Positions 1 to 64,000 of a stretch of 64,000 nucleotides of DNA are shown piece after piece. Made by a program: the position numbers and the translations under genes. The DNA is from Macrostomum lignano (Eukaryota): assembly GCA_002269645.1 (NCBI GenBank), contig NIVC01001389.1, positions 62,001 through 126,000 on the forward strand. The letters are read 5' to 3'. How positions within the stretch are numbered: position 1 is the first letter of the stretch; every line of letters begins with the position of its first letter. The notes below the pieces were generated by a model that saw nothing but the letters and a program-made list of their open reading frames with translations, did no database searches and was not told the DNA's origin.

Positions 1-625
1 GTTTTACAATTCTCCATCATCTACCCAGATTCCTGCCCAGTCAAGGACCCGCGGCCCTTGTCAGCACTGATTGGGGAGGGGGGATGAGGCTGCCAGACTC
101 CTCCCAGATCGAGTCCGGGCAATTTTAGAGGCGAAAACTCGTGGCGGCTTTAACGAAATTTGAGTTGCGGCCCGACTTATTCATTCTCCCGCCTCTAATG
201 ATTTGAGACGAGCCAGCCCAGTTGATGAAGCTGCTGCTGAGAGGCTGGGGGAGGCTGCGCAGAGCTGATGGGGCAGCTCTAGCAAGGCCGCACTTGGCAC
301 ACTGAGGAGCAATGATTGACACATTCGCTGATGATCCGTGAAATGTGGATCCGGGAGTTGTGAAGTCCTCAACTGTTGCAATGAGTTTGGCGTATCATTT
401 GGAATGGCTTTGGACAGTGGCCAGCCCATTAGAGAGGTGTGCGCACGAGAATGAGGGGGGGGGGGCTGCACGCTTGACAGGCGTGAGATTGGAGGGTGGG
501 AAGTCAGGAAATGCAACCGGGATGATGACAAAACGATGCTGGGATAGAGGATAAATTGGGAAAAGAGGAGAAGAAGAGGAGAGAGGAGATCGGAGACTAG
601 ATACAGTAAAGGAGAGAGGAGAGAG

Positions 626-1295
626 ATGCGAGATATAGGAGAGGGAAGATGGGAGATAGGAGAGAGGAGAGGTGAGGGAGGAGAGGGGAGAGAGGATGGA
701 AAGAAAGGAGAAGGAGAGAGTGGAAAGAAGAGAGGGGAGAGAGTGGGGAGAGAGAAGGGAGAGAGGAGAAGGGAGAGAGGAGAAGGGAGAGAGGAGAAGG
801 GAGAGAGGAGAAGGGAGAGAGGAGAAGGAAGAGAGGAGAAGGGAGAGAGGAGAAGGAAGAGAGGAGAAGGGAGAGAGGAGAAGGGAGAGAGGAGAAGGAA
901 GAGAGGAGAAGGGAGAGAGGAGAAGGGAGAGAGGAGAAGGGAGAGAGGAGAAGGGAGAGAGGAGAAGGGAGAGAGGAGAAGGGAGAGAGGAGAAGGGAGA
1001 GAGGAGAAGGGAGAGAGGAGAAGGGAGAGAGGAGAAGGGAGAGAGGAGAAGGGAGAGAGGAGAAGGAAGAGAGGAGAAGGGAGAGAGGAGAAGGGAGAGA
1101 GGAGAAGGGAGAGAGGAGAAGGGAGAGAGGAGAAGGAAGAGAGGAGAAGGGAGAGAGGAGAAGGAAGAGAGGAGAAGGGAGAGAGGAGAAGGGAGAGAGG
1201 AGAAGGAAGAGAGGAGAAGGGAGAGAGGAGAAGGGAGAGAGGAGAAGGGAGAGAGGAGAAGGGAGAGGGGAGAAGGGAGAGTGGAGAGGAGGGAC
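626..1295. repeat. Purine-rich tandem repeat, unit about AGAGAGGAGAAGGG (14 bp)
   Basis: Direct inspection; the E/R/G-rich and S/P/L-rich ORFs here are repeat translations. Confidence 0.9.
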
Positions 1296-1410
1296 TAGAG
1301 AATCTAATGCAGCTGTGAGTTAAAATGACGCGCACGCGCTGCACGAGTTTGCCGGGCCCAAAGCTGCCCCATTCCGGAGTCCTGCATGGTCGGCCCTCCC
1401 GGATCCGCAG

Positions 1411-4400
1411 ATTTCCCTGTCGGTCCGCAACACGGGCCACGACATCGAGATCCGGCTGGGGTCGGAGCGGCTGGTGCTGTCGCAGGGCCCGCTCTCCTAC
1501 TCCTACACCATCTTCGGCGCGTTGATCAAGTTTGGTTCCAGATCGGACCGCGGCTCCGACCACTGGATTGACTCCAGGGCCTTTCCCGGCGAGGTGGGAC
1601 AGACATTTCTGCTGCTGACTCATTTCTGCTCCTGACTCATTTCTGCTTCTGACTCATTTCTGCTCCTGACTCATTTCTACTTCTGACTCATTTCTGCTCC
1701 TGACTCATTTCTGCTTCTGAATAATTTCTGCTCCTGACTCATTTCTACTTCTGAATAATTTCTGCTCATGACTCATTTCTGCTTCTGAATAATTTCTGCT
1801 CCTGACTCATTTCTGCTCCTGACTCATTTCTGCTCCTAACTCATTTCTGCTTCTGACTCATTTCTGCTTCTGAATAATTTCTGCTTCTGACTCATTTCTG
1901 CTTCTGAATAATTTCTGCTTCTGACTCATTTCTGCTTCTGAATAATTTCTGCTCCTGACTCATTTCTGCTTCTGACTCATTTCTGCTCCTGACTCATTTC
2001 TGCTTCTGACTCATTTCTGCTTCTGAATAATTTCTGCTTCTGACTCATTTCTGCTTCTGAATAATTTCTGCTCCTGACTCATTTCTGCTCCTGACTCATT
2101 TCTGCTCCTGACTCATTTCTGCTCCTAACTCATTTCTGCTTCTGACTCATTTCTGCTTCTGAATAATTTCTGCTCCTGACTCATTTCTGCTCCTGACTCA
2201 TTTCTGCTCCTGACCTTATCTGTTAAAAATCTAGCTGACCCACACTTTGACCCACCGCAGCTCCAGTTCTACGGCTACAACTCGGACCTGTATGAGAACT
2301 ACACGATGGCGCTGAACTCGGCGCACGGAATCGTCGCTCTGTCAGCCTTCATGCAGGTGAGTCAGTTGCTGAGCCTGTACTGCCGCGGCCTCCAGATTCC
2401 CGGCTCTTTGCGCTATAACTCGTTTTCCAACTCTCCCACACAGTTCGGTGACGTCACCACCGTGGACATGACGGCCATCCTGACGGCTACCAAGCGAACT
2501 GTGCTCAAGGGTGAGCGATCATTCGCTGATCATTTTAATAACCCCCTCTGACCAACCACTCTCATGACCCTCTGACCGGCCACTCTTATGACCCTCTGAC
2601 CGGCCACTCTTATGACCCTCTGACCGGCCACTCTTATGACCCTCTGACCGGCCACTCTTATGACCCTCTGACCGGCCACTCTTATGACCCTCTGACCGGC
2701 CACTCTTATGACCCTCTGACCGGCCACTCTCATGACCCTCTGACCGGCCACTCTTATGACCCTCTGACCGGCCACTCTTATGACCCTCTGACCGGCCACT
2801 CTCATGACCCTCTGACCAACCACTCTCATGACCCTCTGACCGGCCACTCTTATGACCCTCTGACCGGCCACTCTTATGACCCTCTGACCGGCCACTCTTA
2901 TGACCCTCTGACCGGCCACTCTTATGACCCTCTGACCGGCCACTCTTATGACCCTCTGACCGGCCACTCTCATGACCCTCTGACCGGCCAATCTTATGAC
3001 CCTCTGACCGGCCACTCTTATGACCCTCTGACCGGCCACTCTCATGACCCTCTGACCGGCCACTCTTATGACCCTCTCACCGGCCACTCTCATGACCCTC
3101 TGACCGGCCACTCTTATGACCATTCTCAAGCCTCCCCGATGACCACTCTCAAGCCTCCCCGGTGACCATTCTCAAGCCTCCCTGGTGATCATTCTCAGGC
3201 CTCCCCGGTGACCATTCTCAAGCCTCCCTGGTGATCATTCTCAAGCCTCCCCGGTGATCATTCTCAGACCTCCCCGGTGACCATTCTCAAGCCTCCTCTC
3301 CTGGTCATTGGAAAATGTCGTCGCCAAGAATTCCCAGCCCCTCTTCACCTCCGCTCTTTGCAGACCAGCGCACGGAAATCCACGGCATCAAAGTCCGCAG
3401 TCTGCTGCCTGAGACCTCCGAGTACATCACCTACGAGGGCTCGCTGCCCTTCCCTGGCTGTCACGAGTCCGTCACGTGGATCATCCTCAACCTGCCTGTC
3501 ACAGTGCGTACGGAAGAGGTACGCAGCTGGGGCCACGGGGCTTGGGCAAGTTTTTCCAGGCGGAGGTGGGCGAGTTGGGACATTCCACCGATCGAGCCCG
3601 GCTGAAGCCCTTCGGTTCGAAAATCCCAGCTGGTTGTCTGGGGTTTGGAGAGATGCCGCAGCTCCGCAGCTGGTTGGAACACCTGGCCAGTCACCTGGCA
3701 TCCCCCAAACTTTTCAATTGGCAAATTTCGATTGCCTTGGCCAGGAGAAGCGTGGCGTGATGTCGGGTCGAGGCGCCCCTCCTTGCCGCGCGTGTTTCCT
3801 GACTGCATTCTTCAAGTTTTCTTTGCCGAGGGATGCTGCCGCAGGAGAAATGGTTCGAGACTCCCGTTTTCTAAGAACTACGAGTAAAAAAGTACATTTG
3901 CGCGAGATTGTCATAATAAAGCAGTGACAGTTTAATCAGGATCAGGTGGAGCAAGTCGGGCAATCTACTTTGAGTAGTCTGAATCGCGCCGACGATTTGC
4001 ACCCTGCTCAGGTATGTGAGCACTGGTGAAGCCACCCATATATTCCCCAACCCTGTCCCGCAGCTGAGCATCCTGCGCTCCCTGCGCATCTCCAGCGTGC
4101 AGACCTCGGCTTACATGGCCGACAATTTCCGGCCAACCCAACTGCTGCACCAGAGAACAGTCAGGACCAACATCCGGCTGAGGAACCGGCTCAAGGATGA
4201 GGTGAAGCCTATCCGCCAGAGATTGAGGAACAATAACTGTCCATTAGTGCTTATGCAGGTCTCAAGTGAGACTGAAGTAGAACTTGAGTAAAGCACTTCA
4301 GTGGGACTCAAGTAGGACTCGAGTAAGGCACTCCAATTAAGACTCAAGGATGACTCAAATAAAACACTCCAATTAGACTCAAGCCAGACTCAAGTAAAAC

Positions 4401-4800
4401 ACTCCCAGTTAGACTCAAGTAGAACTCGAATAAGACACTCCAATTAGACTCAAGTATGACTCAAGTAGAACTCGAATAAGACACTCCAATTAGACTCAAG
4501 TATGACTCAAGTAAAACACTCCTAGTTAGACTCAAGTAGAACTCGAATAAGACACTCCAGACAGACTCCAATCAGGCTGAAGTGAGACTCAAATTCTGCA
4601 ATGAATTCAAAGTTCCAGTGTCATCACATCACTAATTTCGAATTTCCAGGTTGACACTTGCCGTTTCGTCACTCAACACTACTTTCTGGGTGAGTAGTAT
4701 GAGGGGGTTTTAACTTTGATTTACTGACAAATGAATTCTGCTTGTGTACAATAAATTAGATCTAATGATTCCGATTGCAGCCCAGGTGCCAAAGTCTTGA
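1411..4800 (+). CDS. Carbonic anhydrase-related protein (CA10/CA11-like, acatalytic); 5' exons not found in the window
   Basis: GT-AG exons 1411-1593 (VRNTGHDIEI..QGPLSYSY..LIKFGS..GSDHWIDSRAFPGE), 2261-2356 (LQFYGYNSDLYENY), 2444-2510, 3364-3518 (LLPETSEYITYEGSLPFPGCHESVTWII), 4064-4201 (MADNFRPTQLLHQRTVRTNI), and probable 4650-4689 and 4781-4800 (stop). Phases join in frame; the motifs match the alpha-CA/CARP family. AATAAA at 5024. Confidence 0.88.
1604..2213. repeat. Intronic 17-bp minisatellite (CATTTCTGCT[C/T]CTGACT, variant ..CTGAATAA)
   Basis: Fills the CARP intron between exons 1411-1593 and 2261-2356. Confidence 0.95.
2543..3295. repeat. Intronic 24-bp minisatellite (ACCCTCTGACCGGCCACTCTTATG) grading into a related TGACCATTCTCAAGCCTCCCCGG unit
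   Basis: Direct inspection; lies in a CARP intron. Confidence 0.95.
4262..4590. repeat. Degenerate ACTCAAGTAG/ACACTCCAATTAG tandem repeat
   Basis: Repeated GACTCAAG motifs in a CARP intron. Confidence 0.75.
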
Positions 4801-5386
4801 AAGCGTCCGCTCTCAAGAAGTTCGCAGCTTGAAGAAAATCTGCTCCGGGCTGTCAGACCTTCATCAACTGACTAAAACTTTCCTAGAATACTAGCTAAAG
4901 TTTGTCTCTGCAACATCCTATGCGCACAAATACACTGCAGTAGCAATGCATCTCATCAGGTCACCTGGCTCGAAGCAATCTGAGCAAATGAAAACAGAAT
5001 TCACCTTTTGTTGTAAATGCTTTAATAAAGAACTCAAAAAACGGGATGATCAGGTTTACTCAAAGAGTAAACTGGTTCACCGGATGCCTTTGCATCATCA
5101 GAATAAAAGTTCAAGCAAACTCAAGTGTATCACAGTAAAGATCTAGCAAAGTTCTCAAAGATTTTTTACGGAGCTCAGTAGAATTTGTGTAAAATTTGGC
5201 AGGTGTGGTGCATTGCTAAAAATTGCAAAAGGTTTTTTAAGAAAGGACACTGAGTAAAAAAAGCTACAAGTTACTGAATAAAAATAGTGCACTATTTTGG
5301 CCTTCGATTTTAAACAAAGTCACATTCAAGACCATTTCAACTGTAAAACTTTGGACACGAGTCTGTTCTGAAAGACCTCACTTAGG

Positions 5387-6275
5387 TCAGGTGACGAAGG
5401 CCTTGACTGTCGCGAGGATGCCGGTGCCGCACGTCGGGCAGCGGCTGCGGTCGGCGATGCAGGCGGAGCAGGTGCGGAAGTGGGTGCAGGGCAGCAGCAC
5501 CCGGTCTCTGCAGCGCCGCGAGCACAGCACGCACCGATCGCTTGCAGGATCGACCCCGTTGACCTCGCCGTTCGAGCTCGGAGGTGCTCCTGGGGTCGAC
5601 CTGACGGTGGCGACTTGCTGGACGGTCGCCGGAGCAGCTGCTGGAGCGGCGGGAGCGGCGGCTGTCGCTGTTGCTGCCGAGGCTCCAGCCGGCGCCACCT
5701 CCGAAGGCGTCACGAGCCGCAGCAGACTGTCGACGCTGAAGTGGCCGATGACGCGGGCGGAGGCGCCGAACCGGGACTCGCAGTCGTGCAGACAGTCGAT
5801 GAAGCCGCCCGGCTTGTCGGGAAGCTGGCCGCCGTTGAGCATGAAGTGTCTCGTGGCCGCGAAGACGAGGCTGCCGCGGCTGAACCCGAACGACTCCGCG
5901 CTGGCGATGACGCGGCCGAGGCGGTCGAGCTCGCGGGAGAGCCGCTGCAGCGCCCGCCGGCTCCGGTCGGAGCTCGCCGACACCAGGCGAGTCGCATCCG
6001 CGCCGCCGACGGCTCCCAACGCGACGTCAAGCCGGCCGACGCTGCAGTCGGGACTCGCCGCCGCGTGAGCCGCCTCGGGCGACGCCGCGTCCGCGGGACC
6101 TCCGCGCTGCAGTGGAAGCAGCGGAGGCCGCCGCCGCCGTCCGCCGAGAGGCCGGCCGCTGCTGCCGCCTCCGCAGCCTCGGGTCGCCTTCCAGCTCGGA
6201 GGTTCTGCGCGAGGCGCAGGTCGAACAGAGTCTCGGCGGGCCGTCGCGATGCCGTCACGATCAGCAGGAGGGCGC
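5387..6275 (-). CDS. IAP-like protein (degenerate BIR, UBA-like region, C-terminal RING) with one frameshift; first exon not identified
   Basis: C-terminal IAP-type RING CVLC..LLPCTHFRTCSAC..RCPTCG ending KAFVT*. UBA-like AESFGFSRGSL..GGFIDCLHDCE. BIR halves AAAGL..LRCFHC and SPEAAHAAASPDC lie in different frames, switching near 6095. Acceptor tttcag at 6276. Confidence 0.75.
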
Positions 6276-7253
6276 CTGAAATTCAAGATGAAATGCAAGC
6301 AATAAGCAATAAAAAATCGGGTGATTGAATTTTATGGTCGGAGCGTGCAGCGTTGCCATGGTTCTGACAAAGCTTGTCATTGTTGTTGCCAGACACACCC
6401 GCTAATCATGTAATGAGCCAAGTCCCATGCAGGCCTAGTTATTTTTGCACTGCAAAATGCATCATTTAAATACGAGCGTACTCTCCTTGGTGGTTATTTT
6501 TTCGAGTTCTAAAAACTGAAAATGAAACTACGAGCGTACGAGCTTGCAAAACGGTGCAGAGTTTCAGATTTCTTATGCAGTGGACAATCATTTTTCAAAG
6601 AAGTGCAACTGAAATTTTTTAATTGCGTTCACTGCGTTTTTAGCGACTACGCTCGTAATATCGGTCTGTAGCTTGAAAAAATGCAGCGCGGCAGCTGAGA
6701 AACTGCATGTTAAAGAAGAATTATGCAGAGACAAAAAGTCAGATTAGGGCAACACACACACAGTCACAACAATGAGTGACAGTTCTCAGTTACCAATTAC
6801 GTAAACGAGAGCTCCTGCAGCGCTCTGACTCGCCTGTTGAAGCTGCAGAATGCCGTCAGCCAGTCGATGAGACCTCGCATCGCCGAATACCGGCTGGAGC
6901 TGGTCCGATATGGCGGCCGCTGTCGACATGGACTGGGAGAGCTCTGAAAATAGGCGTGTGCCGCGTTGGGTGAATATCTAATGCTAGCTGAGCTATAAAT
7001 AGTCGTAAAATAAATGTACACACGTGGGCGTGCTAGACTGTACAGAATTGTTCAAAAGTAAAGTGGGTGGAAGAACATTGCTATAAAAAGCAGTATACTT
7101 AAAGACAGCTGAGGGCAGTATTTGCACACATGTACTCGCATGTTCATTAGAATGACACGGAAATTAGAATACTGAATGACAGATGTTGTTGTCATTGACT
7201 CAGCACGTTGACTCAGTCTATTATTTTTCAAACCCTTTATTACTGTTTATTGC

Positions 7254-7672
7254 ATTCCTCAGTCGTTCAGTGCGTATTAGTGGGCGTATTCCTCAGTCGT
7301 TCAGTGCGCATTAGTGGGCGTATTCCTCAGTCGTTCAGTGCGCATTAGTGGGCGTATTCCTCAGTCGTTCAGTGCGCATTAGTGGGCGTATTCCTCAGTG
7401 CGCATTAGTGGGCGTATTCCTCAGTCGTTCAGTGCGCATTAGTGGGCGCATTCCTCAGTCGTTCAGTGCGCATTAGTGGGCGTATTCCTCAGTGCGCATT
7501 AGTGGGCGTATTCCTCAGTCGTTCAGTGCGCATTAGTGGGCGTATTCCTCAGTCGTTCAGTGCGCATTAGTGGGCGTATTCCTCAGTGCGCATTAGTGGG
7601 CGTATTCCTCAGTCGTTCAGTGCGCATTAGTGGGCGCATTCCTCAGTCGTTCAGTGCGCATTAGTGGGCGTA
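7254..7672. repeat. 34-bp minisatellite (GTATTCCTCAGTCGTTCAGTGCGCATTAGTGGGC) with shortened variants
   Basis: Direct inspection. Confidence 0.95.
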
Positions 7673-9282
7673 CGGAAATTACCATAGTTGTCAGTTCACC
7701 TATACTAAACCTCACTTCTTACATATATACTCAGCAACATTGAAAGTCGCTACTCCATGCGCCAGTGAGCAGTTTCTCTCGGACTATTTTGAAATAAAAG
7801 ATACGAGAAAACTGAGAGGGTTAGCTTAAATCCGTAAAAACCTCGCACACCGCTCCCCCCACTGTAATCCTCCAGACCTCAACCCGTCTGCCACGTGGCG
7901 TAGCTTAAGTTGCGTCCCTCGCAAGATTGAGAGACTTTACCTGCATTCTCAAAAGTGGCGACCACAGACGGAATCTTGCGTGATAGGGACTTTTCGATAT
8001 TGCTGAGCATGGTAAAAAGCTCGCTTTTAAGCCAACCAGTTGACTAGAAAATTTTTAAAGTTTGCATCATGTTTGATAATATGATATTATCTCAAATATA
8101 ATATTATAATATAGTATAATATAATATAATATTATTATATCAAATTATAATAATATAATATTATCAAACCATATCCTAGTTTTTGCCAGTAATGTGGGAC
8201 ATCTTTCGAGCCTTGCTTGTCTTGTTATGGCCGAAGATTTAGTGACAACTTAAATCCATTTGCTGAAATGCTGACCCAAAACAGCGATAAACTAACAAAT
8301 TAGCTAATTTTAAATCGTAGTTAGTTTTCTATTGTTTGGCTGATTTAGATAGATTTTTGCTTACTTCGGCTAGGTACGAGTATATGGACAAGTAATTCAG
8401 CCATGGAGTCAAAGCGCTCGTATGTGCGTAGTTCACACTTACAATAGAAGTTCTGCTTCGTTCAAGCACTTTCTTAGGGATCTTGAGTAAGTTGCAGTCT
8501 TAGGTCACTCCAAACTCTGCTTCGCTTTCAAGTAGCTCGATTTTATTAGAAACTTGATCCAATTGTATGCTTATAAATAAAGGCATATGTGCAGCATTTA
8601 AGCCTGTCAACTTCGGCTTGCTAAACATTTGAATTGATAAACAACGAGCTTCAGTCTGTGAATCAGCTGCAGTCTTCAAGGTTGAGGAAGGTTGGTCTTG
8701 CCGCTTATATGCAGCCTTTACTGGTTGGTAGTCGATGCAAAGAGAATAAATCTTCAAAATGGGATGCAATTGTCACAGTTGTTGCATAGCGTTGAGTGAC
8801 GCATGATGCAATTCAAGAAAAAATGATGAAACGCATGATTTTACGCAACTTCATTGCAAATTACATACTGGCATGTCTACTACTGGCAGTAGCCGAAAAG
8901 AACTTTATTGTCCACTGTTCTATTTTTAGGCAGAATCGTCACTATAATATCTGCTCGTCCATCCCATGCGCACTCCCGGCGCTTCCATTTTGCTCTGCTC
9001 CACAAGCTGCCCACAGCTGACTGTGCACTGCAGTCCTGACCCGAGCCCGCCTTTTGTACCTTTGCACAGGCGGGCTGACAGGATTTGGTAGAGCCGTGCA
9101 ATGCACAGGGTTAGACAGGACAGGCTGAAGTACTTTCTGAGGCCGGGGTGGCTGCCGCCTGCTGCTTGACTGCCCAACAGAAGCGGATTTATCAGCGCTG
9201 CGGCCAGTTGCGAAAAGCAAAAGCTCAGATTATTTCACTAGAAGACTAGAAGTTCCTTCTTAGCGACACCTGAGCAGCAACA

Positions 9283-12200
9283 ATGCACCGCTCTCTGGCA
9301 GCCGTCCTGCTGATCTGCTTGGCTGCCGCGGCCAGCTCGTCTGCTGAGGATTTGAAATGGGTGCCCATCATGCCGAGCCGGCCGCTGCTGCCGGAGCCCG
9401 GATCACCGGATGCGGCCAAGCACTGGGTGGTGCTGGTGGCCGGCAGCAACACCTGGTCCAATTATCGGCATCAGGTGAGAGGCTGGTCGGCTTTCGAAAT
9501 AACTGGGGAGGGGATACAGAAACAGAATCAAGGGTGAAGGGGCAGTGCTGACCCTGGTGCTGGCGCCCCTGGTGCTGGCGCCCCTGGTGCTGGCGCCCCT
9601 GGTGCTGGCGCCCCTGGTGCTGGCGCCCCTGGTGCTGGCGCCCCTGGTGCTGGCGCCCCTGGTGCTGGCGCCCCTGGTGCTGGCGCCCCTGGTGCTGGCG
9701 CCCCTGGTGCTGGCGCCCCTGGTGCTGGCGCCCCTGGTGCTGGCGCCCCTGGTGCTGGCGCCCCTGGTGCTGGCGCCCCTGGTGCTGGCGCCCTGGTGCT
9801 GGCGCCCCTGGTGCTGGCGCCCCTGGTGCTGGCGCCCCTGGTGCTAGAAAAGCGTGGCCACGCCCCTGGCTGCAATACTAATTCAAATTATCATGATTTA
9901 TCTGAGCACCGTTGTTTCTCTCGAAAATGTTGCTCTGCTGTTCACAGGAACCGGAAGAGCCATGTCGTTTTTCCTATAAACAGTTCTGACTGCTAGTCGC
10001 AAGTCCAATTAGAAATAAGACGATTTTTTACTCCTTGGTGGAAATGGCATGGTTGAAATAAAATCAATAAAACCTTTATCAGAATGCAGATTTCCCCTAT
10101 CCTCTCCAATGGCCACTTCCTTTTCCCCTCCCTTTCCGGCCTCCCTCTCCGAACTTCCCCTGTTCATCTCATCCCCCTTTTACCCCTATCCCTAAACTCC
10201 TTTTCAACCAACCGCAGGCTGACGTGTGTCACGCCTACCAGATCGTGAAGAAGCACGGAGTTCCTGAAAATCAGATCATCACCATGATGTATGACGACAT
10301 TGCGCACAATGTTGAGTAAGTGCTCATATTTTAAACCTCCGACCAATGCACCCTAATCAAATTAACTTTGCTGCTTTAAGACATGCACAACGAAATTTCA
10401 ATCAGGAACCCCACCAAGGGAATCGTGATCAACAAACCGGGCGGTTCCGATGTTTACGGAGGCGTCAAGATTGACTACAAAGGAAAGGTGAGAACTCGCG
10501 CATGTCTTCAAAAAGTCCACAATGACTGCACCTGATCTGACCGCTTAGGTGTCAACGAGTCGCCCCAAACCATCCTTGCAGAAAGTGACTCCAGAGAACT
10601 TTCTGAACGTGCTGCAGGGCAAAGGCAGCGGCAAGGTGCTGAAGAGCGGACCGGACGACATCGTGTTCATCAACTTTGTTGATCACGGGGCCCCTGGTCT
10701 CATCGCCTTCCCGCACGGCGTGGTTCGTAACAGATCAGAGAATCGATGCTTTACTTGTTTTTGTCGCTGTTGCATCTTGTCTCACGATCCCACAACTTTT
10801 TCAGCTGAAAGCGAAGCCGCTGATCGACGCTCTGCAGTACATGCACCAGAACAAGATGTACAAGAAGCTCGTCTTCTACCTTGAGGCCTGCGAGTCCGGC
10901 TCCATGTTTGAAAAACTACTGCCGCCCGGCATCAGTAGTACGTGCATGCGTGTGCTTTGTTTTTTAAAGATTGGGTTGACAAGGAATGTCCATGAGTCTA
11001 AAGGAGTTACGTGTGTAGGAAATCTCTTGTCGCTTAAATTGGTGCGTACCATCTAGAGGCCAGCCCATGAGGCTGCATGACTATATGCTGCGAATGAATG
11101 AATGACCGAAAGACCGAAATACCACGGAAGAAGGTAGCTTGGACGGACCATGACGCGACTATGGAATCCCGTGAATACGTCACAAATGAAAAAAACCAAC
11201 CTTTATTAAGGCCTGCAGCCGCCAATACTGAAACAGTCGCTAAGTCACTATTGCACCACACGCTTTAACATGCTCAGTTTTTGAGCCAGGAGTGTGTAGC
11301 TTCTTAACAAGCTCGCTTAACATTGATCCAGGAGTGCGTAGCTTCTTTACAAGCTCGCTTAACATTGATCCAGGAGTGCGTAGCTTCTTAACAAGCTCGC
11401 TTAACATTGATCCAGGAGTGCGTAGCTTCTTAACAAGCTCGCTTAACATTGATCCAGGAGTGCGTAGCTTCTTAACAAGCTCGCTTAACATTGATCCAGG
11501 AGTGCGTAGCTTCTTAACAAGCTCGCTTAACATTGATCCAGGAGTGCGTAGCTTCTTAACAAGCTCGCTTAACATTGATCCAGGAGTGCGTAGCTTCTTA
11601 ACAAGCTCGCTTAACATTGATCCAGGAGTGCGTAGCTTCTTAACAAGCTCGCTTAACATTGATCCAGGAGTGCGTAGCTTCTTAACAAGCTCGCTTAACA
11701 TTGATCCAGGAATGTGTAGCTTCTTAACATGCTCAGCAATGGATCCCTTAAAAATCTCGCTTAGCATTGATCCAGGAGTTTCTACTCCGCCAAACCATCT
11801 CTCCCATCATCCCACCGCAGTCTACGCCACCACAGCAGCCAACCCGGACGAATCCAGCTACGCCTGCTACTATGACAAGAAACGAGAAACTTACCTGGGC
11901 GACGTCTACAGCGTCAACTGGATGGAGGACACCGACGCCAACGACATCAATCAGGAGTCGCTGGATCTGCAGTTTGCCGTGGTGAAATCGAAGACCAACA
12001 CTAGTCACGTGATGAAGTACGGGGACACGGTGAGCAACCAAATCTGAGGTTTTCGAAGAGTTCGAAGCTTGATCCAGCTATACTAACTCCGAGCCATTCT
12101 CATCACACTTTTCCGATTCTAGTCCCTCGGCAGCGATAAGGTCGGAGAATTCCAGGGCAGCCTGGCTGGCGTCCGGGCTGTCCAATCTGAGACTTCACCG

Positions 12201-13557
12201 GTGAGCGCACTGGCCGGTCGAACCTGCTTTTAAATTTAATTGTGACGGTTCCATTTGCAGAATACGAGCGTAAAAATTTCTTTTGTCCAGGGGCATCGCC
12301 ATGGATTTTATGGTGCGGGGGGACAAAACCAAGAGTTCTACATGCACAGGACTAAATTCCTACATGTAAATTATTTTGAGAATCGGCGTTGTTAAGCACT
12401 CATTATGGCGCCACAGGCACTCATTTTGACGCCCTGAAGCAAAATTATTGATTTCCACAACGGCTCACAAGGTCGGGTGGGGGGACAAATGATTGGCGTG
12501 TCTTGGCCCCCATAGCTTTTACTGGGGCGGGGGGGGTGTCCCCCGTCCCCCCCCCCCCCCCCCGGTGGCGACGCCCTGTTCTTGTCCATGTCTGAGTACC
12601 TGCCGCACTGCAAATCTCCTCCCCGACAGAACAGCGACGCCGTATCTCAGCGAGACGTGAAGCTGACGGTGCTGCAGAAGCGGCTGGCCAGCGCCAAGAC
12701 CGAACAGGATCGCGTCATCCTCAGCTTCCTCATTCGGGAGCTTGAGACTGTGAGTTTGGAGAATGTATAAAAATACTAATTTTGTAACGTCAAATTTCCT
12801 TAGGCGTCAATGCGACTTTCGTTGATTCGAACAATTCAGAAAAACGCCAAGATCGCTCAAGTGTTCGATGACATCGTGAGAAAGTCGCTGACGGATCCCA
12901 GGCTGGCGCGCTATTTGAGGATGATCCGCTTCAGGCTGAACAACTTCGACTGCCACCACAGCGTGGTTGACGAGATTAACGAACGATGCTTCAATCTTGG
13001 ACAGGTAAGAACGGTATTTCATGTTAGGGACATCTAATGGCTCTGGATTCGACTTTTGATTCCTTTAAGTCGATGAGGGCCAATGATCCCAAAGACACAG
13101 AGTAGGTACAACACCCGAAAGACGAGTGTTTGCAACCTGGAGTACTGAGGTTTGCAACCTGGAGTAATGAGGCTTGCAACCTGGAGTACTGAGGCTTGCA
13201 ACCTGGAGTAATTAGGAGTACTGAGGTTTGCAACCTGGAGTACTGAGGTTTGCAACCTGGAGTAATTAGGAGTACTGAGGTTTGCAACCTGGAGTACTGA
13301 GGTTTGCAACCTGGAGTACTGATGCTTGCAACCTGGAGTACTGAGTACCACCTGCTTCGATCCTCGCTGAGCATGCAACAGCACCTGAAAACCCTTAGAT
13401 CGAATAGCTGCCCAAACCCGAATGAACCCTTCTGTTTCAGACCGAGGAGGCGCTGCGCCACGTCTACAAGGTGGTCAACCTGTGCGAGTCCCGCGTGCCA
13501 ACCGACAGAATTGTGGCCGCGGTGCGCGAGATCTGCGGCGATAATTTCCGGCTATGA
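9283..13557 (+). CDS. LGMN: Legumain / asparaginyl endopeptidase (peptidase C13)
   Basis: Exons 9283-9474 (signal peptide, [18 protein letters not shown]), 10218-10315 ([15 protein letters not shown]), 10406-10487, 10582-10722 (catalytic DHG), 10805-10937 (catalytic [11 protein letters not shown]), 11821-12029 ([13 protein letters not shown]), 12123-12200, 12630-12749, 12840(or 12804)-13004, 13441-13557 ([13 protein letters not shown], stop). All GT-AG and phase-consistent. Confidence 0.97.
9546..9845. repeat. 15-bp minisatellite (CCCCTGGTGCTGGCG) in legumain intron 1
   Basis: About 20 near-perfect copies. Confidence 0.95.
11290..11778. repeat. 42-bp minisatellite in legumain intron 5
   Basis: TTGATCCAGGAGTGCGTAGCTTCTTAACAAGCTCGCTTAACA repeated about 11 times. 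Confidence 0.95.
12288..12578. mobile_element. MITE-like element (hAT-like) in legumain intron 7
   Basis: Inverted ends CAGGGGCATCGCCA / TGGCGACGCCCTG; imperfect 8-bp flanks CTTTTGTC / TTCTTGTC; related copies at about 14428-14616 and 16818-17140. Confidence 0.65.
13128..13345. repeat. 22-bp minisatellite (GAGGTTTGCAACCTGGAGTACT) in legumain last intron
   Basis: Direct inspection. Confidence 0.9.
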
Positions 13558-14042
13558 TGGAGAACAATCGGCCTCTCCAGTGACGATTAACAATTCGAAA
13601 TAATCATTTCTGATGATAATTCTTCGGCTCGAATATCCAGATCAAGCAACCGATGCATGCATCTTCACGGCTCATATACAATACATGTAGCTATTCATGA
13701 TGCTGTATGTGCATTGATTGATTCCCTGCAATCCTGTTTTTCCCGCTCCACAAGTTGAAAGAGGTAAAATTTGTAGACAATTTATGGAAATCTTCTCGCT
13801 CACTCTTTTCATTCGATGTCTTTGTTATTTTTTCTGCCAAATCGATTGCTTTCTATTTTTGATTGCTGCATGTGGGTTTCCTTTGGTGTTAATTACGAGT
13901 AATAAACTCGCAGCCACAAAGGCCAAAAAGCTACGGCTTTCGATTTGATTTTTTATGCTTAAAACTTTCTCTCGTGGTCCAAGGACAGACATTTTTCTAA
14001 CTTGCTTTCGAATTCAATGGGAAAGTGAGTCACCTGAGGCAG

Positions 14043-14339
14043 CTATGTGAAAGCTGCATGCCAGCCAGATAAGCGATTCCTGCACACGCGGGTCGTCAAA
14101 AGGGCAAAAATATTCCACGATCGAAACGTCCTTTGATGAAATATCTTTTTGCCAAAGCCTAATGTTCTTACAGCAAAGGTCGCAGCTCGGGCTTTGTGCA
14201 GTTGGACCAACAGGGTCGGTGTTCCACGATTTTTATTTCCAGTCGCAAAGTTGACTTTAATGAGTTCATTTGCGAGTTCCAATGGCAACTTTTGACACCA
14301 TAAAGCAAATACAAAACATGTAACAGGCATTGTCATCAT
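14043..14339 (-). mobile_element. Possible hAT transposase C-terminal (dimerisation domain) relic
   Basis: Translation contains LWCQKLP and RSWNIFALLTTRVCRNRLS, resembling the hAT dimerisation-domain ER.WS.F...T..RNRL motif. Confidence 0.4.
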
Positions 14340-14427
14340 TCTGTACTTTCATGACTTGTACATTATGTTGAAATGGATGTACATGCGCACTACGTGCAAC
14401 TCCACTTTGTTTTATAAACCAACCTCA

Positions 14428-14616
14428 AGCGCGTCGCCACCGGGGGGACAAGGGGAGGGCATGTCCCACCCAGTAAAAGCTATGGGAGGGGACATGCATA
14501 TTCTTTGTCCCCCACCCCACCTTATGACTCGCTGTGGCAATCAATATTTTTTCTTCAAGGCGCGCTATGTCAAGGCGCCAAACTATAGCGCCTCCGGCGC
14601 CAAAATGAGTACCCCG
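14428..14616. mobile_element. Partial inverted copy of the MITE family seen at 12288
   Basis: GCGTCGCCACCGGGGGGACA..GTAAAAGCTATGGG..GTGGCAATCAATA..GGCGCCAAAATGAGTACC is the reverse complement of the internal blocks of 12288-12578. Confidence 0.65.
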
Positions 14617-15117
14617 TGGGTTTACCTCTCTGCTAAGTTCAAGTTAGGGTAATATTATCTATCAAAAAAATAATTTCGTGCGTCGCAGCAAGGTTCGAGA
14701 ATCAGAGTGCAATTTTAAACGACTCCGATTAGATAAACGGGTTGACAAGCTTCGCATTTTAAATGGCTGTTTACATTTTGTTCCACGGGCATACAGTAAT
14801 GCAATGTATAAGCTTACATGTAGTCATGACAAACATGCTTTAATGAAGGTTTGCACTAAAAATATCAATGACTCTTCATCAGCGTTTATAATTAACTCCG
14901 TACTTGGAATAGATAATATCAAAATGCTACTTTATATGGGTCACATGTGCATACATGTTTATCTGAATGTATGTACGCTCGTGTCTATATTCAAAAACGG
15001 TTTATTGGTACAGTACTGCTGAATGCAGGAGTTGATGCTCCGTTAATCTAAAAAATGAGATATTTTTTTACCGGCAAAGTAAATTTTGGTATACATACAT
15101 GTGCACGTACTGCTAAC

Positions 15118-16395
15118 GTATTAGTCTCCCCAAGGTGTATTAGTCTCCCCAAAGTGTATTAGTCTCCCTAAAGTGTATTTGTCTCTCGAAAGTGTATTAG
15201 TCTCCTCAAAGTGTATTAGTCTCCCCAAAGTGTATTAGTCTCCCCAAGGTGTATTAGTCTCCCCAAAGTGTGTATTAGTCTCCCTAAAGTGTATTAATCT
15301 CCCCAAAGTGTATTAGTCTCCCCAAAGTGTATTAGTCTCCCCAAAGTGTGTATTAGTCTCCCTAAAGTGTATTAGTCTCCCCAAAGTGTATTAGTCTCCC
15401 TAAAGTATATTTGTCTCTCGAAAGTGTATTAGTCTCCCCAAAGTGTATTAGTCTCCCCAAGGTGTGTATTAGTCTCCCTAAAGTGTATTAGTCTCCCCAA
15501 AGTGTATTAGTCTCCCCAAAGTGTATTAGTCTCCCCAAGGTGTATTAGTCTCCCCAAAGTGTGTATTAGTCTCCCTAAAGTGTATTAGTCTCCCCAAAGT
15601 GTATTAGTCTCCCCAAAGTGTATTAGTCTCCCCAAGGTGTATTAGTCTCCCCAAAGTGTGTATTAGTCTCCCTAAAGTGTATTAATCTCCCCAAAGTGTA
15701 TTAGTCTCCCCAAAGTGTATTAGTCTCCCTAAAGTATATTTGTCTCTCGAAAGTGTATTAGTCTCCCCAAAGTGTATTAGTCTCCCCAAGGTGTGTATTA
15801 GTCTCCCTAAAGTGTATTAGTCTCCCCAAGGTGTATTAGTCTCCCAAAGTGTGTATTAGTCTCCCTAAAGTATATTTGTCTCTCGAAAGTGTATTAGTCT
15901 CCCCAAAGTGTATTAGTCTCCCTAAAGTGTATTAGTCTCCCAAAGTGTATTAGTCTCCCCAAATTGTATTAGTCTCCCCAAATTGTATTAGTCTCCCCAA
16001 AGTGTATTAGTCTCCCAAAGTGTGCATTAGTCTCCCCAAGGTGTATTAGTCTCCCCAAAGTGTGCATTAGTCTCCCCAAGGTGTATTAGTCTCCCCAAAG
16101 TGTATTAGTCTCCCCAAGGTGTATTAGTCTCCCCAAAGTGTATTAGTCTCCCCAAGGTGTATTAGTCTCCCCAAAGTGTATTAGTCTCCCCAAAGTGTAT
16201 TAGTCTCCCTAAAGTGTATTAGTCTCCCCAAAGTGTATTAGTCTCCCTAAAGTGTATTAGTCTCCCCAAAGTGTATTAGTCTCCCAAAAGTGTATTAGTC
16301 TCCCTAAAGTGTATTAGTCTCTCGAAAGTTTATTTGTCTCCCCAAAGTGTATTCGTCTCCCCAAAGTGTATTAGTCTCCCCAAAGTGTATTAATC
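15118..16395. repeat. 19-bp satellite (GTGTATTAGTCTCCCCAAA), about 1.3 kb
   Basis: Direct inspection. Confidence 0.97.
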
Positions 16396-16817
16396 CCCCC
16401 GTAGCAACCCAGCCCAATAAAAAGATTGTAGCTCTTTGCACTTTTATAGACTTCTGCAACGGTGCAGTCTTCTCAGTCGCATGTTTTTTTTACTAATTTT
16501 GCGAGCGATGAGCATGCTCAAAATACAATACAGCCTACAAATTTTGTACTATGTACTTTAGTACATGTACAGTACAAGTACATGTACACTGGACTCAACT
16601 GCAAGCTTGTTAGAAATAAAACGAAGTCTTTAACATCAATCTTGTACACCACATAATAGGATATAATAAAAAGGATCCCTATATTTCTGCATACAGAACA
16701 CAAAACTACTTGACTTAAAATTGCTTAATTCCCAATTGTCGCATGTATTCGTGGCAGGAAATTTTTTATTTGATAGATTATATTGCCCTAAACTTAAACT
16801 TGGCAGAGAGTTAAACC

Positions 16818-17140
16818 TAGGGGCGAACTCAGGGGATTTTATGGTGGGGGAGGACAATGCCAAGAATTCAACATACACATGTACATGACTAAATTCCTAC
16901 ATGTCCATTATATTGAGAATCGGTGTTGTCAGCGCCCATTTTGGCGCCGCAGGTACTCATTTTGGAGCCGAGGGCGCTATATTTTACGCCCTGAAGACAG
17001 ATTATTGATTGCCACAACGGGTCAGAAGTTGGGGTGGGGGGGGGGACAAAGCATTGACATGTGTTCCCATAGCTTTTACAGGGAGGGGGACATGTCCCCC
17101 CTGTCCCACCCTGTCCCGCCTGTTTACGCAGAGGGCCTGG
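16818..17140. mobile_element. Third copy of the MITE family seen at 12288
   Basis: Shares GACTAAATTCCTACATG, GAGAATCGG, ACGCCCTGAAG..ATTATTGAT..CCACAACGG and CCCATAGCTTTTAC blocks; starts TAGGGGCG. Confidence 0.7.
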
Positions 17141-20100
17141 TGGCAGCCACGCCTTTGTTGTGTACCTATAGAAAACCACGGATCCCGCTTGTTTAGTTCG
17201 AGGGAACTTGGCCCCTGATCGGTTACACCACAAGCTGCCCACTATCAACAGCTGATGAGGGAGTGTTCCATAAAGGTGAACGACCGGTTTGCATCAATAG
17301 AACACAGTTTAGAGTCTCCAGTGAAAGTTTTAAATCCGATCCTGATCCTGAAATTTGAATCCGGCTGACTGGCCAGTCCGCTCAGCTTCAGATAAGATAG
17401 AATCTGCAATCCGGCCATCTTTCAAGTAAAACTCAAATCGAATTAAAGTTTCGAAGTATAGTAAACTATTATTATAGGCAAATGTATAAATATTATGGAC
17501 TTATTATAATTTTAGCGCATTAAAGAATTTGAAGAAACGAATAATGTTTTCGGAGTTTGTTAACATGCAGAAGGGGTCAACAGCCTTAAAACAAATTCTT
17601 TTCTCGGCGCACAGCTTTCTTAGAAGCGAGATTATTCAGCGAAGCGAAATGGGTGCATGCATAGTAACACAAAAATGAAAGAACAAACTAACTAACCACT
17701 TGATGTTTGAGATAATGTAAATTCGTGTAGGCAGTGAGTTGTTTATTTACTTTGAAAAGATGCAATGACTAAAATAAAATCAAATTTATTTATCTTTTTT
17801 GCACTCTTGATATACACAAAGGCCTACTAGTACTAGGCTAGGTAAAGGTAGGTCTATATTATATTCATAACCTAGAACTAGCTAGACCTTGGCTTTTATA
17901 ACTGCTGGAAATTAAAATAATCTGTGAATAAAATATTCATACTTTATAATATAAGCCTAATTTTATGCAGTTACTAGGGCCTAACTGAGTGAGTTAGTAT
18001 TGTTATAAAGGCGCGCCGTTATAAACATGGTTACTATGACCATATAATATAAATGTCAAAATGGTTATTTTTATGGTCAACTATATACAACTTTGTGCTG
18101 TCAAAGTAGGAATTGGACTTGTCAATTTAAAAGATGGTTATCAAAGATTAATTCTTTTCTCTAGATTCTAATTATTTTTATGATTAAGAAACTCCAAGAA
18201 CTGACAATTTTATCTAAAGACTATATAATGATAGCTTAGCAGTTGAATTGGCAAATTTTCTGCCACCAAGCAACCTTAAATGGTTAGGCCTATAGAAACT
18301 TTCTGAAGTTGGTTCAGAACATTTTTTTCTTTAGCTTTATTAGATAAACTAGTCCTAGTTTGGTAGATTTTGCTATCTAGCTACTTGAAACATATAAAGA
18401 AAATATTTCCTCTTTAACTTTTATGATATACTTCTTTGATTCTTTAAAGATTATTTTTTGCCAGTTTTTTAAGCAGTTTAAAACATTAGTCACTAGAATG
18501 TCATAGTATAGACAAACAATAATCAATTCTTTCAAGAGAGAAAAGTATGGTTTTAGTTATTTATCTTTATCTTCAACTTCCAATATTGATATTTGATATT
18601 AAGTGTTTCCTACATTTTATAAATTCCTTTGGGATGTCTTTTGGGATCTTGGTAGTAGGCCTAGAACTTTGAATTTCTTTGGCTGCAAGAAACTAAAGTA
18701 GGCCTAGGCCTAAATCTCTTGCTTTTTTCAATCAGACTCTTAAAGCCCTTAAATCTGAGCTCATTAGTATGTTCTACAAAGTTTATAATGTTCTATAAAT
18801 CTAGATTTCTTTATCAAATGGCATCTATAATCCTTGTCTTGTTACTCTGCTAATTTGTTGATCATCTTTTTTACTTTATGCAGCAGACCAAGTTGCTTTT
18901 TGTTGAATAAAATAAACTCTAGGCAGGAATTGATGCCTTTATACCAATTAATGGTTTGGCCTCCTTTTAATATTTTCAGTACTATAAATTATCTAGTAAA
19001 ATAATGAGGTAAGGGTGGAGAGGATTTAAACTCTTGGGTTGAAGGTCGGCCGAAATTCTTTGAAACCGGTGGCATTGCATTCGCACAAATAAAACCGGAA
19101 AATTGCGCAGATGAATCACAATGGAATTTCTTCTCCTTTTCTCCAACTGCCAGGTTCTCAAGTCCGGGGGGAGGGTAGTCGTAATCGTAGCAGAGCGGTC
19201 GTTTAGCGGCTCGGGTCGTTCAAAGCGATGAAACACCAGAGATTTCTGGCTCCGTAAATTAATGCGCCAATGTGTTGAACTGGTTACTTTCAGTAGGGTA
19301 GTTGCTGCCACCACCGTAATTTACGTATTACGGAACAGATAAGTCTCAGAGCTTTCTTTGAGATGAGAACTTGGTTATTTTATGCCCCATGGGCAAATGA
19401 CTCAATAAATGCTATGGCTTATGTCAACAGATTAAATGATTTGGGACAAAGGTTTATAGGCTTGGTTTATTAATAATAATGCAGGCTTATGTTTAGTAAC
19501 GTTAATATTTCAGACAACGGAGATGTTCACGGGCGCCGGTGTGCTAAATAAACTTAGAAAATAACAAAAATTAAACTTAGTGAACCAAAAGGTAGATCAA
19601 GGAAACAGGGGGGGGAGGCCAAAAGAGTTAGAAAACAACTCATCGTGCGCAGATTATAAATAAAGAGCGAATTGCATGCACATCGTTTGGAAAATAAACT
19701 GGACAGGCCGATGGAGCAAAGTTTCAATGCATGGAAACTTTGGGTGGACGGCTTGCCACTAAGGAAAAAGAAGAAAACTTTAACAAAAATCCATCGCAAG
19801 GGAGCGCGTTTTAGCAACAAGTGGAAAACTAAAAACAGTGGCTAGACGGCCACTTGACAGAAAATGATGCGCCAAAATTCACTGGATGGATACGAAAAGT
19901 CAAAATTAATGTTTCTTGTGCATGCAACTTAGCGTAATGGTTTCATTAAATTTTCATCAGTGGCACTCGACTGCCACAATAATATGATAATATTCCTTTC
20001 AGAATTAATAAAAAGGTGTCCTTGTAGTTTCAGGCTACTAGTTTAGTAAGTTATTTTACATAGATTTTACTAGTTTGAGTTTGGTAAGTTGCTGCCATCA

Positions 20101-21539
20101 GATTCCTGATTTTCTTTAATCTTTTATCCTTTATCCTTAATTTTATTTATTTAGATAATTATAAAGAATAAAATAGGAAACCAAATATTTATATTTGCTC
20201 TAAAGATGTAAAAACAAAAAGGTTATTTAAGCATGCAATAGGTTTACAATATTTAGCCATTAGTTGGTACATACCAACTACAATTAGGCATTGACTACCT
20301 TTTATTGCACTGTTATTGCATTGACTACATTTAACAAATTTATATATATTCTTTATACATTATCCCTAATCTTACCTTTTACACTTTTCTTCTATATGCT
20401 TTTGTGTCTCCCTTATCGAACGAGGCAAAGATTAAATTTTTTTAGACTAGCTTGGCAAGTTTCAAGACTAAAACTTTTATTGAGAATTTCCCTGATTCAT
20501 TCTTTCTTTTCTACACCCTAGAAAATGCCGATACTTCAGCCCTTGGAAGGGCTCTTGTGCAACTTATTATTTTTTAAGTCAAATATTTGATGATTATTTA
20601 GTCCAATTAGCAAGAAGAGCAAAGAATAAAGTAAAACAAATATGGAAAATATACATAAAACAAATAATATTGGGATAGCTTAAAAAGGATTTAAAACTAA
20701 AATAAATTAATTGAAGACTAAAAGTAAAACAAATTTAAACAAATATATGGGTGTAGAAGTAGAAGTACAAACCATTAAAAAGTGTTAAACAAATTGGAGC
20801 AATATAGCAAATAGTGGAATAATTAAAAAGCTACAAATCTAAAAAACAAATAAATACAATAATTTATACAAAATTCTCATTAGAGTTACCTGGTAATGGA
20901 TAAAAAGTTGGAGGTCTCTCTCCCAGAGAGAGGTTTAGGCTTGAGTCTAAGTCAATCCTACTAGCTAATTCATTTATAGTCCTATAACTAATTTTACCTA
21001 ATTTAAAAAAATAATTGACAAACTTGTCGCATACTACTATTACAAAAATGAAGTTTCCATAGTAGGCAGAGCCAAAATTTGAGTGTATAAATATCTATCC
21101 CAGCCTGTACAGTGGCATCAAATGCTGTATCACTCAATGGTGTCAGGTGAGGATAAAGGCTTTGGCCTACCTGGTTAGGGTCTTCAGGCCTGCCATGGGT
21201 TCCAGGTTTAAATTGTCCCCACACCTGAGTGAACTGCAGATTGAGATGAAATAAACCTGGTGAGGCCAATCAAGTTCCCAAGGAAGGCTAGGAATAATCT
21301 TGGATGCCAATCTGTGATTTGGCAAGATTTTTTGCTATTTTGTTTGCTGGGATTTTAACCCCCTAGCAAAGCTTAGCAAACCAAAGCAAAGCCATTTAAC
21401 TAACAGACTATTAGTTAATCTAAGCATTAATCCTTTTCCTCAAGGTAGTGATGACTGGGACCCGGTGACTAGGTCTTAGCCATTCTTTTGTGTCTTCTTT
21501 GAAATTGTGCACTCTGCTGTCTAGGGCTTTTTAAAACTA

Positions 21540-22150
21540 TTTCTTTTCTAAGCTAAGTAGCCAATCTTTAATCATGGGCATCTTGGTGACTAGGTACATG
21601 TAAGATATCTTAATGTAAGGTGAGGCATCAAGCAAGATATGTAAATCTCTTTTTTGAAGCAGTTGAATCCTGTTGACCTGGAAGTCAGACAGGTTTAGCA
21701 GGGCTGGCACACTGTAAGTTATGGCACTCTTGATGTACAACCTGTATATCAGGTGTAACCCATGCTGGGAAATCCTGGAGTTCTTGGTTATCCTGGCTAA
21801 GGCAGCAGCCTTGTTGGTAGTGGCACCAACAACCTTGTCCACATGAATCTTGAAATTAAGATGCTTGTCAAGGACCATCCCAAGGAAGGTGACAGAATTG
21901 TAGTATCTGATACTGCTGTGCCCAAGCTTCACCGGGGGATTGTCTGGACCAGTCTTGTTACCTCTGGCCTTAAAGAAGGAAATTGTTTTGCTCTTGGAGG
22001 TATTGATAGTTATGCCAACAGCATCTAGCCACCTCTTTAGTTGGAGGAAGTAGTCATTCAACCTTTTGGCTGACATAGTAGACTTCCTGGCAGATGCCCA
22101 TACTGACAGATCATCTGCATATTGGCTAATTTTAACTTTATTGTCAATAG
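21540..22150 (-). mobile_element. Degraded non-LTR retrotransposon (LINE) reverse transcriptase, C-terminal part
   Basis: KISQYADDLSVW (YADD at 22110-22121), then GITINTSKSK, VTFLGMVLDKHLNFKIHV, LIYRLYIKSAITYS. A stop-riddled AT-rich extension probably runs to about 23 kb. Confidence 0.8.
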
Positions 22151-23346
22151 GCTTTGGTATTGTGCTAACTTAGATTCTTGAGCCTTTCCCTGAGCCTCAA
22201 CTGCTTGCTAATTATAAGGAAGCCACAAATTTGCAACTTAACCCCAAGAATATTCCCCCTGGCTAAAACTACTGATAGTAGTGTAAAAGTATGCCCTACT
22301 ATAACTTCCTATGTTGAAATTTATATATCATTAAGATGTTGGAGTAGACTTGTAGGTTCCACTGTAAAATTGTATGATGACTGATAAGGGGGCTCTATCA
22401 CCCAACCTTAAAGATAAAATATTTGGTCTCAATCTATGCTTCCTTAGGCTGCTGTGCCTTTTAACCACATTTCATGGTTGTTTGTAGAGATAATAGATGG
22501 CTCAGTTAAAATGTGTGGATTTTCAAATTCAAGTTAATAGGAATCAGACTATACCTGCATTAAGGGAACTGAGGCATCATATTTTCTTGGTTATGAAGGG
22601 TCTATCAGTTTTGCATTTTCAAACAAGTAGATGTCATGTTTTCAGTTATGCAGGCATTTATCTTACACATGACAAAATAGAATATGTCAATCTAATCAGC
22701 AACATATAGCCTTATGCTTGACAATTTGGGAGTTATTATAAATTATTTTGCTATTTATAGTCTTATTTTAATAATTCCATGGCTATAGCTTTTTTTCATA
22801 TTTTAAACTAGTCCTAATCAAGTCCTTGGTTTTCTCATCTAAGGTTTTGATTGCTGTAATAAAAGGGTCCTTGCTGCACTAGGTTCAATTTTTAGAATTT
22901 CCTAACCCAATCAACCTGTGTAAGCTTAGTTTTGTTTAAACTAATAGGGAAACATGGCATACAGAACATTGTTGCAAAACTTCTCCAGTTTGCATAAAAT
23001 AGCTATTTAAACAATTGTAAAATCTGCATGACTGCTCAAATAATATCAAGATGGGAGGTATTCAAAAGTATTCAAAGTAGTATGATAGACCTTTGTGTCT
23101 TATTTTGCATTTAATTTATATAAATGTTACAAAGAATTTTCCCAATGATTTTTGAACCTTCAACTGAATAGTTTTCCTGTGAGTAACTATTCAAGTCTAT
23201 GAATTAAAAATAACCTGGACTTAGAACAATAAAAATGAAAATTGCTGACACCCTGGCCAGCCAATCAAGTAACTTAATAAAGTACACACCGCCAATGCAT
23301 TCAAACAAACGTTACCAGATAAACAAAAAACATTCCAGGCTGCCGA

Positions 23347-26300
23347 ATGGGCTCCTGCCTGTCATGCAGAAAATGCCAGCGATATTTTTATTACATCCGT
23401 GCCAGGTAAGCTAACAAATTTAATAACTATTCATTTGGGCGACAAATCGCTTTTTGATTCTTCTCTTGAGCAATCCTGCTGCGCTCCCTTTAAGGCGGGC
23501 TTTGAAATCCAAAAACCGGCGAGTTGGGGGCCGCGGCAACTCCATCGAGTTCAACGATCTCATTGATGTCAACGATGTGAGTTGCTCTCTGCATTTGCTG
23601 AGTAACCTGTTTTTGGCATTGCTCATGCCATTGTATTTGAGTGGCACTCATTGGCTGCCCCATCTCAATCGCATTTGCAGGGCGTTCTGGACGACTTTGC
23701 GCTTGCTGCGTGAGTTGCTTTCGGGTCTGGCTGGCCGACAGACTCCAAACTGGTCGCTGCAGCTTCTCCCTCTGCTCTTCCTCTCCTCAGGGAGGGGGGG
23801 GGAGGGGCAGAACGACCCTGAGGGCCAACTCCCAAAACACAGAGTGTACATTCTTGACGATTAGAAAGCGAGGGTTGTGGGACCTTCGTCGCCGAAATTA
23901 AATGCCAAAAAAATCTCATCCGCTCTCTCAGGTTATCTAATCGACCTGTATGTTCATGAATTATTACTGGAATTGAAACCGAATCCCCTCCCGCCCTTGC
24001 GGTTAGCCGCTCAGGCTTCTGTTTTGAAACCGAATCCCCTCCCGCCCTGCGCATTGCAATCGCAGCAGCGACCCAGTGGTTGACGCCCAGCATCAGCCCA
24101 GAAGCTCCGTGCCGTTCAGCGTCACGAATTACATGCGATGGGTAAAGCTGCGACGCCTTCAGTTCAGCTTGCTGCTTTGTTCCGTGTTGTTGCTGTTGTG
24201 CCGTGTGGCCCTTCAATTTAACAGCATTAGATTTGTGCTTTTTATTATGCAAGATACTGCAAGGTTTTGAGCAGCTGGGGAGTCCAAAGCTCATCCGTCA
24301 TCACTGGGATTAGTTATTATTCTTGCTGTCAGTATCAACAAAGTGCATGTAGTACTTTTGATTTACTAGCAGTGTTGTCTGTGTGAATATTAGCAGCTGA
24401 GGCTTTGTTATTTTGCTACCAACTGATAATTGTGTATTCCGTTAGCATGCAATGCTTTGCTGAAACCTAATGCCCCCGTCTAGTGAAATTGAGATTCAAT
24501 AGAAAATGGCATATTTTATTATAGAGAAAGAAAAGTGTCCCTTAGTCATCAAAGAAACATCGTCCCGCACACAGCAAATCTTTTTAGAGAAAATCGTCCT
24601 CTCCAGCCATGGAAAACCGCTCTCTTTACTGTTGGAAAATCGCCCTCTTTAACGATGAAAAATCGCCCTCTTTACCAATGGTAAATCGTCCTTTTTACCA
24701 ATGGAAAATCGCCCCTCTTTACCCATGGAAAATTGCCCTCTTTACCCATGGAAAATCGCCCCTCTTTACCCATGAAAATCGCCCTCTTTGCCCATGGAAC
24801 ATCGCCATCCCCATCCCCAAAAAATATCCCAGCGACTGCTACGCCGCCAGCGAGGAGATCCGCTGCCTGATCCCCAAGACACGACGGCGCCGCCGCCGCT
24901 GCCACCGGCTGCACCCGGCGTCCGACTGCGGCTCCGACGAGCTCGCCACCGACGACACCGCTGACGAGGATGTCATCCTCTTGTACCCCGCCACGCCAGC
25001 CGTCTTCGAGGCGCCTCGCACCTCGCCGCCTCCTTCATCAACTGTCTCAGCCTCCTCCACCTCGTCCGCTGCCCTACTGTTTAACCTTCGCTCCACGGCG
25101 CTGCCGCCGAGCAGCGTTGCGGCCGCCTCTGGGGGCTCCTCAGCCGCCGCTGCGGCTGCTGCTACTTGCAGTAGTGTTGGCAGCCACTGCGACTCCGACG
25201 ACCAGTCTTTTGAGGGCTGGTCTGGGAGGCGCTGCGGCAGCCGCCGATTCGTGCACGAGTTCTACAAGGTGGCTCCGGCTTCTGAGCCCTGCTTCTCCCA
25301 CTGCCCTACCGATTTCGCCATCCCCAATCATCCTCCTTTGCTAGCGGATTCGGGGTTTTCAGTAGAGGTTCTGTGATTTATTTTCACCGGTCATTGAAGG
25401 CTGAGTTGGTTTTGCTTGCAACTCTGGTTTTCATCTTTGGGCTTCTGTGTTGATTTGTTTTTAATTTTCGTTATCAGTGTTGCCGTTTTGTATTGTGTTT
25501 TCTTTTAATCAAATCTTTGGCTGTGATTTTGCTTTATTCAGATTAACTGTTTGCCTGCCACTCCAATAACCTGGGCCACCCTCTCAGAAGCTCGGTTGTT
25601 GGGCAGCCAGCTTTTCAAATCCTCAGTTTCTGGGCCAGCCTCCCAAATCCCCAGTTGCTGTGCCAGCCTCCCAGATCTTCAGTTGCTGAGCCAGCCTCCC
25701 AGATCCCCAGTTGCTGAGCCAGTCTCCCAGATCCCCAGTTGCTGAGCCAGCCTCCCAGATCCTCAGTTGCTGGACCAGCCTCCCAGATCCCCAGTTGCTG
25801 CGCCAGCCTCCCAGATCCCCAGTTGCTGAGCCAGCCTCCCAGATCCCCAGTTGCTGAGCCAGCCTTCCAGATCCCCAGTTGCTGGGCCAGCCTCCCAGAT
25901 CCCCAGTTGCTGAGCCAGCCTCCCAGATCCCCAGTTGCCGGACCAGCCTCCCAGATCCCCAGTTGCTTGGCCAGTCTTCCAGATCCCCAGTTGCTGGGCC
26001 ACCAGCCTCCCAGATCCTCAGTTGCTGGGCAGCCAGCCTCCCTGCAAATCTACTTCCGTCATCGCTAACCCACCCGCCAGCTGTCCGACCAGGAGGAGGC
26101 CCTCAGAGTCGAAGGCAGCTTCGACCCGGCCGTCTCCGCGACAGACGAAGTGGCCGCCTCGGTCCGTCCGCTGATTGGCGGCGGCAATGAGCAGCGGTTT
26201 CCATGGCAACAGCGCCTGCAGCAGCAGCAGAGAGTCGGATCCGAGGCCCGACTGCGCGGCAGTTCAGCTGCCGGTCAGCTGAGTCCCAGTGAGCTCATTC

Positions 26301-27704
26301 AGCTGGTCTGCTTAGCAACTGCTCTGTTTACCTTAACTACCTGCTGTGTGGCTGATTAAATGAAACTGGCGCATTTCAATTCAACCCGCTTCAGCTGATA
26401 GCGACGAGAGGCGCTCGCTGGACCTGGACTGGGACCACGAGCCTGGTGAGTTTGCCTTCTACTTATCGCCTCATCCCACCGCGATTTGAAACCCTAGGGA
26501 AACACTGATGATTATCGCCATAGAATCAGTGATGATTATCACCATAGAATCAGTGATGATTATCACCATAGAATCACTAATGATTATCGCCATAGAATCA
26601 CTAATGATTATCGCCATAGAATCACTAATGATTATCGCCATAGAATCAGTTATGATTATCGCCCTAGAATCACTGATGATTATCACCATAGAATCAGTTA
26701 TGATTATCGCCATAGAATCAGTGATGATTATCGCCATAGAATCAGTTATGATTATCGCCCTATAATCACTGATGATTATCGCCCTAGAATCAGTTATGAT
26801 TATCGCCCTAGAATCACTGATAATTATCGCCCTAAAATCACTGATGATTATCGCCATAGAATCAGTGATGATTATCGCCATAGAATCAGTGATGATTATC
26901 GCCCTAGAATCACTGATGATTATCGCCCCAGAATCACTGATGATTATCGCCATAGAATCAGTTATGATTATCGCCCTAGAATCACTGATGATTATCGCCA
27001 TAGAATCAGTGATGATTATCGCCATAGAATCAGTTATGATTATCGCCCTATAATCACTGATGATTATCGCCCTAGAATCACTGATGATTATCGCCATAGA
27101 ATCAGTTATGATTATCGCCCTAGAATCACTGATGATTATCGCCATAGAATCAGTGATGATTATCGCCATAGAATCACTAATGATTATCGCCATAGAATCA
27201 CTGATGATTATCGCCCCAGAATCAGTGATGATTATCGCCCTAGAATCACTGATGATTATCGCCATAGAATCACGGATGATTATCGCTCCAGAATCGCGGA
27301 CACATTGCTTCATCCCCACAGAGATGCTCAGCAGCCTGCGCCGCTCCAACCTGATGCTCCGCTCGGCCACCGAGGAGGACCTGACCGCCCGAGCCCTCGC
27401 CAGGGAGGCCGAGGCCGAGGTGGAAGCCGCTGAGGCGGCGGAGGCGGCCGCGGACTTCGACCTGTTCCCCGGCCAGACGGCGGCGGAGGCGGCCGGCCTG
27501 AGCGGCTCGCTGGCGGAGGCCCCTGGCGAGCAGCTGCTGCTACCGGCCGAGGCGGACGAGCTGGAGTGGAGCCACGAGTTCGATACCGGCGGCTTCGGCG
27601 GCCGCGGCGGCTCCTTGGCGGCTTCCGCGCCGGCCAACGCGGCGGCAAGTTTTGGCGGCGGCCGACGGCCAATACGGCTCCCGCTTGAGCCGGCGGAGCT
27701 GTGA
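23347..27704 (+). CDS. AP1AR: AP-1 complex-associated regulatory protein (gadkin)-like
   Basis: Phase-consistent exons 23347-23405 (MGSCLSC acylation-type N-terminus), 23495-23576 (SIEFNDLIDVND), 23681-23709, 24066-24141, 26081-26273 (LSDQEEALRVE), 26395-26445 (SLDLDWDHEP), 27322-27704 (RSATEEDL..DELEWSHEF). These match recalled gadkin motifs (TIEFENLVESD, LQEEKLRLE, SLDLEWEDE, RSKTEEDI, GLEWENDF) in order. Confidence 0.72.
24618..24800. repeat. About 23-bp tandem repeat (AAATCGCCCTCTTTACCCATGGA)
   Basis: Direct inspection; sits just before the acceptor at 24832. Confidence 0.8.
24833..25376 (+). CDS. Unassigned GC-rich exon-like ORF inside an AP1AR-like intron (possible alternative terminal exon)
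   Basis: Acceptor cccag at 24832, open for 181 codons to TGA, coding-like GC composition, phase 2 compatible with the donor at 23709. No family motif recognised. Confidence 0.4.
25600..26040. repeat. 28-bp minisatellite (CCAGCCTCCCAGATCCCCAGTTGCTGGG)
   Basis: Lies in an AP1AR-like intron; the same family recurs at 55520-55752 in reverse. Confidence 0.9.
26505..27296. repeat. 24-bp minisatellite (ATGATTATCGCCATAGAATCAGTG)
   Basis: Fills the last intron of the AP1AR-like gene. Confidence 0.95.
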
Positions 27705-28225
27705 GCTCTGTGGAGTGACAGCTGGACGCAGTCTAGAGTTTCTAGTCTAGAATGTTTAATTTTTATTTGTTCATTATGCAGACCTATTATTAATATACAA
27801 ATATTAATTGGCCTGCAATTGTCTTTTTTCAAACCTTTACTCCGAGTATTGTGCGTCCTTTGCTGCTCTGTCAGTATTTGAAATATTTAACTCAATTGTA
27901 ACTCAATGCGGTTGCTTAGCTGTGGTATTAATTATTACTACAGTATAATATATGTATGCATAATACTGCAGCTTGTGCGCCATAACTCATTGCCTGTCTG
28001 TCTAGTCAAAATTTTGTCCTTTTTAAATTATCACCCAGAGAGAATTTAATGAATTATTAATGCGAGTCTGATGTCTTCTGCAGCTGTCCAGTTCCGGTCT
28101 GCTCGAGGTTGAAAAAGTCCACTGAAAAGTACGGGTGCTGACTGACTGGGCAGTTGAAACATCATGTTAATTGCGTAATGTGATATTGACTTCTCATTTT
28201 GCTTTTTTTGTCAGATTTTTGTCAG

Positions 28226-30348
28226 GCAGATCTAGCAGAGATTCAGGCAGATCTAGCAGAGTCAGGCAGATCTAGCAGAGTCAGACAGATCTAGCAGAGT
28301 CAGACAGATCTAGCAGAGTCAGGCAGATCTAGCAGAGTCAGACAGATCTAGCAGAGTCAGACAGATCTAGCAGAGTCAGACAGATCTAGCAGAGTCAGAT
28401 AGATCTAGCAGAGTCAGACAGATCTAGCAGAGTCAGACAGATCTAGCAGAGTCAGACAGATCTAGCAGAGTCAGATAGATCTAGCAGAGTCAGACAGATC
28501 TAGCAGAGTCAGACAGATCTAGCAGAGTCAGATAGATCTAGCAGAGTCAGACAGATCTAGCAGAGTCAGACAGATCTAGCAGAGTCAGACAGATCTAGCA
28601 GAGTCAGATAGATCTAGCAGAGTCAGATAGATCTAGCAGAGTCAGACAGATCTAGCAGAGTCAGACAGATCTAGCAGAGTCAGACAGATCTAGCAGAGTC
28701 AGATAGATCTAGCAGAGTCAGACAGATCTAGCAGAGTCAGACAGATCTAGCAGAGTCAGACAGATCTAGCAGAGTCAGACAGATCTAGCAGAGATTCAGG
28801 CAGATCTAGCAGAGTCAGATAGATCTAGCAGAGTCAGACAGATCTAGCAGAGTCAGACAGATCTAGCAGAGATTCAGGCAGATCTAGCAGAGTCAGATAG
28901 ATATAGCAGAGATTCAGGCAGATCTAGCAGAGATTCAGGCAGATCTAGCAGAGATTCAGGCAGATCTAGCAGAGATTCAGGCAGATCTAGCAGTCAGACA
29001 GATCTAGCAGAGATTCAGGCAGATCTAGCAGAGATTCAGGCAGATCTAGCAGAGATTCAGGCAGATCTAGCAGAGATTCAGGCAGATCTAGCAGAGTCAG
29101 ACAGATCTAGCAGAGATTCAGGCAGATCTAGCAGAGTCAGACAGATCTAGCAGAGATTCAGGCAGATCTAGCAGAGATTCAGGCAGATCTAGCAGAGTCA
29201 GACAGATCTAGCAGAGATTCAGGCAGATCTAGCAGAGATTCAGGCAGATCTAGCAGAGATTCAGGCAGATCTAGCAGAGTCAGACAGATCTAGCAGAGTC
29301 AGATAGATCTAGCAGAGTCAGACAGATCTAGCAGAGATTCAGGCAGATCTAGCAGAGATTCAGGCAGATCTAGCAGAGATTCAGGCAGATCTAGCAGAGT
29401 CAGATAGATCTAGCAGAGTCAGACAGATCTAGCAGAGATTCAGGCAGATCTAGCAGAGATTCAGGCAGATCTAGCAGAGATTCAGGCAGATCTAGCAGAG
29501 TCAGACAGATCTAGCAGAGATTCAGGCAGATCTAGCAGAGATTCAGGCAGATCTAGCAGAGATTCAGGCAGATCTAGCAGAGTCAGACAGATCTAGCAGA
29601 GATTCAGGCAGATCTAGCAGAGTCAGACAGATCTAGCAGAGTCAGACAGATCTAGCAGAGTCAGATAGATCTAGCAGAGTCAGACAGATCTAGCAGAGTC
29701 AGACAGATCTAGCAGAGTCAGATAGATCTAGCAGAGTCAGACAGATCTAGCAGAGTCAGACAGATCTAGCAGAGTCAGATAGATCTAGCAGAGTCAGACA
29801 GATCTAGCAGAGATTCAGGCAGATCTAGCAGAGATTCAGGCAGATCTAGCAGAGTCAGATAGATCTAGCAGAGTCAGACAGATCTAGCAGAGATTCAGGC
29901 AGATCTAGCAGAGATTCAGGCAGATCTAGCAGAGATTCAGGCAGATTTAGCAGAGTCAGACAGATCTAGCAGAGATTCAGACAGATTTAGCAGAGATTCA
30001 GGCAGATCTAGCAGAGATTCAGGCAGATCGAGCAGAGTCAGGCAGATCTAGCAGAGTCAGACAGATCTAGCAGAGTCAGACAGATCTAGCAGAGATTCAG
30101 GCAGATCTAACAGAGTCAGATAAATCTAGCAGAGTCAGACAGATCTAGCAGAGATTCAGGCAGATCTAGCAGAGATTCAGGCAGATCTAGCAGAGATTCA
30201 GGCAGATCTAGCAGTCAGACAGATCTAGCAGAGATTCAGGCAGATCTAGCAGTCAGACAGATCTAGCAGAGATTCAGGCAGATCTAGCAGAGATTCAGGC
30301 AGATCTAGCAGAGATTCAGGCAGATCTAGCAGAGAGTCAGACAGATCT
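28226..30348. repeat. About 2.1-kb satellite of interspersed 19-bp (GAGTCAGACAGATCTAGCA) and 21-bp (GAGATTCAGGCAGATCTAGCA) monomers
   Basis: Direct inspection. Confidence 0.97.
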
Positions 30349-30461
30349 AACCGAGAGTCATTGACAGCTGCCACCCCGCATTGCAGAGGCTGCACCCCAG
30401 CGCTGCCAGTCGCTCTGCAATTCCCAATTCCCCATTAGCTGTCAATCTCAGCTCAGCTGAC

Positions 30462-31258
30462 ATGTCCAGCCTGGAGTCGCTGCTCCTGGAGGCCCGCCAG
30501 CTGGCCGGCCGGCTGCAGTCCCGGGAGGAGGCCGCGGACTCGCTGATCGGCAAGGCGGAGGCGCTGAAGAAGCGCATGGAGGGCCAGCGCCAGTACCAGG
30601 AGGACGTGTGCCAGCTGTCCGAGCTGGCGGCCTGCAAGCGGCCCCGCGCGCGCCTGCTGGTGTCCATCGCAGCCGAGAACAAGCGGGTGAAGGAGCTCGA
30701 GGCCGAGAATGCCGAACTGCGGCTGTCGCTTGAGGAGCATCAGACCTTCATGGAGGTGCTCATGAACAAGTACAGGGAGCAGATGAGGCGCAGCGAGGAG
30801 GTCGACCTGGCGGCCAGGCAGCAGCCGGCGCTTGCGGCCAGCAGGGAGTCCACGGCGACTCTGGCGCTGCAGGTAGGGATTTGAGCTCGCGAGTTTGGGA
30901 TTTCGAGTTCCAGTTCGAATTGTATTTAAATATAAATTTTACTCCAAGCCAATCCCACTTGACACGCGCGCAGGAGAAGGTGCAGGAGATGGCCTGCGTG
31001 ATGCGCGAGGCCCTGCGCCGCGAGGACGATCACGTCACCCAGCTGGAGGAGGACCTGACCCGGCTGCGGACGGAGAACGCCACCCTGCGCGAGCTGCTGC
31101 GCATCGCCACTGCCGCCGCGGCAGCCGCTTCCGGCTGCGCTTCCCGCTCCGGGTCAACCAGCGGAGCCGCAGCCGGCGCCTCGGTGGGCGGTCAGAGCCA
31201 CAGTCGGGCGTCCAGTCGAGTCGGCATCGGGTCGCCTTCGTCGGGCGATTCGGCCTGA
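30462..31258 (+). CDS. FGFR1OP2: FGFR1 oncogene partner 2 / SIKE family coiled-coil protein (STRIPAK component)
   Basis: Exon 30462-30872 (LLLEARQLAGRL..RQYQEDV..RPRARL..ENKRVKELEAENAELRLSLEEHQ..MNKYREQM) and exon 30974-31258 (VQEMACVMREAL..LRTENATLRELL). Confidence 0.93.
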
Positions 31259-32991
31259 GGTCGCGGGTTCGAGTCGGTGTCTACTTGACGTCAGTTTCAG
31301 GGTTAACTACAAATTTGACACTTCTGTGACGCTTCAGTGTTAATCGTAAATGTAATATTAGCTGAAGAATTCCTGGTTGAATGCACACGGACTGACGGGT
31401 TTGCTGTGGCGCTGTCAGCTGTGATACTCGAGGTCAGCCCTGTCTCTCTGAACTGCATGCAGAAGAACTGTGAAAATTATTAACTTGCGCCTGTTGCACA
31501 TTTGTACCTTATTTGACCTTTGCAAAATTGAGTTCAAATTGAGTTTCTCCCGCAAAAGCAGATCGTACAGTCGCATGATGCCAGTTTTGCTCGGCTGCTT
31601 TTGTGTCTGTTTTGTTCGAACAAATCCGAGCGGACTGCATTACTGTACTGATGCGCATGCGAGCGCTTTCTGTCTTCATTTAATCGCTTATAGTAATTAG
31701 GTCTAAGTTCGCATGCTCTACACCTTTGTATAGCAGCTGTGAGCGAGTCTGCATGTCCATCTGCTTGTATCGGAATCTTTGCTAAAGTGTAAGCTATGCT
31801 ATTAAAATAAACAACTTGTCTGTAATATATAATATCAATGTTTAACCGTTTTTTGAAGGCACGTTACTTTAAGTTCTTGTATATTCAAATCTTCAAATGC
31901 ATCATATATTACACCATTTCACCTCCTATTTTGAACAGTCTTATTCAAAAGAAACAAGCAGAACTTCAATTCAAATGCTTTAAGAAATAACAGCCCTTTC
32001 GGAAATTCAATTCAAACAAAGTGCCTTTCTATTGAAACAGACGAACTTCAATTCCGACTGTCTGTGGCCAAATCTGTCCCCGAGTGACGCGCATGCGCAA
32101 ACTTGAAACTCAAAAGAAACAAAGTCACATTCTATTTCGACAGAGACTCACGAGATAAAAACACAACAAATCGACTAACACAAGAGTAAAATGAAAAACA
32201 GGAACAAGACATTGTCAGTTGGCCACACCTAACCATCAATTGCCTGTCCACCAAGGCAGCGAGAGACGTATGTAAACACATGGTTGAACCACTCAGTGCA
32301 CTTGTCCGCAGAGATGCAGCCTGATCTGATCTGCAATCTGATCTTCAGCATTCATCTCGTTTCTTGTTGCGCAACGATTGTACAGTTATGCAGTGCAGTA
32401 AAAACAAAAAAATAGATTAATGTAATAAAAATGTATCTATAGATGCGCAAAAATCACTGGAAGATTTGGATCTTAGTCTTCTAATGTTGGAAGATTAAGA
32501 GATGAGATGATCCTGTTGAGATGATATCATAGTTTTTGCGATTCTTTGCGGATAATACAGCTTCAATTAATGAGATTTCTGTGTCCTGAAAGTAAAGGTA
32601 CCATAGATACATGGGATTATGAAGCACATAATGTGCTCGACACGAATGAGCTGGAATCAAAATCCTCACCATTCCAGTTCTGTGGGCTGCTCGATGGAGA
32701 GAGCAGGCAATTAGGGTGCATCCGCACTCTAACAGCTTTGCAGCTCCGCGCCACCAACATGCGGAACGGCGCCCGCCTTCCCCACTTGGCAAATTTTGCT
32801 GCTCATCCGCAGCACAGGGCGTCGGAGAGGCTGAGGTGGCTGCAGTCTGAGCTGATGGCTTGGACAACAGCTGGTTGCTAGGGGCGATTGAGCTCAACAA
32901 CGGGAGCAGTGATAAATTTTACTGCATGCAGGATTTCTGCCGACTGCCTCATCCCGAGCCCTCGCATCCGCAATACCGCACTGCAGCCAGC

Positions 32992-33750
32992 ATGGCAACC
33001 AGCTTCATCGCTACTCCAGTCTCCGTTCTGCTCGCAGCGGCCTGCCTGGCCCAGCTAGTCCACTGCGAGAGCCTGTCGGCACCGCCTGAGCAGCCCGCAG
33101 TGCCTGGCTGAGAATCTGACAGTGCGGACGGCCCAGACTCCGAGAGGATCATCACGAGTGCCTCATGGAGGCTGGCTCGAGCGGCCTGCAGGTGGCCCAG
33201 TTCGACTCGGACACTCGCCAGTGCTCGCTCTTCCAGTACATCGCAGTGTGCCACCTCATCGAAGGACTCGCTGCTGCAGAGAGCTCGCAGCCCCGCCGCT
33301 GTGCCGCATTCGCCAATGACAGAGCCGCCAAGTTCCCCACCTTGAGCAGGAAGCTCATGCTGGGTGTGGGCTCGAAGCTGATGGCCGCCTGGATGATGAG
33401 CGACGATGTGGACGCCAGCAGGAGCAACTTGGTGTGCGGCCAGACGCAGCAGTGGATGTCAGAGAATGTGGAGTGGAGCAGCGAGGGAGCCAAGCTCGAC
33501 GGAGTGTCGTCCAAGATGTGGCTGGAGAACGTGGAGCTCGCGAACCTGCAGCAGGGACTCTGTGGCTCGTCAGGCTCAAGCGGGAGATCAAGCACGAAGC
33601 AATTCTTTGCAGCTACGACGGCACCACCGAGAAGAATGGAGTCGTCTTCTGGGAGCATCCACCTTCAAGTGGCCATACTTTCACAGAGTCGTTTCGAGCC
33701 AAACCCCACCGGAAACGAGCTCGTTTGACCCGAATTTGTTCGTGGAAGTC
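32992..33750 (+). pseudogene. Frameshifted secreted protein, PAN/apple-like plus LamG/ConA-like segments
   Basis: Signal peptide MATSFIATPVSVLLAAACLAQLVHC, then HECLMEAG..AQFDSDTRQCSLF (PAN-like) and LDGVSSKMWLE..TLWLVRLK..ILCSYDG (LamG-like), spread over three frames with no evident splice sites between them. The domain calls are tentative. Confidence 0.4.
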
Positions 33751-33926
33751 GGCATCTCTTTTTTCTCCATTTTTTTTTCTCCAACATTTTTCTCCAACGG
33801 AGGCTTTGAGCCCTCTGGGCAGGTGACTGTGGGAGGCCCATATCCTGAATCGAGCTTTCCCAACTGCACCTGCCTGTTACTCGGATTTCAACCTAACAAC
33901 TCGCGAATGCTGAGGGCACGGTGCCC

Positions 33927-34412
33927 TGCACGGTCAAAGACGCGTACCCGCTGCCGCACATGCAGCAAGCATGAATTGCTTTGGTCGGGTGCTCCTGGTT
34001 TTCCACCATCGACTGTCGGCAGGGCTACCACCAGGTGGAGTTGGCGGAAGAGGACCGGTTTAAAACTGTCTTCTATTCGACCTGCGGCCTGACGCAGTTC
34101 CGCAAGACGGGCTTTGGAATTCTCAATGCCCCAGCAACGTTCCAGCGGCTGATGGAGCTGGTGATGCCCGGTCTGTCCTGGGACTCCGCGCTGACTTACA
34201 TCGACGACATCATTGTCTTCAACAGGACCTCTGACGAGCATCTGGTGAGACTTGAGCGCGTTTTTTAACGGCTGCAAGATGCGGGTCTCATGCAAACTGC
34301 ACAATGCGAAGAGCGTGTTCGGCCATCGCCGGGTGCTGTACCTGGGACACCTGATCAGCGAGCAGGGTATTGCACCGGACCCCAGCAAGGTTGAGGTCAT
34401 TCGCAGCATCCC
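33927..34412 (+). mobile_element. Ty3/gypsy LTR retrotransposon reverse transcriptase fragment (degraded)
   Basis: TVKDAYPLP*..WFSTIDCRQGYHQV..DRFKTVF..FGILNAPATFQRLME..TYIDDIIVF..EHLVRLERVF*..YLGHLISEQGIAPDPSKVEVI, with stops and a frameshift. Confidence 0.92.
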
Positions 34413-35719
34413 TAGTGCTTTCCCTTTGTTCTTTTTCCATTGTTACCCCCCCCCCCCGAATTCGTGTGGCTCGGTTTCAGAGTAATTACAGAGCAGCTTT
34501 CAGAGTATAATGACAAGAAAAATTTTATTCTTTATTCAGTTATTCGAGGCTAATTTTTAAACGACGCAGCAGAAGCGGCTACAAGCTTAACTGAATATAG
34601 CGATTATGCTTGTGCAGAAACCCTAGACATTTCAATAAGGCGTTTGCTATGTTAAATTCTCTAGAAAAAAGGGGGGTCCTGTACAAGAAAGCTCAACGCT
34701 CCTCTCAAAATAAAGATCGAAAAAAAACTAAGTAGTGCATCTTGTAGAGGGGTAAATTCTGTACAGGATGGCCAAGAAACCAGATTTCTACGTTAAATTA
34801 TAAATTCTAGGGAGCAACTAGAAAAAAACCAGCTTTCTACGTTCAATTATAAATTCTAGGGAGCACTAGAAAACACCAAGCCTCCAACTACTTTCTGCAT
34901 GATATGGCCAGTTTCCCGTCCCTAGTTTAAGTAGTCCCTGAGTGTAGCACAACCAAAGGCCCTAAGCAAACCAAAATTGCAACAAATCAACGCAGATGTA
35001 ACAAAGCCACGTAATAAAATACGGTTAAACCATGAACATGATAAAACAAAGCTTAAAATCAATAAAGATGACTAGACTTGTTTCTATTAATAATAATAGG
35101 TCTATGTTTAAATTAAATGTAAGTTATAAAAAAATTCACGGTCACGCACGGTTTCACGCACGGTGTAGTTCCAATCACGCACGAAAAAAATTACGGTCGG
35201 TCGATCCTTATATAACGCTCCAAGATTACAAACTAGTTGAAACTACGTAGTTTGTATCGCGAAATTATTCGCTTGTTTATTCTAGTGGCCCTAGGCCAAA
35301 ATCAAAATCAAAATCATTTATTGGCCCTAGGCGGCGCTAGGCCTACGCATACTCACTATTTTATACATCTATGGCATAATTATCAAAAGCGCATTGCCAT
35401 TATTGGCATTTTTGCAGAATTTCTAAATTGAATTTTACTTTTTATGACTTACTACTTTCGTAGTTTCTATTATTAAATTTAATTAGTAAAATATTTTTTT
35501 TAATATGAATTTTATTTTATAATAAATTGTATTTATTTTAAAAGAATACAATATTTTAGGTTCAATATTTAATAAATTTAAATTTTAGTTCTTTTAATTA
35601 AATTTAAATAAGATGGCCTATGCCAATGCCATGCCAATAGGCCTAATAGCTAATTTAAGTTAGGCCTAGTAGCTAATTTATTAAAATGATCTACTTCTAT
35701 ACTGGTAGTGGCAGCATAT

Positions 35720-36582
35720 CAGTGTTGGGCACCGTTAATGAAAATCTTAACTTCTGTTAATAGCAAAAGCGTTAGCATTAAAACAAAAAATCTTAACTTT
35801 TTAACTCCTAATTTCGTTAAGTTAACTGAAAGTTAACTGATAATCGTTAATAAGCGTTAATCCGTTAAAGTTAACACAGAAAATACGGAAATCTTGCACG
35901 TTTTTTCCAAAACAGACTTCGTATTGAACGTCTTTGCTATTCCATCTTTTTAGCGAAACACAGAGGTCATCAAAGCAATTTGAAAGCTAAAAGAGTAATA
36001 AATAATCATTTTAAAAACTTGCATGCATAATACTACTAAAAGTAAAGCATATGGTAAAAAAAGTAACTTATTTTATTTGAAACTTAAAAGCTAATAGCGA
36101 GAAATTCATAATTAAATACGCATAGGAAGGTTGTTTCAGTAACCATTAGCAGGCGCAGCAGAAAGTTTCGAAAGATAGGGACAGAAGTGAATCAAAGCGA
36201 TCGATGCTCACGCGCAAGAAATGAAGTTTCACACTATTTTAATTCATTATTTTAAAGTTTATTTGTAAGAAGTTGTTAATTACAACTTAAGTCTGTATGA
36301 TCATCGTCATAAATAAAGAGATTATATTTAGGCATATAGGTAGCTCAAATACGTTCGTAATGTTTAAACTTCTTGTAAGACTTCTATTTTTCGTTCCTTC
36401 TTTGCGTCTTTGGTCATTGACATAGACACTACCATTAACGATGAATTTATCGTTAATTCACAAAATTTTTAACGCAAATTCGTTAATCCGTTAGTTCAAA
36501 AAATCTTAACGACAGTCCGTTAACGTTAATGAAAAATCTTAACGCTTATTAACGCTTATTAACGGACTGGTGCCCAACACTG
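35720..36582. mobile_element. Non-autonomous hAT-type DNA transposon (MITE), 863 bp
   Basis: 14-bp TIRs CAGTGTTGGGCACC / GGTGCCCAACACTG; perfect 8-bp TSD CAGCATAT (35712-35719 and 36583-36590); many subterminal GTTAA/TTAAC motifs; no ORF. Confidence 0.92.
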
Positions 36583-39542
36583 CAGCATATCTAGCCTAGG
36601 CCTAATTTCTAGCCTAAGTAATGCCAACTAATGATGGCATTTTCTATCCTTCTCCTTTATCCTTTAAGGGAATCTTTCTCTCAGTCTTGGGTAGGCCTAT
36701 TGGCTGGTTAAATTAAAACCAGCCGATATTCTATTCTTGTTTTCTATTTATTTTTGCATGCCTCATTTGCTTTTCATGTTTCTAGAGTATAAAGGCTGTT
36801 TTGTTGTTCTTGATTACTTGAGCAAGTAGTGAGTTGGCAAGTTGATTTTCTTGGCCCTTTTAGCCTTCTATCTATACTATTAAAATGTGATAATAACAAA
36901 TATTATTTGTTAAATATTTTTACAATTTATTATAGCTAGGCCTAACCAAAATAGAAAAATGTTTTATATAAATCTAAATGAAGTTTTTCTAAGAAATAGG
37001 CCCTATTATAAGAAGTTAACCCATAATATAGAAGGTGGGCTTTATACAAAAAAATTCTGGCATATTTTTGCTCTTGCTGACAATCTTGGTATACACTTGG
37101 CGTATAGAATTTTCAGGTTCAATATGAAGTATACATAGTTAGCATATATAAAAATGGCAATGTCAGGGCTAATGTAATTGTGTTATTAAATTTCAACCAA
37201 AAAAGCTCTTTAAAAACTAATTAGAAACTATAATAAAAAATATTAACAAAATTTATAAGAAAAACAAAATTGAAACAAAGAATATCTGTTTTTAGCAAAA
37301 TACTGCCATGGTATATGTTCTGTCATAGAACACCTTCTACTTGTCTTCCCTGCAACTAAAACTGTTACAGTGGTCTTTTACTGTTCACTGGGAATCACCA
37401 AAACTGTTACAGGGGTTTTTTACTATTCACTGGGAATCACCAAAACTATACTAAGGGTTGGAAAATTAAATCGGGACTGGGGGATTTGGGAGGAATTGTT
37501 TGGAATAGCCTATTGAAAGGAGTATTCCTGGAGCATGGGTGTGTTCAAGTGGCAAGACACAATTTCCTTCTCAATCTGGGAAATATAGATGGGAGAAGGG
37601 AATTAAAGGCTTTGCAGTAGATCAGAGTTGCCTAGGAAAGTGCACTAATGGGGAATTTCTAAACACTAATAGGGAATGCTGGCTCAAGTAGACTGACCAT
37701 CTAATATAGAATATGGTAAGAAGGCAATCCACCTAATGAATATGGGAGATTTCTACTAGGAAGGGTCAAGAGCGGGGATGTTAGGGCAGACTATACATCT
37801 GAGGGAATAAGGCTGTACACCTGAGCAGACAGACTGTCCACTAAAAGGGGGGAGGGGCAAAAGAGGTGGGCACCAGTTCTGCTGGGAAAGGGGGGAGGCA
37901 ATCACTCGGGGTAGGACTGAACATCCCAGGGAGTGGGGAATGGGGGGAAAGGAAGTGTTGAACACTTCTAGCTATACAAGCCTCACAAGAGAGGGAAGGC
38001 GGAGTGCCTTTAAATGACTAAGACAAGTCTATTTTTAGAACAATGTTTGGGTACAACCACAAAGAAAAGCCTTAATTATAGCCAGGCTGGCGAAGGAGGG
38101 AATATTCTCCTTCTCAATTTATTCTCTCGCTTATATATAAAACATAATCAATATGGCGTACGCATTTAAACTAATAAAAACGCTAGATTATATTGTAGGC
38201 TGCTAATCAATACTAAAATTTACTATTAATGGTATAAAATATTTATTTATGCAGGCACAGAGATGTTTTTAGCAATTTAGAAAAATAGTCATATTTAGTG
38301 TACGTAAAAATGATAGGCAAAATAGTGTCTCTTACAGTTCTTTAAAAAAATGGTATACAAGCAACTCTGGGCTTAGTGTAATTTTTTTTAATTTTACATT
38401 GAAAGAGATGAGAGAGCAAAGACAAGAGAGAAGAGAGGTTGGGAAGAGACAAGAAAAAAGGGGAGAAAGAAGAGAAGAGAGATGATAGGGGAGACAAAAG
38501 ATAAGAGAAAAAAAAGGAAACAGAAGAGAAGATAGAAGTTTCGAAAGATCTAAGAAACATAAGAGAGGCAGAGGTCAAAGTTTTCCAATACATGTTTTAG
38601 ATAGACATTGCCTGATATTCTATGCAGCAGCCAACAAGATCAATGCTTGCAAGTTTTAATGTTTAATGTTTTTAATGTTTAGTGTTTAATTAATGTTTTT
38701 CAAACATTAGTGTTAGTGTAAAATTAAAAACACATGAGTTTTCATTCTGGTATATGCCTGCCATGATCTGGACTATGGAAGTAAACAAATATTTATGAAG
38801 TCTACTACTATATTAATATAATAAAAAAGCTAATTATTATTGTAAAAAGATATTGCCTTATTATTCATTTCAATCTTTATCATAAAGTCATAGCCTCATA
38901 CTCATAGGTAAATTATGGCATAGACATTAGACATAGACAAATAGACATTATTACTAAACATAATAATTTAGTTAAAATGGGAATGTAACTTATCTTACAT
39001 CTAACAAATAAAAAAAAGAAATACCAGTAGAAGTATATATAGCCCCCCCTATTAAAATTTTATTTGTTGCCAATGCATTTTGTTTATCATAGACATTGTC
39101 AGTCTCAATTCAATCCAAATGATATTAACACACCAGTATATTTAAGAAAACAAGTTTTAGGCCTATTTATAGCCCAAAAACAGGTCAAAACAGTTTTAAA
39201 ACAAGTATAAATATAAAATTGAAGGAGAGAATGAATAGACATGGCACTGATCATAGTAATCTGAGCTTATGCTCTATTTAGATGAGTCTACATGCAATGA
39301 TCAGCAAGTGTAGGGGCTAATGGACACCCTATAGCAATGCCATCAATTTGGCAATAGCATAGCATTCGTGCAGCACTAGTAGACTACTTTAAATAGAGCA
39401 CTGCAGCTTATTTCAACCTTCAACTGCAGCCACGGCAGTCGGCAAAATGCCTTCACCTCCATCTGGTGTTTCGCTGCTCTTCTCAACCTCGCAGCCCGCG
39501 GCCTCCCTGCCAATGTCCCCGGAGGTGGCGGCGGCCGCTGCC

Positions 39543-40937
39543 ATGGCAATCGGCATGCGCGCATCGGCGGCTGCCCTGCAGTTGCTGCTGCTGCTGCTCG
39601 CAGCTGACCTGGCGTCCCGCTGGTCCCAGCAGGTGGCCGCCGCCTCGGCTGCTCCCTCCGGCCTCGGCCGGGACTACATGCTGCGCACCTGCGGCCAGAC
39701 CCTGTCTCTAGAGGGCCTCGACTGGGCCAGCGTCACCTGGGAGCCGCCGGTCAGCCAGTGCGGCCTCACCGTCCTGCCCGGAGCCGCCCGCCGCGTGCTA
39801 GCCTGGCGGCGAACCCTGGGCCACCCCAGCCCCGCCTCCGCCTGCTACATCGACCTGTACCGGTGGCTGTGCCTGCCCAAGCAGCCGCACTGCAACACCC
39901 TCGTGGTGGCCACCGGCAGGCACGAGAGCGGCGCCCTGCTGGAGCCGCCGCCAGCCAGCAATCCAGCAGGCCTGTCGCTGGGCGAGACTGACTTTCTGCA
40001 GGTGGTGACAGGCTTGGCTGTGTGTCCCTGTTTTTAGTGCCCTGGGAGATTTGAGAGAGTGGAAAACAGTTAATAAGACCCAATCTGCGTTGTAAGGGAA
40101 CGCTTTGTTATTGGGTCTTTGTCTTTGTCTCCAAGTTTCCAATTGAATTAAGACGCATTTTGTCCATCCTAGTGGACACAAAGCTTCCAATTAAGACACA
40201 TTTTGTCCATCCTAGTGGATACAAAGCTTCCAATTAAGACACATTTTGTCCATCCTAGTGGACACAAAGCCCCCCCCCCGCACCACCCGAACCCGCAGCT
40301 GCTGTACTGTGGCACCGGCGGCACCGTGCTGTACCTGCAGCTGGACAGCCAGAAAGACTCTGGCAACCCGACCGACACCGCCGGCTCCAGCAGCAACTCT
40401 GTACTGCTCGGCGTCATCCTGCCCACTCTCCTAGTTGCCATGGCAACTGCCACGGCCGTTGTCTTCATCGGAGTCTGCGCCAGGCGGCGCCGATTGAAAC
40501 GGCGCCAAATTCGGCGCCGCCATCGCTCGGAGCCGCCGCCAAGCTACGCGGACTGCGTGACGGCCAGCGCCGCCGCTGCCCAGCCAGAGCAGTGGAAGCT
40601 GGGCTCCAGGCTCTCGGCCGAGCAGCTTCATCGCTCCTGGCTTCAACAGCAGCCGCCGCCCCCGCCTTACGAGCTCGCCGTGGCCACCATCAGCCTCGGC
40701 CGCATGGCCATTGTCGAGTCCTCAGATTATCCCTGCTCGTTGGAGCACCAGGAGTCCCAGGACGCTAGCAACCGTTGCCATGACAACCCGGCGTTCGACG
40801 CCGGCGATGGCGACCAGCTGGGCGAGTCGGACAGCGTCAGGATGGCGGTGGGTCGCGGCATGCGTGCTCAGTATTCCAGGAATTCCAGGAGCATCTCGCA
40901 GGGACCGCAGCGCGGCTGCCGGGTCACCCAGGTCTGA
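39543..40937 (+). CDS. Type I membrane protein with CUB-like ectodomain, two PY motifs and a C-terminal PDZ-binding motif
   Basis: Exon 39543-40001 (signal LQLLLLLLAA; TCGQTL..SQCGLTV) and exon 40299-40937 (TM VLLGVILPTLLVAMATATAVVFIGVC, basic stop-transfer, PPPSY, PPPPPY, DNPAF, ends VTQV*). Phase 0 junction. Confidence 0.8.
40130..40268. repeat. About 3 copies of a ~43-bp intronic repeat (GACACATTTTGTCCATCCTAGTGGACACAAAGCTTCCAATTAA)
   Basis: Direct inspection. Confidence 0.85.
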
Positions 40938-43179
40938 GCAGGAGGCTTCGAATCATGGACCCTTGGAATCTGCCTGGACTGGACTGGGGGCTTTCTGTAA
41001 TGAATTTAGAAATATCATGACATGGTTCCGGGGTTCGATTCCGCTCGCTTTTGCACCCTGTCTGAGTGCGTCCTAGGTTCGATTCTGCAAGCTTTTGGAC
41101 CCTGTCTGAGTGCGTCCTAGGTTCGATTCCACTAGCTTTTGGACCCTGTTTGAGTGCGTCCCAGGTTCAATTCGGCGTGGTTTCCTTGCCCTTCCGCTTT
41201 GCTTGTATTTCGGCTCCCTTCCCAGTCCAGTCCAGGGAAGCTCTCCAGAGGTCCGCGATTCCAATTGGTTTATTTGATTAACAGTGTAAAACAGATGTAG
41301 CTAGCTATTTTTTGTCTATAAGTAGAGTATTGCGCGTTTTCTGTTTTTTCGCTCTTGATATTTAGCAGATTCATCAGTATGGATTAAACGGTTTCACTGA
41401 CCTTGTCAACAGCTCTCGCGAGTCTCGTTTTTTGTTATTGATTTTCAATCAGACAGCGCTGTCATTATAAATACAATTTAATAATAAACGCGTTGCATTT
41501 TCAAGTCTATTACAGTTTCACTCGGCACCTGTTGTAACTGCCTCATCAAACAGCCTGCGGTGTTTTCGAGATTTTGTTGCTTAATTCAACAGAAGCTCGA
41601 GTGCTGCGCCTTTCCTTCGCTCCCGGTCTCAGCTGGTTGTCGGTTTCCTGAGCTTTCAAAGATAATGAAAGACGCCTGAAAGAGGTGCCAAGAACCGATT
41701 TGGATCGCTCTGCTTCGATGCTTTTATCGATTAATCAGATTAGTTTGAGTCGCAACTCCTTGGCTTTCGGTTTGTTTCCGAGACACCTGGTCCCAATTGC
41801 AGACAGAATTGTGGCCTCACTGCCTTGTCCTGTTAGTGGCAATGTGAATCTGCCACTTGTCTGCATAGAGAATCTGCCACTAATACTCAGCAACAGTCAA
41901 AAGGTTCCACCCACTAAGCGAGATGATTTTTTCACTTATCGCGAGTGACGCAACTTACGGCACGCGCAAAGCTTATTGCCGCTTGGAGGTGGTTTGGGTC
42001 TGCTTAATGGTCCAGGATGACAACGTGCCGCCACACCAAACCGATGCTGTTAGTCAACCGAAAGAACAGCTACAGCTGCGCACTCTTTCATCTCGTTTTC
42101 ATCTCGCTTGGAGGGTGGAAATTTTGACTGTTGCTGATTATATTTACTTTGGGAATCTGGCACTTATCTACCTCGGGGAATCTGCCACCTAGCCACTTGG
42201 AATGGTTCCATAAGAAACGCCAGTTGTCATGGCACAGCAAAAAGTGCAGACATTTTTAGCGTCCTAATCTATTTCATCCCGGATGGATCTTACGCGTCTG
42301 TCTGGAGCTCTGACATCTCTCATGCTTATTAATCAACCAACAAGCGCCATTTTATCACGCAGAAGTTAGCTAAAACAATGCTGCATGTGCATGTGGCTAA
42401 TACGGTTGGTTGGGCCTTGGCCAAGCGAGTATGCAGTCGCTCCATGATCAGATCTGAGTGCCCAACCCCACCCCCATGGGACCAGCCGTTCTGAAACGTG
42501 AGGGCGAAGTAGATTAGAGAGAGAAAAGCTGCACTCAAAGAAAAGCTGTGAGGTCGGAGCTCCTCTCGCATCGACCGGCTAAGGAAGCCCCAAAACTATG
42601 AGATGCGGCAATGGTCTCGCGAGCTTTCGACGCGCAGTTATCCGGGCATTTTCTGTCTTTTTATCCCTGCATGAGTCCATCGGGCTGCTAATGAGTGACA
42701 GTGGAAGTTGGAGCAATTAGCAGGGCTACTAAATAATTCCTTTGATAACGTTTAAAAGACAAGAGCAGGTTTGACTTTGGTAGTCTGCAGCAATCAGTGC
42801 CGAACGCAAGGTCTTTGAGAAAGTAATCGAACGTTATTGGAAATGCCTAAACTTGATTGCTTTGCATCCACGAGCTCACTTAGTTCAAAAAATAATTAAA
42901 GACAAACTCGAGCTGTTCGATAGTGTGGATTCGCAGAGCCTCGGGTTGGCAAAATTTTGACCATCGAGGCGTGAAGGTGAGCCGAAACTGACCTGCGCAA
43001 CTTGTTTCACATGGCTTAGCAGTTGGGGGGGGGGGGCTATTTAGGTTGCAATGTGACAGACAGTTTCATTTTTTTCCAATTTTGCTTGAACTTTCGGTAC
43101 TTTGCTCTTAGTTACATCGACCGGTGCTGCGCAACCAGCTCGGACAGACTGGAGCCGTCGGAGGCGTCCGGCAAACTCT

Positions 43180-43677
43180 TTATCTTGAACGCTTGCCGAA
43201 CATTTCGCCGTTGAACCGCTTGCCGAACATTCCTCCATTAAAGCGTTTGCCGAACATTCCACCGTTGAACCGCTTGCCGAACATTCCTCCATTGAACCGC
43301 TTGCCGAACATTCCGCCGTTGAACCGCTTGCCGAACATTCCGCCGTTGAATCGCTTGCCGAACATTCCGCCGTTGAACCGCTTGCCGAACATTCCGCCGT
43401 TGAACCGCTTGCCGAACATTCCGCCGTTGAACCGCTTGCCGAACATTCCGCCGTTGAACCGCTTGCCGAACATTCCGCCGTTGAACCGCTTGCCGAACAT
43501 TCCGCCGTTGAACCGCTTCTCTTGGAGCCCACCATGCTCTTGGCTGTGCGAAGCCTCTCCGTCTACGGCGGCCTTGACCTCTTGCTGACCTCTGCAGCTG
43601 CCGCACGAGGCGAGCGCAGCAACGAGCAGCGCGCACAGCAGGCACTCGCTGCTGAAAACCACTCTGCACAGCCGCAT
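43180..43677 (-). CDS. Neuropeptide precursor: 11x FNGGMFamide plus 1x FNGEMFamide
   Basis: Signal peptide MRLCRVVFSSECLLCALLVAALASCGSCRG, acidic spacer, KR, then 12 x 27-nt units FNG(G/E)MF-G-KR (43189-43512), then SR*. Unit differences are almost all synonymous third-position changes. Confidence 0.9.
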   Translation of the reverse strand: MRLCRVVFSSECLLCALLVAALASCGSCRGQQEVKAAVDGEASHSQEHGGLQEKRFNGGMFGKRFNGGMFGKRFNGGMFGKRFNGGMFGKRFNGGMFGKRFNGGMFGKRFNGGMFGKRFNGGMFGKRFNGGMFGKRFNGGMFGKRFNGGMFGKRFNGEMFGKRSR

Positions 43678-45049
43678 CAGGTCTTCACTTCGCAGTGGAA
43701 AATTGGACGAAGTGCTGATGGTTGTCGGTTGGCCTCTGCTCAAATCGATTTTGAGAAATTGCGATAGAAGCGCAAAATTTCTATAGCAGCCGATGCTTTT
43801 TGTCTGCACGGATCTGTGACAGGAGAGCATCAGTAGTTGGTGCGCGCAGGCCTCTCCTGGAGACCAAGTGACTGGGCATTGGCGGTCGCGGTTCTGGCGA
43901 ATCGCGGCGCTGATGGGGCTCAGAGGCTGTGCCTATGTCTTGGCTTGGTTAATAACCGGATTAATGCTCTAATGCATATTTAATCCTTATTATATGAAGT
44001 GGCTTCAGTTTGTCGGTGTGTTTTGGTTGCATGTATGAATTGAAAAAAGGTGACACTGAAGCCACTACAAGTACGGTTTTGATGCGAGACTAACTACTCG
44101 CAAGCTTATAAGTTCGCGAATGCATTACGAAGATGTCGTACAGACTGGGATGCATGAACTGTGCACTAGCACATGAGAAACTGTAACACTAAGCAGCAGG
44201 CTGCCTGACTTACTGCTGCTGTCCTGAATCTTGGGCTAGGCCCTTATCTTTGAAGTTGAAAACAAAGAACACCTGCTTGCACCATGGGAGGAGTTCCCAC
44301 TCGGCAAAGGGAATAAAGGTGTAGCTCACCTGTGTTGCCAGGAGACGACCTGACTCTTGAATTTAGCTTTTGCAGTCCTAAAGTTTCAGTTACAAAAGCA
44401 GAGAGAATTCAAAGCTTCTCCCAGTTCCTTTCTTTTTTCCAAGGCAGACTCGCGAGCCCGCAGGCTTTGACCAGGAGAAGCCTGCAGGCGGGGAAAGCAT
44501 GTAGCCACTTGCCTTGCCTTTGGCCTATTATACAGTGAGCCGCTGTCACTCTGGAAAGCGCAACAATTTGCAGCAGTATGCTCGCGTGCACCGGCAGACT
44601 GCGGCCCAGATTATGCCTATCGCAGGGTTCAATAGTTGCTCAACTTCACGGAGCTTTTCTGAAGTTCCCAACTCGAGGTCTAAAGATACTTTTGTGTGCA
44701 TGAGAGACCAATAGATAGACACAAGCGCAGTGATGAGAAAGATATAGAGTGGGAGAAATAAAGATAATTGAGAGTTTAGGATTGAAAGGGAGAGCTCTGC
44801 TATAAACTCAGCGTCAGCGGCAATAAGTTCAATATCGCAATTCCCCCACGCACGGACAAAGTCAACACAAAATACAGGCTGAAACTGGCGCTAAGGCCAC
44901 GGTATACCATGCTTGACTTACTTTGACTTCAAGCTGCATGGCAGGAAGGCGTGGGCGCCCCGATCCGCTTATCCCTAAACGGCCGACGCGTCGCTATAGA
45001 CGGAGGGTTGACGCCGCCCAATGGGGTCTCCAGCGCCACGGTAACATAA

Positions 45050-45560
45050 GATAGTAGAGGGGGTGAGATAAGGAATAATAGAGGGAGTGAGATAAGGAAT
45101 ATTAGAGGGAGTGGCATAAGGGAGAGCAGAGGGAGTGACATAAGGGAGAGCAGAGGGAGTGACATAAGGGAGAGCAGAGGGAGTGACATAAGGGAGAGCA
45201 GAGGGAGTGACATAAGGGAAGGGAGAGGAGAGGGAGTGACATAAGGGAGAGCAGAGGGAGTGACATAAGGGAGAGCAGAGGGAGTGACATAAGGGAGAGC
45301 AGAGGGAGTGGCATAAGGGAGAGCAGAGGGAGTGACATAAGGGAGAGCAGAGGGAGTGACATAAGGGAAGGGAGAGGAGAGGGAGTGACATAAGGGAGAG
45401 CAGAGGGAGTGACATAAGGGAGAGCAGAGGGAGTGACATAAGGGAAGGGAGAGGAGAGGGAGTGACATAAGGGAGAGCAGAGGGAGTGACATAAGGGAGA
45501 GCAGAGGGAGTGACATAAGGAATAGTAGAGGGAGTGAGATAAGGGAGAGTAGAGTGTGAG
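45050..45560. repeat. 24-bp purine-rich minisatellite (AGAGGGAGTGACATAAGGGAGAGC)
   Basis: Direct inspection. Confidence 0.92.
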
Positions 45561-46641
45561 AGATAAAGACAGTAGAGGCGGAGAATGGGTGAAACCAGAG
45601 CACCAAACGAGTTTTAAGGATCAAATGAATGTTATGAATAGTTTCTATAAATTCTACCAGAATCAATAATTCTCAGAGAACCAGAAGACCCTAGTGACGC
45701 CAGACATCGCAAAGTCTCGCTGGGTTCCAAAGCAAAAAACGGAGGAAACAGACGAGAATGAAAGCAATAAAAGCAAAGTATAGAGGCAGCATGTTGCACT
45801 TAGCTTAATACCTTCTTGCATAAACATGTCATAAAGCCAGCAGTTCCACTTGTGAGCAATAAATGTAGTTCATTTTGCTTCATAATCGCAATAAGTCCGC
45901 CCGGCAACAAGTACACCACCAGATATTTCAACGCGTCAATCAAAGTTCTGATTGGAAATCCCGGCCTCAACCAGCTTGTCAAGCTGCGGGTCGACTCTGA
46001 GCACTCGGGTATGCATGAGCACGGACTCACTGTACATTGATAACCCTGTGCCCCGAGGGATGGGGTTTAAGCAGACCAGATTTCCGTCCCCATTGAACTC
46101 ATTAAAGCGGTGATAATTTTGTCAACCACTGTAGCAACCTGAGTGACCTCGCTCAAGCGAGCTCTGCTCAAAAGTATGAGTACAATAATTATAGCAGATT
46201 ATTTCTCGAGCCAGCCTGCAGCCGCTAGGAACTTGCGCGGCGCATAAAAAATCCCGAGAGCAGCGAAGAAAATCAGAAGAAATAAACAGACGCAGCCCTC
46301 CGCTGGCAGCCCCGCATCCCGGATCCGCGGTTTCCGCTCCGGCCCCCTGTGAGGCAGCGGATTGATGGCCGGCAGTCACGGGCCAGGCTGGCCGCAGAAG
46401 GGAAAGTGGAAAAAGTCTGTCGCAAAGAATCGGCCGCTGGCGCAGTGGCGGCAACTGCGGCGGGATAAAAGCGGTTAAGAAGATGCAGCGCAGAGGCTGC
46501 GTGCGCCGGCCCAGACGAACTTCATCCGCAAAGTGATCGCCACAGAATTTCGTGAGGGACTCCAATAAAAAACTCGCTTTGCAGAGACCGATAAAGCTAA
46601 GGTCACGAGTTGCACTGGTCTGACTACAGATTAATGCAAGC

Positions 46642-47127
46642 TGTGATGGATTGCTAATCTAGCCAACAATATAGCAATGAATTGGAATAGAATGGATTGC
46701 TAATCTAGCCAACACTATAGTAATGAACTGGAATAGAATGGATTGCTAATCTAGCCAACACTATAGTAATGAATTGGAATAGAATGGATTGCTAATCTAG
46801 CCAACACTATAGTAATGCATTGGAATAGAATGGATTGCTAATCTAGCCAACACTATAGTAATGAACTGGAATAGAATGGATTGCTAATCTAGCCAACACT
46901 ATAATAATGAATTGGAATAGAATGGATTGCTAATCTAGCCAACACTATAGTAATGAATTGGAATAGAATGGATTGCTAATCTAGCCAACACTATAGTAAT
47001 TAATTGGAATAGAATGGATTGCTAATCTAGCCAACACTATAGTAATGAATTGGAATAGAATGGATTGCTAATCTAGCCAACACTATAGTAATTAATTGGA
47101 ATAGAATGGATTGCTAATCTAGCCAAT
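46642..47127. repeat. 46-bp minisatellite (AATGGATTGCTAATCTAGCCAACACTATAGTAATGAATTGGAATAG)
   Basis: About 10 copies. Confidence 0.95.
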
Positions 47128-47364
47128 CTTAAACATAGGACTACTGTATAACTATATTGCTTTTGTCGATCAAAATGAGCGAAAAAGTATACTATTATTG
47201 AAACATAAAAGCGTAAAAACGTATTCTGTAGGCATTAAATATGTTTAGAATGAAACATCTTATCCTAGATAATTTTATTACCATCGCTATTTGACTTCTG
47301 CCGCAGCAGAACTAGAAAATTAAAGGTTAAAGTGCAAATCGGAGAGCTCAAATGAAGTCTGCAG

Positions 47365-48683
47365 TCAGGCGATCACTTTCCCCCGCCGCAGCTCCAGCAG
47401 CTCCTCGCAGCCGCAGTCCAGCAGCTCGCCGAGCACCTCGTCAGTGTGCTCACCCAGCCTGGGCGGCGGCCGCGTCACTTCACCGCGCCGGCCGTCAAAA
47501 CGGACAGCGGGACCCGGAGCGGTGACCCGGCCGGCCGCCGGGTGCTCGCAGGTGACCAGCAGGCCGCTGGCCGGATCTGCCACCGGCGGGCTGGCCAGGG
47601 CCTCCGCCACGGTGTTCACCGGGCCGTACGGCAGGTCGGAGCCCTCCAGCGCCGCCAGCCAATCCGCCAGCGGCCGGGCGCGCACCAGGGCCTGAATTAG
47701 CGGGATCAGGCTCGTCCGGTTAGCAACCCGCAGCCGGTTGCTAAGGAAGCGAGGATCCGTTGCTAGGTGGGGAGCGCCGAGCCGGCGGCAGAGGACGCCG
47801 AATTGGCGGTCGTTGCCGGCGCCCAGGATGAGTTGGCGGCGGTCGCTGGTGTCAAAGGCCTGGTAGGGCGCGAGGTTGGCGTGCCCTGTGCCCCAGCGGC
47901 TCGGCTCCTGGCCTTCGAGGGTCGGTGGGTTCTGTGACGGACAGACAGACAGACTGACTGACAGACAGACAGACAGACTCTGAGCCCCTCACCGGTGTGC
48001 AGGAAGCTGGCAGCCACATGCGACATGGTGGCCACCTGGGTGTCCAGCAGGTTGGCGTCGATCCAGCAGCCCCGGCCGACCTCCCCCAGACTCTCGGCCG
48101 TCCGCCGCCGGTACAGGGCGGCCAGGATGGCGGACAGGGCATACAGGCCGGTGGACAGGTCCGTGACGGCCACCCCGGCCCGGACGGGCGGACCGTCGGG
48201 CTCCCCGGTGATGCCGAGGAAGCCGCCGATGGCAGCCGCGGCGACGTCGTAGCCGGCCCGCCGGCGCCACGGCCCGGACTGGCCGAAGCCGGAGATGCTG
48301 CAGTAGATGAGGCCGGGATTCTAGGCGCTCAGCGAGGCAAAGTCCAGCCCGCGCTTCGCCAGCTTGCCGGGCACGAAGTTCTCCAGCAGGACGTCGCAGC
48401 GCCGGGACAGCCGGCGGACCAGGTCGGCCCCGGCCGGCTGGCCGAAGTCCAGGCAGACACTGCGCTTGTTGCGGTTGACACTCAGGAAGTACACGGAGTC
48501 CTCGGCCGCGAACGGCGGCCCCCACTGCCGGGTCTCGTCCCCGCCGCCCGGCCGCTCCACCTTGATAACATCTGCGCCCATATCGCCCAGGATCATTGAG
48601 CAGTAGGGCCCGGCAAGCACCCGGGTGAGGTCCAGGACTCGAATCCCGGCTAGGGGCCGGTGGGCACTGATGGGGACTGGCGG
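47365..48683 (-). CDS. SUGCT: CoA-transferase family III (CaiB/BaiF; succinyl-CoA:glutarate CoA-transferase-like) with an in-frame TAG; start exon not certain
   Basis: Exon 48683-47993 (PLAGIRVLDLTRVLAGPYCSMILGDMGADVIKVERPGGGDETRQWGPP..NRNKRS..DVLLENFVPG..LSA*NPGLIYCSISGFGQSGP..GYD) and exon 47912-47365 (GHANLAPYQAF..PYGPVNTV..PPPRLGEHTDEVL). TAG at 48321-48323. Confidence 0.9.
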
Positions 48684-48719
48684 CTGTGGGAATCAGAATC
48701 GTGACGAATAGAAGCAAGG

Positions 48720-48894
48720 CTGTCTGTCTGTCTGTCTGTCTTTCTGTCTGTCTGCCTGTCCATCTCTCTGTCCTGTCTGTGTCTTTCCGTCTTTCTGTCT
48801 GTCTGTCTGTCTGTCTGTGTTAGTGTCTTTCTGTCTGTCTTAGTGCGTCTGTCTGTCTGTCTATCTATCTATCTGTCTGTCTGTCTGTCTGACA

Positions 48895-48926
<32 letters not shown>

Positions 48927-48928
48927 GC
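48720..48928. repeat. (TGTC)n microsatellite
   Basis: Direct inspection; a shorter (ACAG)n tract lies in the 80-bp intron 47913-47992. Confidence 0.95.
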
Positions 48929-49512
48929 CAGTCTGGCTCCCCATTCGCGGCTGACCGCAGCGAGCGAGGGCTGGTTCAGCAAGCACTCGTACGGGTATTT
49001 GCCCTCTCGCTAAATTCGACAATTAGCTCATCTAATTGCAGGAAGCGAGCGAGAGGCGCACAGGATGGGGATGGGAAGCGGGGGCAGCCAGCACGCGCAA
49101 CAGGAAATCTTTAATGATGACGAAAAGCAGGTGGGGTCGCAGCTCGAATCCCGACCCGGCAGTGCTGCTCTTTTCCACCCCAAGAGCGTGCCTTCCCGCT
49201 GCCAACTGAAGGATAAAAAAACCGCCCCTAAGATCATTACCTCCGGTAAAAAAGGTGGAATTTTCCAGAATGATCCAACGACTCCAGCAGCAGCGTGGCT
49301 TCAGCTCATAATGACCCCCCGCCAGCAGGCTTTGAGAACAGGCAGTTTTCAAGTGAAACACGAAAAGCACGGCTTGAAGCCTTTTTTGTTTCTTCAATCA
49401 TCGGCTGATCTGTAGCAGTGGCAATGATTACAAACGGCATGCGGTGTATTTTGGTCAGATTGGAACATTTGCATAGCAACTACAAGAGTTTGGATTTTCT
49501 AATCCCAGCTGT

Positions 49513-50037
49513 TCAGCTTCTTGACGACCGGGACGCCTTCGACTTGGCGCCCTCGGCCAGCCGGTCCAGGCGCTCCCTGCCGGAGTCCTTGGCGGCGATG
49601 TTGCCTGGCGGAGCCACAAAGTAGTGCTCCTCGGTCTCGGCCGCGTTGCTCAGCACGGCCGTTCTGGGCTGCTCCGCCGGGGTGTCCGCGCGCAAAGGGC
49701 ATCGCCAGCCCCAGGCCTCCGGCAGAGAGGTCATCGGTTCGACCTCAGGACCAGCGTGCACCAGGCGAAGCTCGTCAGCGAACCGGACAGCCTCAGCCAC
49801 CACTCGGACAGTGTCCGCGGTGTCAAACTGGACGAGGGACAGCCGCTCGAGCAGGGCGATCGTGTCCGAGTCGATGGCGGTGGGCGGGGGAAGCTCGGAG
49901 TCCGCAACGTTGCGCCACGTAGGAGCGTCGGGCACCAGACGGTGGCGGCAGCGGCGGCCGGCGGGCGGGGAGTCAGCGGCGCCGCATGAGCTGCTCGAGC
50001 TGCTGCAGAGATGCCGGGGAAGCCGTTGCCAGGGCCG
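49513..50037 (-). CDS. GATC: Glutamyl-tRNA(Gln) amidotransferase subunit C, mitochondrial; start unresolved
   Basis: IALLERLSLVQF..VAEAVRFADEL..VEPMTSL..LRAD..VLSNAAETEEHYFVAPPGNI matches eukaryotic GatC. The N-terminus is R/S/L-rich like a presequence, but there is no upstream in-frame ATG. Confidence 0.85.
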   Translation of the reverse strand, partial: RPWQRLPRHLCSSSSSSCGAADSPPAGRRCRHRLVPDAPTWRNVADSELPPPTAIDSDTIALLERLSLVQFDTADTVRVVAEAVRFADELRLVHAGPEVEPMTSLPEAWGWRCPLRADTPAEQPRTAVLSNAAETEEHYFVAPPGNIAAKDSGRERLDRLAEGAKSKASRSSRS

Positions 50038-50087
50038 CTGCGGCCCTAGCAACAACAGTGCACGTGGCAGTGCACGCAGCAGAAGGA

Positions 50088-50483
50088 GATAAACCAGAGA
50101 CTCTTAAGACTGCAGCTCACTGATAAACCAGAGACTCTTAAGACTGCAGCTCACTGATAAACCAGACTCTTAAGACTGCAGCTCACTGATAAACCAGATA
50201 CACCCTGACTGCAGCTCAGTGATAAACCAGAGACTCTTAAGACTGCAGCTCACTGATAAACCAGAGACACCCTGACTGCAGCTCACTGATAAACCAGAGA
50301 CACCCTGACTGCAGCTCACTGATAAACCAGAGACACCCTGACTGCAGCTCACTGATAAACCAGAGACACCCTGACTGCAGCTCACTGATAAACCAGAGAC
50401 ACCCTGACTGCAGCTCACTGATAAACCAGATACACTCACACTGCAGCTCACTGATAAACCAGAGACACCCTGACTGCAGCTCA
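50088..50483. repeat. 33-bp minisatellite (GACTGCAGCTCACTGATAAACCAGAGACACCCT)
   Basis: About 12 copies directly upstream of GATC coding sequence. Confidence 0.95.
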
Positions 50484-52601
50484 CAGTTGCGAGAAAAGTT
50501 AGTGAACCCTGACTGAACTTTTAGAACAATCGCAAGTCAATTTTTACCGGCGTTTATTCAAAGAAACAAAAGTTTTAGCAACTAGTTCTGCTCATGTTCA
50601 GCAAAAACTATTGCGTAGTTTGAGCGCAAACTAACCGAAACGAAAAACCAATTTCGAAAAAGATAGTGAACCGCAAAGTTTGGATTGGTCAAACCACAAT
50701 GCATGATGCTTTTTCGAAACCTTTCACGCGAAAACTGTTGCACCAACTGCAATTTAAATGCATTTGCCCAAAGCTGTAAGCCTCAGAGGCTTGCTGCACT
50801 TGTTGTATCATCTCACAACACTGGCCTCGGATACAAGAAGAATTGCCAACCAACTTCGGCTCAGTGCTTCCACTGCTAGAGCTGTCATTCACAAATGGCA
50901 GAAGCGCAACACTGTGACTCCACTGCCTCGGAAGTGGACGGACGACCTGCCAAAGTTTCTGAGCGCACAGCAAGGAGAGCTCAGCCTGTCGACAGTGATC
51001 CAACCGTGACTGCAAGTCAATTGCAGCATCAGCTGATCAATGCAGAATAGAGGTGCACAAGTCAACGGTGCAGGAGTCTTTGAACCGTCAAGGACTTCAC
51101 AGACGAGTTGCTCGCAAGAGACAAAAATTCAAGAGTTGTTTGGGTGGGTACATTTCGCAGAGACGGCTGGCATTAAAACAAAATAATGCATTGCCTACTA
51201 CAAAGTATAGAGGTAGCAGAATCATGCTGTAGGGCTGTAAGTGCTGCAAGTGGAACTGGAAATAATGTCCAACTTCATGAAATTATGAACTCGGTCATGT
51301 GTTAGAATTGAATGAGTTGGAGAGGTTCTGGGTGAGTTGGAGAGGTTCTGGGTGAGTTGGAGAGGTTCTGGGTGAGTTGGAGAGGTTCTGGGTGAGTTGG
51401 AGAGGTTCTGGGTGAGTTGGAGAGGTTCTGGGTGAGTTGGAGAGGTTCTGGGTGAGTTGGAGAGGTTCTGGGTGAGTTGGAGAGGTTCTGGGTGAGTTGG
51501 AGAGGTTCTGGGTGAGTTGGAGAGGTTCTGAATGAGTTGGAGAGGTTCTGGGTGAGTTGGAGAGGTTCTGAATGAGTTGGAGAGGTTCTGAATGAGTTGG
51601 AGAGGTTCTGAATGAGTTGGAGAGGTCATGGATGAGTTGGAGAGGTTCTGGGTGAGTTGGAGAGGTTCTGAATGAGTTGTGAAGAGGTTCTGGGTGATTT
51701 GGAGAGGTCATAGATGAGTTGGAGAGGTTCTGAATGAGTTGGAGAGGTCATGGATGAGTTGGAGAGGTTCTGGGTGAGTTGGAGAGGTTTTGAATGAGTT
51801 GGAGATGTTCTGGGTGATTTGGAGAGGTCATAGATGAGTTGGAGAGGTTCTGAATGAGTTGGAGAGGTTCTGGGTGATTTGGAGAGGTCATAGATGAGTT
51901 GGAGAGGTTCTGAATGAGTTGGAGAGGTTCTGAATGAGTTGGAGAGGTTCTGGGTGAGTTGGAGAGGTTCTGGGTGAGTTGGAGATGTTCTGGGTGAGTT
52001 GGAGAGGTCATGGATGAGTTGGAGAGGTTCTGGGTGAGTTGGAGAGGTTCTGAATGAGTTGGAGAGGTTCTGGGTGAGTTGGAGAGGTCATGGATGAGTT
52101 GGAGAGGTTCTGGGTGAGTTGGAGAGGTCATGGATGAGTTGGAGAGGTTCTGAATGAGTTGGAGAGGTTCTGGGTGAGTTGGAGAGGTCATGGATGAGTT
52201 GGAGAGGTTCTGAATGAGTTGGAGAGGTTCTGGGTGAGTTGGAGAGGTCATGGATGAGTTGGAGAGGTTCTGAATGAGTTGGAGAGGTTCTGCACTGTAG
52301 AATGGGAAAGATTCCTGGAGAGCAGTGCTGTAAATTGATTAACAGTCACAAAAATGTATTGCAGGCTGTTATTGCTGCTATGGATGGAGTTACGAGTACA
52401 AAGCATTAGTTGCTGGAATTTCAAATAAGTTCACTAACTTTTTCAACAGCTGTTTTGTTTTGTGGCCAATTGTGTCCAAACTATGCAATATTTTTTACAG
52501 AAAAGTTACGTAATCACTCACCTCACTAATCACTCCTTAAGAATAATTCACTGGTGCTGATAGAAATTCATTTAGGGTTCACTAAATTGTTCTAATCACT
52601 G
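50484..52601 (+). mobile_element. Tc1/mariner relic (IR/DR type), catalytic core deleted
   Basis: Imperfect TIRs CAGT..TTAGTGAACCCT / AGGGTTCACTAA..ACTG with inner repeats at about 50665 and 52431. HTH fragment RRIANQLRLSASTARAVIHKWQ; LPTTKYRGSRIML*GC segment at about 51190; C-terminal FCTVEW-KIPGEQCCKLINSHKNVLQAVIAA. No TA TSD seen. Confidence 0.82.
51311..52292. repeat. 20-bp satellite (GAGTTGGAGAGGTTCTG[GGT/AAT]) inside the Tc1 relic
   Basis: About 49 units with three main variants. Confidence 0.97.
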
Positions 52602-53036
52602 ATAAACCAGAGCCACTCCTATTGCAGTTAAGTACTGACTACAGTGCCTGCCTACTAAAAGTAGCTGTTAAATAAATTGTACATAAGTCAACGAAACGCA
52701 AAACATATTTTAAAGAAGTTGAGAAAATGAACGCGAAAGTAATTTAACTTGAGAAGATGATCCGAGTGGCAGAGCTCAATGTAATTATGAATTTTTATCG
52801 GTCTTAGTTTCTATATACAGTCACAGAAAGATGGAAACACGATGCATTAAACTAAAAAATAGACAAAACAACAAAAAATGAATAAATATGATTATAATGA
52901 CGTGGGAAAGGGTTAAATAAAAAATGAAAAGATTTTCAATTGGATTATGAAAATGAAATCAAAACAATGAAAAAAGATCATGAACGCCCTAAACTACTTA
53001 ATGGATTTTTTGCGAGAGGGCAAATTTTTGCTTTGT

Positions 53037-53610
53037 TGTTAGGGCGATTCTCACCTGGGCTGTTAGGGCGATTCTCACCTGGGCTGTTAGAGCGATTCTC
53101 ACCTGGGCTGTTAGGGCGATTCTCACCTGGGCTGTTAGGGCGATTCTCACCTGGGCTGTTAGGGCGATTCTCACCTGGGCTGTTAGGGCGATTCTCACCT
53201 GGGCTGTTAGAGCGATTCTCACCTGGGCTGTTAGGGCGATTCTCACCTGGGCTGTTAGGGCGATTCTCACCTGGGCTGTTAGGGCGATTCTCACCTGGGC
53301 TGTTAGGGCGATTCTCACCTGGGCTGTTAGAGCGATTCTCACCTGGGCTGTTAGGGCGATTCTCACCTGGGCTGTTAGGGCGATTCTCACCTGGGCTGTT
53401 AGGGCGATTCTCACCTGGGCTGTTAGGGCGATTCTCACCTGGGCTGTTAGGGCAACTCTCACCTGGGCTGTTACGGCAATTCTCACCTGGGTTGCTAGGG
53501 CGATTCTCACCTGGGCTGTTAGGGCAATTCTCACCTGGGCTGTTAGGGCGATTCTCACCTGGGCTGTTAGGGCGATTCTCACCTGGGCTGTTAGAGCGAT
53601 TCTCACCTGG
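53037..53610. repeat. 24-bp minisatellite (GTTAGGGCGATTCTCACCTGGGCT), about 24 copies
   Basis: Direct inspection; lies just downstream of the SPATA20 stop. Confidence 0.97.
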
Positions 53611-53766
53611 TTTTGAGTCTATAACAACTAGAATTCTCTAGCGTGAGGGGTCAATTCACACGAATGGGTGCACGAGCTGGCCACGCAGCTGAAGGCGCAG
53701 CATCAGTGAGTGCTAGAACTTATCAATGAATCCCAGAAGCCGATGACACAGAATCCTCCGCAGCCA

Positions 53767-56700
53767 TCAGATGCCGGCCAGCAGGTCAGCCAGCTCGGCA
53801 GGCTCGGTCACGGGCAGCTGGCAGGTGAAATCCCGGCACAGGTAGGCGGCTGCCCGGCCATCAATCGGGCCGTAGCCGCTGCACCATCCAGCATCCTGCG
53901 GCCTCATCAGCGTCAGGTCCGGCCGGCGCACGGGACCGTCCGAGGACCAGGCGGCCTGCAGCAGCGGCTCCAGCTGGTCCTCGGCCGGGGCGGCCAGCAC
54001 CAGGGTGGCCGGTGGCCCGGCCGCGGTCAGCAGGCAGGCGGAGGCCATCTCGGTCAGGGCCATGGGCTGCCGGCCCAGGGTCTGGCTGAACCTGTTCAAC
54101 AGCTCGCCGCCGCGGCTGCTGTAGCTGCCGCTGTTGTCGTCTAAGGCGCGCAGACTGGCCAGGTTGACGGCCGACACGGAGTTGCCGCACGGCTCGGCGC
54201 CGTCGTGATCGTCGAGGAGGCGCAGCGGCAGCTCGGGGGCAGCGGCGTTGGCGGCGTCGCCCGCATCAGCTGACTGGCGCCTGCGGGGGCGGTTCGAGTC
54301 TTGACTTTTGGTTCTTGGGGAGGCTGCTGAGTCTTGGTTCTTGGGGAGGCTGCTGAGTCTTGGTTCTTGGGGAGGCTGCTGAGTCTTGGTTCTTGGGGAG
54401 GCTGCTGAGTCTTGGTTCTTGGGGAGGCTGCTGAGTCTTGGTTCTTGGGGAGGCTGTTTGAGTCTTATTTGGAACGTGAAGCTGACATCCCTAAGGTGTC
54501 ACCTGGTGTCAAAGTAGGCCTTGGCCTCCGAGCACCAGAAAGCCGCATCCTGCTCAGCCTGCAGCTGGCGCGCCCAAGCCAGGTAGGGCTGGTGCAGGGT
54601 CGCCCGGTACAGCTGCAGCAGGGCGCCGATGAGCTGGGCGTGATCGTCAAGGAATGCCTTCACGGGCGCCGGGCCCAGGGTGACGCCGTCCTGGCCGTCC
54701 GGATAGGCCACTCGGTACAGGGTGCGCGTGTCCTCGCGCCACAGATGGCACCGAATGAACTCTGCTCCGCGACGGGCGTGCTCGAGCCAGTCGGGACGGT
54801 TCAACAGACGGCCGGCCTGGGCCAGCGCCGAGATCATCATGGAGTTCCAGCAGGTGAGCAGCTGGAGCAGGTGGGATTATCTTCGGTAAAACGAGCTAGT
54901 CCGTTGCTATGTTGTTGCTAGGGGATATCGACTCGTTGCTAAGGGACGCATGCACGTTGTTAAGGGACGCCTGTACGTTGCTAAGGGACGCCTGTACGTT
55001 GCTAGGGACACCTATACGTTGCTAGGGATATCTATACGTTGCTAAAGGACACGTATACGTTGCTAAGGGACGCTATACGTAGCTAAAGGACACCTATACG
55101 TTGCTAAGGGACACCTATACGTTGCTAAGGCACACCTATACGTTGCTAATGAACACCTAAGCGTTGCTAACACTATACGCTGCTGTCGACAATATGATGT
55201 GAAGAGGCTCCCCTGTTGACCAACAGCTCTAAAACCCCCCACCTTGTCGTCCAGATGCGGCGGCGGTCGCTTCGCTCGAACCTCGCGCAGCCGGAGCAGG
55301 CAGTCGGTGATGCCTGCCCGCAGCTGCTGCTCTGACAGGCCGAGCTGCTGGGCCAGCTCCCGCCAGGCCTTGCGCCGGATCAGCACGTTCTGGCCGCGCA
55401 GCTCGTCGTGCGGGTCCTGGTATGGGTCCACGTTGCCCGCCTCGGCGCAAGAGTACACCGCGGCAAATGCCTGCGGGCCGGAGTGACGGGCAGAAGCTGG
55501 GAATGAAGGGGATCTGGGAGCTGGGTGGCGGTCTTGCAACTGAGGATCTGAAAGACTGGCCCAGCAACTGAGGGTCTGGAAGGCTGGCCCAGCAACTGAG
55601 GATCTGGGAGGCTGGCCTACTAGCAACTGTGGATCTGAAAGACTGGCCCAGCAACTGAGGGTCTGAAAGGCTGGCCCAGCAACTGAGGATCTGGGAGGCT
55701 GGCTTAGCAACTGAGGATCTGGGAGGCTGGCTTAGCAACTGAGGATCTGGATCTTCCCGCTCACCTTCAAATAGGGCACGTCGCCAATTGAGCCGCCCTC
55801 CAGCGCGGCGGCCAGCTGTCCCCAGGTCCACACGCAGAAGGCGCCCTCCTTCTTGCCGTGCCCGTGGCCGCCAGCGGCATCCTCAGCCGAGCCCTCCGGC
55901 AGCGAGTCGGCGTCCTGGGCGCTGTAGAAGCCGCCGGCCGGGTGTGACAGCTCCCGACAGACGTACTCCACAATGCCCACGGCCGTGTCTGCGAGCTCCT
56001 TGGCCGTCCCGGCGTCCTCCTTGGCGCAGAGACGCGAGGTGACAGCGAAGGTGGAGCACAGCTGGGCCTGGTCGTACAGCATCTTCTCAAAGTGCGGCAC
56101 GTGCCACTTGGCGTCCGTGGAGTAGCGGTGGAAGCCGCCGTTGACGTGGTCGTGGATGCCGCCGCGGGCCATGCAGTCTAGCGTGAGGCGGCACATCGCC
56201 AGGGCCTCGGCGGACTCGGCCGGGTCGGCGGCGGACCGCAGGCCGGCCAGGCGCAGCAGGAAGGCCAGCAGCGACGGCTGCGGGAATTTGGGGGCCCGGC
56301 CGAAGCCGCCCAGCTCCGAGTCGAACCGGTCGCGCAGCTGGCGGAGGCAGAGGGCGGCCGGCCGGCTCGGGTCGAAGGCGGCCGCGGACGGCGGCGCTGG
56401 CGGCACCGCGTGTTTGCGGAGGGCGGCCAGAATCTCCGTGCCCTGCGTCTCCACCTGGGGTGGGTTAGAGGAGACAGAGGTTTGAACACTTTGAAAGCGT
56501 CTGAGCACACTGATCTCTTCCAATAAGCGTCTGAGCACACTGATCTCTTCCAATAAGCGCCTGAGCACACTGATCTCTTCCAATAAGCGTCTGAGCACAC
56601 TGATCTCTTTCAATAAGCGCCTGAGCACACTGATCTCTTCCAATAAGCGCCTGAGCACACTGATCTCTTCCAATAAGCGTCTGAGCACACTGATCTCTTC

Positions 56701-58654
56701 CAATAAGCGTCTGAGCACACTGATCTCTTCCAATAAGCGTCTGAGCACACTGATCTCTTCCAATAAGCGTCTGAGCACACTGATCTCTTCCAATAAGCGT
56801 CTGAGCACACTGATCTCTTCCAATAAGCGCCTGAGCACACTGATCACTCCCGATAAGCACTGAGCACACTGAACACTCCCGATAAGCACTGAGCACACTG
56901 AACACTCCCGATAAGCACTGAGCACACTGATCACTCCCGATAAGCACTGAGCACACTGAACACTCCCGATAAGCACTGAGCACACTGAACACTCCCGATA
57001 AGCACTGAGCACACTGAACACTCCCGATAAGCACTGAGCACACTGATCACTCCCGATAAGCACTGAGCACACTGAACACTCCCGATAAGCACTGAGCACA
57101 CTGAACACTCCCGATAAGCACTGAGCACACTGATCACTCCCGATAAGCACTGAGCACACTGATCACTTCCAATAAGCGCCTGAGCACACTGATCACTCCC
57201 GATAAGCACTGAGCACACTGATCACTCCCGATAAGCACTGAGCACACTGATCACTCCCGATAAGCACTGAGCACACTGATCACTCCCGATAAGCACTGAG
57301 CACACTGAACACTCCCGATAAGCACTGAGCACACTGAACACTCCCGATAAGCACTGAGCACACTGAACACTCCCGATAAGCACTGAGCACACTGATCACT
57401 TCCGATAAGCACTGAGCACACTGATCACTCCCGATAAGCACTGAGCACACTGAACACTCCCGATAAGCACTGAGCACACTGATCACTCCCGATAAGCACT
57501 GAGCACACGCATCGCACCTGGTCCCTCTTGTTCCTCCAGCTGTCGGACAGAGACTGCAGGACAGAGGCGAACCCGGGCCGGCCGAAGTACCTGTTCTCAG
57601 GCGGAAAGTAGGTGCCGCCAAAGATAGGCCGCTTGTCCGGGGTCAGCCAGACGGACAGGGGCCAGCCACCGCCGACTCCCAGGGCCAGCACGAAGTTCAT
57701 GTACACCCGGTCCACGTCCGGCCGCTCTTCGCGGTCCAACTGCGGGAATGGAGGCGCAGATTTTAGTTCGGCATAAGCATTATTGATGGCGGATTTCAGA
57801 CGTGACGGGATTAAGAGGCTGGAGAATTTAGATAAGTAATTCAGGGGATTAGGGAGTTCGGGGAAGGGACAGGAAGAATTTATCTGAAGCTTTTATGGGA
57901 TTGGGAATTTAGAGGCTGGTGGTTATCCAAAGGATGGGGAATTTAGAAGCTAGGGGTATGCAAGGGATGGGGAATTTAGAAGCTAAGGGTATGCAAAGGA
58001 TGGGGAATTTAGAAGCTGGGGTATGCAAGGGATGGGGAATTTAGAAGCTGGGGTATGCAAGGGATGGGGAATTTAGAAGCTGGGGTATGCAAGGGATGGA
58101 GAATTTAGAAGCTGGGGTATGCAAGGGATGGAGAATTTAGAAGCTAGGGGTATGCAAGGGATGGAGAATTTAGAAGCTGGGGTATGCAAGGGGTGGAGAA
58201 TTTAGAAGCTAGGGGTATGCAAGGGATGGAGAATTTAGAAGCTAGGGGTATGCAAGGGATGGGGAATTTAGAAGCTAGGGGTATGCAAGGGATGGGGAAT
58301 TTAGAAGCTAGGGGTATGCAAGGGATGGGGAATTTAGATATATGTAGATCAGCATACTCCAACCCAGTAGCTCACCTTGATGCTGACAAAATTGTCATTG
58401 AGCAGCTTGGCAATGTCGGCATTCTGAAAGGACTCCCTGTGCATGACGTGGCACCAGTGGCAGGTGGAGTAGCCAATGCTCAGGAACACCAGCTGGTCCC
58501 TGGCCTTGGCCAGCGCGAACGCTTCGTCCCCCCAGGGCTGCCAGTGGACCGGGTCGTTGGCGTGCTGGGCCAGGTAAGGCGACCGGGACAGGTGCAGGCG
58601 GTTGCTGGCCTGACTGCTGCTGCTTCTAGAGGACTGGGCCGCTGCCTGAGCCAT
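53767..58654 (-). CDS. SPATA20: Spermatogenesis-associated protein 20 (thioredoxin-like DUF255 plus glycoside hydrolase-like domain)
   Basis: Exons 58654-58376 ([42 protein letters not shown]), 57739-57518 ([30 protein letters not shown]), 56454-55765 ([51 protein letters not shown]), 55470-55243 (PHLDDK), 54861-54503 ([15 protein letters not shown]), 54280-53767 ([27 protein letters not shown]). All phases are consistent. Confidence 0.97.
54305..54460. repeat. 26-bp minisatellite (GCTGCTGAGTCTTGGTTCTTGGGGAG) in SPATA20 intron 5
   Basis: Direct inspection. Confidence 0.92.
54925..55165. repeat. About 21-bp degenerate repeat (GTTGCTAAGGGACGCCTGTAC) in SPATA20 intron 4
   Basis: Direct inspection. 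Confidence 0.85.
55520..55752. repeat. 28-bp minisatellite in SPATA20 intron 3, same family as 25600-26040
   Basis: The reverse complement reads CCAGCCTCCCAGATCCTCAGTTGCT. Confidence 0.88.
56497..57508. repeat. Compound 30-bp / 29-bp minisatellite filling SPATA20 intron 2
   Basis: GCGTCTGAGCACACTGATCTCTTCCAATAA block followed by GCACTGAGCACACTGAACACTCCCGATAA block. Confidence 0.97.
57920..58337. repeat. 33-bp minisatellite (TTTAGAAGCTAGGGGTATGCAAGGGATGGGGAA) in SPATA20 intron 1
   Basis: Direct inspection. Confidence 0.95.
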
Positions 58655-58794
58655 CCTGCGAGCTGCTGTTGTGGCTGCTGCTGCTCTGAAGAGCTCGAAA
58701 CTCAACAGGAATGCGGGATTGGAGCTTTGATGAAGAAGGCGTAATACGGTATCCACCAGCACAAGCCTTATGTTGCTATGGAGCTCTGAGACAC

Positions 58795-59542
58795 TGTTCA
58801 AGTCAAATTACCCCGTTGCTATGGAGCTTTAAGATAGTGTTTAAATCAAATTACCCCGTTGCTATGGAGCTTTAAGATAGTGTTCAAGTCAAATTACCCC
58901 GTTGCTATGGAGCTTTAAGATAGTGTTCAAGTCAAATTACCCCGTTGCTATGGAGCTTTAAGATAGTGTCAAATTACCCCGTTGCTATGGAGCTTTAAGA
59001 TAGTGTTTAAATCAAATTACCCCGTTGCTATGGAGCTCTAAGATAGTGTTCAAGTCAAATTACCCCGTTGCTATGGAGCTTTAAGATAGTGTTCAAGTCA
59101 AATTACCCCGTTGCTATGGAGCTTTAAGATAGTGTTCAAGTCAAATTACCCCGTTGCTATGGAGCTTTAAGATAGTGTTCAAGTCAAATTACCCCGTTGC
59201 TATGGAGCTTTAAGATAGTGTCAAATTACCCCGTTGCTATGGAGCTTTAAGATAGTGTTCAAGTCAAATTACCCCGTTGCTATGGAGCTTTAAGATAGTG
59301 TTTAAATCAAATTACCCCGTTGCTATGGAGCTTTAAGATAGTGTTTAAATCAAATTACCCCGTTGCTATGGAGCTTTAAGATAGTGTTTAAATCAAATTA
59401 CCCCGTTGCTATGGAGCTTTAAGATTGTGTTCAAGTCAAATTACCCCGTTGCTATGGCGCTTTAAGATAGTGTTAAATTACCCCGTTGCTATGGAGCTTT
59501 AAGATAGTGTTCAAGTCAAATTACCCCGTTGCTATGGAGCTA
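58795..59542. repeat. 43-bp minisatellite (CAAGTCAAATTACCCCGTTGCTATGGAGCTTTAAGATAGTGTT) upstream of SPATA20
   Basis: About 17 copies. Confidence 0.97.
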
Positions 59543-60179
59543 TGACGCTTTGCACAATATATTAGCGGTATCCAGGGTAAACAAGAACCTGATTTGAATT
59601 TCGCACCCATTTTCTGGGTGAGGAACATTTTTTAGAGATTCTTAGAAAATTTTGCGGAAAAAGTTATAAACTCTACATATCGGGAGAATAAGCAGCCTAA
59701 AGCCTTCAGTCTTAAGCTAGGCGATTATAAAAAATAAAAAACATTAAAGAAAGTACGTCGTTCAAATAATCGTACAAGCGCACGCGATAAGATTAAAGAT
59801 GAGTGAAAGCTCGGGAGTACAAATCGTTTATTGTGCACACATAATAGAAGTTCATTTTAGTTGCTAAATAAGCATGCAAGAAGACTCAGGATTCATGCAG
59901 TTGTGCCTTGACCGAGTTCCGCTCAAAAACATGTACAATTAATGGTTGAAGCATCGCAAAAGATTATGACTACAGAGAGCAGATTCTTGATTGCAAGATA
60001 TTATTAACGGGTTAACATGAAAATTAAACGCATGCGCACTACTGATAGTAGAAAATTTGACTAAAAACTATTGCTATCCCAGCTGCACAGAAAATAAGAC
60101 AAATCGATGAGGATCACAAAACTTGCGTTATTTAGCCTGTCTTCTGGCCTCTTGCTGCCCAATTAATCAGAGAACGCAA

Positions 60180-60490
60180 GTCTTCTCAACCAATCAGAGG
60201 ACAACAGCCTTTAATCCTCAACCAATCAGAGAACAGCAATTATTCTCTCCTCAACTAATTAGAAAACAGCAAGTCTTTTCTTCTCAACCAATCAGAGAAC
60301 AGAAAGTCTTTTCTCCCCAACCAATTAGACAACAAGTCTTTTCTCCTCAACCAATCAGAGGACAGCAAGCCTTTCATCCTCAACCAATAAAAGAACAGCA
60401 GGTCTTTTCTCCTCAACCAATCAGTGAACAGCAAGTCTTTTCGCCCCAACCAATCAGAACAGCAACTATTCTCTCCTTAACCAATCAGAG
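60180..60490. repeat. About 33-bp CCAATCAG-containing degenerate repeat abutting the CNPY stop codon
   Basis: AACCAATCAGAGAACAGCAAGTCTTTTCTCCTC-type units. Confidence 0.85.
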
Positions 60491-61168
60491 TTCGTCCTTC
60501 TCGTCGGGGTACTTCTCGCCCAGACAGGCCTCCTCCCTTCCTCTCAGCACCCGCTGGCGGCACAGGAAGTCGGCCAGGCGAACCCCAGCGGACCGGCCAG
60601 TGAAGAACCAGTCCCGGATGTCGTCCTCCCAGGTCTCAATGAGAGCTTCGCATTCCTTCTTTAACGAGTGCACCTCGGTTGGGGCGGAGTCCCACAGCTC
60701 CTTGGGAATGCCGAGGTCCACCTTTACGCCTCTGCAGGTGTGATAATTCAAGATTCAAAGTATTTGCTGCATAATGGGATCAAAGGAGCCAGTTACTCAA
60801 ACTCACTTGGCAACCAGGCTATCCAGTGTCTTGAAGGTGACAGACTTTCCCGGCTTGAACCGCAGGCTGTTTTTGTGCTCCTTGTGCAGTTGGTAGGCCA
60901 GCAGGCGGTCGCACAGCGGCGGATTCTCCAGAACTTCAATGAGGCGCAGCTCGCTGTCCTTGTAGGGCACTGCGGCCTTGGTCATGACCACCGAGTGCGA
61001 CTCAGTCTCAGCCAGGCGCTTCTCCAGCTCAATCACTGAGTACTTGCAAACCTCACACAGTGTGGGCTGCCGAACTCCGTGCTCGTCTTCTTTGGTTACC
61101 AGATCTGCGGCCCTAGCAACGAGCAGGCAACAGGCAGCAAGATGGAGAAACCTCATTGTTGTTGCCAT
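60485..61168 (-). CDS. Canopy family ER protein (CNPY3/CNPY4-like, saposin-B fold) ending in KDEL
   Basis: Exon 61168-60807 (signal peptide; LCEVCKYSVIEL..YKDSELRLIEVLE..LCDRLLAYQLHKE) and exon 60731-60485 (GVKVDLGIPKELWD..LKKECEALIE..DWF..DFLC..CL..KDEL*). Confidence 0.93.
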
Positions 61169-61275
61169 GCCAAAATTTTTAGAAAGTTGGCATCAAGGAC
61201 AGAATTTAAACTGAAAATTAGCCAAGACTGTTTTAGACCACCTAGGTCTGCCTCACCCTGATTAATTAACAATCT

Positions 61276-61560
61276 ACTAGGCCTGCCCACTCTGGCCAAT
61301 TAGAGATCGACTAGGCCTGCCCACTCTGGCCAATTAGAGATCGACTAGGCCTGCCCACTCTGGCCAATTAGAGATCGACTAGGCCTGCCCACTCTGGCCA
61401 ATTAGAGATCGACTAGGCCTGCCCACTCTGGCCAATTAGAGATCGACTAGGCCTGCCCACTCTGGCCAATTAGAGATCGACTAGGCTTGCCTCACTCTGG
61501 CCAATTAGAGATCGACTAGGCCTGCCCCACTCTGGCCAATCAGCGACCGCCTAGGTCTGC
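61276..61560. repeat. 34-bp minisatellite (CTAGGCCTGCCCACTCTGGCCAATTAGAGATCGA) upstream of CNPY
   Basis: About 8 copies. Confidence 0.95.
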
Positions 61561-62494
61561 TTTACCCTAACCAATTAGAAACTCTGCTTTGACTATCTTG
61601 TGTGAAATGAAAGAACAAGCAACAGTAAGAGCATATATCAGCAGTTATCGAAACAACTTCTGTTCCAGTTAAACATTTTTATTTCAAGCCCCAAACAGGC
61701 AGCAGACAAAATACGCGGACTCGTCTAATGTCGCACTATTAATAAGCAAAGAAGGGAAAAACAGAGAATGAAAAGACCAGTCGAAAAAAGCAAAAAGCCC
61801 AGAAAAATTCTGTCGTTGGATTCGGTGGTATTTGATCAGTTGGCGCCATCCGGCACTCTTAGCAGACAGAGCTGAGCATAAAAAGCAGTTAAAATAATGA
61901 CAATAAAAAGGACAGTCCAAAATTAAATAAAAAGCAAAGATTCACAGACGGGAAAACTAAAGAGATAAAAGTTTTGATTCGATTATAATTTAGCTTTTCT
62001 TATGCATTTCCAATTGCCAGTTCCCACTCCCCTATAAAACAGCAATTGAAGATTATAAGCACAGGCGGGATTAATGATTCAATTATTAGCACACAGATAA
62101 ACAACAGGGATAAACGGAGAAGAGGATTACGAATGAGTTCGAGCAGACAAAACAGTTTAGCATTCTGTCAAATTTAATGCGAGAGAAAATAAAACGCAGA
62201 GGATGAATAATTAATTAGCTCATCAGGGCAGCAGCCACGCCAAGTAATTCGGTAATTTTCTAAAAACATTCTCAGAGCAAATTTCAATTGGGCAATTCCG
62301 CATCTAGTTTGATCATAGAGATGGAGACTCAGCTGCTGACCCAGATTCAGCTTGCAGTCTCTGCAGCCTTTTCCAATCCCGTACGTTGATCATAATTAAC
62401 TAGTCTAGAATTGATTATTACTGACTAAATTGGAACATTAAAACACAACAGTTCTTATATCTAACATAACTTAGAACACACAGCAATCCTGGCA

Positions 62495-63432
62495 CTAAGA
62501 CTTTCCCGCCTTCCACACCCGGTGCAGGCGGGACTTGTCGTCGAACAGGGAGCGGATCATCATCACCTGGATGCCGGACACGAACAGCATCACCACCAGC
62601 TGGAAGATGGACCAGGTGCTCACCCGGGCATTGTTCGCGTCCATCATCATGCGATCGCGGGCCTCGTTGTTGCGGCTCTTGCTCAGCAAGTAGATGGTGC
62701 GCAGCAGGTGGTCCTCCACCTTGTCCGTGGATTTCTGCGGGGGGGGGGGGGTTATAGCTATTCGAAACAGCTGATGGAGTACTCACATCCAGCTACTGTA
62801 CGTAAATACATGTACAGCAATTTGCAAACAAACACACCAATGTACATTCATTAATGTACATACACCAATGCACACACACCAATGTACAGACACCAGTGTA
62901 CATACACCAATGTACATTCATCAGTGTACATACACCAGTGTACATACACCAGTGTACATACACCAATGTACGCAAATCAATGTACATACACTAAGTACAC
63001 ACAAAAATGTACATACACCAATGTACACACACCAATGTACACACACAAATGTACATACACCAATGTTCACACACCAATGTGCATACACCAATGTACACCA
63101 ATTTGGCAGCCACTTACGTAAAACTCCTCCCAGGAAAGCTCCATCTCGCGGAGACTGGTCCGCAGTCCCTCGGACAGCTGATCGGCGCCAGGCCGGAGGC
63201 CTTCGCGGCCCTGTTCGACATCGATGTTAAAGTACACGAGCTTGTCGTGCCAGGAAGAGTACCGGTTGTCCAGGCAGATCATGTAGGCCGGCAGGCGCAT
63301 GTCGGCAGTCGATTTGGCCGGGTCGAATGCAAAACTCGCCTCGCCGTAGGCTTTGCCGCGCCGATCGAACGCCAGCTTGCCGCCTGGCGAATTGATGAAG
63401 ACGTCAATGTCCAGACTGCCGCCGCTTGTCAC
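62495..63432 (-). CDS. p24/TMED GOLD-domain cargo receptor (gamma subfamily, TMED1/5-like); 5' exon outside or at the window edge
   Basis: Exon 63432-63118 (GGSLDIDVFINSPGG..YMICLDNRYSSWHDKLVYFNI) and exon 62734-62495 (EARDRMMMDANNARVSTWSIFQLVVMLFVSGIQVMMIRSLFDDK..*). Both junctions are phase 0. Confidence 0.9.
62825..63100. repeat. Degenerate GTACATACACCAAT-type repeat in a TMED intron
   Basis: Direct inspection. Confidence 0.85.
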
Positions 63433-63569
63433 CTGGGCGAGTGTTGGAATGTACAGGGCAGGGTCGGCTTGGTTATTGCAGCTTACAGCGGTTCTAATGC
63501 ATTAAAACGCCCACGCAAAACTACACGGCCTCAAAGTGCGCACGTCTACACAACATCTACGAGAAATAT

Positions 63570-64000
63570 ATAAAGCACACACCCGTGCAAACCCAAACAG
63601 GTTTAAAGTAAGAAACGCCCGTGCAAACTTGAATAATATTAGAGTACACACGACAGACAGGCCTGCAGGGACTTAAAGTACACACGACTAGGCAATTATG
63701 CATGGCCTTATGCATGGGAAGCTTAAGTAGCACTGAAATACACACACCCGCGCAACCAACACAGCCTTAGAGTACACACGCCCACGCACCAGTGTGGGCA
63801 CGGCCTTAGAGTACACACACCCGCGCACACCTGCACGGCCTTAGAGTACACACGCCCACGCAAACCTGCACGGCCTTAGAGTACACACACCTACGCAACC
63901 AACACAGCCTTAGAGTACACACGCCCACGCAAACCTGCACGGCCTTAGAGTACACACGCCCACGCAAACATGCACGGCCTTAGAGTACACACGCCCACGC
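63570..64000. repeat. About 35-bp repeat (GCCTTAGAGTACACACGCCCACGCAAACCTGCACG), runs off the window
   Basis: Direct inspection. Confidence 0.85.

Follow-up and report, generated by a model that had tools for sequence, protein, structure and literature searches.

We identified a gene on the minus strand of a 64-kb window of the Macrostomum lignano genome (the window is the whole stretch of 64,000 nucleotides that was analyzed) which very probably represents a genuine amidated-peptide prohormone gene (43180-43677). Taken as a whole, it is best read, with reasonable probability, as a prohormone of the SIFamide/NLP-10 type whose peptide is reduced to a minimal hexapeptide and unusually amplified. 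The open reading frame was a single exon of 165 codons plus a stop codon, running from an ATG at 43675-43677 to a TAA at 43182-43180, and an earlier note on this DNA had delimited this multi-copy frame exactly. It encoded MRLCRVVFSSECLLCALLVAALASCGSCRGQQEVKAAVDGEASHSQEHGGLQE, followed by 11 x KRFNGGMFG, one KRFNGEMFG and a terminal KRSR, so that the twelve hexapeptides previously counted (FNGGMF x11 and FNGEMF x1) were recovered by translation.

The precursor had the organization of a prohormone, as had been proposed: an N-terminus that is signal peptide-like by heuristic measures, an acidic spacer, dibasic sites and a Gly amide donor (coordinates that follow are on the minus strand). Residues 1-23 (MRLCRVVFSSECLLCALLVAALA, 43609..43677) form a predicted signal peptide with a basic n-region (MRLCR), an 11-residue hydrophobic core (CLLCALLVAAL) whose Kyte-Doolittle mean was 3.05 versus 3.07 in the paralog described below, and small residues at positions -3 and -1 (Ala-x-Ala); a Ser-Ser-Glu stretch breaks the start of the h-region. 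By this purely heuristic call (n-region charge, Kyte-Doolittle values and -3/-1 residues), the N-terminus is probably signal peptide-like and would be cut after Ala23, behind Ala-Leu-Ala. Residues 24-53 (SCGSCRGQQEVKAAVDGEASHSQEHGGLQE, 43519..43608) made up the acidic N-terminal spacer, a propeptide segment of 30 residues that contained five acidic and two basic residues and ended at the first Lys-Arg. The 12 units of 27 bp that followed (43195..43518, delimited by TRF and translation) each consisted of Lys-Arg, FNGGMF (FNGEMF in unit 12) and Gly, with no spacers between the copies. The closing Lys-Arg of the last peptide, Ser-Arg and the TAA completed the coding sequence (43180..43194). Lys-Arg was present both before and after all 12 copies, and each copy terminated in Gly-Lys-Arg, which offers Gly as amide donor.

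An in-frame upstream ATG at 43830 would prepend 51 residues that had no signal-peptide character. We favored the ATG at 43677 because, in an ungapped alignment, Met1 of the paralog fell on residue 7 of the 165-aa form. A TATA-like sequence, TATAGAAA, was also observed at 43778-43785 (minus strand), approximately 100 nt 5' of the ATG at 43677 and 3' of the one at 43830; if this is the promoter, the ATG at 43830 would lie outside the transcript. No canonical AATAAA was seen within 250 nt 3' of the stop codon.

The gene at 43180-43677 is missing from the annotations reached here. A Pfam scan of the precursor returned no family, exact-product look-ups with the 165-aa and 216-aa ORFs found no protein or gene record for either, and no protein with the N-terminus of this precursor, or one similar to it, was present among 5.8 billion proteins. 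The best database match was an M. lignano "hypothetical protein", BOX15_Mlig004279g2 (PAA64743), and two near-identical entries, g1 (PAA90071) and g4 (PAA89184), were also found; all three are 114-aa models that misrepresent a paralogous gene. The exact product of the window gene is on no record, but the identical unit was already in GenBank within unnamed M. lignano proteins.

With regard to peptide family, the C-terminal motif of SIFamide/NLP-10 peptides, F-[N/S]-G-[S/G]-[I/M]-[F/Y]-NH2, was present in FNGGMF-G. Counted from the amidated end, FNGGMF was identical to Diploscapter peptides at 6/6 positions, to C. elegans NLP-10-1 at 5/6 and to two arthropod SIFamides at 4/6 each. The Diploscapter pachys proteins WR25_23522 and WR25_00747 (P0280 and P0281) combined a signal peptide with four peptides, and three of these ended in PFNGGMF-G (AKMLPFNGGMF-G, (S)PRVIPFNGGMF-G and SSMPFNGGMF-G, each flanked by dibasic sites). 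Besides M. lignano, the combination of this unit with Gly-dibasic grammar was found only in the cluster that held these two proteins. The Diploscapter proteins and the metagenomic sequences P0007 and P0282 are unnamed nematode NLP-10-like precursors, in which a Phe-amide occupies the place of the Tyr-amide of C. elegans.

In C. elegans, NLP-10-1, -2 and -3 are AIPFNGGMY, STMPFSGGMY and AAIPFSGGMY, respectively. NLP-10, renamed SIFP-1, is the proven cognate ligand of NPR-35/SIFR-1, the Gq-coupled nematode orthologue of NPFF/SIFamide receptors, and the NLP-10/NPR-35 pair accelerates locomotion. These nematode precursors resemble the flatworm gene in the amidated F-N/S-G-G-M-Y/F end, in their multiple copies and in their Gly-Lys-Arg sites; they differ in that the peptides have 9-11 residues, carry x-[I/M/L]-Pro before the Phe and occur as four spaced copies. 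Receptor and function of nematode NLP-10 have been shown by experiment; those of the flatworm peptide are predictions. Arthropod SIFamides, such as TYKKPPFNGSIF-NH2 and GYRKPPFNGSIF-NH2 (TYKKPPFNGSIFa and GYRKPPFNGSIFamide), likewise end in F-N-G-x-(I/M)-F-NH2 followed by Gly-Lys-Arg, but they are dodecapeptides with a basic, Pro-Pro-containing N-terminal half, in contrast to the 12 bare hexapeptides observed here. The arthropod peptide is said to follow the signal peptide immediately, and the Rhodnius precursor of 74 residues contains one SIFamide. SIFamide/NPFF-type receptors have been reported in flatworms. In addition, Attachin, judged by the titles of the reports (Preza et al. 2022, J Neurochem 162:467; Koziol et al. 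2016, Int J Parasitol 46:709), is likewise a flatworm peptide of the SIFamide family, a cestode homologue that stimulates motility and attachment.

Since its sequence matches the SIFamide/NLP-10 peptides of nematodes and arthropods, FNGGMF does not appear to define a new peptide family. The earlier note had suggested an undescribed flatworm family, which is disfavored by the identity of the hexapeptide to the C-terminus of nematode NLP-10-like peptides and by the F-N-G-x-hydrophobic-F-NH2 pattern that it has in common with SIFamide. Two features that define SIFamide precursors were absent, however. The Pro or Pro-Pro with an N-terminal extension before F-N-G was lacking in all 12 units, and the usual precursor layout (one copy after the signal peptide, or a few spaced copies) was replaced by 12 spacer-less copies behind a 30-residue spacer. 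Because Lys-Arg sits directly before Phe in every unit, the mature peptide would be the bare hexapeptide. Given these two absences, we describe the peptide as SIFamide/NLP-10-like in its active end rather than as a proven member, and the sequence comparison inclines us, by a modest degree, to place FNGGMF-NH2 with the SIFamide/NLP-10 type and not in another or a private family. A more specific proposal, about which we are slightly more doubtful than confident, treats the FNGGMFamide genes as macrostomid orthologues of SIFamide/NLP-10/Attachin whose peptide was stripped to the C-terminal hexapeptide and amplified to 12-31 spacer-less copies at no fewer than two diverged loci.

Six compared residues are few, and convergence is therefore conceivable: FNGGMF-NH2 could be a lineage-specific Macrostomum peptide that came to resemble SIFamide/NLP-10 by convergence, acting on an unrelated receptor or outside the nervous system, perhaps as a product of glands or secretory cells. 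The missing N-terminal extension and Pro and a precursor architecture unlike that of any SIFamide precursor would fit such an origin; among the inspected matches of an exhaustive HMMER search (233 matches), the KR-FNGGMF-G unit was found in the paralog only, and most flatworm neuropeptides are reportedly without similarity to those of other phyla. We nevertheless consider convergence unlikely, as the peptide agrees completely with the Diploscapter C-termini, departs from NLP-10-1 by a single conservative Y/F change and lies in the same Gly-Lys-Arg context, and as receptors of such short peptides generally recognize the C-terminal amidated end.

The HMMER matches were otherwise nearly all unrelated repeat proteins or multi-copy precursors (PxFVamide-like and KRFMHGL-type). 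A set of metagenomic proteins (P0002-P0006, P0009, P0144 and P0211) was small and secreted-looking, with a MFRRFLFLGVGALALLVVLAAPGQVHAQ-like signal peptide and (P/S)RFNGGMF(T/D/E) repeats. These RFNGGMF(T/D)PR-type proteins were considered as relatives and rejected because they were devoid of Gly-dibasic grammar; they probably belong to an unrelated, possibly bacterial, repeat family. In the literature we found nothing relevant on the peptide or its core, the peptide tables of McVeigh 2009, Koziol 2016 and Preza 2022 being outside the comparison, and the main text of the planarian survey of Collins 2010 contained no buccalin or GGM-type peptide.

The affinity first proposed for this gene was with molluscan buccalin and allatostatin-A (AstA), which would imply a galanin/AstA-type receptor. 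The likeness lies in the multi-copy amidated precursor and in the F-x-G-G-hydrophobic core, which resembles buccalin FXGGI-G, and an orthologue of the AstA/buccalin receptor is present in the flatworm Schistosoma mansoni (PMC9114394). However, buccalins end in F-x-G-G-[I/L]-NH2 (PMC9114394) and AstA peptides in [Y/F]-x-F-G-[L/I]-NH2, that is, buccalins stop at the hydrophobic residue, whereas FNGGMF has Met for Leu/Ile and runs one residue further to an amidated Phe, so that its C-terminus does not line up with F-x-G-G-[LI]-NH2. The catalogued buccalin-like gene of M. lignano, npp-9 (GAYSGFLG), encodes another peptide (PMC9114394). Moreover, the nematode peptides ending in FNGGM plus an aromatic residue act on the SIFamide/NPFF-type NPR-35, while the AstA/galanin-type NPR-9 is still an orphan. 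An assignment to buccalin/allatostatin-A is thus quite improbable, and the SIFamide/NLP-10 reading was retained.

The window was crowded with minisatellites (approximately 32 arrays), which made it necessary to ask whether the array could be open by chance. TRF described it as 12.4 copies of a 27-bp period with 94% matches and zero indels (43185-43518). Openness of the ORF is by itself no evidence, since none of the three minus-strand frames of the array was closed by a stop and one or more plus-strand frames were open as well; nor is a period divisible by 3 special, as 12 of the approximately 32 arrays had one, a share expected by chance. In the antisense ORF (PNIPPLNRL repeats), neither an ATG start nor processing sites were present. 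Codon variants across the units included GGC/GGA/GGT, TTC/TTT, AAC/AAT, CGG/CGA/CGC and AAG/AAA, with CGT in the final Lys-Arg, and every variant that had been listed from inspection was found among them.

Simply counting substitutions relative to the consensus proved unsuitable as a test: a control array at 26499-27286 scored P=1.4e-5 in a stop-filled frame, since a variant inherited by several units enters such a count repeatedly. In its place, each distinct unit variant was counted once and classified as synonymous or non-synonymous in each frame. In the FNGGMF frame, 7 of the 8 distinct variants were synonymous and one was not (P=1.2e-4 for an expected synonymous share of 0.21), whereas five in-register control minisatellites of the window gave best-frame P values of at least 0.02, two of the three lowest values falling in stop-containing frames. 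The peptide frame of the array is under purifying selection, and the earlier impression of almost exclusively synonymous differences between units, unlike those of the minisatellites, withstood this count.

Within the units, the second Gly was encoded by GGA, a codon that is rare in neighboring exons (7% of Gly codons), in 11 of the 12 window units (GAA in unit 12) and in almost every unit of the two paralog arrays, every other position having the preferred codon. This pattern may have arisen through common descent or gene conversion of the unit, or because a long G/C run is avoided. Codon bias in the neighboring exons was strong (AAG 95%, TTC 81% and GGC 80%) and could underlie part, or even most, of the codons shared by the window gene and the paralog.

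The paralog was represented by an array of 31 FNGGMFGKR units at locus L001 (10148-10982, NIVC01001722.1) and one of 28 units at locus L002 (10148-10902, NIVC01000162.1), both read in the same frame as the window array and located behind another signal peptide. The KR-FNGGMF-G unit was identical, and the unit consensus, TTC AAC GGT GGA ATG TTC GGC AAG CGG, differed from that of the window solely in the third position of the codon for the first Gly, a synonymous change. As in the window gene, a predicted signal peptide and a spacer of about 50 residues preceded the array in a single exon. Differences included the number of units (28-31 versus 12), the C-terminal tail (FDGNMHPSFLDYITQNPTQD versus SR-stop) and the signal peptide and spacer sequences themselves, whose ungapped alignment with those of the window gene was weak. 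Two paralog units were FNGVMF (GGGGTA). The frame of the paralog arrays was broken by one-base deletions in G-runs, in the units at 10526 and 10741 of L001 and at 10526 of L002. The 114-aa model displayed five units only, an artificial intron bridging most of the array; the GenBank models BOX15_Mlig004279g1, g2 and g4 are artefacts.

No similarity of flanking DNA between the paralog loci and the window was detected by blastn, tblastx or word-7 blastn, which returned the array or unrelated minisatellites only. The paralog loci are unlinked to the window gene, and the peptide-coding array alone is conserved. That two old, unlinked genes kept the same peptide array while their flanks diverged is the strongest internal argument that selection acts on the peptide itself. 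A non-coding minisatellite open by chance, or a dead, unexpressed duplicate of the Mlig004279 array, is therefore very improbable. Such readings could draw on the many minisatellites of the window, a third of them with periods divisible by 3, on the several open frames of the array, on the lack of any recorded gene model or transcript-derived protein for 43180-43677 and on codon bias, which could explain part of the identity with the paralog. Against them, the ORF is intact and free of frameshifts, its in-frame signal peptide-like start is placed as in the paralog, its distinct variants are unlike those of the control arrays, and retention of the same peptide between flanks diverged beyond recognition would be unexpected for a decaying copy.

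If the precursor is processed as its sites predict, the signal peptide would direct it into the secretory route, a PC2-type convertase would cleave after each Lys-Arg, a carboxypeptidase would trim the basic residues and peptidylglycine alpha-amidating monooxygenase would convert the exposed Gly into a C-terminal amide. Each precursor would thus yield 11 FNGGMF-NH2 and one FNGEMF-NH2; the computed [M+H]+ is 671.297 for FNGGMF-NH2 and 743.318 for FNGEMF-NH2, the latter peptide being specific to the window locus. A PC2 homologue exists in M. lignano, and its knock-down by RNAi gives a phenotype. FNGGMF-NH2, presumably expressed in neurons, would most likely be a neuromodulator acting via a SIFamide/NPFF-type GPCR, an orthologue of NPR-35/SIFR-1 and of the arthropod SIFaR, and it might plausibly stimulate locomotion, attachment or feeding.

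The neuropeptide catalogue of M. lignano, to our knowledge the only flatworm model in which transgenesis is routine, was built largely on old EST searches. The gene described here is of an ordinary kind and does not represent a new type of system, yet it is a striking case of copy-number amplification of a minimal peptide. Reading FNGGMF-NH2 as SIFamide/NLP-10-type names a specific receptor class for testing, and it would tie a free-living flatworm to cestode Attachin, which is reported to stimulate parasite motility and attachment, as well as to NLP-10/NPR-35 of C. elegans, whose locomotion circuit is well mapped. If the genes are indeed the macrostomid orthologues, F-N-G-G-M-aromatic-amide, which flatworm and nematode share letter for letter, would be near the ancestral protostome SIFamide, the hexapeptide alone would be the receptor pharmacophore, and a transgenic flatworm model would gain a tractable SIFamide system.

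The flatworm origin presumed for this DNA was substantiated by its surroundings. A SIKE/FGFR1OP2 exon (30381-30884, plus strand) was 100% identical to M. lignano BOX15_Mlig010401g3, and approximately 19 kb of the window (21692-41230) aligned to NIVC01003500.1 at 97-99%, with repeat arrays varying in length; this alignment stopped 2 kb before the peptide gene. As this identity is below 100%, the window would be another assembly, haplotype or homeologous copy of a polyploid genome. Additional genes on the plus strand included a proline-rich single-pass membrane protein (39447-40937, a 394-aa GenBank model). On the minus strand, a C3HC4 RING-finger protein (5387-6298), a CoA-transferase family III protein (47763-48717), GatC (49513-50055) and a SPATA20/DUF255 thioredoxin-like protein (53767-58801) were detected; protein matches to the SPATA20 exon were at 49% only. 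A possible reverse transcriptase-like ORF (21537-22076, minus strand), suggested by reading of the translation and giving no Pfam match, was located in an AT-rich block at 14-24 kb (GC 35-41%). Rfam and tRNA scans of the 64-kb window were empty. The density of minisatellites was extreme, with examples at 28221-30349 (19 bp x 108), 15118-16400 (19 bp x 67), 56501-57508 (29 bp x 34) and 51312-52292 (20 bp x 49). Several of the arrays were located within the SPATA20-like gene, either in its exons or between them, and many yielded long spurious ORFs in several frames.

What the first reader, a model, noticed from the sequence alone, without database searches (positions are those of the whole stretch)
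49513..50090. GATC has no start codon in reach, but a spliced-leader AUG would complete a mitochondrial presequence
The first in-frame ATG (EPMTSL) is deep inside the conserved domain. Upstream lie only a minisatellite and a Tc1 relic, and I found no ATG-plus-donor exon in frame. A phase-0 CAG at 50038-50040 follows a pyrimidine-rich stretch. Flatworm spliced leaders end in AUG, which can act as the initiator. Trans-splicing here gives M-RPWQRLPRHLCSSSSSS, an Arg/Ser/Leu-rich, acid-free presequence. A similar phase-0 ATG-less candidate exon (49009-48956) precedes SUGCT.
Basis: partly seen in the sequence, partly recalled or inferred. Interest (0 to 1): 0.7.

Follow-up and report, generated by a model that had tools for sequence, protein, structure and literature searches.

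The report
Flatworm GatC gene lacking start codon
In the flatworm Macrostomum lignano the gene for the mitochondrial GatC protein has no start codon of its own and probably borrows the AUG at the end of the trans-spliced leader, a mechanism already documented in flatworms, but I could reach no transcript that proves it here.

Summary
The window is Macrostomum lignano Mlig_3_7 (NIVC01001389.1:62001-126000). The minus-strand ORF 50103-49513 is a genuine animal-type mitochondrial GatC. It has no in-frame ATG before 49734, which lies inside the conserved domain. A phase-0 CAG acceptor sits at 50040-50038. The M. lignano spliced leader ends in ATG, so splicing there gives a 175-aa protein. Its N-terminal length and composition match those of GatC orthologues. 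The sequence observations therefore hold.

The flatworm SL 3'-AUG has been known as an initiator since Cheng et al. 2006. Several points weaken the specific claim:
- A phase-0 AG is what chance gives (2 of 7 AGs).
- The acceptor context is mediocre.
- The public transcript-based models in all three paralogous copies start 27-33 nt upstream of the proposed acceptor, and not after any AG.
- Five environmental transcripts carrying this leader all bypass its AUG.

The SUGCT side claim needs correcting. The proposed exon 49009-48956 is not coding. SUGCT is itself ATG-less and opens directly at a strong phase-0 CAG (48686-48684).

Best reading: SL-AUG initiation at 50037, confidence about 0.5. Interest is low.

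The parts
49513..50037 (-). GatC coding exon as it would read after SL addition: RPWQ... to the TGA stop at 49515-49513. With the SL AUG it gives 175 aa.
   Evidence: Translation. Pfam GatC. Orthologue alignment. Identical in paralogue L006. Three differences from L003, two synonymous and one E>Q.
50038..50040 (-). Candidate trans-splice acceptor CAG, phase 0.
   Evidence: hexamer CCGCAG does not match YTNCAG. Pyrimidines 57% in the 23 nt from -25 to -3.
50046..50048 (-). TAG acceptor 8 nt upstream, out of frame. The SL AUG here would give an unrelated 105-aa ORF.
50101..50106 (-). In-frame stop TAA (50106-50104), followed immediately by GAG (50103-50101). GAG is the only other in-frame AG. 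The exon from 50100 would give M-SLVYLLLLRALPRALLLLGPQ-RPWQ..., 196 aa.
49732..49734 (-). First in-frame ATG (EPMTSL), inside the conserved GatC domain. It would give a 73-aa fragment.
49985..49987 (-). Only other ATG near the 5' end. It is out of frame (MRRR-stop).
50058..50075 (-). Hairpin GTGCAC-TGCCAC-GTGCAC containing an E-box CACGTG (50066-50061). The 5' ends of the public gene models (50064; the equivalent of 50070 in L003) fall here.
   Evidence: the 36-nt segment 50085-50050 that contains it folds at -10.5 kcal/mol.
50088..50484 (.). 33-bp minisatellite, 12 copies. On the minus strand each unit carries a consensus CTGCAG acceptor. The last one (exon from 50109) would give M-S-stop.
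   Evidence: Copy number differs between paralogues.
50500..51230 (+). Degenerate Tc1/Sleeping-Beauty-like transposase relic (HTH part), antisense to GatC. On the minus strand it contains the one chance cis-exon candidate, 50888-50817, with a GTGAG donor.
   Evidence: (weak, E=0.006).
48684..48695 (-). SUGCT 5' end. An in-frame TGA (48695-48693) is followed by the acceptor ttcccaCAG (48686-48684). The exon starts at 48683 with PPVPISAHRPLAGIRVLDLTR and has no ATG before the domain. This is the only in-frame AG that yields the protein.
   Evidence: The NCBI model in paralogue L003 starts exactly at this base.
48956..49009 (-). It is not coding.
   Evidence: Three substitutions against L003, all nonsynonymous. 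Donor GTCAGC is non-consensus. Absent from all gene models.
48321..48323 (-). Nonsense codon TAG in the window's SUGCT copy. Both paralogues have CAG here.
   Evidence: It explains the truncated 193-aa NCBI model in this copy.
53767..58699 (-). Upstream same-strand gene (Thioredox_DsbH/SPATA20-like, 778 aa). With GatC and SUGCT it forms a co-oriented block present in three copies.

Best explanation
The GatC pre-mRNA of Macrostomum lignano is SL trans-spliced at the CAG acceptor 50040-50038. The 35-nt leader ends in AUG, and joined to CGG CCC TGG... that AUG becomes the initiator of a 175-aa GatC precursor. Its first ~35 residues (MRPWQRLPRHLCSSSSSS...RRCRHRL) serve as the mitochondrial targeting region, ahead of the conserved VPDAPTW...YFVAPPGNI core. 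SUGCT, about 830 nt downstream on the same strand, is handled the same way at 48686-48684, so the two genes probably form an operon-like unit.

Shown: the gene's identity, the missing ATG, the phase of the acceptor, the SL sequence (from the literature), and the orthologue-like N-terminus.

Inferred: that trans-splicing occurs at this site, that the SL AUG is used, and that the product is imported into mitochondria.
For: - Organism and SL. The window is the M. lignano Mlig_3_7 assembly. The SL is CGGTCTCTTACTGCGAAGACTCAATTTATTGCATG, and 30-39% of genes are trans-spliced (PMC8629364, PMC5730564). Wiberg et al. note that the terminal ATG is a likely start codon (PMC10468722). In Schistosoma, the SL AUG is in frame in 28% of trans-spliced mRNAs and more than 40 cDNAs need it (Cheng 2006, via PMC9851317; also PMC12582326).
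- The gene is real and constrained. It is GatC by Pfam. Its relatives are named as mitochondrial GATC. The ORF is intact in three copies, with 0.6% divergence (2 synonymous, 1 nonsynonymous) against 1.1-3.3% in the flanks. No other M. lignano GatC was found.
- No canonical alternative start exists. The only in-frame ATG is mid-domain. The NCBI record calls the protein 'partial'.
- The junction is in frame and gives 175 aa.
- The distance from Met to the LERLS motif is 62, against an orthologue median of 55.5. There are 5 R/K and 1 D/E in the first 30 residues, the same counts as the closest homologue P0002.
- Local precedent. SUGCT's open frame starts 9 nt before a strong phase-0 CAG, and one paralogue's transcript model begins exactly at that base.
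Against: - No SL-junction read or transcript could be reached.
- The public, RNA-seq-derived models start at 50064 (two copies) and at the equivalent of 50070 (one copy). That is 27-33 nt upstream of the acceptor and after no AG. The annotation pipeline cuts at SL sites where SL reads were seen (PMC5730564). So either none were seen or the mature mRNA extends upstream.
- The acceptor context is mediocre: CCGCAG rather than YTNCAG, 57% pyrimidines, and a competing TAG 8 nt upstream.
- An in-frame AG is expected by chance (2 of 7).
- In five SL-capped transcripts carrying this leader, the SL AUG is never the initiator.
- The first 10 residues contain two prolines. No targeting predictor could be run.
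Confidence: 0.5

Rival explanations
1. A non-trans-spliced mRNA, with its 5' end at or upstream of about 50070, is translated from an in-frame near-cognate codon. Candidates are CUG at 50097, 50082, 50079, 50070 and 50058, and UUG at 50055 and 50052. This would give a Leu/Arg-rich extension (..LLRALPRALLLLGPQ-RPWQ..).
For: The gene models begin upstream of the CAG acceptor and after no AG. The frame is open back to 50103. The extension is basic, acid-free and presequence-like. A hairpin lies at 50075-50058.
Against: Sole non-AUG initiation of a housekeeping gene is rare (general knowledge). Model 5' ends at 50064-50070 would leave almost no leader before most of these codons. The N-terminus would be 14-21 residues longer than the SL-AUG product and sit at the top of the orthologue length range. 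Model 5' ends in this annotation are noisy, shifting 3-27 nt between paralogues.
Confidence: 0.15
2. A cis-spliced upstream exon with its own ATG joins the CAG (phase 0), TAG (phase 1) or GAG acceptor. One candidate is the exon 50888-50817 with a GTGAG donor, antisense in the Tc1 relic.
For: There are 99 in-phase ATG..GT combinations in the 3.7-kb spacer, one of them with a consensus donor. That candidate is identical in all three copies. Flatworm acceptors are often shared between cis- and trans-splicing (PMC12582326).
Against: No transcript-based model in any of the three copies contains an upstream exon. The spacer consists of minisatellites and a transposon relic. The number of candidates is what chance gives. 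The copies are too similar for the identity to carry weight.
Confidence: 0.12
3. SL trans-splicing supplies the AUG, but at the upstream in-frame GAG (50103-50101, exon from 50100). The product is a 196-aa protein beginning MSLVYLLLLRALPRALLLLGPQ.
For: The junction is in frame. It lies upstream of the annotated 5' ends, which could then be ordinary 5'-truncated models. The SUGCT model in L006 and the 402-aa gene model in L012 show such truncation.
Against: GAG is the least-used acceptor triplet in eukaryotes (general knowledge), and CAG dominates in M. lignano (PMC8629364). Pyrimidines upstream are only 48%. A consensus CTGCAG 9 nt upstream would compete and gives M-S-stop. The Met-to-LERLS distance of 83 exceeds 39 of 40 orthologues.
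Confidence: 0.07
4. The locus does not make functional GatC. Either it is a decaying copy or the assembly is wrong at the start codon.
For: There is no start codon. The neighbouring SUGCT copy in this window carries a nonsense codon.
Against: All three copies share an intact ORF, with a 2:1 synonymous bias and lower divergence than the flanks. No other GatC was found for the species. GatCAB is needed for mitochondrial Gln-tRNA in animals (general knowledge).
Confidence: 0.05

Closest known systems
[quoted passage not shown]
   Same: The SL ends in AUG. The first exon has no ATG and its acceptor is in phase 0. The SL AUG is the only canonical way to open the conserved ORF.
   Different: That work was demonstrated with cDNAs and reporter translation in Schistosoma. 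Here it is inferred from genome sequence only, in a free-living macrostomorph. The public models do not start at the proposed acceptor.
M. lignano SL trans-splicing and operons (Wudarski 2017, PMC5730564; Ustyantsev & Berezikov 2021, PMC8629364)
   Same: Same organism and same SL. GatC and SUGCT are co-oriented and about 830 nt apart, or about 610 nt without the microsatellite. That is within the published 1-kb repeat-adjusted operon criterion.
   Different: The trans-splicing status of these two genes could not be read from the papers or the supplements I could reach. The GatC acceptor lacks the YTNCAG motif found at 44% of sites.
Animal mitochondrial GATC (GatCAB subunit C) precursors
   Same: The conserved core is VPDAPTW...LLERLSLV...VEP(M/L)...YFVAPPGNI. 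A basic, acid-poor N-terminal extension of about 17-37 residues precedes it.
   Different: Orthologues encode their own Met. In insects GatC sits on a bicistronic mRNA with a PolG2-like ORF (L019), not behind an SL.

Membership tests
GatC (Glu-tRNA(Gln) amidotransferase subunit C, PF02686), animal mitochondrial type | Match to the GatC profile above the curated threshold | tested here: met
   27.2 bits against a cutoff of 23, E=4.6e-6.
GatC (Glu-tRNA(Gln) amidotransferase subunit C, PF02686), animal mitochondrial type | Closest relatives are animal mitochondrial GATC, and the invariant motifs (LERLSLV, YFVAPPGNI) are present | tested here: met
   There are 23 invariant columns, including E86 R87 L88 S89 L90 V91 and Y161-I169.
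SL-AUG-initiated gene (flatworm slORF) | The organism's SL ends in AUG | tested here: met
   The SL sequence is given in PMC8629364. The same 3' end was recovered in six environmental contigs, including an SL RNA gene followed by a GTAAGA donor.
SL-AUG-initiated gene (flatworm slORF) | The acceptor places the SL AUG in frame with the conserved ORF, with no stop between | tested here: met
   CAG 50040-50038 gives a 175-aa ORF. This is also expected by chance for one AG in three.
SL-AUG-initiated gene (flatworm slORF) | No genomic in-frame AUG is able to encode the full conserved protein | tested here: met
SL-AUG-initiated gene (flatworm slORF) | Transcripts carry the SL joined at that acceptor | not testable with these tools
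   No M. lignano RNA contigs were reachable. Indirect evidence is unfavourable, because the model 5' ends lie 27-33 nt upstream.
SL-AUG-initiated gene (flatworm slORF) | Translation starts at the SL AUG | not testable with these tools
   This needs ribosome profiling, N-terminal proteomics or reporters. In 5 of 5 SL-capped environmental transcripts the SL AUG is bypassed.
Mitochondrial matrix presequence | Basic, acid-poor, hydroxylated N-terminus of typical length, with amphipathic potential | tested here: inconclusive
   5 R/K, 1 D/E and 7 S/T in the first 30 residues. The first acidic residue is at position 23. The maximum hydrophobic moment is 0.93. All values fall within the orthologue range. 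However, there are two Pro in the first 8 residues, and TargetP/MitoFates were not available.
M. lignano operon (Ustyantsev & Berezikov criterion) | Adjacent same-strand genes less than 1 kb apart after subtracting repeats, with the downstream gene SL trans-spliced | tested here: inconclusive
   GatC stop 49513 to SUGCT acceptor 48683 is about 830 nt, of which 216 nt is microsatellite. SUGCT's SL status is inferred only from a model that starts exactly at the acceptor in L003.

The most novel reading that the evidence does not exclude
Two neighbouring nuclear genes for mitochondrial enzymes, GatC and SUGCT, lie in one co-oriented block. Both have lost their own start codons and depend obligately on the leader's AUG. 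Trans-splicing would then be required for their translation and for building GatC's targeting peptide, not only for capping. This would be the first documented SL-AUG-dependent genes in a free-living basal flatworm. It would place this use of the leader before the origin of the parasitic Neodermata.
Probability: 0.4. Interest if true: 0.35.

Novelty: new member of a known kind. Interest (0 to 1): 0.2.

Why it matters
If confirmed, it adds a clear example from a free-living flatworm to a mechanism known from schistosomes. It also flags a practical annotation problem. In M. lignano, SL-trimmed transcript models turn such genes into '5'-partial' proteins. GatC here and SUGCT next door are examples, so start codons and targeting peptides are systematically lost from the proteome. 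It opens no new question. The answer is one look at existing SL-read tracks away.

Tried and rejected
- Transcript evidence from public assemblies. The homologue search with GatC found only the three genomic M. lignano models and no RNA-derived M. lignano protein. An exact look-up of the predicted M-RPWQ... protein was absent from the collection. The search with SUGCT exon 1 did not return even the species' own proteins.
- Supplement searches. Searches for Mlig033298, GATC and SUGCT in the supplements of three M. lignano papers found nothing usable.
- Junction search. The exact SL-GatC junction is absent from JGI contigs. This is uninformative, because the control shows only a handful of SL-bearing contigs, all from one sample.
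- Orthologue 5' ends. L004, L007-L010 and L019 have their own ATGs and no flatworm SL. They are probably not flatworms.
- Paralogue comparison to locate the coding boundary. The 66 nt upstream of the acceptor are identical in all three copies, so this test has no power.
- An SL RNA gene in the window. None was found.
- The bacterial promoter/terminator scan is irrelevant here, apart from revealing the hairpin.
- Rejected: trans-splicing at TAG 50045 or at CTGCAG/CAGCAG 50002/49999 as productive routes. All are out of frame.

Full report
**Where we are**

An exact protein look-up places the window on Macrostomum lignano assembly Mlig_3_7 (GCA_002269645.1), contig NIVC01001389.1. Window position p corresponds to record position 62000+p. 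The block SPATA20-like / GatC / SUGCT, all on the minus strand, occurs three times in the assembly:
- in the window;
- on NIVC01000319.1 (L002/L006);
- on NIVC01003500.1 (L003/L012).

This fits the known partial genome duplication of the DV1 line (PMC8629364).

**Checking the observation**

The ORF is GatC. Pfam PF02686 scores 27.2 bits against a cutoff of 23. The named relatives are animal 'glutamyl-tRNA(Gln) amidotransferase subunit C, mitochondrial' at 34-46% identity.

On the minus strand the frame is open from the TAA at 50106-50104 to the TGA at 49515-49513. Between 50110 and 49513 this strand has only three ATGs:
- 49987, out of frame (MRRR-stop);
- 49734, in frame;
- 49702, out of frame.

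In an alignment with eight orthologues, the in-frame Met falls on the conserved VEP[M/L] column. That column lies 66 residues after the start of the conserved block VPDAPTW. The gene therefore has no usable ATG of its own. GenBank accordingly labels the L003 copy 'partial' (PAA51119.1).

CAG 50040-50038 is in phase 0. ATG plus the exon from 50037 gives the 175-aa protein M-RPWQRLPRHLCSSSSSS....

Upstream, as far as the SPATA20-like stop at 53767, lie:
- a 33-bp minisatellite (50088-50484);
- a weak Tc1/Sleeping-Beauty-type HTH relic on the other strand (Pfam E=0.006, below threshold);
- a 20-bp minisatellite (51312-52292);
- a 24-bp minisatellite (53037-53610).

- The acceptor is not preceded by a clear polypyrimidine tract. 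Pyrimidines make up 57% of the 23 nt from -25 to -3. The hexamer is CCGCAG, whereas the published trans-splice motif is [T/C]TNCAG, seen at 44% of sites (PMC8629364). The SUGCT acceptor has 70% pyrimidines.
- A phase-0 AG is not a signal in itself. Of the seven AGs between the in-frame stop and residue ~17, two are in frame: GAG with the exon from 50100, and this CAG. That is the chance expectation.
- In-phase ATG..GT exons do exist upstream. There are 99 combinations, one of them with a consensus GTGAG donor (50888-50817, antisense in the transposon relic). That number is also what chance gives, and none appears in any gene model.

**Evidence for the SL-AUG reading**

- M. lignano has one SL, CGGTCTCTTACTGCGAAGACTCAATTTATTGCATG. 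It is added to 30-39% of genes (PMC8629364, PMC5730564).
- All known flatworm SLs end in ATG, and this can serve as the start codon (PMC12582326, PMC7653826). [quoted passage not shown] 2006, as summarised in PMC9851317). Wiberg et al. explicitly kept the ATG when trimming Macrostomum SLs because it is a likely start codon (PMC10468722).
- The gene looks functional. The three copies share an intact ORF. Window and L003 differ at 3 of 525 coding positions, two of them third-position synonymous and one E>Q. The flanking unique DNA differs by 1.1-3.3%. No other M. lignano GatC appeared.
- The predicted N-terminus is orthologue-like. The distance from Met to the LERLS motif is 62 residues, against a median of 55.5 and a range of 25-95 in 40 orthologues. 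The first 30 residues contain 5 R/K, 1 D/E and 7 S/T, with the first acidic residue at position 23. The closest homologue P0002 has the same R/K and D/E counts and the same first-acid position, with 9 S/T.

**Evidence against, or at least not fitting**

- The NCBI proteins for this gene are TransDecoder-style 5'-partial ORFs that begin at the first codon of the transcript model. P0001 starts RALLLL at 50064, in the window copy and in L006. PAA51119.1 starts LPRALLLL, at the equivalent of 50070, in L003.
- Both starts lie 27-33 nt upstream of the proposed acceptor and follow no AG. The annotation pipeline (TBONE) cuts models at SL-read peaks where such reads were found (PMC5730564). A well-supported SL site at 50037 should therefore have produced a model starting at CGG.
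- Two cautions apply to that argument. Model 5' ends in this annotation are noisy. They shift 3-27 nt between paralogues with identical sequence. One model (the 402-aa gene in L012) even starts 6 nt after its own genomic ATG. Also, about 7% of assembled transcripts are precursor RNAs (PMC5730564).
- The extension could therefore be outron sequence. It could equally mean that the mature mRNA reaches further upstream. In that case the start would have to be the GAG acceptor at 50103-50101 (SL AUG in frame, 196 aa) or an in-frame CUG/UUG.
- The longer N-termini are less orthologue-like. Their Met-to-LERLS distances are 76-83, at or above the top of the range once P0029 is set aside. GAG is also a poor acceptor.
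- These points keep the CAG model ahead, but only at about even odds.

**A small empirical control**

The exact SL-GatC junction is absent from JGI contigs. The SL 3' 25-mer itself hits six contigs. One is a genomic SL RNA gene, with the SL followed by GTAAGA. Five are SL-capped transcripts from one sample, encoding porin, isocitrate dehydrogenase, a CCHC zinc-knuckle protein, GAPDH and a guanidino kinase. In all five the SL AUG is out of frame or terminates after 2-41 codons, and the real ORF uses its own AUG 15-110 nt downstream. The leader's AUG is therefore often bypassed, and its use as an initiator is the exception. This matches the schistosome figures. It does not speak for or against GatC specifically.

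**SUGCT**

Its three differences from the L003 copy are all nonsynonymous (E>Q, Y>H, C>Y). Its donor GTCAGC is non-consensus. No gene model includes it.

SUGCT is nevertheless the cleaner ATG-less case. An in-frame TGA (48695-48693) is followed by ttcccaCAG (48686-48684). The exon then opens with PPVPISAHR-PLAGIRVLDLTRVLAGP, which is the start of the CoA-transferase III domain (Pfam E=9e-38). The first in-frame ATG is inside the domain. This is the only in-frame AG that yields the protein. The L003 gene model begins exactly at the first base after this CAG.

GatC's stop and this acceptor are about 830 nt apart, of which 216 nt is a (CAGA)n microsatellite. An ATTAAA lies at 49115. The pair therefore meets the published spacing criterion for an operon.

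**Comparison with what is known, and verdict**

This is the flatworm SL-AUG initiator mechanism of Cheng et al. 2006, applied to two M. lignano genes. GatC family membership is met. For membership of the class 'SL-AUG-initiated gene', the sequence-level features are met. The two defining experimental features, SL junction reads and initiation at the SL AUG, could not be tested.

Novelty: at most a new member of a known kind.

Confidences:
- SL AUG at 50037: about 0.5.
- Non-AUG initiation: 0.15.
- Upstream cis exon: 0.12.
- SL AUG at the GAG acceptor: 0.07.
- Non-functional locus: 0.05.

Interest is 0.2. The practical value is mainly as a reminder that SL trimming makes such genes look 5'-partial in the M. 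lignano proteome.

Noticed in passing
window 48321-48323 (minus strand): The window's SUGCT copy has an in-frame TAG where both paralogues have CAG. This copy is a pseudogene or carries an assembly error. It explains why its NCBI model is only 193 aa, against 408 and 412 aa in the paralogues.
   Followed up: partly
window 48683-48695; L003:7344: SUGCT has no ATG before its conserved domain. Its ORF opens directly after a strong phase-0 CAG, 9 nt after an in-frame TGA. One paralogue's transcript model starts exactly at that base. It is a cleaner SL-AUG candidate than GatC, but it would leave only about 9 residues before the domain, which is little room for a presequence.
   Followed up: partly
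window 50088-50484: Every unit of the 33-bp minisatellite carries a consensus acceptor CTGCAG on the GatC strand. SL addition at the last one (exon from 50109) would give AUG-UCU-UAA. Copy number differs among the three paralogues.
   Followed up: partly
window 50058-50075: A perfect 6-bp hairpin GTGCAC-TGCCAC-GTGCAC contains an E-box CACGTG, just downstream of the minisatellite. The 5' ends of all public GatC models fall inside it. It may be a promoter or TSS element, or a reverse-transcription stop.
   Followed up: no
L013-L018 (JGI Ga0316592 and Ga0302322 contigs): Environmental contigs carry the exact Macrostomum SL 3' end. Five are SL-capped mRNAs (porin, IDH, CCHC protein, GAPDH, guanidino kinase) in which the SL AUG is bypassed. 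One is a genomic SL RNA gene, with the SL followed by GTAAGA.
   Followed up: partly
L011:14357 vs L012:14330; L005/L006/L003 gene starts: Annotated 5' ends of paralogous M. lignano gene models differ by 3-27 nt even though the sequence is identical. One model starts 6 nt after its genomic ATG. 'Partial' N-termini in this proteome are therefore often artefacts of transcript-end calling.
   Followed up: partly
window 51312-52292 and 53037-53610: Two long minisatellites (20 bp x 49 and 24 bp x 24) produce long spurious ORFs on both strands, in the spacer between the SPATA20-like gene and GatC.
   Followed up: no
L019 (JGI Ga0247655_10001002): A GatC ORF is followed 33 nt later by an HGTP_anticodon (PolG2-like) ORF on one transcript. 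This is the insect-type bicistronic arrangement. GatC therefore sits in multi-gene transcripts in another animal lineage too.
   Followed up: no
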